Positions 1-63,628 are shown, numbered from the whole stretch's first letter. The stretch: 63,628 bases of DNA, filler included, from Welwitschia mirabilis (GCA_051453625.1; 7 parts of one record of this genome joined end to end with filler, not necessarily neighbours in it); one strand, 5' to 3'. The notes: generated by a model not told the origin, from the sequence alone. Program-made: numbers and translations.

Positions 1-891
1 CCTTTTTTTTTTTTTTTGTCTGCATCTCTAGTGCAAGTTTTTTTTATTGCCTTCCCCTCAACTAATGGCAAGGATGGGAGGACTGTTTTCTAATTATAGC
101 AATTCTGTTACCAAAGCCAAACGTCTTCGACCTTGTTATGCAGCTGATCCGAAAAGCTTATCATCTAGTTGCGTGGATTGTGGATGGTTCTGATGATGCA
201 GAGTGGATGCAATTAATGATAGCGTTTGCTTCACTCAAAATGATACGATTTTTTTAGCGGCTTATGTGATCTCTGTTGCTCTGTGCATTTTGACATCTTT
301 TCTCCTCTTTGCATTCACAAATGAGATCGCCTTTTCCTCGTCGGTCTTTTGTGGGGCCTCTTGGTCTTACCTCTTTGCCTTGAAGAGTTATCCTCTTGTT
401 CCCTACCTATTTGTTTCTGCATAATGCTGGGTACTTTTCTATATCTTTAAAGTGACGATTCTATTTTCTTGCATGTCCCAGCCAAACAGTGGAGAAATGG
501 CCCAAGCCAAGCTTATACTGAACGACGTACCTCCCATTCTTGGAAAAAAAAAATCACCTATGCACACAATATGATATCCTCCACGCCTATAATTGTCCTT
601 TCCTTCATCCTCCAACCAGCTATCGTTCTCGTTTTGACTGCTCTCACCTTCTTCCTCATCCCTGCGCTTCGCTGCGTTTCCACTGTGTTTTGTACGGTCT
701 CCTCAAATTCACTGTTTCACTATCATTCAATTGCATTTTTCTGCGCTTTTTTTTTTTTTGAACCTCCTTCTGCATTACCTTTTTGATTTAGCTCTCTACA
801 CATGCGCTCGTGTTGGTGGCTTTACAAGGGCTAGTTTAAAGCTTTATCTAGTTGTCGATTTTATAGTCTAGTTTGTGTCTCAGAGCTTTCT

Positions 892-1467
892 TTGTGGGTT
901 TATTTTGCCACTGAGACGAATAAAAGTGAAATAGGGTGGATGACCAGAAAGCAGAAAATAGAAGCACCTGGGGATGATTTCTGGAGAAAAATGGATGACT
1001 TCAGTGATGTTTCCCCTTTTGGGGATGAAACTTTTATTGCCTTGACAACCTGCTTAGCTTTCCTGGCTTGGGTGATGGAGAGATTGATGCCTACTCCATT
1101 GAAGATTCTACCAATGCTAATCTCACAGTCTCCGACTGTGCTCCTGCAGCTCCTCAATGCACCTGATTCTTTCACTATAACCGAGGACAACTGCCTAGTG
1201 CCCTATGTTTCTCAAGATGATTTGACAGACTTGGGATGGCTTCCATTTGTCAATAGCTCATTCTCAACTGAGCCTCCAAAGTCTTTCCTCGGCCCCGAAA
1301 TGCTAGAATCTGAGGGAGACCAAAGAGAGTCAAGCAAGCTCTCTCTCTCTCTCTCTCTCTCTCATACTCAATATATAAAGGATGCTCTCATTGCTAGTGG
1401 CATTCCAGTTGTTGACGCTTCACAAAGCAAGGGTACCCAATCTTCTGAAGGTTCAGAGTCTAATTGA
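892..1467 (+). pseudogene. Putative C-terminal part of Sirevirus extra (env-like) ORF
   Basis: 191-aa ORF ending S..SEGSESN directly upstream of the PPT region; the same ending recurs at 2721-2784. The call rests on position only, with no recognised domain. Confidence 0.35.
1339..1362 (+). repeat. (CT)12 microsatellite
   Basis: Perfect CT run read directly. Confidence 0.95.
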
Positions 1468-2720
1468 ATCTTGTGTTTTTCTCGTTCTTGCTATCCTCCT
1501 TGTCCTTAATTTCATCAAAAAGGTGGAGAACACATTGTTATTTTTTATCTTTTATAAGCATCAATGTAAAATGTATTTCTTCGCTTGTAATTCAACATGT
1601 CTGATTAATACAAAATGTTTTTTGTTATGAAAATCTCTCTTATCTACACTAATTTTTCTTTCCTTCAAAACTCGTATAAATTTAACTTGATTACAAATTT
1701 ATTTGATTAAGGGGGAGTCCCACATGTCCAATTAATGTTTTTCCTCAGTTAATGATAAAGGGAGAGTTTGTTGAGAATCTATTATCATTAATCAAATTAA
1801 TGATTTTTTGTGGAGTTAGTCATTGTGCAAAGATTTTCCAGCACTTGGTGACTACTATATAAATTTAGACAATTGACTAATTTTATGAACATACTCTAAA
1901 CATAAAGTAAGGGCAATCGCATACTACCTAGAATCGACCTTAACGAGGTCGACCGATTGATCAATTGAGGGTGATCTAAATGAGGTCGACTGCATATTTA
2001 CTTAAGCGAGACCAAACGTTCATTTGCACCAGACTGATAAATTTGCATCAAGCAAGGGCGGCTGAATGAATTAACTTAGGGCAGCCGAATGTTCCTATTT
2101 AAAATTGTGAGAAATCTAAATAAAAAAAGGGTGACTAGATTAAATGAAGAAGGGCAACCGAATACTATGATGACTGAGCATATCTTAAGGTTGCCTTGCC
2201 TTATTACAAATATAACTATTATATTTTTTCAGTTCATCCAAAAAAGTGCGAAATACACTACAACGGTCCACTTCTTTTCTCTCAAAGTTTACCTTTTGTG
2301 ATTTCTCTATTTAAGTACCTTTCCATTAGAATGAAGAATACTTTTTGATGTACATAAAAAGAAACTATTACATCAATCATTCAATACCTGAACGACTGTG
2401 AGTTCAAATTTCTGTTTGAGCTTCTTCGTAGTTCATCTCTTATAAGAGCTTGATGTATTGCTTGTTCTTGTGGAGCATATTTGTACCTTTGTGCACTTAG
2501 CTTACTTTCTTTCCATTGTGGTTATAGATTAGTCTAAAAATCCTTTATGATTGAATAGGTTTATGATGAGCGTAAAAACCATTCTTTGAGGTTAATATAT
2601 GCCAGCCAGAGACTGGTGGCNNNNNNNNNNNNNNNNNNNNNNNNNNNNNNNNNNNNNNNNNNNNNNNNNNNNNNNNNNNNNNNNNNNNNNNNNNNNNNNN
2701 NNNNNNNNNNNNNNNNNNNN

Positions 2721-4286
2721 TTCAGTTGCTGATACTTCTCAAAGTGAGAGTACCCAGTCTTCTGAAAGATCTAAGTCTAATTGAGTCTTGTGCTTCTCTT
2801 ATTCTCATTGTTCTCCCTATCCTTAATTTCGTCAAAAATGGGAAGAACACATTGTATTTCTTTTGTCTTATATGAGAATCAATGAAAAATGTACTTATTT
2901 TTGTAATTTAACTCTTTTGGTTAATACAATTTTTTTTTTAAAAAATCTCTCTGGTCTTCACTAATTTTTCTTTCCTATAAAACTGATATAAATCTAAATT
3001 GATTATGAATTTAATTAATTAATGGGAAGCCCTACATGTTTAATTAATGTTTTTTCTCAATCAATAATAAAGGATGAGTTTGTTGAGAACTTATTATCAT
3101 TAATCAAATTAATGAGTTTTTTTATAGTTAGTCATTGTGCAAAGATTTTTTAGAATTAGGTGATCACTATATAAATTTGGGCAACCAGCCTGTTAGTAAT
3201 GTAAACTACTTTAGGTTCAAGCGACCAATACTAAACGTGAGGGCGATTGAACTATTAAAGCAAAAAGAAGACCAGTTTTAGCACGGATGATTGTGCATGA
3301 TGCCTAGGGCAACCTAGTTTCAAATCTATAATAGACTAAGACAAACATGGATAACTGCTCACAAAAGAAAGGGTGACCACACTGCAAGCTACAAAGTTCA
3401 ATCTTCTGATAGTAAAGGTGACTGAATATTTAATCAACGGCAACCACATACTACCCAGAATCTATCTTAACAAGGTTGACCTATTTATCAATTAAGGGTG
3501 ACCTAAATGAGGTTAACTTCATATTTACATAAAGGCAACCAAAAGTTCATCTCCATCAGACTAATAAATCTGTGTTAAATAAGGGTAACCAAACAAATGA
3601 AATTAGGGCAGCCAAATGTTCCTATTTAACCTTGTGACAAATCTAAATCAAATAAGAGTGACTAGAGTAAATGAAGAACGCCAACCAAATACTAGTGCGA
3701 CCAAGATTATCTTAAGATCGACCTGATGTATTACAAATATAACTGTTATGTTTTCGCAGTTCATCTAAAAAGTGCAAAATATTATACAATGATCCGCTTT
3801 CTTTCTTTTAATGTTTACCTTTTGTAGCTTTTCTATTTAAGCACACTTCCATTAGAATGGAGTACACCTTTTTTGAAGAACACAAATAGAAAGTGTTACA
3901 TTAGTTATTTCATACCTGAACGATTGTGAGTTTAGATTTCTATTTAAGTTTCTTATTACACAATCTATTGTAAGAGCTTATTATACTACTTGAAATCATA
4001 TCTATGCATTTGTGCACTTAGCTTACTTTCTTTTCATTATGGTTGGAGATTAGCCTGGAAATCCTCTAGTGATTGAATAAGTTTATGGTGAGCCTGATGC
4101 CAGTCTTTGAGGTTAATATATGCCAGCCAGAGACTGGTGGCCTAAGGGATGAAATGTGGTGTCTATCCACCATAAAAATATGTTGTGTTTTTGTTGGGGT
4201 GTTTGATTTTTTTCAGGTTATTGAAGTGGAATAATTTTAGTATTACAACCTATTCACCCCCCTCTAGGATCGATCCGTGATTTTCA
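2721..4286 (+). mobile_element. 3' end of Sirevirus-type copia, copy 2, with complete 3' LTR 3081-4286
   Basis: PPT-like AAAGGATGAGTT, then TGTTGAG at 3081. The LTR ends with the Sirevirus-type U5 signal TATTCACCCCCCTCTAGG...TTTTCA at 4286. Confidence 0.8.
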
Positions 4287-5599
4287 ATTACATTGCCTTC
4301 TAAAACAATAACCTAATTGGTATTTATTGACTCCATCCATATATCCAAATCCTCAATAAAAATTTCAAAGATTGTAGGATAAAAAAGGATAACATCATTT
4401 AGCACCCATAAAATCATTTTAAAAAAAGACATCTTGAGTGTTATTATCTGTGAGTTAAATGCACACCTCTCTATATAGCAACTAAATTATAGATGATAAT
4501 GGTGCAAGAGCACCACTCTATTATACTCTTTGTTAAAACTTCCCTCTACTAATTAAATCATAGTTTCTAGAGAAATCAATAGAATACATCATTGTGATCC
4601 TTTTTTATCCTTTAGCCTAATCAAGATAATATTTGAGAGTAAAAAGGTAATATATTATCGAGTGATTTGCTAAAAGACTTCCCGTGATTTGCGTTTTGCT
4701 TGTTTTCTTCTACCTAATTATCAACATTGTCTTCTAAACTAAATATCCATAATTTTGAAAAGGTATTATTAATCATGATTAATCTATAATTGTTTAAAGC
4801 TAATTTATTCCCTTTTTTGAAGAGTATAATAGCTTTACTACTGTTCTATGTTCTTGCTAACTTTATATTCAAGACTTGATTTAACTTTTTCTAGACAACC
4901 TCCCCTACTAATTATTACTTTAATTTTATCATTTGTTCATATGTTCCTTTTGCGTCTGCTACTTTTCATGAGGCTAACTACTAGATACCTTTACATGTCT
5001 CATAAAAGTAATGGATAGACTACCATTAGGCTTCTGTATTCGACTTGAACCATCTTTATCACTGAACAAGTTTTAATACAAATTCTTAATTCCATTAAAT
5101 AAGAACTAATTTTTTGACCTTTTTTTAGTTCAAATGAGTTCCAGAATTTCCACAGCTCCCTTTTTAGCATTTGTAGTAAATCTAGTTAGGTTTCATTATG
5201 AAATCATCTATTCCTACTACATACAACATCTTGTAATTGCCTTCTTATAATTCTTTATTTTATTGATATAATCTATATGCCTTTTAATGTCATGCATTAT
5301 CAAATCATTAATTTCTTTTTGACTTTATTTTCTTGGATACATGATAAGCAACATCTATCAAAAGTTGGTTTAAGTTATTATGGTAGCATGATAAACCCCA
5401 TCTCCTTTTCACTTTTGTTTAAAATTGATCTTCTACCCTTGTGTTATTATATAAAGATATGTTGTTGTAATAGAGCTAAACTTGCAGAGATAATGAAGTG
5501 TTGAGAATAATGAGGAAACTCAACTAACCTATTTTGCACTTCTAATTTCTAAGTTCGATTAACACTATTTAAATTTATTAGTAATAGGTCAATGCTCGA

Positions 5600-6260
5600 A
5601 CACCTATGAGAACTACTGAAAGGGTAAGAGTTGCTAAAGAAGAGTCTCCTTGAACCCATTGGGTATGTTCTTAACTATTTTTTTATGTTGTTTTGAGTTT
5701 TTTAGAAGCTTTTTCTAGAATTTTCACCTTTTGCATAATCAAAGCAATTATAGCAAGGAGATCTGTGATCATAGCCTTTAATGCTCTATCCTCTACTCTG
5801 ATTTCTTTGAGCATAATCCTAAGTTCTTTTTTTTTTTTTCTTTTTTGTGGTCTCTCTATTCATTTTAAAGCATTGTTTTTGTTGCTTTTATAACATTCTC
5901 TTACTAGATGTAAGGGATTTGGACCATGTCTCCTTTTATACCCATTAAACTTCATTTTTATGCATACACTTGAAACCACCAAAATTAGCTACAAAATAGT
6001 GCTTTTTCACTATTCTACAATAGTTTTTAAGTTTAATATTAATATTTTTATACTTTCAAAAAATTCTATTATAAGAGGGAAGAGCCCCTCAAAAATTCCT
6101 TTCAGACCATAATTCCCTACTTTTAGAAGGCCCTTAGCCCACATGAAAAAACATGTAGTGACATCTAAAGCTTTATTTAAATGAAAGAGCTTGATCTCAG
6201 AATTTCTTATAGCACATGGAGTGATATGCATGCCTTTTTATATAACTTTAGCTTCTTAAT
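5600..6260 (-). pseudogene. Decayed retrotransposon accessory ORF, possibly Transposase_28-like (Tat clade)
   Basis: ORF 6010-6231 contains GIFEGLFPLIIEFFESIKI, reminiscent of the GLRFPLHPFIxEFL motif, and is followed by Lys-rich broken frames. Weak similarity only. Confidence 0.3.
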
Positions 6261-6313
6261 CTATAAAATTTACACAACTGAATAGATTTGAATTAGATAA
6301 GTAGAACTCTTAT

Positions 6314-8116
6314 TGTAATAATCCTAAATATCACAAAAGTAAGATAACCCTAAAATAAGAGGTTTTACCCCTTCAGACTAGGTGTTACCACCTACCATGA
6401 CATGAGTAATGGTTTCAAGGTGTTTTGAAATGCAAATAAGATTTAGAACACATAGCCAGAGAAAATCCTAATCATGAAGCAATAAGACCCTAAAGGAAGG
6501 GGGGAGGAGGGGGGGGGGGGGGAGGGAAGGGGAAGGTGGGTGGTGTGTTTACTATTTCTACAAATCCTTAATGCACAAAAAATGTCTACTACAAACTTAG
6601 ATACTTTGAATAAACTTAGCTTTATACCTAAGAGGATTGAATACTTAAAACCTTTAAGTGAATAAATAGTTACAGATGATAGATCTTTAGTTATGAGTTG
6701 ACAAGCAGTAGACTTTAATAATTTCAAAGGAACAATGATGGAAAATGCTTAATAGTCATAGTTTACGTGATCTAGATTTAAAACTAAGTTAAAAAATTAG
6801 TTATTGTTCTTCCATAGGGATAACTTGAATAGGTTAAGCAGAATCTACACAACTTTGCTAACTTGCAAGTTTACAAATTAAAAGAAAAAGAAAAGGGAAA
6901 GTAGAGAGAGTTGAGAATTATTTTAAAACTTTGTCTAGAAAAGTGGAAAGTAAGTGAGGTGCAAGGGATTACTAATTCATCCTTTTGTAAGTCCTCACTT
7001 GACCAGATGCAACACTAACATGAAACAAACTTCAGACCCTCAAGTGTAAAGGCTTGGATTATGGTAACATAATCTCATTTACCATTTGAGTATTGGTAAA
7101 GTTGATTATCATTGATGCCAGAGCCTTGTAATAAAAATGGAATGTACAAACTAACTATCTGTAAGATCCATGAAATTACTAAGATTATAAATCAATTAAT
7201 TAATCAAATCTAATTGGTTAACTAATGTAAGACTTGATAGTGCATTATTGCTTAAGTATTCCTAGTACAAAATGAATTGAAACTAATAATTAAAAGGAAG
7301 CAACTCTTTAGTATTAAATCAAGAAAAATGCAGATTACATCAAAGATGAAGGAAAGTATAAATGGCTCTTTAAGCTTCTTAAAAGCAAGCCCACTTTCTA
7401 AGGAAGTGCTTAGAAGGCTACTACACCTTAATACTCTAAAGGCTCCATGCCTTGCCCAAATGAAGGATGTTTATAATAAAGGACCAAAAGCCCTTTTATA
7501 TGTGAGCATGGAGGTAGGGAGTGGTTACAAGCACTTGGCTTGTAGCATTAGGTAGACAATTACATAATGATGGCATTAGATAGTATGGTTTGTTATCTTT
7601 TACATTTGGTAAAGATTCTTATGACAATGTCAACACTTAGCTCTTAGATGCTATAGCTACTAGAGCTGATGTAATTTTCATGTATCTACACTATCATCTT
7701 ACTCAATAATACCACATGTATCTACTATGAGTCCTCATCATCACTGCCACATGTAATCAAGAATGCAATTTATTTTTGATGTGGAATTTGATCAAGCCCA
7801 TTACTGTATTTGATTTAATTCTTCATGATAAATCAGAAGCATAAGAATTGAAGTTTTTTTTTCCTCATAGACTAGTGGCACTAGTAATCCTAGACGATGG
7901 CACCGGTGTTTTAGGTTGGATTATCTTCATTTTTTATAGAATTCTTCAAAATGTGATAATTATCCTAAAAATGTCATGGGAAAGAGGTAAGTTCATAATT
8001 AATATTGAAAATCAATGGAAAACATGTTTTGTAATAAAATCAATTATATTAATATTTTTTATTAAGACATATTAGTCATTTAATTTGACTATAATATTAA
8101 TTTTTACATGTTAACA
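6314..8116 (-). mobile_element. Solo LTR, Ogre/Tat-like Ty3/gypsy
   Basis: TGTAATA...TTAACA termini. Flanks CTTAT (6309-6313) and CTTAC (8117-8121) form a 4/5 TSD. The minus strand has AGGTGGTAACACC ~70 bp from the end, like the sub-terminal GGTGGCGACTC motif of Ogre LTRs. No coding content. Confidence 0.6.
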
Positions 8117-8779
8117 CTTACCTTCTTCTTTCCCTTAAGAATCCTTCCCTCGTTAGCTAGAGTTTTCCTATCACCCAACTCTTCCTTTATTGATTTAGAG
8201 ATGGAGAAAATTAATGGAATGATTTATTAGTGTAATATGATTTGTTTATTCTTTATACCATTAAAGACTATTATACTTTAAGTCTAATAAGAAGAAACAA
8301 GTTTATACAGAATAGTAGCTGAGAATCTAGAATTATATCCTCTTTGCAAGTAAACTATACATCAAGCTCAAGCTATAAAACATGGAAATATGTACTTAAA
8401 GAAATGATAGAATTGTTCTAAGTAATACTCCCATCACTTTTACTACTCTAGGTTTACCTCCACAACTGAGCTATTCCAAAAACTGAAGATCACAATGACA
8501 ACAATATCCAATTTATTAGTGAAAACTATTACATTAATAGAATTCCTATAGATATCTATTAAGATCTTATTAATATGTTAATGGTAACTTTAGATTTTAA
8601 CAAATTTATTAATAATAAATAATGATCCATTATGTAAAATGATAATTGCACTTAATGAATAAGAAAGTTAGAAACATGGCAAGAATGTTGATTATATTTT
8701 GTTTACAATGAAAAATAAAGTCTACTCTCTTAAGGAGAGTGAACCCTACTACTAGACATTTTAAACATGCATAATTAGT

Positions 8780-11700
8780 AATGACAAGAAGTGAAAAAGT
8801 CTAAGAAACAATATAAAAAACTCATGACTTAAAAAAAAGGAACAAGCATTCTAAGAAAATAGAAGAATCTAAGGAGAACATTCAAAAAAGACAACTTAAT
8901 AAGATGATGAATTATAGTTATTAAAACTAAATCCAAAAATTATTTTTACTTTTGGAACCCTAAGTATGCCAATTGAGCCAACAACTATACCACCATTTCC
9001 TAGGAGATTAAAGGAATATCTCATTAAGGATGAAAACTAAATAGTATATTTAAAGAGAAAGAACATAAAATTAATCTAATTCAAGCCTTAAAGGAGACAC
9101 CCTTGAAATATATCAAGGATTTGTATTTAAAGAAGGAAAAAAAACCCATCTACTAATAAGTACACCTAGGCAAAAATTTTATGTAAATGATGAAGAAAAT
9201 ACCGCTTAAACATACATATCTAGGGCCACATGTTGTTCTAATAATCATAAACAAGAAAACGGTGCCTTACGCATTGCTTAATTTAGGTACTAATATCAAT
9301 ATCATGCCTTCATATTTTTGTAAGTTATTAGAACTAATAGGATTTTCTAATAATGACATAACTTTATTATTATCAAATGGTTCTATAATAAATCCTTTAA
9401 GATTGATTGAAAATGTACTAGTATAACTTGATTAAAGACTTTATCTTGCAAACCTTACGACTATGAGAATTCATCAAAAAGTTTTTCTAATCATTTTAGA
9501 AAGACCTTAGTTAGTCATTGAAAATGCTATTATATAGTACCAAACTGATTTAACTCAACTTAAATTAGTTAATCTTAAAATAAACATGAACATTCTTAAC
9601 TCAACAAACCATAACGAAGAAGGCAAAGGTAAATAAGAATTGAAATTTGTGAATACTTCATCTAGAGTACTTTTTATTAGAGATTCTTTTCAAATAATTC
9701 TAGAAAATCAGTGAGAGTAATTATTAAGTATTGACAAAAAATAGGATGAACTCATAATTATAAAAGAGAAATTACCATTTAGACTACACAATAATCAAGA
9801 GATTTCTATAAAAAATAAAGATCGAGAACTATTAAAACCTAAAGAGTTATTATTAACCTTGAAATACATCATCTTAGATGATTAGAAAATGAAGCCTTTA
9901 ATCATTAGCAATGATATAAAACCTAAAGATAAAGTTAAGCTAATTCAAATGTTAATAGAAAATATGAGATCTTTTGTTTAATCCCACAAAGATTTACAAA
10001 AGAAGTTTCACTAGTTTTAGTAATGCGTAAAATTTACTTAGAAAAGAAAGTGACACCTGTTAGAGAACCCCTTCAATGTTTGAATCTTGTATTATAGAAG
10101 GTAGTTAAGGATGAATTCCATAAATTATGAAAATAAGGCATCATACATCCAATATCTAATAGTAAATGGATAATCTTTACCATAGTAGTTCTCAAAAAAA
10201 TGGTAAATGACATGTCTATATTAACTTTATAAAACTTAGTAAAAACACAAAGAAAGACCACTTTTCCTTATGATACACCAATCAGATCCTAAAAATCTTT
10301 TGAATCATGAATATTATATTTTTGTATAGATTTAATCATTATAATAAAATTTTCATGACATCTGAAAATCAATGCAAAACCATGTTTACCTTAACTTTTG
10401 AATACTTTTCTTATTGATGAATGCCATTTGGGTTATCTAATGCACCTACCATATTCTAATGAGCTATGATATCAATCTTTGTTGATATGATTGAAGAGTT
10501 TTCATAAATATTTATGAAGGATTTTTCATTATATGATGATTCTTTTAAATAAATTCTTAATAGACTTCATAAGTTATTATCATGTTGCATAGAGTAAGAC
10601 CTAAAACTAAGTTGGAAAAAAGTTGTTTCATGGTGAAAAGGGAATCTATTCTAAGACATGTAGTATCACGAATGAAAACACCTATATATCCTAAAAATAT
10701 TTAAGTTATTACATAATTCCCACCTTTAAAATATCTTACAACATTAATAGGTGTTTTAAAACATGTTGGATATTCTCATAGATTCATTAAAGATTTTGCA
10801 AAAACTATCAAACCTCTATATGAATTGCTAGAAATAGATAAATCTTTTATATGGAATAATTTCTATGAAAAAGCACTTAATGGTTTAAAGAAAAAGTAAC
10901 CACCCCACTAGTTGTTATTGCATCAAATTTGAATTACTCTTTTGATCTTATGTGTGATACTAATAATACTACTATCTATGTTGCACCTGGATAATACATT
11001 GACCATAAGTCACATGTCATCAACCACATCTCAAAGACCCTTAATCTAATTTAATTACATAACCATAGAAAAAGAACCACTTGCACTACATACTACACTT
11101 CATAAGTTCTAACAGTATGTCATATGTTTTTAAATTATGGCTTACATAGATCATTCAACTACTAAGTTCTTAGAAACAAAGTATATTGACAATGTTCATA
11201 TTATGCATGGGCTTTTACTAATACAAGATTTTTACTTAAACATTCAAAATAAGAGAGGGCATGGAAATATAGTAGTAAACAACCTCATTTATTTAGGATT
11301 GCCTAAGCAATACCACACTAACAATACCACACTAAAAATTCTTTGATGATAAGTCCCTTATGAGAAGTTGTTTGTAGTATACACTGATCCCTCTTAAAAA
11401 GGACCTTTAGTATGACATTTCTAATTATTTATCTCTCATAAAACTCATATGTAAGTGATTAAATGAGGATAAGAAAATGTTGTTTTAGAAGAATAAAAAA
11501 TAGATTTGACAAAATCCTTTCTTATGCCACATTTGCAAACATAAAATTGCATAATGATGTGTTCCTAAGTGGAAGAAACATAAAAATTTTGTACATGTAC
11601 CATAATCGTAATTTTAGAGGCCATTTCAATTGAGGTAACATATCTCACAACATTTCAAAAGTGGGCTTTACTAGCTAACCCTATTTAAGGATTCCCATGA

Positions 11701-12680
11701 CTATGTCACAGAGTGTAACTTCCACCAACATTTAGGTGGACTTTCAAAAAAAGATGAGATTCCCATAGATATAGTCTACAAAAAAAGCTAAGATTTTCAT
11801 AAATATAATATTAGAATTTAAACCACTTGACATTTAAGGAATTAACTTCACAGGATCTTTTCTTAAATCAAATGATTATCAATACGTCATTATATGTGTT
11901 GACTATGTCATAAAATGGCAGATGCCAAAGGATCTAAAACATATGATGTTAAAATAGTTGTTGAAGTTTCTAAGGTACAAATTTTATAATGTTTTAGCAA
12001 TACAAATCATGAAACCCACTTTGTCAACAAAACCATGAATACGTTTAATGAATTTAGTAAGAATCATGTATAAGATTGCCACAACCTATCATTCATAAAC
12101 AAATGTCTAAGTTGAAAATTTCAATTGAGAGATTAAAAGAATATTAGTCAAAATGGTTAATTCAAACAAGAAGTGGTATAAAAAGTTGAGTGATTCATTG
12201 TGGAATTATAGAACAACATGGAGAAACTCATTAGGCTATACTCTATATTAACTCATTCATAGAAAATAATGTTTATTACCAATAAAAATTCAACATAAAT
12301 CTTGAAACTTGATGTAAAAATTGAACCTCAATAAGGAATATAACATTTTAAAAAAGAAAACCACAACTAAAAATTTTAGATTATATAAGTTATCATGTAG
12401 TGAAATAACAATGAATTTTGATAAAACAGCTAAAATACCATCATGATGTTAAAAAAAAATTTACAAGAAAGAATTTTAATTTTAGTGATAAGATTTTGTT
12501 ATATAACATAAGATTACAAAAGTTATTTGGAAAACTAGCTACCAAATGGAAAGAAATTTTAAGGCCATAATAAAAACTAAAATAAAGTCATTATAATTAA
12601 AAACCTAACTGACAATAATTAGTTCATCATAAATAGTTAGTAAGTAAAAATATATTATAAAAAAGGTAGTATAGGTTCAT
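8780..12680 (+). pseudogene. Degenerate Ty3/gypsy (Athila/Tat clade) gag-pol: protease-RT-RNaseH-integrase
   Basis: Motifs in order across broken frames: MTRSEK (~8780), PFPRRLK (~8990), ALLNLGTNINIMP (protease, ~9270), IIHPISNSKW, KKDHF, MPFGLSNAP (~10420), IFMKDFS (RT, ~10510), FDLMCDT (RNase H, ~10940), integrase GINFTGSF..YVIICVDYV.KW (~11840) and TTYHS.TN..VENFN.EIKRIL (~12080). Gypsy domain order, with many stops and frameshifts. Confidence 0.92.
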
Positions 12681-12739
12681 ATTAATCTTAAATAAATAGC
12701 TAACTTCCATTAACGCTTATAATGCTCATTGTCGTTCAC

Positions 12740-15192
12740 ATACCTAAGCGAGTGTGAAAACCCCAGTGAAACCCTAATAGTGTGCTTGTTTTAAAAGCAA
12801 GCTCTTTGGTGTAATAAAGGATGGAGAAATAAAGTTCTATTTGAATTCCTTGAGAGCTTAGAGCTTTTTTGAATTTCTGGTTTGCCGTTTTATGCTTTTT
12901 TCCCCTCCTTTTTTGGGCCTCTTTTTCACCTTCTTTGGCTCTTTTTCAATTTTTTTTCCTTGTTTTTAAGGCTTCTTTAAAACATTTTTTTTGTTATTCT
13001 GGTTTTTCCAGGTGTTGACCTACATTAACCTGCAGCTGTACTACCTACATTAACTCATGACCCCTGCGTCTGTGCACCTTGCCGTGCTCATAACCCTACT
13101 TTCACAGCTGCATCTCTGGTCTAATCTGACCACTGCTACCTGCATTTACGCCTGCATTTTAGTTGTGGATCGCAGACCATCGCTTCTATTCTTTCACAAT
13201 ACCCATTAAGATCTAGTGATTCTGGTGTTTTTTGGCATGTAAGAGGATTTACCTAGTCTTTATGTGAAGCCTGCATTAGCAGTGTTATCTTATCACCATT
13301 AGATTTCTGTGTGCTATTTGCGTCGAGGGATCTTAAAACGCTTACCGCTGGCAGATGTTCTATGCATCACAGCATGCCCTTCTGTTGCAAGTTTTGTAGC
13401 TACCCTGCTCATTGCTGTGCATGCTTTCCTGTCTGTCTACGATTTGCTATCTGTCCTTCTTATTGCTGTGTATGCCTTCTGTCTCTCTGCAATCCTTGTT
13501 TTTCTTGGCATTTTCTTTTTAACGACGGTGTTTTATTTTTGGTAGTGCCACTACCATTTTCGTAAAAGGTTGTCAGCCACTCCCCTCACAAAAAGGAGCA
13601 GGCTAAACAGTCTATTATCTCATATTAAATGAGATGTACAAGTGAAATGCACACCACAAATTTCAAACTGTATGTCATATGTCATCACCTCAATGCATGT
13701 AGTACAGGACTTGGGAGGCAGTTTAGCTTCTTCGTCACTAAAATGCATTCTTTGGAATAAATGTCGCAGTCAAAGTTTCCTAGCATATTGCATGAATATC
13801 AGAAATTAGATTAATTACAAATAATTGATTTTATACTCCTTTAGCAAATCTCTGTGAAAATGTCTTCAACTAAAAGCATTTTTAAGGTTGAGATTAGAGT
13901 AAGGACTGGAAGCTAATTTGGAGGAGCAATGAATCACGTGGATCGAAAGTGCATAACACTCCATTAGCCATTGTATGATGGTTAATGCATCCACTTAATG
14001 GAGGTCGCATCATCATTTTCTAGCCCATAAATTCGTTTTAGCTTCTAGTGAAAGAAAATTTTTTCTTCTCTTAATTTTTGATGTCCATGTTAACCATACA
14101 TGTGATTCTTGGCTTGTCAGTTTTAATTGGGTACATGTATCCTAGTGCTTAACTTTGGGCTAGTTCTAGTTTTGCGCACATGTAGTTTTGTAATGCACAA
14201 CCATTACTTAGTTTTGGCACACATACAATTTAGCTAGCCATTGTCCAGTTTTTTACTCTGTTACACACACATGCATAGTTTTGTACATTTCTGTATTTTT
14301 TAGTTTTTTAAGCTCTATTTTGAGTTTTTTTCAAAATTGTAAACAAAAAATTCACCTTTAATCATCAAATCAAGTTGGAATGTTGAATAAGATCCCTTAA
14401 TTTGATTTGTAGAGCTCTTTTTCTTAGTTTTCGATCTTCTCTTTTCTCCTTTCTGAGATTTTTTTTTTTCTTGTTGATATTTTGGAATTTTTAAGTTTTG
14501 TAAGCCAAATCTCTCACATCAAGTCAAGTTGGTGTGTGAAACAAGATTCCTTAACTTGATTTTCTTTCATTTTCTCAGGCTTAAGTCTCCTTGTGATTTG
14601 GATAAATTGAGTTGAGTAGGAATGTTGAGCAAGATCCACTTAACTTGACTATACCAAGTTCTATACCTTTTGTCTCTTTCTTGTATTTATTTGCGTCTTT
14701 TTTTTATTTTTCTTTTCTTTTCTCACACACTTAATAATTTTAAAATTAATCATGATTAAAGCTTTAAAAAGGAAAACTACCTTCACCACAAATACTTAAC
14801 AATTTTACTAGTAATAGGTTTTTATGGGTGCAGGCACAAAAATCCTTATGTAGCTAGAGATCTGTGTCAGGCTTTACGGTATCTTCTGAAAAAGCTTATT
14901 ATGTAGTTTTAATTGCCATAATTATAAAGTTCAGGTTGTATGAATAGCCATGTCTCTCGTAAACAGAAATGTCTCAGGCACCCTAAGGTTAACATTCCCA
15001 AGGGCACACTCGATGAAGGCCAAAGGCATAATGGTAGCGTCCACTTAGTTTTCATGATCGGGGGACATTGGTTTAATAAAAATTTAAAATTTACTAAGTC
15101 CAAGATATAACTAGGTCATTAATATTATATGACACTCTCCCTTAAGTGAGGTATACAATTAAGGTAATCAAAATTGGCTGACGCCTTAGAAG
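12740..15192 (+). mobile_element. Ogre/Tat-like LTR fragment, interrupted near its 3' end by the copia-like LTR at 15193
   Basis: Non-coding. Layout resembles the reverse complement of 6314-8116 (CAAGTT..CTTAA motifs, GGGTGC..AATCCTT ~14826, TGGCTGACGCC ~15175). Boundaries uncertain. Confidence 0.4.
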
Positions 15193-15719
15193 TGAAGATT
15201 CTAAAACTGCTGAAACATCATTTAATATGAAATTAAAAAAAATACTAATTCTTCAAACATGGAGGCCCCAATCCCTGGCCATGTCGGGGACAATGGTTGG
15301 GCACCTTTTTCATTAGCTCTTAATCATTGTATTTATACATGATTTTGCTCCTATAATAGGCCATCTTAACTTGGAAGTGCTTATAGATTTTTCTTATCAA
15401 GATCCACAATTTAAGGATCACATATAACTAATTTTCCATTGGGACTTTTGACCAAGAAACTCCCCTTTGTGTCCTTCATCTTAGATCCACATTTGATGGA
15501 TCTACATTTATCATTTATTAAATAAGGAATTTGACTTAACCAACTTCCTTGATTCTCTCAGCTTAACTAAATCTCTTCCCTCTTAGACTTTTGATTTTCC
15601 CTAACATTATTACTTTGTTACATTTTAATTGATACCAATATATTAAAATGTTGACATTACATATGCCAAATTTATCCAACATAAAATGTTGGCGTTACTT
15701 GTACTTAAATATCCCAACA
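15193..15719 (-). repeat. 3' LTR of element A
   Basis: TGAAGA...CCCAACA. Shares GAGGCCC.ATCCC..GCCATG..GGGACAATGGTTGGGCAC..TTTTCATTAG with 32345-32763. Confidence 0.8.
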
Positions 15720-15732
15720 AGCTCCCCCTTAA
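15720..15732 (-). promoter_or_regulatory. Polypurine tract (PPT) of element A
   Basis: AGCTCCCCCTTA on the + strand (AAGGGGGAGCT on minus) abuts the LTR. Confidence 0.8.
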
Positions 15733-16210
15733 TGACAACATTTTATACACCTCCTTGATGTGTGCACTATTCAATTTCATGTCACACATCTTACAACATT
15801 CAAGGACTTATCCCAAGATATTGCAAGGCCAGTTATGTACTCCTAACAATTCTTGAAATTACTTTAGGATATTTCTCATTATTTCCTCTTTTGATGGATT
15901 GCTCATGGCTCAACTCACATGCTTCTAAAGATTTGCTCCTCTACTACCCTTTACTTCACTCTCTTTCCTCTAGAGTGGATCATGATCATCAACTAACTAA
16001 CTAACTAGATTTATTGTGCCTTATTTCCAAGTTCAGGCTATAGAAAATACAAAACATGATAAATGTAACTTGAAAAGGGGATCAAGATGCCTTCTTTACA
16101 TTCCAAACCACTTATAATATACTTTTCAATGGGGTTTACAAAATATGGAATTTAAAACCCTTTGTTGGCATAAAATTAGTTTTACCTCACCCCCTTTACA
16201 ACCAAGGGTA

Positions 16211-16536
16211 GACTCTAATACCATGGGTAGTTGTAAGAAATCTAGCATAGATGAAAGCTATGGAAAAAGGGCAATAAAAATAGCTCAATTTTATTCATTC
16301 TTTGACACAATTTATACATTTTAATACACGAAATCTAACATCAACAACCTCCTAAAAATCTAGGTTTGGTGACCCATCTTTGAACTCAAAAATTACTTAA
16401 GACTAAAATGAGGCTAAACTAAACTAAGCTTAAGCCACCTAATTTGGATTACATAAAAATCTCTCTAACTAACTAGATTTACTCCTTAATAAGGCCTTAA
16501 CTAGTTATGTAATGTGTGTTAAATATTCCCTTTACA
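16211..16536 (-). mobile_element. Small copia-like LTR fragment with PBS, inserted in element A
   Basis: GACTCTAATACCA at 16211-16223 (TGGTATTAGAGTC on minus, a Met-type PBS) is followed by TGTAAGAAATC...CCCTTTACA (16232-16536). Confidence 0.4.
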
Positions 16537-18231
16537 CGAAATCAAAATAACATAACTAAGGATTGACACCTAAGGAGGTGATCAAGATTCAGAACTTACA
16601 CATACAACAAAAATCACAAAATGAAGTCAAAGCTTAATGATACATGATTTTTAATTGCATTACAAAGTTTTTGTAGTTGATGGTGTAAATCTCAACAATC
16701 TCTCCCTTGACACTAAGGATACAAATAACAATGATTGAATCAAGTTATAGTTAATACTTCCCTTTGGCGTTATTTACAAATATTTATTGTAAATACCATT
16801 GAACAACTGTCAACATATTAGCTATATAACTTTCCCAAACAACCATATAATCAAAAGGCTTATACATCACAAGCAAGTATTGTTACTTTAATTCTAAACC
16901 TACATTTACCTTTTAAAAACCCCAAAAAAACTTTCATCAAGGAATATTAAATTAAAATCCATGTACACTCAAAGCTTATCAAATAATCAGATTATCAAAA
17001 GTCTTACAAAAAGTAAAGGCTAATTGGCTATAATATAATTCTAAATAACCAACTTAACAAGAGCCATTTTCAAAACCAAATATTTTACCCTTGGGGAGTT
17101 ATAATTTTTAATGAAAATTGAGAAAATAATTCTTAATTCCAATTGTATGCAAATCTAAAAATAAACATTAACTAACTGGTGTAAAGCATTCTGAAATACT
17201 ATTTCATAAAAATGTCTAACTAGTATTTAACTACAAATTGGTATTATGTGAAACCAGAATAATCAAATCAAATTAATATCCAATTGGTATGATAAACTAG
17301 TATTTAAATAATCAAACTAGGATTCTTTATCACAAATCATTCTTTAAGTCTTTCAAAAATAATATTCAAACTCAGCAAATCCTCATAAACCTTTTGAGAG
17401 GACTATCTTCATAAATCTCTAGTAATGACACAAGGAAACTATATTTTACATGTTTCAAGAGTGTGAAGAGAAAAATATGCATTGAGATTTCAAAAAGAGA
17501 TGATTGTATATTCAAATGATATAATTGTATAAATGATTCTTAAAGCACAAAGTTCCAGGAATAGTGTTTATGTATTCCAAACATTTCCATAATAATTAGT
17601 TTACTTGTACTCTAATAAAAAACCTCAAACCTAAACTAGTGGATAATAATTTCAAGCAATAATTGGATAATTTTTAATTCCTAAGCATAATAGAAATGTA
17701 TTCAAAATAGTGATATTGAAGCAAGAATTAGATTCAAATAACTAATTAAATAAAGTAGCTGCAAGGTATTATTTCAACTTCACAAATCTAATTTGTCACT
17801 GTGTAGACAGGAATCTTCTCATATGAATTCATGGACCCTCAAATGTGATAAATCTAGTGATTTGGAATGAGATCCCTAATCACTTGCATGACCAGCTTCA
17901 GAATGATGATGTACAAATTTATTTCCAAAGAAATCAAATTTGTAGCAATCCAGGAATAATGAAAATACAATTTGAAGGAATGAGAGGGTGAATGTACATG
18001 GTGATCTACATAGCACAATCCTTCAGCTCAAACAATAGAGAATCATAACTAGCTGTCTTTACGTCGCTTCTGTTGTCCACTATGAGACAATACCATAGCT
18101 CAAAATAAAAACTTCTAGTAATCAAAGTAATTCATTCAAATTGTAGAATGCAAATAATAGACAAAATAAAAACAACAAATAATTTCTTTCTATTAAAAAT
18201 CTTCTTATTCTTTCAAAACAAAAATAACAAA

Positions 18232-18325
18232 AAATGATAACTGCATCTTTTGAAATAATAAGAAATGAACAAATAATGAAATGATAACTGCATCTTTTAA
18301 AATAATAAGAAATGAACAAATAATG
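18232..18325. repeat. Tandem duplication, 2 x 47 bp
   Basis: AAATGATAACTGCATCTTTT(G/A)AAATAATAAGAAATGAACAAATAATG occurs twice with one mismatch. Confidence 0.95.
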
Positions 18326-19719
18326 AAAGATTAAAAACCAAAATAAGCAACACTAGGATAAGGCCTTTGAATTCCATCCCTTTACTTCTCCAAACATCAT
18401 TGAAGATATCAAAAGTGAAAAGCCAAATGCACCAAACATGTAACCACTGAATTTTATCTCCTAGAGCTCTGCTATATCCTTTATGTTGATTTCCTCTAGA
18501 AATCAATGCTTTTAAAAATAATAATAAATAGTGAACAAATCACATACAAACTAAAGGTTACAATTAAAAAGATGTGTGACATACAAGAACAAGATTAAAA
18601 CTACAGAATGAAGGTAGAGTTTACTTTGACTTTAGATTTAATAAGCAAATATCTTTGAGAGCTAATACACTTTAAAAACAAATGAATATTAAAGGAAAAT
18701 GCTTTATCTATGTTTCTCTCTATCAGCCAAGTCAAAATAAAATAATCCAAATGGAGGAACTTGCTTTACCATTAGGGGTTCTAATGTAGTTACAACATTG
18801 ACCTCTTGTGAGTCCATGTAACTGCCTTCATACTTTTTTTCTTATCAAAAGACAATATCTTATCAAAATCCAATAATGTGATAGAGTCCGCAAATTGGTT
18901 ACTTTTATCTATCATAATACAATTCCATCAACTCTGAATGTGGCTCATTTCTGAGTGAGAGAAATGAAACCGAAATAATTAATAATAGGATATTCTCTAT
19001 TTACAAATTAGACATACATGTAGAGCATTAATCCTTTTCATTAGGAATTAGAAGTTCTTCCATTAATCAAACATAACATTATTTCAAACAGACTTTTGAA
19101 GGAAATTTACAAAAACTCCAAATAAAGGCCTTCTCTGAAATTAGTGTCTTTAATAGGAAAGAAACTCAATTGTTAATTAATTCATTAATTGATTATTTGT
19201 AATTCAGATCTACTGTATTAGATCTATACATATGTGCACTAGTGATTCCTCCAAAACTCGTTTAACTTGCAAAAGAAGGATACCTCGAAAGGAAAAGCAT
19301 ACTATCTGGTAGATCCTATTCTCAAATCGTTGATATCCTATCCCTGTTTGATATCTCTACTAGAGTCCTCATTTGAAATAGCTAGATGCATGCTTGAAGC
19401 ACTACCAGTGGAGCTTGTAGTATTAAACATATCATTAGAACCCAAAAGCAAAAATGCTTCTCATTTTTCCCCAAACAAATATCAAGCACTAATTAAGAAC
19501 ATGATAAAAACTAGCATAGGAATAATCCATAGCACTATATTGAATTCTAACTTATACACAGGCAAATTAGACTAAAACATTATAATATAATCCTCATCGA
19601 GTCCAACAATAACTAGTTTATTATGATTGAAGGCAATCAAGCCCTAATTTTACTACTGATCAGTAATGAAATCTTGGTTAAATAGATAAATAATATCCTC
19701 CAAAGTTAAATGGAAAAGG

Positions 19720-20734
19720 TGAAGGATTTACAAACCCTTGGAAAGAGGTAAATAGGTTTTATAAGACAAAAATTATCAAATGAAATTTAATGAATAAAAA
19801 AATATGCAAAATAACTGAAATGAAAATACCCAAGAATAGCGTTAGATAAATGATTTATAGTGGTTTGGGAAAAGCTACTTCACTCTCAGCTATCAGCTTC
19901 GATCCTAAGCTAATTTGGATCCTTGTTGCTTTCTTTCTAGGTTCCTTAGTCAACCTATAAAGCTTATAAGGACTTATGAGGCTCAATATCAATCTTTATA
20001 GAGTAAAGCATTTGATAAGGATAGTATACTTAAATGCATTAGATTCATTAGATCTGAAGTACAATGAACATTGAATACACTGCTGAAAAGAAGTTTACCC
20101 GTATATGCTCATATAGTGCAGTGGATTACTTTTTAACTAATAAATATCAATAATACAAATATGCTTTTTTTTAAAAAAATAATTGGTGTCAAAGATTCCT
20201 ATTATTTTGTCTTATATAGGGGATATATTTTTACATTGAAAAACGAATATGATACTTTAATGGTTAAGTATGGCAAAGTTAATGGTTAGAAAATATTTTG
20301 AAAAGTTCCATTTCTGCTATGATTAGTCAACTCCTAGAAATGTTTAGTTGACTTGATTGGTTGCTATTATTGAAATTAGTCGACTCCACTTTCTTTTAGT
20401 CAATCTAATTGTTATATATCACATGGTTTAGTCAGCCCCATTTAGTGTCTAGCTGACCCCTGATAACATCTGATCAATTCCACTTAAGTTGTACTAGTTT
20501 CTTTTTATAAGGTTCGATCGAGCCATTATGAGATCTAGTTAACTGCTTTTGTCTATATCTGGTCTACCCCTTATAGAGTCCTACTGATTCCTCATCAATT
20601 TCAATAGTTTTCTAGGTAAGAGTGAGATCTGAGAAACTTCTGACCTATAATACTTTATTAACTTAATATATGTGCAACACATTAAGCTATACTAAGTATG
20701 TTAGTTTGAATCAATTTGGCAATATAACTTAACA
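19720..20734 (-). repeat. 3' LTR of element B
   Basis: TGAAGGATTTACAAACCC...AACTTAACA; aligns along its length with 30408-31449. Confidence 0.92.
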
Positions 20735-20750
20735 ATATCCCCCTTTGACA
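20735..20750 (-). promoter_or_regulatory. PPT of element B (further PPT-like tracts at ~20812 and ~21090)
   Basis: ATATCCCCCTTTGACA abuts the LTR; multiple PPTs are a Sirevirus hallmark. Confidence 0.85.
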
Positions 20751-21139
20751 TTAATGGCAAACTACACTTGATTATACATAAGATTATTAATCTAATAGAA
20801 ACTTTTGTAGAAACTCCCCCTAATGATATGTCATTAAAAAAACTTTATGTATTTCTAAGTAATAAAATAATTTGTTGCTCATTATTATATATTATTAATC
20901 ATAAAAGCAAGGTAAGAGACATTTTGATGATCATTTTACAAGTAATAGACTATTCATTACTTTTAATAAAGCTACTATAACTAATCATAACAAAGAGAGT
21001 GAATAGATTTTTTGATACAACAAATATCTACAACCATAGAAACACAACAGAAAACAATAACAGTGCAATAACAATAGTGCAATAATTTTTTCTCCTTTTA
21101 ACATCAATTCCAAAGGAGAGAAACAGAGACATAAGAACT

Positions 21140-22190
21140 CAATATAACTTCTTCTTCTCTTCTGATTTGTTTTTAGATTCAGGATCATCCTCTTCTTCTT
21201 CCTTTGTTGCTGCTTTATGCTGAGAACTACTAGCCTCCTATACAGTGTTAGCAATCTCATATCTTGTTGCCACGAGAGATTCTTTCACGTGATGAGCATT
21301 AGAGTTTGGTATTTTAAGGTAAGAGAGGATCTCATTAGAAGATTATGTTTTGGAAGAAGGAGATTTTGAGGATTTCTTTGTGCTAAAAAAGATATGCATA
21401 TGAGAGAGAGTATCACATCCTATAAAAGAGATTGGGATTAAAGCTTCAAGCTTTGGATGAATATGAACCCTAAAATGCTAATAGATTTTGGTAATAAGAA
21501 GAGAATAAGGAAGAGCCCTAGCTTTATAATATTCTAGCTAAGAGATCATATTTTTAAGATAATAAGAGGAGCATCAATGATATGAAGAGTTCAAAATAGA
21601 TACAAGATATAAGCTCTAGAGTTAGAGGTCTCATCACAATGACTAGCAAGGGGTAAAAATTTATAAGTAAAGACAAGATGTAAAAACTTATATTTTGGAA
21701 TGAGATATGATGTAGCAAGTGTGGTTCTTTAATGAATTAAATTATTAGAGAATTTTCTAGTGACTTTACCCTTATCCTCCATGGAATCTCCAAAAGGCCA
21801 AAACTTCTCATAGTACCCCTTGAGGAGATTTGTGGATGAAGCTATCACATCTAATGTAATATTCACATGCCTTCCCAATACAAGTGTGGGGAAAATGGAG
21901 AAATCAACATCATAGGTTGCAATTGTGTAAAACATGTAAGTAAGAAAAGGGCATGTTGAACTAGATAAATCAAGAAAATAAGATAGATCTAGCTCATTGA
22001 TGACTCTTACCATGTAATCAAGATTTTGTAATTCCCTAAAAGCAACCATATGTTCTTAGCAGATAGGTTTCCTATCAAATTTCTTTGTGAACCTTTCAAT
22101 AGCTTCATCTGACATTCCTAACTAGAAATATGATGGATCTCTGCTAGCTGGCATCTTCTGATGAGATCTTCTAGAGGACCCCTCTACCAT
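21140..22190 (-). pseudogene. Sirevirus extra (env-like) ORF, putative plant transposon protein domain (Transposase_32-like)
   Basis: ATG at 22190 (MVEGSSRR...). ORF 21729-22049 has PFLTYMFY..TLVLGRHVNITLDVIA, then KYKFLHLVFTYKFLPLASH..ALPYSLLITKI. Lies between pol and the PPT; homologous to 50625-51110. Confidence 0.7.
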
Positions 22191-22599
22191 TTTACAAATA
22201 TGATACTTATTGAAGACAAAAAAGAGGGAGAAAACTAACAAACAAAGAGAGAGATAGGTGAAAGATAGGTGGAAATGAGAAAAGTAGGGTTCAAAAATCT
22301 TTTATAAGAAAGTTCAAATAAGTTATTTTTAAGGAAAAAAATGAGTGCATCACCTTTCTCCCATTGAAAATCCTATAGGTTCAATTAATCAGATTAAGGT
22401 TCGGTCGATTCATCGAGATGAACATTAATTTTACTCTAGGTCCAATTGACTGAAACTTTAGTTCAGTTAACCTGACTTGAATCAGATATTCCTAGAATAA
22501 GTCTAGGTAATCAGGATAAAATCTGGTTAACCCAACATTTCCAAATCTAGTTGACTAAATTGAAAATCTCATTGACCACCCTACTTTTAGTTAGAGGAT

Positions 22600-24962
22600 G
22601 ATGACAAAACCCCTAAATCACATCTAAGAATCATATACTTGTCAAAACTTATGGGTTTTATGAAAATATTAGCTAGCTGTTAGTCATTATTTATGAAATT
22701 CATGGAAATATTGCCTTTTTCAACTTTATCTCTGATAAAATGATATCTAAGTTTAATATGTTCAATATGAGAATGATGAATAGGATTTTTTGATATATTA
22801 ATTACACTTGTATTGTCATAAAAAATGGGTACCGAATCGTAGTTAATTTCAAAGTTCTTAAGCATTTCCTTCATTCACAGAAGATGAGTACAATAACTTT
22901 TTACTGCTATATATTTTACTTCTGCTATGAAAAGAAAAATACAATTTTATTTCTTACTTACCAAAATTACCAAACATGATATAAAAAAAAAGCAATTTCC
23001 ACTTGTGTTTTTCCTATTGTTCTTACATCTTGCCCAATATGCATCATTAAATCTTGTAAGTTCAAAAGATGTTTCTTCTGGATATCATAACCCATAATCA
23101 CTAGTGCTTTTTATATATCTTATGATTCTTTTGACAGCTTGACGTGATATTCCTTAGGATTTACTTAATATCTAGCACACATAACCACATTAAACATTAT
23201 ATTAGGTCTCCTAGCTATTAAGTATAATAAGATTCCTATTATGCTCCTGTAGAGTTTTTGATCGATTGATTCTTCATGCTCATCAAGACTAACTTTACAT
23301 GATGTTTACATTGGAATGATGGTTGATTTTGTATTCTAAAGCCAAATCACTTTACCAACTCCTTAGCATACTTTAATTGAGAAAAGAAAATGCCTATTGA
23401 TTTTGCTTAATTTGCAATCCTAGAAACATGGTTACTCTCCTAACCTCATGTCAAAATGAGTTGTCATGATGTTAGTAAACTCTTTTGAGAGATCCTCCTT
23501 TGAAACATCAAAAATTGTATCATCAACATAAATCTAAATAATAGTGAATTCTTACTTAAGTTTCTTGACAAAGAGAGTTTTATCTACAGCTCTCTTGCTA
23601 TAACCACTATCCTTAAGAAAGGTTGTTAAGTTTTCATACCATGCCCTAAGGGCATGTTTCAATCCATCTAAGGCCTTTTTAAGTCTATAGACATGGTTTG
23701 GTTTATGCGGATCTATGTACCCTTTTGATTATTCTACATATACCTCTTAATTGAGAATATCATTCAAGAAAGAACTTTTTACATTCATTTGAAAAACTTT
23801 AAAATTTTTAAAGGCTATAAATGAAATAAACATTCTAATGCTATGTAATCTACCCACCAGAGCAAAAATGTCTTTTACATCAATCCCTTTAATTTGATTA
23901 TAACCTTGAGCCATTAGTCTTGCCTTATTTTTAATCACATTATTGTGTCAATCACATTTGTTATTAAAAATCCACTTTTTTCCAATTACATTTTGATCCT
24001 TAGATCTTTTCACTAACTTTTAAACATCATTTCTTTTAAATTGTTGTAACTTCTCTTACGTTCATGAGCTTCAGCCTCTTCATGTCTCTTAGGTTTAACT
24101 TGAGAGACATAGAATATATGAGTACAAATATTTTTAAGAGAATTTTAGTCGGCATACTTGAGTTTACGTCTCCAATAAATAAGTCAAGAGGATGATCTTT
24201 TAGTTATTTAAAATGCTTGAGAGTTGATTCTTGTGTTGTGCCATTTTTGTTTCTACTTGTAACTTCATTGTTAGTCATGATATTCTGGGAGAGATCTTCT
24301 TCATCACTTGTAAGAAGAGGTAATTTGTACCTTTATGGATTCTTCTAATGTTAGACTTCATTTGTTGAAGAACTTATAATCTCTAATTCTAGTTGAGTAT
24401 CTAAGAAAAATTGCTTTATCTATCTTAGACTTGAATTTACTCAAATGTTCTATTTCTTTTAAAATAAAGCACTTACTTCCAAAGACTTTAAAATAAGATA
24501 CATTTAGTTTTCCTTTCCATAGCTCATAGAGATTTTTATCCATGTCTAGTCTTAGATATACTCTGTAAATAATATAACATGTAGTACTTACTACTTCAGC
24601 ACAAAAGGGTTCTGCTACGACCTTATCATTTAGCATTGTTCTTACCTTATCTTGAAGAAAGCTGTTTTTCCTTTCTGCTACTCCATTTTGTTGTGGAGGA
24701 TTTGGTACTACAAACCGATGTTCTATTCCATTTACCATATAATATTTTTTAAAAAGATGGTTTTCAAATTCTTCTTCATGATTACTTCTAATTTATTTAA
24801 TAAAATACTCCTTGTTATTCTGTATTTGGTTGTATATTTCACCATATCTTTTAAAAGTTTTAGCCTTGTTTTCTAGGAAAGTAATCCAAGTAAACCTAGA
24901 GTATTCATTTACCATTGTCAAAAAATATCTTTTTCTAGCCAGGGTTTTAGTTTGAGAAGGAT
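22600..24962 (-). pseudogene. Copia pol, 3' part: integrase core, reverse transcriptase, RNase H
   Basis: PQQNGVAERKN (ORF 24358-24738), KNKARLMAQGYNQ..VFQMNVKSSFLN (23747-23938), IYVDD (~23525), DAYWARCKNNRKNTSG (~23030), PIFYDNTSVINISKNPIHHS..HIKLRYHFIRD (22680-22874). Confidence 0.95.
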
Positions 24963-27900
24963 TGTTATAATCCACATTTTGTGAGCTTTAATTAATAGAG
25001 TTTCTAAACTATGTAAAACATTTTGATATTAATTTTAATAAAAATCCCTTTTAATTATTAGTGAGAATTTATGTGTAATCCTATAATCAATAATGTATTC
25101 TATGTCAAACATTATAGATACTCATAAGGTTACTTAATTATTTAATCTTAGTTATGGGTAATTTATTATTTTAAGTTATAATATTGATTATAAAAATTTT
25201 AATACTAAAAAGCCTATTTATGATTAGGCAAGTTATTTTCTATGTTTAAATAGTTAAATCGAAAAAAAATCCATGTCAAAATGTAAAATAATATCTACAA
25301 AAAAAGGGCATGTGACATATTTATTTTAATCATTCATTCATATGTCTTATTCAAGATTTAAAAGAAACTAAAATTACTTGGTAAAAGTGAAAGAATAATA
25401 AGTAAAAGTACTATGTTCAACTATAACAATTTCTTAAATTCAATTATGACATTTTCTTACAACCCATTATGACATTTTTCTTACATTTAATTATGGCATT
25501 CATTTTTTGTTATTTGTTTCGTTGATATGATGAACAATGAAGAGTATAAACATGTGAATAAGGACATGCACTCTTATTCATAAATTAAAAAGAATAAATA
25601 AGTAGAATTTATTATACCATAACTTTTATCCTTATTGATATTTGTGAAAGTAATCTATGTATAAAATATTATTTTTCTTGTTGTATTACATGACCATTTT
25701 GGAGTTGATGCATTTGTTCTTCCAATGCATTTTAAATATGTTCTGAATTAATTATGAGCCTATGAAGGATTAAGAAGGAAATAGAATGAGGAAATGATGC
25801 ATGTAATTAATCTTACTAATTTAAGCAAGAAGATTACTTACCTAAATTANNNNNNNNNNNNNNNNNNNNNNNNNNNNNNNNNNNNNNNNNNNNTTAATTA
25901 ATTAANNNNNNNNNNNNNNNNNNNNNNNNNNNNNNNNNNNNNNNNNNNNTTTTGGCTAAGTGACCAGAGAATTCACTATGATTTTGGATACCCATATTGT
26001 GTTTTATTTTATTATTGGTTAAATGAATTTTACGTCATAGTTTCATTAGAGTCTTATTTAAGATAAATGAGTCTGATCCTCAAGAATATATTTAGGCTAG
26101 GTGCTCCTTCTCAGAAAATCCTAAGGCTCATGATATTGATGCATTATTTATTATAATTCTATAGTAATTCTAATTATTTTATTTACTTATAATACAAATT
26201 AATAGTCAATTTAAATGATTTTCAATCTATAAATTAGTATGATTTCTCTTATTCTTAGTTTAGACAAAGTTTATCATTTATTCTTTTAAGTCAAGCAACT
26301 TAAGAAAGTTATAATTTATTTAATACTAAGTAAAATTTTATAAATTTTTTTTTAGGTCTGTAATTATGTTAGAAAGTTAANNNNNNNNNNNNNNNNNNNN
26401 NNNNNNNNNNNNNNNNNNNNNNNNNNNNNNNNNNNNNNNNNNNNNNNNNNNNNNNNNNNNNNNNNNNNNNNNNNNNNNNNNNNNNNNNNNNNNNNNNNNN
26501 NNNNNNNNNNNNNNNNNNNNNNNNNNNNNNNNNNNNNNNNNNNNNNNNNNNNNNNNNNNNNNNNNNNNNNNNNNNNNNNNNNNNNNNNNNNNNNNNNNNN
26601 NNNNNNNNNNNNNNNNNNNNNNNNNNNNNNNNNNNNNNNNNNNNNNNNNNNNNNNNNNNNNNNNNNNNNNNNNNNNNNNNNNNNNNNNNNNNNNNNNNNN
26701 NNNNNNNNNNNNNNNNNNNNNNNNNNNNNNNNNNNNNNNNNNNNNNNNNNNNNNNNNNNNNNNNNNNNNNNNNNNNNNNNNNNNNNNNNNNNNNNNNNNN
26801 NNNNNNNNNNNNNNNNNNNNNNNNNNNNNNNNNNNNNNNNNNNNNNNNNNNNNNNNNNNNNNNNNNNNNNNNNNNNNNNNNNNNNNNNNNNNNNNNNNNN
26901 NNNNNNNNNNNNNNNNNNNNNNNNNNNNNNNNNNNNNNNNNNNNNNNNNNNNNNNNNNNNNNNNNNNNNNNNNNNNNNNNNNNNNNNNNNNNNNNNNNNN
27001 NNNNNNNNNNNNNNNNNNNNNNNNNNNNNNNNNNNNNNNNNNNNNNNNNNNNNNNNNNNNNNNNNNNNNNNNNNNNNNNNNNNNNNNNNNNNNNNNNNNN
27101 NNNNNNNNNNNNNNNNNNNNNNNNNNNNNNNNNNNNNNNNNNNNNNNNNNNNNNNNNNNNNNNNNNNNNNNNNNNNNNNNNNNNNNNNNNNNNNNNNTTT
27201 GAAAGAATTACTCTAGTGTAGAAAATTAAAGAGATTTTTTCTTTCATTTATTTTAATTACTAAACTTTGAAAAATGTATGATTTTCTTTTATGAAAAACC
27301 AAGAAGATGCTTGTACATTATATTTTTATTCTATATGATTATTTACTTAAAACGAACCCAATGATGATTAGAATTATTTTTATTAGGTAAACAATTCATT
27401 AAATATCCACGTATTTTATGCTTGCATTTTTATAGTGTATTAATTTAACTAAACCAAGATAATCTCAATAATTATTCATCCCCATACTTGGATTTCATCA
27501 CTAAGGTGTGTTGCATTATACGTTTATGTCCAAACCCTTCTGGAAGTGGATTTGATCACCACTATCCTATCCTACCCATGCAGGGACTTACTTCGACTTA
27601 ATATATCAAGCCCTTGGTATCAAAGGATCATTTTGCAATGCTTCAAGGAAGTGGAGGTCACTTGTAATTATGCATCCACCTCACGTACTACCTGTCACCT
27701 GTATTAGGGGTATATCGAGGTGAAGTATAAGCCTATAGAGTTGAGCCCAGCCATGTTTCTATAGTCTATAACCTAAAGTAGAACTAACTCACATTTGGAG
27801 GGTAGCTAGATATCAAGTTGAAATGCCATTAATAGAGGATGCAACCTCTTATTATATTGGTTAGGCACTATTATAAAACTTATCTATTGTACTTTATAAA

Positions 27901-28170
27901 ACAAGTTAACATCTCATTAACTTTATAAAAGATATTGTTTTGTGGTGAAAACAAAGTTAAAAATAAATATAGGACACAATTTTGACATTGTTAGTATATG
28001 CAAAATAAAAGGTTTATAGTTAAGTAATAATTATTTTTTTTAATTATTTTAAATTTTATAATATATGAGTCTAAATAGGATTTAATCCTAGGTCCTATTG
28101 TGCATGTTAGTTAATAATACTTTAAAAAAAAATTATAGTTAATTAGGGTAATCGAAGTTAGGCTGTTACA
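24963..28170. mobile_element. Solo LTR of a Ty3/gypsy element (Tekay/Del-like) inserted in the Sirevirus integrase
   Basis: TGTTATAATCC...GGCTGTTACA termini and a perfect 5-bp TSD AGGAT (24958-24962 and 28171-28175). Removing it restores LIHMNLVDP|SQTKTLARKRYFLTMV. Confidence 0.88.
25850..25949. other. Artificial contig linker N44-TTAATTAATTAA-N44 (12-mer also at 35742, 50531, 58258, 60766, 62162)
   Basis: An identical 12-mer with stops in all six frames sits centred in N runs six times. Confidence 0.97.
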
Positions 28171-30370
28171 AGGATCCACCAAATTCATATGAATAAGTTT
28201 AAGGGGCATTGTTATAGAGAATAAGCTTCTACTTTTATGGGAGGTTCTTATTTGTTTTCATTTTGGCATGCATCACACAACCTATGTTTATCAATGTTGA
28301 TTCTAGGAATCCCTCTTATGGTTCACTTTTCAATAATGATCTTAAGTTAATCATAGTTTATGTAACCTAAATGTTAGTATCATAACACTTCTTGATTTAC
28401 ATGTGAAAAATAACAAACAGAAGAGGGTTGATCAATACTATACACATTGTTAATTCTATTTGCTTTAAGAAGAACCTCATCTATTTTACTATGTCTAACT
28501 TCATATTTTTGACAATAAAAAATAACTCTATGGACTTTGTCACAAATTTGACTAATACTAAGTAAATTATATTTAAGACTATTTAAATATAAAACTTCAT
28601 TATTTTTAAACATGTTACCTTTACTAATGCTTTCAAATTTTGCCTTTTTGTCATCACCGAATGTTACTTCTCATCCATCAACACTTCTTGATTTGTCATT
28701 TATCATATACCAAGAACACCCAGTATTTAAGTACTAATAAGTTTCACTACTAGTCTTAAAAGCTATTTTAATTAATAAGCTTTTTAAGTTATCAGCCCTT
28801 ATCCATTTAGTTCTTTTAAATTATTGTGGTACAGAAGTTTTAAAAATAAATTTGAATAGGAAAGTACTAGTATCACTTTAAAAAAATATAACTTTTTTAA
28901 ATTTGCAAAATAATTTTGAGTGACTTGATTTTTTCAAAAAAATGATAGGTAACCTTTGAAATGAAATTATTTTTTTTGCCATGTTACTTAATTAGAGGAA
29001 GTAAGTACTTTTGAGGAGGTGAATCCAATATGTCTTTTGTTATAGAATGTTTTTTCTATTTCAACAATTTGTTCCAATTTGCTAAAACTATTAGAAAATT
29101 TACTTACAAAATGAGATAGACTTTTTACCTCTTGAATTAGCTTTGTGTTCTCCATTTAAATTTTCTTATAAGTGGTCTATAAAGCTTTAACTTTCTTGTT
29201 AAAAGACTTTACTATTTTGTTTAGCTCATTTATCCATTTAACTAACTTTTCACATTCTGAGTATAGCTCTTAACAAGTGTCTTCTAATTCTTCTTCTCCT
29301 ATCTCTATGATATCTAGATCATCCAGTTCGACTAAACACAGTGCCTCATTTAAGTGTGAAGCTAATAACATAAAAGAGAGTCTTTTATCTCCCTTTGTCT
29401 CTTGACTAGAGCTATTGTCTTCTTCCTCATTTACATTATTCCAAGTAGTTATAAAGGATGGTCTCTTAGATTATCTCTGATCCCTTTTGTTATTAGAACA
29501 TTCATTTGCCACATGTTCATATCCTTTATAATCATATCACTAGATTTCCTTTTCTTTACCTTAGCTTCAATTGACTCCTTCTAGATCCCTTACTTGATTT
29601 TCCATCTCTTCTTTCCTATGAAAGAACTTTTTGAATCTTCTTATTAAAGATGCAACCTCATCCTCATAAAGATCATTATCTAATCTTTCAAAGTTGGCTT
29701 TCTCTTACACACTTTCTAATGTAAGACTTTTCTTCTTATCTTTAGAAAACTTTAATTCATAAGTTTGAAGATTACTGTATAGATCATCTAGGACCATCTA
29801 GTTGATGTTTTTACTTTCTTCATGGTAGTGACCTTTGTCTCAAAATGCTTTGGAAGGGATATTAAGACTTTTCTTACTACTTTGCTTCATCCATCGTTTC
29901 TCCTAGGCTTACCATCGAGTTCACTATATTTGTTAGTTTAGCAAAGAACTCTTAAAGAGTTTCTTCCTCCTCCATATGAATGTCTTAGAACTTGGAGATG
30001 AGCATCTGTAATTTTGCTTGTTTTACAGTGGATGCACCTTTATAAGCTATTTTAAAAATTTTTCACACTTCTTTGGTAGATTTGAAATTTACAATCCTTT
30101 TGAATTCTTTTGAACAAACTACATAAAAGATCACATTAAGAGCACAAACATCTATGGTTTTCTTAGCCTTATTAGTAGGAGTCCATTGGTCTCCCAATTT
30201 CACAATGGTCTTAGTGTTTCCACTACTATCCATTTTAGTTACTGTAGGTTATTCATACCCATTGTAAATAAACTCTTTTATGTTAACACCAAGGGATCTA
30301 AGGAAAACTTTCATCCTAGACTTCCAATAAGCATAGCTAGTTTCATCAAACAATGGTGGCTCTTATGCTA
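28171..30370 (-). pseudogene. Copia gag, protease, GAG-pre-integrase and integrase N-terminus of element B
   Basis: PPLFDETSYAYWKSRMKVFL (~30300-30360), degenerate zinc knuckle YDYKGYEHVANEC (~29500), *YLNTGCSWYM (protease, ~28720), LKYNLLSISQICDK (ORF 28380-28613), CDACQ and LKLIHMNL (~28180-28280). Confidence 0.92.
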
Positions 30371-30392
30371 GAATCTACTACCGACTCAACTT

Positions 30393-30405
30393 GGCTCTTA
30401 TACCA
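30393..30405 (-). promoter_or_regulatory. Primer-binding site (tRNA-iMet type) of element B
   Basis: GGCTCTTATACCA (TGGTATAAGAGCC on minus), 2 nt from the LTR. Confidence 0.88.
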
Positions 30406-30407
30406 AA

Positions 30408-31449
30408 TGGAGGATCTACAAACCCTAGATGGAGGAGGGGTGAATAGGTTTTACAAGATAAAAATAAAAAAGGAGACTGGAGGATATCAGATGAACTTTA
30501 ATGAATAAAAGCATGTAGAAATAACTAAAATGAAAATATCCAAAAAGAATATTGGACAAACTATTTATAGTGCTTTGGGAAAAACTCCTACTTTGCTTTT
30601 AGCTGTTAGCTTTAACCCTAAGTTGATTTAAATCCTTATTGCTTTATTTCTAGATTTCTTGGTCAACTTGTAACCTTTGCAAGTGGATTTTTAAGGCTTA
30701 GTCTCAGCCTCTATAAAGCAAAGTGTTTGGTAAGGATAGTATGCTTGAATGCACTGGATTCATCAAATATGAACTAATAAAAATTAAATACATTACTAAA
30801 AAGAAGTTAATAAGTACAAGCTCATACATTATAGTGGATTACTTTTAACTAATAAATATTAATAGTACAAATGTGCTTTTGTTTTTTAAAAATAATCGGT
30901 GTCAAAGATTCCTATTCTTTTGGCTTACATAGGAGACACATTTTTACATTGAAAAATAAATTTAACACTTGAACAGTTAGGTATGACAAAGTTAACAGCT
31001 AGGAAATATTATGAAAAGTTCCCTTTTTGCTATGACTAGTTGACCCCTCAAAACATCCAGTCGACTTGATTAGTTGTCATTACTAAAGTCAATCAATCCA
31101 ACTTTCTTTTAGTTCATTTGATTATCTTATGTCACGTGGTCTAGTTGACCCTATCTAGTATCTAGTTGAATCCTCATAGCATCTGATCGATCCTACTTAA
31201 GTTTTTCTAGTTTTCTTTTTTCAAGGTTTGGTTAACCCCTCATGAGATCTAGTTAACTACTTTTGTTCAAGTCTAGTCAATCCCTTATAGAATCCCATCA
31301 ACCCCTCATTAATTTCAATAATTTTCTAGGTAAATGAAAGATTTGAAAAACTTTTGACTTATAATACTTTATTAACCTAAAATATGTGCAACATATTAAG
31401 CTATACTTAGTATGTTAGTTTGACATCAATTTGGTAATATAACTTAACA
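30408..31449 (-). repeat. 5' LTR of element B
   Basis: TGGAGGATCTACAAACCC..GAGGGGTGAATAGG (Sirevirus U5 signal)...AACTTAACA. Confidence 0.92.
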
Positions 31450-32330
31450 AAAGATACCTAGAACTAGCAGAGTGAACATAATTTAAAGAAGTGGAATTAA
31501 AAGCAAGGATCTTATCTGAAGTCCTAAAAAGAATGTAACCTTTAATTGCTTTGAAGCTAATCATCTAGTTTTGGACTTGCAGAAGCTTGATTGGACATTT
31601 TGAACTAACTCTACACTTAAATTTTATAATATCTTTCCTAAAAATAACATGGACGATTTCCTCCTCATTCATTACACAATATTCTTTGAATTGCTTCGAA
31701 GTATCAAACATGCATGCTATGGCATGTGATCCATTGAGATCTTCATAGGTGCTAACGCAAATAGTTATTGTTCTTAGATTCAAAGACATAACTTCATTCT
31801 TTGTTAAGATAAAAAAAACTCTACTTTAGGGCCCTAAGAAGCCAGCTAGAAAGAATTACAGAGTCATGCAAAGCTCCATTCTTAAGAAAAAAGAGGGGCA
31901 ACAGGGAGGGAGACGGGGAAGGAGGGGGTCAAGGGCTCAAAATCTTTTGGAAGAGCTTAAAAGATCTATTCTTTGATTTATCCTTATGAAAATATCATTC
32001 TAATTGTAGATAATCCTTTCTTCCTTAGATTTTAGTAGGGACTAAGACATAGATCAGGAAAATTCGGGTCCTTTTTTCGCTCAAATTTCAAATGGCATTA
32101 ACAAATAATAATCATAGTATCATTTGTAAATGGCCTCTGAGAAAACATGTAACACTTTGTAAAGGTAATAATTGTAGAATAGATAAGTGAGGTTTTTAAA
32201 GCACTAAATATTGAGATGTAAGATTTAAATAATGGTGAATAAGTGAGGTATGAAAGATTTGACAGAGGTAAAAAGGCATATGCAATTCTATCACAATCCT
32301 CGGGCTAGCGATGAAGCCATTTCCTAGCCT

Positions 32331-32342
32331 ACTCTGATATCA
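32331..32342 (-). promoter_or_regulatory. Primer-binding site (tRNA-iMet type) of element A
   Basis: ACTCTGATATCA (TGATATCAGAGT on minus, two transitions from TGGTATCAGAGC), adjacent to the LTR. Confidence 0.75.
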
Positions 32343-32344
32343 TG

Positions 32345-32763
32345 TGAAGACATAAAAAACTACTAAACCATCATGTAAGTAAAATTAAAAATTACTAATT
32401 CTTTAGACATTGAGGCCCTATCCCCTGACCATGCTAGGGACAATGGTTGGGCACATTTTTCATTAGTATTTAATCATAAGTTATACATGATGTTGGGAAA
32501 ATAATAGTTCATCTCAATTAGAATGACCTAAGAATTTCTTCACTTATATCCATAATTTATGGATCATAAATGGTAAATTTCTTATTTGTTTTTTTTTAAA
32601 ATCAAGAAACTCTTGTTAATTCTCTCAAATTCCCACCAATCTTGGACTTTTTAGCTAAGAGAATGCTAAAGCTAAACACTTGCTTGCCAACATTATATCT
32701 TTGATATCTCTCTTAACCAACATATTAAAATGCTGGCATTAGCTATGCCAAATTATCCTAATA
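32345..32763 (-). repeat. 5' LTR of element A
   Basis: TGAAGA...ATCCTAATA (terminal CA>TA); homologous to 15193-15719. Confidence 0.8.
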
Positions 32764-32989
32764 ACCTCAATTCCTTATACTAATACATTTACTTCGTAAC
32801 CAATAGGAATTGAGGAAATTGGTGCTCATAGCATGCTTGATCATGGTTCCAATAGAAATTTAGTACGTTCTCCAACTAAAGAAGCTGATACTACCCATAG
32901 ATGATGTCTAAGTACTTAGCTACAATACACTATTCAACATATTCACAATCATGAAAAGGAAAAACCTGAAACTATGTAAAACTCTTATG

Positions 32990-33700
32990 CATATCCTATT
33001 GATAATGATGAGCTTCATCTAACTATTGATGGTGAACTAATCTCTTTTAAAGATATCATTCTACATAATCAAAGGATTTAATTCATGAAGGAAGAATACT
33101 ATGTCCTTATAGAAATGATACATGGGAGTTAGTCCATAAAATTAAGGAACTTATAGCACATGGAGTTATTACACCACTACATCATTTGACCATAGAACCA
33201 ATAATTGATACTTAGATAAAGACAGTTGGTCAAAAGAAGTTCTAGTATTTTCAATTCAAAATGGATTAATAATGAGTTGTTTTGAAATCATTATTTTCTC
33301 TTGTAAATTATAGGCTTCATTTAACTTTTGATTCTCTATTTGGAATTGCTCTTGAATCCTAGTACTGCAAGATGTGTAGTACAATTTTATCATAGTACTA
33401 TGAGATGTGTGTAATGCGACCACTTATTATTTAATCATTTTGTATAAGTCCTTATTTTAAGGGATTTAGCATAAACCCATTTCACACCAAATTATGTGGA
33501 CCTTCAAATGTTTATCACTTTGTACTTAGACCATAAAGTAATACCTACTACAACTATCTCATAGGTTAAGAGAGCTCATTTCTAATTTTTGAAATTCAAA
33601 TGCCAGATAACTAGGAAGACCATTTATTAAAGATGTTTTGTTCATCAAAGAAGGTCTATGTAAGGATTTCTTGATTATAGGACAATGAAAATTTTGAAAA
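32990..33700 (+). pseudogene. Scattered Ty1/copia pol fragments
   Basis: MKEEY...TWELV (start of RT, ~33085-33135) and IKDVLFIKEGLCKDFLIIGQ (protease-like, ~33625-33685). Confidence 0.45.
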
Positions 33701-34959
33701 AGAAGCAGATAACATGCATGGTGGGTTGCTATAGAAAAGGCTAGGAACATGTCATAACTTTAGTTTAGTGATATTCATAGCATTCAAGAAATTATTACTA
33801 GAAAAGATGTACTAGCAAAACTTCTAGCTAGGATGTGACACTGACTAAGGGAATATGATATACCTCATTATGCATTAAAGATTTTATAAGAAAAGACTCT
33901 ATAATCATTTCCTATTATGATGCCTACGAGATTTGCAAGGATTTAAATGTGATAATAAAGCAAAAAAGTGACTAGAATTAGAAACATTTTTGATATTCTT
34001 TTAAAGAGAACAGAAACTAGCAATGTAGCATCAAACATTAACATCTTAAAATTCACAACTAAAAGCTTTAACTTTTACAAAAACTTTTATTAAATATATA
34101 AAACAAAAATCCTTAAATGAATCTATATGCATACAAAAATACATTCTTAAGTAACTTTTGAAAGTAAAGAAGATAAATAACTCACTTAATGTTTAAATAT
34201 AAGAGGAAATAAATACTTCTTTATTTACAGGATATTACAAGTATCATATTGATATCATATCTCAAAAGTCAACCATAAGATATAACAAATTACAAGTTAC
34301 AAGGATGAACAAATCACTCCATTTTAATAATTTCTCATGCATAAGCTAAAAAAATCATCATTTTTAAATGCCCTTCTGGGTAAGACAAAATTAGTTTTTT
34401 CTATGCTCCACTCAATCACCTATGAAACACAAATAACATGGTGTAAGAACTGTAACTTTTACAGATTCTAGTATGGTCCATGAAAAGGTTTTAGGTAGGG
34501 GGTTTTCTAAGATTAAGATAGGATCCTCTAGAAAATCGAATATGATAAATACCTCATACTAGATGCAATAATTTAGAAACACATTTTTAAGTCTCAATAC
34601 TCCAAGAATATACAGTGATAAAATTCCCTGTCAAAAGCACATCAAAAATACCACTTATCTAGAGATTCATTCATATGGCCAATAGGAATCCTTCAGAGGG
34701 GATAATCCCTCTAAAGCTGCATGTCATGCATAATTAGATAGGTTACAAACATTACTCTGATCACTTCGATAGCTCACTCCCGTGACTAATGAAAGTTCTT
34801 CGAGTGGCCCAACCTCTGAACTCCCATAGTTTAGATTACTTAGTAAGTTTTAGACATAGAATGACTAAGATATTATATGCATAATGAAAAAGACTCTCAA
34901 GATCAAGCAAGAAATATCTATGATACACATAAAAGATGCAAGAATTAATTAGAACATGC

Positions 34960-35182
34960 AAGAAATGACTAGAGGTCCATAAACAATACAAGAAAAGAAT
35001 TAAAGGACTGTAAACCATACAAGAAAGGAATTGGAGAACCATAAGCCATACAAGAAAGAATTTGAAGAACCAAAAACCATACATGAAAGGATTTAAAGAA
35101 CTAGAAACCATAGAATAAAAGAAAAAAGACCATAGAATCATACAAGAATGAAATGAAAACCATAAAAACCACATAAGAATGA
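34960..35182. repeat. Degenerate ~31-bp minisatellite (>=6 units, runs into gap), probably within an LTR remnant
   Basis: Units like AAGAAAGAATTTGAAGAACCA.AAACCATAC start at 34990, 35021, 35052 and 35083. Confidence 0.85.
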
Positions 35183-38100
35183 NNNNNNNNNNNNNNNNNN
35201 NNNNNNNNNNNNNNNNNNNNNNNNNNNNNNNNNNNNAAAGATTTTAAGGCTTGAAGGTTCAAGAATTATCCAAGCTCCAAAGTTTTGTAGCAAAGGCTTC
35301 TTCAAAAATGAAAGTGAGGGGAAAGGGAGAGGAAGGTCTTATCTATAACTAAGATTTGATGAAATGCGAAGGGTCACGAGAATACGAAAAGATACCATCA
35401 TAAAGGAGGGGGGTCAAAGTGGTAAAAGTTATTCATTCATAACCACCCTTATTTCATTCCTTTCGAGGCCACTAGGTGCACTTATCTTAACAATAAATAA
35501 CAATGCTCATCATGTAATTATTACAATAATAAGTAATTTTCAAACTACATAAAGCTATTTTATAGTTAAAATAGATAAAGTGCATTAGTTACAATAATTT
35601 AATCATTAAGAATCATAATGAAATTACTAAGGATGTTTAACAATGACAACATTATAACTACTACAAAATATGAGAAATTATAGCACAAAAATTTCACNNN
35701 NNNNNNNNNNNNNNNNNNNNNNNNNNNNNNNNNNNNNNNNNTTAATTAATTAANNNNNNNNNNNNNNNNNNNNNNNNNNNNNNNNNNNNNNNNNNNNTAT
35801 GTGTATTAATTACAAAAACTCTTTTCTATACATCAAATTTCAATCTTCCCCATTTCATGAACTCACATATCTTTCATAAAAGACTAGGTAAGGACCACAT
35901 AGTTGCTTTTGCAAAGGATTTCTAAGAACACAGTTGAACATACTTATAGATGGTTGAAAATCATTCAATTTCATAAGCCAAAATATCTTTTTGGCCTTCT
36001 TACTTGACCAAAATAAAAATAAGTTTTGCCTATTAAATTCATAACTATAAAATCAAACATTGCATCATAAGAATCCCTCACTCTAAATCATGACTCTGAT
36101 CTTTTATGACGTTATGTATAAATTTATGAAGTAGAAGCTTACAAATTATAAGTTTTTTATACTCTACACTCCTTTGTTATGTGCCTTTTTGTTTAATGCA
36201 TCTTCAACACTTTTGCTTATATGATGTAGTTGAATTTTCACTTCAAAGGTTAATATGCATAATGTAACATTTGACAATTCAAGGATAAAATGTGTGATAA
36301 GCAAAGAAATGTTACTAACATATCTTTCTACTTTTAATAAAGAAAAATTAATAAGACATGTACTAAGTAACTTGAAATGATTGTATGAAATTAAGTAGAT
36401 AATCTAGTCATAGAAATCTATATTTACAAAACAATTATTTCCTACAAAGAACCTATAAATTACAAAAGTTTCCTTTGAAACATAATTGGGAACTAAATTA
36501 TTCAGAAGCATTAATTACACAAAAAATGTGCTCCATGCTTAGATCTTAATAAATGAAATATTTCAAGATTAAGAAACTACTTAGATGAGCCAAATTTTCT
36601 AAACAAATACAAAATAACTTATTTAAAGCTTAAAATAAAGATAAATAGCAAAGCTTCTAGCACATTTTCAGAAAGCTAATGTCAAAGAATTATCTAAATG
36701 GCTCTAGCATCTACATATGTCATGGTGTTTTGATTAAGGTCATAAGAATTCAAATTGTGTTCCTTTATTTCTAAAATAATAAAGAATCAATTAATGCAAA
36801 TAATCGAAAATGTCAAGTAGAGGTGGAGGATCTTAATGAAAAGTCAATTGCAAAATTTTTATATACAATTGAGGGTATATATTGTCTGAGTGGCAATGAG
36901 TGAGAATATTTTATAATCATTAAAATAAAAGAAGATAATTAGTTAATTATTTCTTCTAGAATATTAAAAGAATAATTAGTGCATATATTATTAAATGAGA
37001 TACACAATTAGAATATGACACTCCACAAGGCACATGGAATGCATGGTATGATTATTATAGTCCATATGTAAATTATGATGCACTGTCGTGAAGCCTTAAG
37101 AATCTTGCATCAATTTCAGTTGGGAAAAGTAAAACATTTTAAGTGAGGCTTCTAAGGTCACTCATTTACCATAATTTTGACTACCTAGAAATCCTATCTA
37201 AGTATTAAATATTCCTAGAATTAAAATAGAGTATTGTGCATAAATGGACTCAAATCTATGATCTTTCATTTCATAAATAATTGTCTTAGCCACTTGTCCT
37301 AAGGTTTTACTTGTTAAATTTGTTTATAAAAATACCATAAATCCAATAAACTTAGTGACCATAAAGCTCAATAAAGTTTAATCATGTTGAGAAGTAAATG
37401 ATCAAATCTCCTTTATAATGAAATCCATAAACCATTTAGTACTGAAATCGTTGACTTTGTCAATAGCATCTTTATCCTTTCTTGAGAAGGGTACAATCAT
37501 ATTTATTACTTAAATGATTTCAATTTAGCCCTTTTTATTAACCTTGTATTTTCCATAATAAATATTAATAATAGTGATGTGTAATAAGGAAGGTTTTATG
37601 TAATAATGTATGACTTTATTATTGAGTTTCCTCCCACATAGTTGCAAAAGGATATTGAATAGTGTCCTGGTCATGTGATTCTCATTTATCACTGCTTAAT
37701 ACTTTCTCTGATTATCCTATAGAGTATTATGATGAGACTACTTGTACATAAACTTACCAGACTAGACGTCTCTTCAAAGGAATGACACAATCATAAAGGG
37801 AACACCAAAGATCTGTGAGTGGCAGCATTCTTAATGCATGAATTTAAGTTGACTACCATTTCTTTGAAAGTGATAAACATTTGATTAAATCTTAATAAAA
37901 AAAATAAAAAAGTGCTCATTCTAATACCATAGTGCTTAGCACTGCTCTCAAGTATGATGCCTCACATGCTTGCTAATGGTATGCTTTCATGTTAAGCAGT
38001 GTTACCATGAATTACTATATTCAAGGCTAAACTAGAGGCATCGCAAAAGGCTAATGTATCATGAACCTTACATTAGGTAATTCTCTTCATTCACCAGCAA

Positions 38101-39039
38101 TACCAGAGTAATTCTCTGCATTCAACAGTAGTACCAAACACAAGCAATATTTTATAATCAAAACACAGACTTCTTATCCATTATAATAATAATCTTATTA
38201 GAAGAGTAGAGCTTTACTAATAAAGCTATATTTTTGATCAAATGATTTAGTTAATTATGAATAAAAACTTAAATGATTTAGCTATCTTTGATTTTCCCAA
38301 CATGAGTGATTCTTTTCTTGAATAAGGGATCTCAACTGTGAAGTCGCTACATTGACTATTAAAATAGTTGAGTTCTAAGACAATTATATTTACTAATAAC
38401 TTCTTCAGCCTCATATAACATAGGCACTCTAATTCTTCCTAACAACACTGTTAAAAACATTTGATTATACATACTGAATTACAAAAGCTAAATGTAGTAA
38501 TGAAAAAGATAGTTGACTTTCTCCATTTCTTATCTGAAAGGGAAAGTCTATCATAATAAATAAAACTATTTATTTTTCAAAGAAATAATGTTAATGTAAA
38601 TCTCAAGTAGTAGTGATAGTATGAAAAGGTTTACAGTTCCTTTTTTTAAAAGTCAAAATACCCTGTGAAGATGCACAAGAAAATACTAGTAAAAGGAAAT
38701 GGAGGACTCTAGACAGGACTTATCTAAACTTATGGATATCTCCTATTAATGGAGTCATGGGTCAAGCAGTTTAAAGCCACTAGTCAAGTAGTTTGAAGTT
38801 GTTTTCATTACCACATCCTTCTCTATGTGGTATGATGTACCTCCTCTTAACCATGGCATGATCATGGCATTCATGGGCATACTCATGACTAATGAAAATT
38901 CTAATGCATGGATTCTCCACTCTAATTGTTTTGGTTTATTCCACTTGTAGAATTTAGAAATTTCATTCTACTTAAGTACCCGCTGAATCTTATACTCAAA
39001 TGATCTGCTCCCGTCTCATCTGGTTTACTTCACTTGCAG

Positions 39040-39240
39040 AACATCCACTATTTGAGCTCGCTTCTATTACAATTTCATTAAGATTCAAACATCCATTATT
39101 TAAGCCTCCATTTATTGTTATTACCTCATTTCATTTATTCTGCTTACAAGACCTAGTAATTTGGTGAAGATTCAAGTGTCCACTGTTTAAGATTACTTCT
39201 ATAGCAATTTTGTCAAGATTCAAATGCCTGCTGTTCACTT
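39040..39240. repeat. Degenerate ~48-bp direct repeats
   Basis: (C/T)(A/G)TCCACT.TTT.AG...CTTCTAT..CAATTT....AAGATTCAAA recurs at ~39042, ~39090, ~39177 and ~39225. Confidence 0.6.
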
Positions 39241-42200
39241 TTGGAAATTCATTCAACAAAAATACTAGAGGCAATGAAGCACGAGCATTGCATTTAAGGG
39301 GATAAGGCATTAGAGTTTCAGAAATGGAGCTTTGTATGTCACGAATACAAACACAATTCTAAGGTTTTGTTAGATAATAGACTAAAGTCATCTGCTACAT
39401 CTTCATTTTACAAAAGAGTTGAATATGTCTGGGNNNNNNNNNNNNNNNNNNNNNNNNNNNNNNNNNNNNNNNNNNNNNNNNNNNNNNNNNNNNNNNNNNN
39501 NNNNNNNNNNNNNNNNNNNNNNNNNNNNNNNNNNNNNNNNNNNNNNNNNNNNNNNNNNNNNNNNNNNNNNNNNNNNNNNNNNNNNNNNNNNNNNNNNNNN
39601 NNNNNNNNNNNNNNNNNNTGGTTTATGTTATTTTTTAGATCAGGCATTTCATATGTGACCTATTTAGTCTCTGGATCATCTTATGTATATATCAATTAAT
39701 GTTTTTAATCTCAACATCTTCATGTTTGGCATTGATCTTTCTGGGTTGTAAGAGCATACTATTATGTCTTCTCTGAATATGAATACTATGAAATATTTTT
39801 GATGTTCATTTCTGGCCCTGAATGACTAATTCTTTAGGTAGGAAAATAGATCCTTTCATATTTCTTCATAAACATGATCAGTACACTAAAGTATTAGTGT
39901 TGAAATCCCATTTTATATTCACAATTAAAGGCTTAAAAACTGATCACAGTTCCTTAGCTATTATGGAGATATATTCTATTGAAAATCTATTGGACTAGTT
40001 TGAGTGATTAGTATTTTTGTTGATATTAATTGCATGGGTTGACGGTGTGTTAATCAATATTCATGTGGTTTCTCTTCTTTGGTAAGGATTTCATCCATTT
40101 TTTGGAGATGAAGATTACCTTCATTCTAAAAAATTATTAAAGATCCTTTTTATATTGGATTACCTACCATAATGTGCTTGCCCTAAACTTCAAACTACAT
40201 TTGTTTCTTTTGCAATCTATTCTTCTTTGAAATTCATTATTGGTATGTTACCTTGAGAGTCTGCACAAGGGTGTTTTATGTTGTGGGTGTGGAACGATTT
40301 TGAACTTCACTACAGGGTTATCTCTTAATTAGTTAATTGTTTGGGCTTATTTAGTCTTTTCAGCCAGAATCCTTGCTTTGATGATAAAATCCATAGCCAT
40401 TGCAAGGAGCTCTTGGCATTCTAAAAGTTTATATTATTCTATTCGTTTTTAGTTTTTCTTGTCTTTATATTATTTAATGTTTAAGGAATCTTTCTGTCTC
40501 ATGAGTGATTATCTTATCTCAAGCATATAACATCATTTTAAGCATATTTTATTATTTCAAGTTTAAAAAGATTCTAGTATTAATTATTCAATCATGAATG
40601 AAGCAATGTATTTGTTTTAGTTTTTATATTATTGTGTCTCTTAACATCTTAAACTTAGGTCACCACTTATGCAAAACATAGATTCTAAGCCATCAAAAAA
40701 ATTCTCTACATCTATGAACATCCTACAGAATTTTTCTGTTCATGTAATTCTTTTCATCAGGGAACACTATTTTGTGGATGGATTTTAAAGTATGTCCATA
40801 CCTGGGACTTACTACATTATTATTTCATGGAATTATTTCATCACCCCTTTATTTTTTATTACTATGAGCATAGTAAACAACGTCTGAATGTTATATAATG
40901 CTATGTCATTTAGTCAAGGTTTTTTTGAGTACCTTAGAACTTAAAAACAACATACATCCTTAACCTATTGATAAGTCTTGAGATTTTTAGTAAAGTTAAT
41001 TCTTAAATTTTAGTAACTAAACATTATTAACTATGTGGATTCATTTCCTTCTGTTGTATATGACGAATTATTTAGAATTTCTGAATTTAGTGCATATGTG
41101 CTTTGGAAAAGCTGCAATTTGATTACTAATGTCTATTCCAAAGTGTTTTATGATGTCTTAGAAGTCATAAGCTACTAAATTAGTGTACCTGTTTACTATT
41201 CAAAACCATTGCTTTGCATCAACACCTCTTTGGTGATTTATTTCGGTAAAATATCACATATAAGCATCTAATTTCTTTATTCTTAATTCATGTGTTTTTA
41301 TTCTTTATAGTTATCTGATGTTAAACAAAGATCATGTTCAGATGATATCATCCTGCTTATATGCTTGATCTTATTCAATAATATGTATTTTCCCTTTTCT
41401 TTTTTTTCAATAGTCCGCATTTTCAATATTTTGCGTTCTGTGGGTAATCATCCCAAAAGAAAATTTTTGAATGTGGAGCTAATGCCTTAGACTATGAGGG
41501 GTTTCACAAACCATAAATTTTGTTGACTACACAAGCAAATGAATAAGGCTCCATTTTAACCCTACTTTATAATTTGAGCATTGTTAAGGCCTTACCACTT
41601 ATAAAAGTTAGTCATACTCTTTTTCTTATGTTTCACATGGAGCTTGTGCATTCCAAATTAAATTTTTAATTAGCTACACTATTGCAGTTAATGATTGGAA
41701 AAAGATTTCAGCTTTGAGAAATTGTGAACCACATTCAGCCATGTATAACTGCCACAATTACTAAAATAGATTATTTAATTCTATAGGGCCTCAAAGTTAC
41801 TAAAAGATTTAAATCTATAATGTCTTAAATAGAGAATAACTGACCCATCAATGGGACTATTATCCCATGGGTGATGTCTTTTTAATATGGTTATAAAGAT
41901 GATTCTTGTTCTAAAAATCAAGTTTAAATTTTATTTGATATATGTATGACTTTAGTTCTAGATTGTAATTAGAGAATTTTTGCATGTGCTTGAGTACTTG
42001 GATTCTTATTACTATCTAGTTATTCATTTACATTAGTTGTTTATCATTTGATACCTAAATGTTCTAAATGACAAGGCTAAATAGTAAGAATAATTTTCCT
42101 TGTTATTTGACTTAGTTATCATAATATGTTGTGTCTTAATAATAGATTTATATGATTGTTATACAACATGATTCTACTTATCTTATATGAAGATACATGT

Positions 42201-45200
42201 TTTGAGACACATTATAGAAATTAAGAATTTAAAAATCATAATAAACATAGTTAATGATGTATAAAATTAAAAATTCTTGCACATTTGTGGAGCAATAGTC
42301 AAAATTATCATACACCAATAAAATAGAATCTTAATCACAAATCTTGATAGGAGAAGCACCTATTAATTTTTGTTTATGTGTAAGGAATTCATTGGAATTT
42401 TAGGATACTGTATAGCAAGAGCTTAAGTAATATGCAAAATAGAAGTTATTGTTCAAACAAGGATAAGACTTATGTTTATGATAATCTTCATTATGGCCCA
42501 AGCCTATTTTATCATATTATCATTGAACAATGAAATCTAAACAATGAAATGTTAATCCCAAAATGTAGATTGTGATACCTAACATCTAAAACCACTTTAA
42601 CATGTATTATAGTTTGGAGTATTGAGGTTTATTGAGGACCTCTTACCTTATGTTCATCAACATCTTGGATCATGTATTTTTTTTTGGTTTTTGTTTTGGA
42701 TTTATATGTTTAAAGGATTATAGCTTTTAATTTTGACTTTTATGAAGTATATAGCTTTTCCTTTTTAAGCAATTACCTTGATAACAAATTAAAATATATT
42801 TGTTTTTGTTTAACACAAATTCTAATAGCAACACTTCATCTATTATAGTTAAGGATGTTTGCTGAATTGTGAATATAACTAACTTAGAGTTTCATTTTGA
42901 CAAGTTACTTTTAAAATATGCAAAGATTAATTCTATTATTGGTGAGTCATACACTTCATTAATTCCAAAGTTAATAGGATGAGAATCATAATGTTCTATT
43001 ATTAAATGGAGTTCTAAACCATGTAGATTGATACTCCAATAGCTGTATAGTTAGAAGCTGGAATGCCAAATCACATTACAAGAAGTATGGTAGTCAATTA
43101 TGTTATGATAAGTATAATAACTAAATTAAATTATTAATTTATTAATTAAAATTATTATGAGGTATTCCTTTATCATGAAAACTAGCTTTTATGGAGCATG
43201 TCCAAACTATGAGAATGGGTAAAATAAGGATATTAAAGAAGCATCTGCCAGATTAAATAAAAGTATCAAGTTTAATAATGTAAACCATTTAAGATAAATG
43301 TGTATCAGAAAATAGTAATGACAAGAGTNNNNNNNNNNNNNNNNNNNNNNNNNNNNNNNNNNNNNNNNNNNNNNNNNNNNNNNNNNNNNNNNNNNNNNNN
43401 NNNNNNNNNNNNNNNNNNNNNNNNNNNNNNNNNNNNNNNNNNNNNNNNNNNNNNNNNNNNNNNNNNNNNNNNNNNNNNNNNNNNNNNNNNNNNNNNNNNN
43501 NNNNNNNNNNNNNNNNNNNNNNNNNNNNNNNNNNNNNNNNNNNNNNNNNNNNNNNNNNNNNNNNNNNNNNNNNNNNNNNNNNNNNNNNNNNNNNNNNNNN
43601 NNNNNNNNNNNNNNNNNNNNNNNNNNNNNNNNNNNNNNNNNNNNNNNNNNNNNNNNNNNNNNNNNNNNNNNNNNNNNNNNNNNNNNNNNNNNNNNNNNNN
43701 NNNNNNNNNNNNNNNNNNNNNNNNNNNNNNNNNNNNNNNNNNNNNNNNNNNNNNNNNNNNNNNNNNNNNNNNNNNNNNNNNNNNNNNNNNNNNNNNNNNN
43801 NNNNNNNNNNNNNNNNNNNNNNNNNNNNNNNNNNNNNNNNNNNNNNNNNNNNNNNNNNNNNNNNNNNNNNNNNNNNNNNNNNNNNNNNNNNNNNNNNNNN
43901 NNNNNNNNNNNNNNNNNNNNNNNNNNNNNNNNNNNNNNNNNNNNNNNNNNNNNNNNNNNNNNNNNNNNNNNNNNNNNNNNNNNNNNNNNNNNNNNNNNNN
44001 NNNNNNNNNNNNNNNNNNNNNNNNNNNNNNNNNNNNNNNNNNNNNNNNNNNNGTCTGAGATCCCTATGAATCTATAGATCATTGAAGAGAATCATACCCA
44101 CCAAATATATGTTAAAATATTTATTATTTCAATAAAGTAAATACAATTAAAAAAAATTCTATGTTTATTAACATTATAGAAAAAAATGTTTTACAAATGT
44201 AGACATAGTGAGCATTTCTTTAAAAAGGTAGACTTAAGTTAAAAACAATCTTTCAAACAGTGAAAAGGATGGCTCAGAGTTCTAATAAATCAAATACAAT
44301 AAATGGGTTGCAATTGCAATGTATAGAAAATGTGCTTCAAATAAAAGATTAAGATGGTCACAGAAAAATGTAGTCTTCATAAAACCCTTTTCTAAATAAT
44401 TTAAAAGCCATTTGGAAAGTCAATAAAACTAGATATAGTAGAAAAGAGTTAATAGGTAAAATGCGGTTAGCACAATTGGCTAAAACATTGAATTAATAAG
44501 TGATAATAAAATGCAAAAAATAAAAACAAAAAGGATTTCAGCTTCTAAAATTTTTTTTGTTTATGAAAAATTGCATGCAATTGGTTAAAACATGTGTTAG
44601 TTTAGATTGCCTAATGATTTGTTGTGTATATCCTTAGTTCATTCCATTTTTCTTTAAACAAAGCCCAAATAAGACTAGTAATCATAATTTGGATTGGAAT
44701 GATAATTATTAGGTCAAAATTATATGCATATACAAAATATCTATACTACTAGTTTATTTAGATAATAATTATATAACTATAATTGGGCTATGAAGATCTA
44801 AATAAAACTGCCTATAAAGGGGGGAGAAATAAAGGGGAAGAAAATCCAAGTTTTTTNNNNNNNNNNNNNNNNNNNNNNNNNNNNNNNNNNNNNNNNNNNN
44901 NNNNNNNNNNNNNNNCTCAAACTACATTAAATTCATTCCAATTATATGATTTATGCTATATAAGCTTAGAAATATTAAAATTCAATATCAAAAGAAAAGA
45001 GTGAGAAAGAAAACTGGCTAATGAAAAGTAGTCTTGTAAATAAATGATTTGTTCAACTTAGAAAAACAAGCAACAGGACACTAAACCTATAGCATAAAAA
45101 CAAGGTTTAAAAACTCATACACGAAGTAAACTTACATTGGTAAGTAAATCAAGTATTTGAAAGGCAGACATAATTGGTAAATAAAAGTAGGGATGACCTC

Positions 45201-46899
45201 CACATTGTAGTGGCTCATAAACCTTAAATAATCAAATGTCAATATGTAGATATACATCAAACTCAGAGACCCAACATTCATGAGACAAGCACTCATTGTG
45301 GGTATGCTTATAATAAACATGAGGGGTAGGTGTTCTAGTAAAGTGGCAATTCTAGCTAACATAATGACACAATGAACAACTTTTTAAAACATTCATACCT
45401 CTATATGAAACATATATTTGAAGCATTTACAATTTGAATAATTGGGATGCAAAGGAATACAATCCAGTTTGGTTTATTACCTATTGCTATTTAAAGAGGG
45501 GTAGATGTTTAATAAAGGAAATGATATCTATTGTAGAGATATTCATTATAAAACATCTTATGAACTAAAAATTATGATTAATCTTATTTGGCTAAACGAT
45601 ACCTGCAAAAAATTTATCTAGATTTGCCTTTAAAAATTAAAGAAAGTAAGTATGACACCTAGACTATGAATTTGAGAAATACCATGCTTGCATGGTGCGC
45701 TTGAAAACTATTTAAAAAGAAATTTATTGTTTTTTAGTACATGTGAAAAAATATCTACTTTTAATGGAATGTTAACTTGTGGATGCACTTTATATGAAAA
45801 TTGAGATCAAAACTAAAGTTGATAATAATAACTTCAATAGTGATTTTGAGATTGTTCCAAATAAAATGAAAGGAAAACCTTTAAACAAGACATTTTCAAT
45901 AGCTACAAGCATCAAAAAATAATTTTCAGAAAAGTGCATTGACAATAATTCTTTCATGTACTTAAAAAAGGATGTAAAAACAAAATGATTAAAGTTCAGC
46001 TGTAAAAAGAACAATTAAAGATCAATGTCTTTCTTTTTGTACTTTGATTGTTATTGCAAATTATGTCTTTGGTGGATTTTTATGCACACAGTGAAGATCT
46101 AAGAAAACAAAGCAAGGATTTACCAACATGATCTAAAAGAAAAAAAACTGCTTGAACTACACATTCAATGATTACGTTAATGAAGAAACAGATTAAGAGA
46201 ACTATCCCTAAAGTAGTGAAGTAGAATGTAGTGTGTAAAATTCTAAAGGTAAAAGCTAGACATATCTTAGGGCCATAAATCTAGACCTCTGGTTTTGCAC
46301 AATAGGACATGACTTAGAGGCAACAGGGTACCCACTCAATATACACTAATGTACATAACACTTCACAGATAACACCTTACATGAAGATACAATGGGAATC
46401 TTAGACTAACATATACTTTACTTCAAAGACATGAAGTGGATCCTAAGGAGTTCCTAGCATGCCTTTTTTGTAGTATCTTTATTTTACAACACTACTTAAA
46501 AGTTCATTTTCTTTATATGAAGAACTTATATCACCAAGACTTGATTCTAAATGGAGTATCATCCAATTAGTAAAGGGTAGAAGCATAATATACCCAAAAG
46601 ATTTAAATGGGTTTATAAGGAAAACCATCAATTCCTACTAGGATAACAAAAATAGGTGAGCAAAAATTCAACACATTATGAACTTGTTTTGATAGGAGGC
46701 ACTTATAAAATAATCATTGTCTAGTTGTTAGCATACCAACCTATTCTAAATCAATCATAAGGTTTAATCACGTACATGCTATTATAAGCATCTGACATCA
46801 CACATGTAACTCTTACAAAAACTTATTCTAAATTGACTGGTGTAGGGATATTTATGCATGTAAGACCCTACAACTATCCTATTTTTCCCCATCTTGGTG

Positions 46900-49800
46900 G
46901 CAAAGAAGCAACTAAGACTTTGTACTAGAAAAATGATGAGAAGATGACCAAATTTAAAAAAGTAGGTTTGTTACATTGAAACTGTTATGTTATTTAGATA
47001 CTAAGAAAATGATTGATTATCATAACACCACTAAGAAAATCACAATGAAAAATTAAACTGATAAGTGATAACAAAATGTATAAAATAAAAATAAAGTAGT
47101 AGACTATTGTAAATAGCAATAGAAATATGGAAAACAAAAAGTAGAGAAAACAATAAAATGGAAAAACAAAACCAGCAAGCTAAATACACACATATTTAAA
47201 TAAAATACCTTTAATCTAAATTTCTCTTGTAAGAGTCATCTAAGTGGAATGGAATCCTCTTGCTAGANNNNNNNNNNNNNNNNNNNNNNNNNNNNNNNNN
47301 NNNNNNNNNNNNNNNNNNNNNNNNNNNNNNNNNNNNNNNNNNNNNNNNNNNNNNNNNNNNNNNNNNNNNNNNNNNNNNNNNNNNNNNNNNNNNNNNNNNN
47401 NNNNNNNNNNNNNNNNNNNNNNNNNNNNNNNNNNNNNNNNNNNNNNNNNNNNNNNNNNNNNNNNNNNNNNNNNNNNNNNNNNNNNNNNNNNNNNNNNNNN
47501 NNNNNNNNNNNNNNNNNNNNNNNNNNNNNNNNNNNNNNNNNNNNNNNNNNNNNNNNNNNNNNNNNNNNNNNNNNNNNNNNNNNNNNNNNNNNNNNNNNNN
47601 NNNNNNNNNNNNNNNNNNNNNNNNNNNNNNNNNNNNNNNNNNNNNNNNNNNNNNNNNNNNNNNNNNNNNNNNNNNNNNNNNNNNNNNNNNNNTAATACTA
47701 CTTGCTTTTAGCCTTAACAAAGGCTACCCTTGATAATCTATATCACCCAAGAAATTGTCACCAGATCAATGGTAACATAGACTATAAGGATAATCAAAAA
47801 ATCTAACACATAAATATGAAAACACAACAAAACTACATTTTTGTATTAAAAATTAACAAGCATCTTGGTTACAAAACAGCCAAGTCTCAATGGAGGATAC
47901 ACAGCCCTCTGTCAAGTGCATGTCTTTCTGCAACACTCAAGATGGATCTCTCACCCTTTAATATATTATCACGAGAATGTCTAGTGCAACAAAGATGAGA
48001 AGGAGAGTCAAAGAAAAAGTTATTTATATGAAAATATAGTAAAAAAGAATAAATGATAGGTGTGGAAAGACGTGTTCATTTACAATTTGGAAACAGACAA
48101 AACAGTTACGGATCGCTATTAGAGTCGGTTATATATCAGTGTCATTCAGGCTATCATCTGGATGACAGCACATTACAAATGATGACTCAAAATGATTCAT
48201 TGGACCACATCAGTAGTCGTCATCCTGCCTGTTGAGGGGACTCCATAGGGGAGGATGATCTTCTTTGATTATTTTCTTGGAGAGATTTTAGCCTTTTTGT
48301 CAAAAATTCTTCTTCAAAGCACTATGCATTATAAAGTGCCTTTAATATGCAAATCTAGATAATAATCACACATTTTCTAGATTTTCTCTTATATCTCTAA
48401 AATCCTTAAAATTGAACCTAAACCTGTATAAAGTTCTACAAAATAACTCATAAAACCCCATCTAATAACCTTAAATTGGCAACGCAACATAGCCCCCCAC
48501 TTAGCCTTTGTTAGTCCCTGACAAAATTCAAGTGGAAAAACCATTATTATGAGCCAATTTGTTTTTCAAAAGATAAATCTAAAATTTATAAAGTAGGCTC
48601 ATAAGACACATTACATGGATCAATAATAATTAATGCATAATGTGTATGTAAATTTTGAAAATTTTATCTCATGAAAGATCTTATTTAAGTTAAAAATTTT
48701 TGAAAATGAGCCACAAAAATGGGTCTCTACCCTGCCATAAATAAAAAATAATATGTCCTATATTGGAAAATAAAGTAAAGAAAGTAGACAGAGTAAGAAG
48801 GTAGGTAAAGGATGGTGAGAATGAGGACAATTTTCAAAACGAAGTTTAAAGCTGGGNNNNNNNNNNNNNNNNNNNNNNNNNNNNNNNNNNNNNNNNNNNN
48901 NNNNNNNNNNNNNNNNNNNNNNNNNNNNNNNNNNNNNNNNNNNNNNNNNNNNNNNNNNNNNNNNNNNNNNNNNNNNNNNNNNNNNNNNNNNNNNNNNNNN
49001 NNNNNNNNNNNNNNNNNNNNNNNNNNNNNNNNNNNNNNNNNNNNNNNNNNNNNNNNNNNNNNNNNNNNNNNNNNNNNNNNNNNNNNNNNNNNNNNNNNNN
49101 NNNNNNNNNNNNNNNNNNNNNNNNNNNNNNNNNNNNNNNNNNNNNNNNNNNNNNNNNNNNNNNNNNNNNNNNNNNNNNNNNNNNNNNNNNNNNNNNNNNN
49201 NNNNNNNNNNNNNNNNNNNNNNNNNNNNNNNNNNNNNNNNNNNNNNNNNNNNNNNNNNNNNNNNNNNNNNNNNNNNNNNNNNNNNNNNNNNNNNNNNNNN
49301 NNNNNNNNNNNNNNNNNNNNNNNNNNNNNNNNNNNNNNNNNNNNNNNNNNNNNNNNNNNNNNNNNNNNNNNNNNNNNNNNNNNNNNNNNNNNNNNNNNNN
49401 NNNNNNNNNNNNNNNNNNNNNNNNNNNNNNNNNNNNNNNNNNNNNNNNNNNNNNNNNNNNNNNNNNNNNNNNNNNNNNNNNNAAACTATGAAAGAAAATA
49501 AGAAGAATGGACATAAGATAACATAAATAAAAGATAGCTTACTAATCTGATATTTTAACCTAGTAGACTCCCATAAAAAAAATCGTAACATCACTTGATG
49601 TAAAAAATGCATGACCTAATGTACAAAAATAACATTCGATAAGACAGTGATTATGATGATGCTAGAGAAAAATGCTTTAAACAATAAATGATCAAACAAA
49701 GAATTGCTCAAAAATGAACTCTTCTCCTATCATATCAAAACAAACATCTAAATATCAAGAAATGAAATAATTATGTAGAAAGACTAAGAGTCTAGAAAAC

Positions 49801-49900
49801 AAGCAATGCCTCTGATGACACCAAGAACACCACTAATCCCCTAGCCTTAAAGTTTAAATACAATTTTATTATCCATGATGAGGGAACTAAAACCAAAGTC
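46900..49900 (-). mobile_element. Athila-like gypsy 3' LTR (LTR starts at 48489 and runs leftwards) plus 3' internal region
   Basis: The minus strand reads GGGACTAACAAAGGCTAAGTGGGGGGCTA|TGTTGCG, an Athila-type PPT/LTR junction (48489-48520). A second G-rich tract lies at ~49840. Outer limits are uncertain because of gaps. Confidence 0.55.
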
Positions 49901-50248
49901 AGAGAAGTAAGGACTCGTGAAGCATGGCCAACTGACCTCCCAGTGGAGTTCCCACAGCTACCATATTATACTATCAAAGGCTCCTCTCAGAAATATTTGC
50001 CCCGGTGTACTTGCAGTAGGATATCATGGTGACCATATTTTTAAGATAGTACAAATAGAAAATATTATGGTATTTATTTCATCCCTTTTTTTTCAAATAA
50101 AAAAAATAACTTTCTACATGACTAAACATTTCAAAAGAAAAAAGTGAGTAAGATTAAGACTATAAAAGAACACTCTTAAACAATCTAAGACCTTTTCACC
50201 ATTTAGAAAAACATAAAAAATAAAGCATTTTTCTTCATTGAAGTCCAT

Positions 50249-50351
50249 GGATGTGTGAATGTCTTAAGATTGAATAAATCCTATCTTATCACTGAAATGC
50301 GGATGTGTGAATGTCTTAAGATTGAATAAATCCTATCTTATCACTGAAATG
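50249..50351. repeat. Perfect 51-bp tandem duplication with 1-bp spacer (possible gap-filling artefact)
   Basis: GGATGTGTGAATG...CACTGAAATG at 50249-50299 and 50301-50351. Confidence 0.9.
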
Positions 50352-50586
50352 TCTAAGACAAAAGATTAGTCATGGAAATAAATACATAAGTCAAGTTTGA
50401 AAAATGATCAAGTAATGCATAATAATCTTTTAAAGGAAAAAGCTAAGAGAAATTTCAAACAGTTTGCTCATGTAATTCTAAATTTTNNNNNNNNNNNNNN
50501 NNNNNNNNNNNNNNNNNNNNNNNNNNNNNNTTAATTAATTAANNNNNNNNNNNNNNNNNNNNNNNNNNNNNNNNNNNNNNNNNNNN

Positions 50587-53500
50587 AGGGTAACTATGAA
50601 GAGTTTTGGCCTCTTTGAGATAATATGGAAGACAAGCCTATTGTTACTAGGGAGATTTGTGATAAGATGCACTCTTGGAAGCATAATCTTTCTACTTCCT
50701 TTTTGACACTGAAATACCATTTTCTTCACTTGATTTTTATCTATAATTTCTTACTTTTAGCTGCGCATCATGATAAGGTCTACTGTTATAGATCCTATTT
50801 GATGTATTTGATAGGAACTGAGCATNNNNNNNNNNNNNNNNNNNNNNNNNNNNNNNNNNNNNNNNNNNNNNNNNNNNNNNNNNNNNNNNNNNNNNNNNNN
50901 NNNNNNNNNNNNNNNNNNNNNNNNNATAGATCCTATTTGATGTATTTGATAGGAACTGAGCATTCTATTGATGCTTCTACCATCATACTAAAGAATATGG
51001 TCTCACAGCTGGAGTACAATAGGACTAGGATATTATCCTACTATATGCTTATCATAAGTTTATGTTGTTATTTTCATGTTACTTTCCATCCAAAGCTAGA
51101 GGCCCTCTAGTCTATGGCATCCATTGGATGTGTAACCTTATCCCATATGCACATCTTTGTCTTATCTAAGAAATCCTCATAGTCTTCCTCTCCAAAGGAA
51201 GCCTCTCTTAATGAAACAGCTGGTTATGATATTGCTGATACCTTAGCAGAAGTGATAAGCTCAGCATACATAAAAGGTGATAAAGAAGATTCAGAGGAAA
51301 ACTCTAAAGAATAAGAAGAAGAAGAGGAATCTGATTAAAAATTTTAAATTATATTTTTCTTTGTGTTTATATTCTTCCTTTGTTATTAATGTCAAAAGGG
51401 GGAGAATTAATTTTTTATTTTGAATGTTTTTCATATGATTTCAGATGTAGGCTCTTGATGAGCACTTTTAGTTTGTAATGTTTTCTTATATTTAATGAAA
51501 TCTATATACACTTTTTCTACCATGCACTAAATTACTTTAATTGATATCTCAAATCTTTTTGTGCTTCTGCAAATCATATGTACTTAACATATTTCTCCAT
51601 TGTTATCATATGTATCTAACTTAAAAATTTTAAAGTNNNNNNNNNNNNNNNNNNNNNNNNNNNNNNNNNNNNNNNNNNNNNNNNNNNNNNNNNNNNNNNN
51701 NNNNNNNNNNNNNNNNNNNNNNNNNNNNNNNNNNNNACTAAATTTCTTTTAATTGATATCTCAAATCTTTTTATGCTTCTTCAAATCATATGTACTTAAC
51801 ATATTTCTCCATTATTATCATATGTTCCTAACTTAAAAATTTTAAAGTCTTCTAATGTTAAAAATAAACTCTAATATGTAACCATATTATGCTTTTCTGA
51901 TTAAAGTATTAAATGATTTACAAGATCACATTATGCTTTTCAAAAATTTGTGCCCTTAACCTTTCAAATGTGCATATTAAATTTATTTCATTTAAAACAC
52001 AAAATTTAATTGTTTAAAATGTTTTAACTTGTTTCAAATGTATATTATTTTGTAATAGGCATTTTGGAAGGGTGAGATTTCCTAAGTCCAAATGTTTCAC
52101 CACTNNNNNNNNNNNNNNNNNNNNNNNNNNNNNNNNNNNNNNNNNNNNNNNNNNNNNNNNNNNNNNNNNNNNNNNNNNNNNNNNNNNNNNNNNNNNNNNN
52201 NNNNCAAATGTGCATATTAAATTTGTTTCATTTAAAGCATAAAATTTAATTATTTAAAATGTTTTAACTTGTTTCAAAAGTATATTATTTTGTAATAGGC
52301 ATTTTGAAAGGGTGATATTTTATAAGTCCAAATGTTTCACTACTAAATATTGTTTTCTATCAATGTCAAAAGGGGATATTGTTAAATTATGTTTTGCCAA
52401 TTAATGTTAAACTATTGTTTTTCTGTATAGCAAATTCTGTGTATCTTATGCAGAAGATGTTAATTACTTGTAGGTTGAAAGATGAAACTAAAACCATTAA
52501 ATTCTGANNNNNNNNNNNNNNNNNNNNNNNNNNNNNNNNNNNNNNNNNNNNNNNNNNNNNNNNNNNNNNNNNNNNNNNNNNNNNNNNNNNNNNNNNNNNN
52601 NNNNNNNAAACTAAAACCATTAAATTCTGAGCAGTGAAAACCTATCAGTGCTTTTATCCTCTTAAGGGATTGACTGAACTTTTAAAGAGTCGACCACACC
52701 TGAAGTAGATAGACTAAAATGAAGTACATCTAGAGGGGTTAACTAGACTTGTAATATTGAGAGCCAGTGTCCTTGAACTGAACGACAAGGAGTTGACCGG
52801 ATTCTTATGGGGTCAACCAAAATTAAGGACCTAAGAAATAGTACTCCTAAACTGATTATCAAGGGGTTGACCAGACCTATGACAGAGTCAACAGGACNNN
52901 NNNNNNNTATCATGGGGTCGATTGGAGACCTAAAGGGGTCGACCAAACCTAATGCTAGAAAATAAAAAGAAGTTTATCAAGATAAGTGGGTGACCGAATT
53001 TTATTGCAAGTGAATGAACCCAAATGAGGTCAACCAGACACGAAGCTGTAAGAAATTAGGGCAACTAAAATTTTCACTTGGGTAACCTTTATAACTCATG
53101 ACACCAAAAGGAGTTGATTGGACTTTTGAGGGACCAACTGGATAGAACAAAAGTAAAATTTTCTAGACATTATGTATCCATTGCATAGCCCTAGCCAGTT
53201 ATAGCTGTTGGAATTGCATTTTAAATGTAATAAATCTTAAAAGCTTTCCAATATAAATATCCAAGAGATAGATGACTATAAAATCCTTTTTGGAACCAAT
53301 GTTGATAGTATTAATCTGTTGAATCTAAGAAACGAGTACTATAATATTTTGATATTCATTGTTGTATTTTGAAGTCTGTACTTCTGACCAAGAAAGATCT
53401 ACATCTGTATCATCTTTACATTCAAGGTTGGATCTTGTGCTTTATCCGTTTTACATCTATAGAAGAAGAGCTCCATCATATACATTGCCTCAAGAATGAG

Positions 53501-54712
53501 TAATATCCATACATATTTAAAATCATTACATCACTACTTTATTTTATGAAAGGTTGAGCCTAAGTCTTGAAAAGTCTGTTTTAAGGTTAAGACCAAGCAT
53601 TAACAATTCTGCTCAAAGGTTGAAACTAAGCATTAAAAAATCCATTTAAAGATTGAGAGTAAGCTTAAANNNNNNNNNNNNNNNNNNNNNNNNNNNNNNN
53701 NNNNNNNNNNNNNNNNNNNNNNNNNNNNNNNNNNNNNNNNNNNNNNNNNNNNNNNNNNNNNNNNNNNNNGATATTTTCAGGTCAGTTATAGATATTTGAA
53801 GTTCATTTGAAATGTAATAAATCTTAAAAGCTTTTCAATATAAATAGCCAAGAGATAGATGACTATAGAATCCTTTTTGGAACCAATGTCAACAGTATTA
53901 ATCTATTGAATCTAAGAAATCAGTACTATAATATTTTGATATTCATTATTATATTTTGACATTTATACTTCTGACCAAGGAAGATCTACCATCTGTATCA
54001 TCTCTACATTCAAGGTCAGATCTTGTGCTTCATGCGTTTTACATCTATATAAGAAGAGCTCCATCATATCCATTACCTCAAGAATGAGTAATATCCATAC
54101 ATATTTAGCATTATTACATTACTACTTTATTTTGTGAAAGGCTAAGACTAAGTCTTGAAAAGTCTATTTAAAGTTTAAGACTAAACATTAAAAATTCTGC
54201 TCAAAGGTTGAAACTAAGCATTAAAAAGTCCATTCAAAGATTGAGAGTAAGCATAAAAACATCAATTTATAAAGGTTATAGGTGAACCTAGAATACCTTT
54301 TGNNNNNNNNNNNNNNNNNNNNNNNNNNNNNNNNNNNNNNNNNNNNNNNNNNNNNNNNNNNNNNNNNNNNNNNNNNNNNNNNNNNNNNNNNNNNNNNNNN
54401 NNAAAGGTTATAGGTGAACCTAGAATACCTTTTGAGTAACAATGATCTAGATCTAGCTTGGGGATAAGATGATTATTAAGAGTGAAGTAAGGGGTTTCCT
54501 AAGCCTCTATAAATATTGCATGCTTCTCTTTGGTACTTTTATGCTTTCAGTTATTATTTATTTACTTCTATTATTTTTCCTTTTCATGCATGTTCTGGAT
54601 TAGTTGATTATTATGTGCAAGGTTTTATTCAAATATTGAATTCATTGAGAATATTATATTGTAGTTTTGAAAGAACTTATTCATCCCTCCTCTAGGGTTC
54701 TTGATCTTGTTA
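50587..54712 (+). mobile_element. 3' part of a Sirevirus related to element B: env-like ORF, PPTs, 3' LTR 52380-54712 (inflated by gap duplications)
   Basis: PPTs AAAAGGGGGAGAA (~51394) and AAAAGGGGATAT (~52368-52379). The LTR start TGTTAAATTATG resembles element B's TGTTAAGTTATA. GGTCGACC-like repeats at 52660-53150 and a U5 signal TATTCATCCCTCCTCTAGGG at ~54678. Confidence 0.85.
50625..51338 (+). pseudogene. Sirevirus extra (env-like) ORF fragment
   Basis: LKYHFLHLIFIYNFLLLAAHHDKV..RSYLMYLIGTEHSIDASTIILK..ILSYYMLI is clearly homologous to the 21140-22190 product; acidic tail before the PPT. Confidence 0.7.
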
Positions 54713-57700
54713 GTTAATCCCTCATAAAGTAAGTGATTAACTATACTTGCAACCCAAATTACTAAGATAAATAATAACAAAGAAAATGTAAACTAAATTT
54801 AGAAATTTATATCATAAAGAATCCAATATCAACAATTGGTGAATTTACGTATTACCTCTGCAAGATTTGTAATAATGCTATCATCCTAACTATTGTCTAG
54901 ATGATTATATGGCCAACATGATTAACAAATTAGAACGAAATTAAGTATCTATGAACATGATCATCAAAAAAATTACCATACTGGAATCTTTATTAGCCCC
55001 TCACTTAAAACATTTATTACATCAAAAGATAAAAATTAAATGTTATACATAAAAATCATCATAAAATATAACCATGAAAGCTCAAATAAATGATAATGTA
55101 TATGCATAATTAAAGTAGTAATAACTCAAAATGAAGTGTATAAATCAATCAATGAGTTTAAAGGATAATATATAAGGAGAAAACACAAAAAATAATCATA
55201 ATGCTACTCCCCTTGTCCATAGGCTTCTAAATCTTCTAGATCACACCTATGATAATATTCCATAACTATGATGTTGTGGCCTACTAAATAATGTCCATAA
55301 TGCAAATTATACAAGTAATATGAAATCTANNNNNNNNNNNNNNNNNNNNNNNNNNNNNNNNNNNNNNNNNNNNNNNNNNNNNNNNNNNNNNNNNNNNNNN
55401 NNNNNNNNNNNNNNNNNNNNNNNNNNNNNACTTTTATGCTTATTTATTATTTCTTTACTTCTATTATTTTCCTTTTTCATGCACATTTTGGATGAGTTGA
55501 TTATTGTGTGCAAGTTTTTATTCAAATGTTGAATTCATTGAGAATATTGTATTGTATTTTTTAAAGAACTTATTTATCCCTCCTCTAGGGTTCTTGATCC
55601 TATCAGTTAGTCCCTTACAAAGTAAGTGATTAACTATACTTACAACCCAAATTTACTGAGATAAATAATAACTAAGAAAATGTAAACTAAATTTAGAAAT
55701 TAATATCATAAAGGATCCAATATCAACAATTGGTGAATTTACGTATTACCTCTGCAAGATTTGTAATAATGCTATCATCCTAACTATCATCTAGATGATT
55801 ATATGGCCAACATGCTCAATAAATTAGAACTAAGTTAAGTATCTATAAATCTAATCATCAAAAAAATTACCATACTGAAATCTTTATTATCCCCTCACTT
55901 AAAACGTTTATCATGTTAAAGATAAAAATTAAATGTTATACATAAAAGTTATCATAAAATATAACCATGAAAGCTCAAATAAATGATAATATATATGCAT
56001 AACTAAAGCAGTGATAACTCAAAATGAAGTGTATAAATTAATCAATGAGTTTAAAGAATAATATATAAGAAGAAAATACAAAAAATAATCATAATGCTAC
56101 TCCCCTTGTCCATAGTCTTCTAAATCTCCTAAATCACACCTATAAGAAGATTCCATAACTATGATGTTATGGCCTACTAAATAATGTCCATAATGAAAAT
56201 TATACAAGCAATATGAAATCTACCATTGCATCACATATATGTATTGTGAAAGCTCAAAAATGATCCTTATAATTAAAAATTTTGCTTAATATCTTATAAA
56301 TATATTAGAAAGATGTTCTTTTCCCCACAAGTGAATTATTACATTTCATATTGCAATCGTATAAGAAATATTACTATCAACCACTTCATAGTTCAGACAT
56401 TACATGTGGAATGACACTTAAAAAAGAGGTTTTGGCAAAAAGGATGAAGTTTAGGTAGGGTTGAATAATTAAGGATAGCAATAGTAAATCCTTAAAAAGT
56501 CATTCAAAAGTTAGAAAGATAGATAAAAGTGAATAATCATCCTCAAAAATGATCCTGGAAGAGGAGCCAAATGTAGAAGAGACTCAAAGAGAAAATAATA
56601 GGAAAATGATAATGCACCAAGTAGAAATAAGTTATGTTAAAAAAAAATATTCAAATGTGCCTAAGCTCAGTAAGCATGTAAAAATAACAAACTAAATATC
56701 AAAAACGAATGGAAATAGAAAGTATTATTATCATCTATTTAAAAAAAATGCTAAAATAAGGACAATTATTATGGATAAAAACCTTGAGTGAAATTAAAAA
56801 GATAATAAAAAACTACTAAATGATTAAGTTCTAAATATTGTTATTGCACTACTAGCTTGCATGTATTTGATANNNNNNNNNNNNNNNNNNNNNNNNNNNN
56901 NNNNNNNNNNNNNNNNNNNNNNNNNNNNNNNNNNNNNNNNNNNNNNNNNNNNNNNNNNNNNNNNNNNNNNNNTTATGTTAAAAAAAAAAATATTCAAATG
57001 TGCCTAATCTCAATAAGTATGTAAAAATAACAAGCTAAAAATAAAAAAGGAATGGAAATAAAAAGTATCATTATCATCTATTTAAAAAAAATGCTAAAAG
57101 AAGGATAATTCTTATGGATAAAAACCTTGAGTGAAATTAAAAAGATAACAAAAAACTACTAAATGATTAAGTCCTAAATATTATTGGTGCACTGCTAACT
57201 TGCATGTATTTGATAGGGTATTTTAAGTAGTTTTGTAGGATATTAGGTAGGTCCATGCTAGATTTCTATAATAATGGAGAGCTAAGATAAAAGATACAAA
57301 AAACATGTACTCTTTATAATTTTTTATAGCATTTAGAGAAATTTACAATAGTTCCTATTTTAAAGTAAACTGCTTGCAAATATTAAAGCTGATGCATTAC
57401 ATGGACACTTGTAAAAAGCCTATTATCCATTTCATCATCTGGACTACACTACGACTAATAGAATATGTAAACCAACACAAATGATAACTAGAGTTAATTT
57501 TGTAGGTAACGTTAAATTCTTATGAAATGGCACCATCCCCTATATTGTCTGGATAATAAGTAGGATGACATCTGAAATAATCCTTCATTGAACTTCTCTT
57601 AATTTTTTTCATTTATCTTTGTATCTCTTAAACGGTTGTTGGGGTTGTTCTCATGCCTATTTGGCTTATTTGTTTATGAGTTTGTTTTCATTAATAAGTA

Positions 57701-59698
57701 TCAACTCTGCCCTTGAGTCCTGCTTGTCTTTTCTTGTACTAGAAATTCTCATGATAGAAGATTGAAGGGCTAGAGATCCATCCATTATAGAGGTATGACT
57801 TCTTTATAACATGGATGTTGGTTCAAAATTAATTGAANNNNNNNNNNNNNNNNNNNNNNNNNNNNNNNNNNNNNNNNNNNNNNNNNNNNNNNNNNNNNNA
57901 ATTTTGTAACAACTTCTTTAGTGATATAAATTATGAAGAAAACGTTTATCAAGGTTGATCACTGTTAGTTTAGGTTCATTATATTTTTTTCATTTATTAA
58001 CTTTATATAAGTATGTTTACATTATCATTTTATGAATTGCATTTTATTTCTGCTATTAAGATATGTAAGTGTTTCATCTTAAAAATAATTCTCTCTTTCT
58101 TCTACGCTGTGCTTTAATGGATTACGACATTCAAGATCACTCCTATCTATATTAGTGTGTTGTATTATGTAAATTCTATATTTATTTGTGAATGACAGGA
58201 TCTTATTAGGAGTNNNNNNNNNNNNNNNNNNNNNNNNNNNNNNNNNNNNNNNNNNNNTTAATTAATTAANNNNNNNNNNNNNNNNNNNNNNNNNNNNNNN
58301 NNNNNNNNNNNNNCTATCTTGTTTTATGGTACTTTACATCATTGTCACTAGTTGGCTTTAGAGCTACCCTTCTTCTAAGATCAAAATCATGGGGTGGCTT
58401 ATATTATAAAATAAATGCAGAAAGTATTACAAAATATTATTAAAAACTATAAATAATATAAGAAAAGTATAGAAATTATGATATTATTAATCTAGAAAAG
58501 CACAGATCATTAAAATAAAAATACATGAAGGCTTACTAAAGAACTAGTTACAACTTAACCATGTAGTTCAAAATTCATCAGAAGAGAAGTTTACGATGAA
58601 TGTGGNNNNNNNNNNCCCTGCCCTGGCGCACGACGTTGTTGGTCACGTCAATAACCCCTCATTGTGGTAATTGAGACGCTGCCGTATACCCAGCTAGATC
58701 TTCTTGGTAGTCGTGCATGCCTAACTCAACATGTTCAAGTGTATGATGTTTGGCTTGTGATGAACTTACTTAAACTAGTCAAGTTATTTATTAAAACCAA
58801 ACTACTATGTACATATAATACATCAAGGAGGAATAGGGAAAGAAATTAAACATTATTAAAATTAATCNNNNNNNNNNNNNNNNNNNNNNNNNNNNNNNNN
58901 NNNNNNNNNNNNNNNNNNNNNNNNNNNNNNNNNNNNNNNNNNNNNNNNNNNNNNNNNNNNNNNNNNNNNNNNNNNNNNNNNNNNNNNNNNNNNNNNNNNN
59001 NNNNNNNNNNNNNNNNNNNNNNNNNNNNNNNNNNNNNNNNNTAACAAATGTGTTCTTCTTTTTAGGTAACACTATAAAATGAGAGAAAGTGATGTTGATA
59101 CCTTTATAGACAATCTAGAGTTCCCTTACTTCACCTCTTTGACTTGTTTATTGCTAGAACTTATGTGCCAAAAAGATCCGCACCTTTTGTGGTAATCACA
59201 TTTTTATACCCTAGTTAGCTTTTTAGTTTTTTTTTTCCTTTGCTTCCGGAATAGACAAGTGGTTGAGGTTATTATACTAATTTCTTTATTAACCTTCTCT
59301 CTCATCTTAATGCCACTTAACATCCTATATCTAAAATATAATAAGGAAATATATATATTAATATACTAACCTATTAACCAATAAACTATTTATTAGTAGG
59401 CACAAAGATAATTAAAAACATCTATTCGCTAATGAAATATATAATTAACATAAATAAAAATATTTCATTAATAAGAAAATTATTATATAATTCTTAGCTT
59501 TATCAGTTACTTAATAAATAAAGTATTTACAAGAGATAAACAAAATGGAAAATCTTATTATTTTCATTTTTTTTTTTGAAAATAAATAACTGCTTCTCAC
59601 TGGATTTTGAATCTTTATTTGGTTTAATTGACTAGATAGATTGTTTTTATTTTTCCAAAGCCTCTAAAATCTTTCTTTGCTTTTTCTGAAGAGTAGTA

Positions 59699-61460
59699 TT
59701 ATTTAAATACATGACTTTTGTTTCTACTTACATTGGAGCTACTTTTCTCCTCTGGCCTCTGTCTTATGGAGGAGGTCTTGGCTTGGGTGATTCTCTTCTC
59801 TCTCTTGGAAGTTAAAAGAGCTTTTGTCTTAGGACTTTGGGGAGTGTATTCTATTTTCAAAGTTTCCATAATTGGTGGTTCCAATCTTGAGGTTTGCCCC
59901 AAAGGAACTATATATGTCTCGGATGAGTCTTTATGTTCTAAATTTAAAAAAATATCTATAAATATGCCTCTTAGCATAGGTATATTCTAAACAATTTGAT
60001 CTCTAAAAGAACATAGCTGCTAAAAATCCTAAGAGAACACTACAAACACTTTAATATCTAATTTACATTCTTCCAAAATTTTGCGAATTTTTTTGTTGTT
60101 TTATCCAAAATTATTGAGTTTCCTTTTAGGGAATCCTAGTTCTTTCATGATAAATTTCTTTTCATAACTATTTAATATCCTTTTTAAAATTCTCAAAAGT
60201 GCGCATCAGCTTTGACCAACTTCTAGAAGTTTTTTGAATAACATTTTTTAAATGTTCTTCAAATCTGTTAATGAAAATATATAAATTTTGAGGGTAATAA
60301 TCAAGGTTTCACATCATAGCCAATTTATTATTCTTGAACCCAATTTGCTTACCTAAATTTATTTCCATGAGGAAAAGCTCATGGAGTAACCTCATGTTTT
60401 CCTTCTCTAGATTATGCATAATAAGTTGGATAGACTCAGAGCTTATTAGTTGAAAATCCCTCTTTAACTCTGCTTGAGATTTCTATCAGAGTATCAATAG
60501 TACTTGACTTTATTTTATCCTCCATCTTACAAGATATAGTTAAAAAAGTTAAACGGATTTCCTGAAGTTAGATATTGATCTCTATATTTCCTCCTTTATT
60601 TCTAAAGAAAATTATTTTATTGAGGAATCAAGTGGAGGATGATTAGAAGAGCTTGCTTCTTCCATCTGATTCTTGAGAGCCTTATTCTCTTCTATTAATT
60701 AATCCATGGCTCTCTTATTTGNNNNNNNNNNNNNNNNNNNNNNNNNNNNNNNNNNNNNNNNNNNNTTAATTAATTAANNNNNNNNNNNNNNNNNNNNNNN
60801 NNNNNNNNNNNNNNNNNNNNNAGGATAGAATTTTATTTTTAATCAAAATTTGGGTAATCAGCGAAGGAAATCCAAGTCCTATAATACCCAAAGCTTCAAT
60901 TCTAACTTTATTCAATTTGGTAATATGTATTACCATCCTCAAAAAAATTTCTTCTACAATATTTACATTATTGGAATTTGTCTTGTCCTTCATAGCTGCA
61001 ATCATATAAAGATAAGGTAATGTGATACTCTTTTGTTTATAAAGAATGGATACTAAATTACTGGCCATCATCTTAGAAATAATAAAGAATTTTGGCTCTA
61101 TGTCCTTGTGGACTGATATCTATTCCTGAATTGCCATTCATCCCAATAGATTCATACTTAAATTTGAGTCTTCTTTTCTATTGGTATCACTATGGATTTC
61201 CCTCTCAGTGCTAGGTGCAAAATTTCTCTAATATCCTACAAAGTGAATGTTAGCCACTGGTTTTCCATAAGAGTTTCTAGCATAGTTTTGGTATTGTTTA
61301 TTTTTAAATTCTTGTAAAATTCATATACAGATTCTAAAAAGAATCTGTCATTAACAATAAGCATTCATAACATCCCAGATCAATAATTATTTACTTAAAC
61401 TCTATTAATTATGGGTCTATAAGAACTTAAGTGAAATTTATAGATGAAATAACTTTACAT
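59699..61460 (-). pseudogene. Retrotransposon accessory ORF: Transposase_32-like domain plus coiled-coil tail (split by linker at 60766)
   Basis: ESVYEFYKNL..WLTFTL.DIREILHL (~61210-61335) and GLGFPSLITQIL (~60840-60880), followed by helical E/K-rich broken frames at 59699-60720. Confidence 0.6.
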
Positions 61461-62217
61461 TCTATAAAAAATTTATGACAAAGGAGGGGTTAAGAAAGAG
61501 AATTACAATAGAAGACCTTTAAATAAAATTCTATTTCTAGTAAAATAAAATGTTATTTAGTGCTAAACAAGAAAGTATTACATGTAGTAAAATTATTTAA
61601 CTCTCCTCCTAAGTGAAGTTTAGCAAGCTTCTAAATGCATAAAATAGAAAATAATAATACCTAAAACTTTAGCTCTAAGGTTGTCTGTCATAGTTGAGGG
61701 GATCAAGAATAAGAAAACAACCAATATGACAAAGTAAAAACATAGGATGGAAGTAAAAATTACAACTTTTCACTTGCTTAAAATAGGAAAAAATTGTATT
61801 TACTATTACATTAAATACATTTGATTATGTAGTAAATAAATAATATTATCACAAATAAAATAGATTTAATCAAAAATTTTCATACCTTACTAATGTTGGA
61901 AAAATTTGAATGCCAATTTAATAAGGTAAAAATCAGAAAATTCCACTGAGTCAAAGCTCATAATGTAAATGCTAATATGGTGGCACCGACATGATTGACA
62001 TAACTTGAACTGGACATGACATGAATTTGATAGCATGATAGGGATCATCAAGAATAGAGGGGGATCTTTAAGAATGATATTAAATGTGGTGAAGAAGAAA
62101 TACATAGTTATATTTAANNNNNNNNNNNNNNNNNNNNNNNNNNNNNNNNNNNNNNNNNNNNTTAATTAATTAANNNNNNNNNNNNNNNNNNNNNNNNNNN
62201 NNNNNNNNNNNNNNNNN

Positions 62218-62920
62218 AAAATAAAAGAAGAAATTAGAAGAGTAATGAGTTCAATTCAAAGCATTCATTCCACTTCTTTAACTCTGATTGATAAGATTGA
62301 GAATAAAATAAAGTAAAGTATTATAAATGCCTTGAAGGAATCTCACATGGAGTTGAAGAAGGATATCAAAATAATATGCCTTGAGTATGTCCAACTCATT
62401 ATTCAAAATTTAGAAGAAGAGAATATGAGATTACTACATAAGCTACACTTGATGAATGTAAAGTTGAATAACAGAATTGGGTTTAGGCACAAGGAATTGG
62501 CAGTGCCGCATAACCTTAACTACTACCGATAAAAACTATATTATTTCATTGTTAGATTTAAAGAACATTTAGCAAACATTATCTATAAAACTTCTAGGAT
62601 ATGCTTAAAGTAGAGCAAAATTTTTAACAATTGTAAAAGAGATATCAAATCACTGAGGATTGAAATTGTACAAAAAGGAGATAAAGCTCTATTTAAGAAT
62701 TAAAAATTTTTTGAATGATATAGCAATAAAATTTTATAAGATATTAGAAGAATGTTAGTTATATATGAAAGTTTTTATAGTGTCCTCTTAGGATTTTCGG
62801 CAGTTGTATTCCTTTAGAGATAGAATTGTGAAGAACATGACTATGCTAAGAGGAACTTTTACAAATATCTTTTTTCAAAATTATAAAATAAAGATTTTTT
62901 TATAGATGTATATAGTTCTC
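62218..62920 (+). pseudogene. Inverted, diverged paralogue of the 59930-60600 coiled-coil segment
   Basis: ORF 62332-62532 (QLIIQNLEEENMRLLHKL..IGFR..LA..NLNYY) matches the reverse complement of 60290-60490 (QLIMHNL..ENMRLLHEL..IGFK..LA..NLDYY). Confidence 0.7.
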
Positions 62921-62982
62921 ATAGAACTGTTGTGATGTTCTTTATGCTTCTAATTCCAATATTATAAAGCTTAATTTTAACT

Positions 62983-63628
62983 TGTAACACCTAAAAAGAT
63001 TCTAATCTAATTACACATAATACACATTTGCATAGTGGGATCAACCCAAATGTCATACACTCAGAGAAGAGTTATAAATTAAATTTAGAAAGAGAAATAG
63101 AATATATTTTTTAATTTTAATTTATAAAAAATAAAATTAAACAATGCAAGGATGAAAATGAAATGCAATACAAATGAATTAAATGAAATGCAATGAAAGG
63201 CAAATCCAATGCATTTAAGTAACCAAACTTCCATGTATTGTCATCTAGATTTGTCCTTATAGCCTACAAATTCATATCACTTTCATTTCAATTAAGATAA
63301 GTTATAAGCAAGAAATAATAAAGCATTTAAAAAGATTTATAATTAAATCAATATTTTTACTAATAAAATTGAATTACGTCTAATTACAACAACAACTCCT
63401 AGATGAAAGATACACTGCCTAATATCAAGGTAGCTCTTATCACAAGTAGGATGGATCTCTTTACCTTAAACAATCCCTAATTATTAGAAGAATTAAAATG
63501 ATAAAAGATGATTTAGAATAAGGCCTAAAAGAATCCATTTATAGGTTAGGATAAATGGCTAAGGGTTGCTAAGGGGTGTGAATTGAAAAGGTGCAATTAA
63601 GATCTATTCTTTCATAATAATTAGATTA
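62983..63628 (-). mobile_element. LTR fragment, probably Athila-like, running off the window
   Basis: Begins TGTAACACC and interrupts the preceding ORF remnant. AGTGGGATCAACCCAAATGTC..CACTCAGAG followed by A-rich tracts is typical of reversed Athila LTRs. Confidence 0.4.

Follow-up and report, generated by a model that had tools for sequence, protein, structure and literature searches.

Between positions 15,193 and 32,763 of a 63,628-nucleotide stretch of Welwitschia mirabilis DNA (GCA_051453625.1; filler included, hereafter the window), LTR-like repeats enclose sequence related to a host gene, which raises the question of whether an LTR element took up this gene and whether the gene could still work. 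A first-pass annotation had proposed an LTR element, conceivably a multi-copy family, carrying a spliced four-exon propeller gene under its LTR promoter, possibly encoding a host-interaction factor. We examined in turn the coding remnant, the repeats around it, its copy number and RNA, and the ways in which the arrangement may have arisen.

The gene fragment and the element inserted in it

An intact 630-aa Welwitschia protein, P0002, is the full-length parent of the gene fragment. In tblastn, its residues 311-457 lie at 31889-31448 and residues 455-630 at 19721-19196, in colinear order. Part one (31450..31889, minus strand; from parent residue 311 or 314, approximately, to 457) has 78/154 plus 15/30 identities (E 2e-36) and carries 2 stops and a frameshift near 31805. 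Part two (19193..19719, minus strand; residues 455-630 and the stop position) has 86/145 plus 22/31 identities (E 1e-48), 9 stops and a frameshift at about 19289. The parent stop position is preserved at 19195-19193, and 195 of the 324 aligned residues are identical. The first peptide had earlier been read as host-derived with a start near 31880; both points hold, the peptide of part one matching P0002 with a phmmer E of 1.1e-31. A family HMM run against all 3371 six-frame ORFs of the window gave only 4 hits with E below 0.01 (5.7e-16 to 1.3e-3), all within the two coding blocks. Parent residues 1-310 were not found in the window, because every other hit had an E of 3.3 or more. As judged from these alignments, the remnant runs without a gap through the 3′ 51% of the coding sequence, lacks a start codon and is broken only by the insertion of a Copia element.

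The four exons and three introns drawn in the first-pass annotation do not survive this comparison. Since tblastn shows one colinear block, 19721-19489 is coding sequence, and the supposed intron 1 consists of it and the Copia element. The GT proposed as splice donor at 19283 lies beside a frameshift within one exon. Exons 3 and 4 (18996-18770 and 18508-18297) were compared with the family HMM, with C-terminal tails and with a tail HMM, and none of these matched significantly. The fragment has 11 in-frame stops and 2 frameshifts, so that the frame is broken 13 times. Most stops had been ascribed to single C>T changes; the majority stands, with 7 of 11 lying a single C>T or G>A change away from the codon that the parent residue predicts.

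By sequence relationship, the gene family is MHZ3/MHL1 (At1g75140-like), a plant ethylene-signalling ER membrane protein, and 13 of the 66 listed relatives are named At1g75140 or At1g75140-like. Rice MHZ3 and the Arabidopsis proteins MHL1 (At1g75140) and MHL2 (At1g19370) are described as ER membrane proteins peculiar to plants, which act in ethylene signalling by stabilising EIN2 (PMC5877927). The family members considered here have 600-680 aa, a signal/anchor, a coiled coil and a C-terminal transmembrane helix, and the parent is predicted to form a seven-bladed WD40-like propeller (28 strands in the model). P0002 is a full-length member, whereas the window holds only residues ~311-630, with a retrotransposon inside them. 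The conserved second half is kept in the fragment (LLFLTE..SLDLR; IKGYxL; the transmembrane helix, in the region covered by part two, followed by GKKREA; RRYxSPSRYP), as are 16 of the 28 predicted propeller strands and the tail. The complete architecture, with N-terminal signal/anchor, coiled coil and a full seven-bladed propeller, is not present in it, nor is the open reading frame of a functional gene, given the stops, the frameshifts and the 11.7-kb Copia in the exon. The fragment is therefore unable to encode the MHZ3/MHL1-type protein, and the spliced multi-exon gene proposed earlier has to be given up, with neither a start codon nor residues 1-310 in the window. It may be noted that the first-pass annotation was right about a host-derived WD40-like propeller fold and wrong about the family, which it took to be that of At3g54190/At2g38630 (FBIP1/FBIP2). 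These are described as 467-aa WD40 repeat-like proteins (PMC8537223), taken here to be without a membrane anchor, and share the predicted propeller with the At1g75140-like family, whose 600-680-aa members have the signal/anchor, coiled coil and transmembrane helix named above. None of the 66 relatives, none of the 24 phmmer hits and no named member of the two clusters consulted carries their name, the distinction being made by names and descriptions.

The interruption is a decayed Ty1/copia element (19720..31449, minus strand) with TG..CA ends, a PBS and a PPT of its own, and a TSD of 5 bp. Its LTRs (20734-19720 and 31449-30408; PBS at 30405-30393, PPT upstream of 20734) are 78.3% identical over 974 bp (K2P 0.244); their divergence does not exceed that of the outer pair, as must be the case for a nested insertion. 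The domains follow the order gag, pre-integrase, integrase SH3 and RVT_2 (Pfam: Retrotran_gag_2 E 1.1e-8, SH3_retrovirus E 3.5e-10, RVT_2 E 1.8e-42), and the 11.7-kb length with about 2.7 kb from RVT_2 to the 3′ LTR is compatible with the Sirevirus label given earlier. The TSD at which the element had earlier been excised was also recovered: the downstream copy CCTTT (19715..19719, minus strand) agrees with TCTTT at 31454-31450 in 4 of its 5 letters. Each copy sits on the parent codons for YLF, which are duplicated there, within the exon.

The outer repeats and the DNA between them

Outer LTRs, PBS and PPTs on the minus strand, the want of gag/pol motifs and a missing TSD had all been reported, and each was found again. 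The outer 3′ LTR (15192..15719, minus strand) belongs to a high-copy transcribed LTR retrotransposon family and aligns as a direct repeat with the outer 5′ LTR (32343..32764, minus strand, delimited by this alignment) at 72-76% local and 64% global identity (~32764-32343 against 15719-15192), the central part being unalignable. Beyond the outer 5′ LTR the similarity does not extend into the flank. A PBS-like 12-mer of the tRNA-iMet type (32342-32331, minus strand), two transitions away from the PBS form on the RNA reads of the family, follows the upstream repeat, and a PPT-like purine run (15730-15722, minus strand) lies directly upstream of the 3′ LTR; both were read from the sequence. LTR pair, PBS and PPT have the correct order and orientation. 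Pfam returned no gag/pol or other family at E up to 0.1 in 9 translations between the LTRs (six frames of 15600-19199 and three minus-strand frames of 31880-32400). No TSD was found, the flanks reading ..TGAGG (5′) and CTTCT/TCTAA (3′) with no convincing offset, in a test weakened by about 13% decay per copy.

Read comparison covered copies at least 80% alike on the 3′ side of the outer element, and about a quarter of each RNA run. The outer 3′ LTR has a summed DNA word depth of 7400-13700 and an RNA depth of about 35-40 per direction (run X14); its end is fixed at 15193 because RNA loose ends there run on into a tRNA-iMet-type PBS (read by eye). The 3′ end of the internal region (15731..16209, minus strand) is placed in the same abundant family by read depth: over these ~480 bp beside the PPT the summed depth stays at 2000-3800 as far as 16205 and drops to 38-56 from 16206, with loose ends of 5 DNA contigs (X5) and 28 RNA reads (X14, agreement 0.97) at 16209. 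Outer LTR and ~480 bp of internal sequence are thus a very abundant, transcribed retrotransposon family, and its homology breaks sharply at 16209.

The abundance of this family and the missing TSD would also suit a history without capture, in which two elements of the family inserted in the same orientation on either side of a resident MHZ3-like fragment, itself a duplicate or a relic, and each was later mostly deleted. We regard this as possible, though clearly the weaker explanation. Over only 209 well-aligned bases, 21 transitions and 20 transversions separate the outer LTRs, whereas the nested Copia LTRs differ by 151 and 40 (Fisher p 0.0006), a pattern that in-place decay of once-identical LTRs would probably not give. 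The 64-76% likeness of the LTRs points the same way; so do 11 sites at which the 3′ LTR differs from most of the family, since the 5′ LTR has the majority letter at 8 of them and shares the deviant letter at only 2. Solo LTRs and recombinational removal are reported as frequent in Welwitschia (PMC8275611). The comparison is nevertheless of a small block with 41 differences, and transition saturation in a very old pair could lower the ratio. Two same-orientation insertions within ~5.8 kb would moreover be required, with two deletions that left the PBS half and the PPT half in order.

Next to the break at 16209 lies foreign DNA without recognisable coding content (16210..19022, minus strand; Pfam empty in six frames), moderately repeated over 16210-17411 and low-copy over 17412-19022 by read depth, and contains a tandem duplication of 47 bp at 18232-18331. 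Some RNA reads, few in number and derived from relatives, fall on 18417-18818. Between this DNA and the coding remnant, a 3′ UTR-like stretch (19023..19192, minus strand) follows the parent mRNA colinearly beyond the stop, as seen from RNA reads less than 99% alike (depth 6-10 over 19020-19220). The loose end at 19101 is a colinear continuation, more diverged, and that at 19023 (9 reads, agreement 1) is the departure point of the parent mRNA; GTATGT stands at 19017-19012 in the window. At the other end, directly before the first homologous codons, a pyrimidine-rich stretch ending in AG (31881..31940, minus strand) looks like an intron's 3′ end. It has 49 pyrimidines in 60 bases, a level that only 6 of 5783 windows of this length in the outer element reach. 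Together with GTATGT at 19017, this suggests that the fragment may retain introns, and such features at both ends would fit the DNA-level origin of a resident fragment. The remaining stretch between PBS and fragment (31941..32330, minus strand; no Pfam match in three minus-strand frames) may represent leader, captured intron or a combination of the two.

A fragment that begins at an acceptor-like stretch like an internal exon, and whose colinearity with the parent mRNA runs past the stop, is also what a resident dead paralogue might leave, for example after the ancient whole-genome duplication reported for Welwitschia (PMC8275611), its upstream exons being deleted or beyond the window and the LTR pieces secondary. 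This is improbable in our view. The 30.8 kb upstream, of which ~4 kb is N, holds no trace of residues 1-310 on the coding strand (tblastn E below 1, family HMM), and the sense-orientation bracketing by PBS- and PPT-bearing LTRs of one family would be left unexplained.

Copy number and RNA on the fragment

Whether the cargo is multi-copy was the decisive test of the first-pass annotation, and read depth speaks against it: the gene fragment has a word depth of 3-22, against 7400-13700 for the LTR and 3.5-7.5 for single contigs, and is low-copy. A phmmer search of 1.84 billion representatives gave 24 hits, with the intact parent P0002 as the only close relative. No sister copy of the LTR-fragment chimera was found among copies at least 80% alike on the 3′ side, a limit below which equally old copies would fall. 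Spliced RNA from the locus, which had also been proposed as a check, did not turn up: among the RNA reads compared, none was at least 99% alike (0 of 669 in X14, 0 of 290 in X17), and transcription of the chimeric locus was not seen within the portion read of the two runs. At 19289 and 19566 the RNA loose ends, translated by eye, give stretches of P0002, and therefore the RNA on the fragment derives from the intact parent gene; all RNA reads on it come from that gene or other relatives and not from this locus. A multi-copy cargo family with an LTR-driven propeller gene would draw on three facts, namely that the LTR family is transcribed, that the cargo lies in sense behind the 5′ LTR and that the parent protein is a predicted WD40-like propeller. 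Against these stand the wrong exon/intron model, a broken frame with a Copia in the exon, a partial propeller lacking start codon and signal peptide, a low-copy cargo with no RNA read at least 99% alike, and the intact parent as only close relative, and we consider this reading very improbable.

Probable origin of the arrangement

The arrangement is best explained as a single dead LTR element, chimeric and non-autonomous, which took up part of a host gene; to this we give a probability of roughly 55%. The flanks on both sides derive from a single, very abundant LTR family, and ~4 kb of foreign DNA would have replaced gag-pol; the fragment (the last ~320 codons, the stop and ~170 nt matching mRNA) would have been taken up in sense orientation between the PBS and PPT sides. 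We infer that the two outer LTRs belonged to one element, which may have acquired the fragment, in the manner of retroviral oncogene capture, from a host transcript still wholly or partly unspliced through read-through or template switching, or else by DNA-level repair copying genomic DNA into an integrated element. The Ty1/copia insertion into the captured exon would have come later, and methylation-driven C-to-T decay may finally have destroyed all reading frames. Retroviral oncogene capture leaves a 5′ LTR and leader, a host gene's 3′ portion lying in sense, a short remnant of 3′ internal sequence, a PPT and a 3′ LTR, and the layout here is the same. The difference is that a plant retrotransposon is concerned here, with a dead captured piece and no helper-dependent spread seen.

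Among plant systems, the accounts of maize Bs1 (PMC13317346) and of TE-captured exon fragments in gymnosperms (PMC13477047) describe a similar order, with a host fragment without full ORF between LTR plus PBS and PPT plus LTR, and gag-pol absent. Bs1 is described as transcribed and translated, with three transduced segments (PMC13317346), whereas here there is one fragment in an unexpressed locus, with possible intron remnants and, given the low copy number and the missing TSD, no sign that the chimera ever transposed. Several copies with common LTR-cargo junctions, as a Bs1-like family would have, were not seen among copies at least 80% alike on the 3′ side. The region is inert genomic debris of a kind ordinary in gymnosperm genomes, with no sign of present function; TE capture is reported there as very common, with about 400,000 gene fragments per genome (PMC13477047). 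The window is very AT-rich, with a GC content of 29.6%, and for the Welwitschia genome about 29.07% GC and long-term deamination are reported (PMC8275611).

A decayed copy of an MHZ3/MHL1-family gene

The exon-1 peptide of the first-pass annotation, with its stops entered as X, was used as a phmmer query against 1.84 billion representatives and returned 24 proteins. The best of these (E 1.1e-31, 58% identity over residues 333-451) was P0002, an intact 630-aa protein from a Welwitschia mirabilis transcriptome, which is the protein closest to the coding remnant and which we treat as its parent. When P0002 was compared with the whole window by tblastn, a single colinear series was found on the minus strand, with residues 311-340 at 31889-31800, 338-457 at 31807-31448, 455-599 at 19721-19290 and 600-630 at 19288-19196, followed by a stop codon at 19195-19193 in the same place as the end of P0002. 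On leaving out the last ~34 residues of the second alignment, which are noise running into a Copia LTR, 195 of the 324 aligned positions are identical; there are 11 in-frame stops, and the frame changes twice (near 31805 and at 19289). The earlier remark that most stops are single changes is borne out: for seven of the 11, a single transition in the codon expected from the parent residue is enough (five Q, one W, and one R to TGA). Three R-to-TAG stops need two transitions, and for one of them the parent CGG is visible in a loose end of the RNA reads. Pfam gave only sub-threshold chance matches (Pentaxin and Staphostatin) for the exon-1 peptide and matched propellers only below threshold in 13 homologues, and a protein atlas search with an 86-aa ORF gave no usable match. 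The fragment is non-functional by every available test. It may also be noted that in 15000-21000, where mapped reads differ from the window, the window mostly has T or A against C or G in the reads (T>C 115 and A>G 91 versus C>T 56 and G>A 44 in the RNA run X14), as expected if this copy has decayed by deamination.

A word-based search with P0002 found 66 relatives, 13 of which are named 'uncharacterized membrane protein At1g75140(-like)'; none of the 66 is named At3g54190, At2g38630, FBIP or transducin, and cluster look-ups agree. The assignment to the At3g54190/At2g38630 family is thus replaced by one to At1g75140, which is described as MHL1, the Arabidopsis homologue of rice MHZ3 (PMC5877927). 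According to the same source, MHZ3, a membrane protein specific to plants, binds EIN2 at its Nramp-like domain and shields it from degradation, and the mhl1 mhl2 double mutant is ethylene-insensitive. At3g54190 and At2g38630 are given as FBIP1 and FBIP2, WD40 repeat-like proteins of 467 aa (PMC8537223), a different named family from MHZ3/MHL1. The guess of a WD40-like beta-propeller fold was nevertheless right. An AlphaFold2 model of P0002 (56-sequence alignment, mean pLDDT 75.7) has 28 strands in residues 162-505, mostly with pLDDT >90, then a helix at 522-546 and a disordered tail, and Foldseek matched it to WD40 propellers including Ytm1, Lis1, PRL1 and WDR5 (E ~1e-11 to 1e-10, target TM-scores up to 0.74). 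The fragment, which starts at residue 311-314, thus covers just 16 of these 28 strands, together with the membrane helix and the tail.

The gene model of four exons and three introns is not supported, as the homology forms one colinear block and exons 3 and 4 are without a family match. The supposed intron 1 consists, by tblastn, of a Copia element plus 233 coding bases (19721-19489), and the splice donor placed at 19283 is in reality the frameshift at 19289, the coding block running on to 19196. A family HMM run on all 3371 six-frame ORFs of the window gave four matches with E <0.01, all within the two coding blocks; none of the others was better than E 3.3, and exons 3 and 4 were not matched. 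A conserved C-terminal tail is present in most homologues and absent from P0002, which ends right after an NYR motif. On searching downstream of the stop by tblastn with nine such tails, only matches of E 8-80 were obtained (e.g. 18838-18797 and 18162-18058). Also, a tail HMM built from 59 homologues placed no downstream candidate, including these two and 19157-19134, among its best 10 of 3371 ORFs; the idea of a tail relic in the former exon 3 was dropped on these two results. The segment 19157-19134 is a weak tail-like match seen by eye, in another frame and ~38 nt downstream of the stop.

The surrounding LTRs and the nested Ty1/copia element

Self-comparison of the region revealed two nested pairs of direct repeats. 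The inner pair (19774-20735 and 30485-31450, 78.3% identity over 974 bp, with an additional block extending it to 19720) bounds a minus-strand Ty1/copia element with TG..CA ends, a PBS at 30405-30393 and a purine tract before its 3′ LTR. Pfam domains follow in Copia order, namely Retrotran_gag_2 (E 1.1e-8), pre-integrase, integrase-SH3 (E 3.5e-10) and RVT_2 (E 1.8e-42). The 5-bp flanks are TCTTT and CCTTT. Since YLF codons flank the Copia at both ends, overlapping its target site duplication, it was inserted inside an exon. The outer pair lies on the minus strand at 32764-32343 and 15719-15192, with a tRNA-iMet-type PBS-like 12-mer (32342-32331) directly after the upstream LTR and a purine run (15730-15722) preceding the downstream one, so that the outer anatomy and its coordinates stand as first described. 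In nine read-through translations, no Pfam family was found between the outer LTRs, outside the Copia, at E up to 0.1.

For 15000-21000, two sets of DNA contigs and two of raw RNA reads, each from one run, were mapped at a likeness of at least 80%. Summed DNA word depth is 7400-13700 on the outer 3′ LTR, 2000-3800 at 15804-16205, 38-170 at 16206-17411 and 3-28 at 17412-19622, against 3.5-7.5 for single unique contigs; these sums are not copy numbers, although the contrasts between regions are large. RNA depth of the outer-LTR family is ~35-40 per direction in X14. From these DNA and RNA depths, the family to which the outer LTR and the ~480 bp next to its PPT belong is transcribed and very abundant. 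The homology to this family breaks off at 16209, where the drop in depth is marked by concordant loose ends of 5 DNA contigs and 28 RNA reads, and from there to the gene fragment the DNA is foreign to the family. A functional, multi-copy cargo family, as first proposed, would be highly improbable, given the low depth of 17412-19622, which contains the second coding block, and with no RNA read at least 99% alike (0 of 669 and 0 of 290 mapped reads in the two RNA runs over 15000-21000). The foreign DNA downstream of the fragment carries a tandem duplication at 18232-18331 (period ~47 bp, 96% identity). Outside the outer 3′ LTR, the flank at 15000-15191 is itself repetitive (summed depth 1500-2000), placing the outer element within or beside another repeat; loose ends occur at 15079 in 54-58 contigs.

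We favour a single chimeric LTR element, at a probability of about 55%. The PBS- and PPT-bearing halves are of one family and stand in correct order and orientation, ~5.8 kb apart without the Copia, and the host fragment lies between them in sense orientation. Against this, no target site duplication was found and the outer LTRs are poorly alike, aligning at 72% (199 of 276) and 76% (62 of 82) locally and 64% globally. Also, the best-aligned 209 bases of the outer LTRs differ by 21 transitions and 20 transversions, compared with 151 and 40 in the nested Copia pair (Fisher p 0.0006). Among 11 positions with a letter in the 3′ LTR other than that of the family majority, the 5′ LTR agrees with the majority in 8, with the 3′ LTR in 2 and with neither in 1, these being the best-supported differences picked during read mapping and hence a biased sample. 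Such observations leave some room for two truncated elements that flank a pseudogene fragment, which we consider the lesser possibility. As a test for a tandem element, similarity was sought past the outer 5′ LTR into the flank and none was seen; for an empty-site reconstruction, no second copy of either flank was present within the window. That the fragment is a resident dead paralogue with its upstream exons elsewhere is improbable, no trace of these exons having been found in the 30.8 kb upstream, ~4 kb of which is N.

Origin of the copy and RNA reads at the locus

Homology to the parent starts right after a 60-nt stretch that has 49 pyrimidines and ends in AG. Equal pyrimidine richness occurs in only 6 of 5783 60-nt windows of the element, and from its composition the stretch resembles an intron's 3′ end. 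This likeness suggests genomic DNA or an unspliced transcript as the source of the copy. Two gene models of homologues were tried as guides to exon boundaries: the Brassica model P0004 was uninformative, being homologous well upstream of residue 311, and the Cryptomeria model P0098 ends after residue 379, which might reflect an intron missing from the window copy, one odd model being too weak a guide. A bolder version of the single chimeric element, to which we give very little weight, is a plant counterpart of oncogene capture by retroviruses. In it, an abundant LTR element would have transduced the unspliced 3′ part of an MHZ3/MHL gene (intron remnant, last coding exon and UTR), and the young element could have expressed from its LTR a membrane-anchored half-propeller, with interference in EIN2 stabilisation or silencing of the parent as possible effects.

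Unique DNA contigs with 0-1 differences from the window, from a run that carries a second organism label, represent the locus itself, and among the indexed runs no RNA run is listed as containing the stretch. The RNA reads on 19020-19622 derive from the intact parent gene, because, read by eye, the sequence of their loose ends (19289 and 19566) translates to stretches of P0002. These reads reach ~170 nt past the stop, down to 19023, where nine of them depart in full agreement; the window has GTATGT at 19017-19012. The reads may depart here because the parent is spliced at this point or because the copied segment ends. At 18417-18818, RNA reads of relatives, none at least 99% alike, are seen at depth 1-4 in both RNA runs, with low-copy DNA depth; their source may be a UTR exon further downstream in the parent gene, or else a low-copy transcript unrelated to it. 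Read joints 16068-18255 and 20984-18220 were treated as spurious on account of low-complexity sequence and short sides.

Significance and other repeats of the window

The object is real but ordinary: it had been misread as a spliced gene and adds one more case to a known kind. Host gene fragments within LTR retrotransposons have been known since maize Bs1, as reviewed in PMC13317346, numerous non-autonomous LTR elements are reported in Welwitschia (PMC8275611), and a 2026 survey puts captured gene fragments at hundreds of thousands per gymnosperm genome (PMC13477047). One more host gene fragment in a decayed transposable element is of little importance alone. It does warn annotators that a stop-riddled block with a nested element can pass for a spliced multi-exon gene, and it is possibly a dated record of an LTR element acquiring genomic, perhaps intron-bearing, DNA. 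It also points to one or more dead partial copies of the MHZ3/MHL ethylene-signalling gene in this genome, and small RNAs might, speculatively, be drawn to the parent gene by such a copy.

The window (63,628 bases, 29.6% GC) includes 4,574 N in 32 runs. Direct repeats of 79-80% identity at 1406-2620 and 2723-4141 are separated by a 100-N gap and may represent either a tandem duplication or two LTRs of an old element. In 50249-57215, short duplications of 90-100% identity lie immediately on both sides of 100-N gaps and resemble artefacts of scaffolding or gap closing more than biological features. An inverted repeat of ~620 bp with 72% identity is present at 59928-60549 and 62272-62894.
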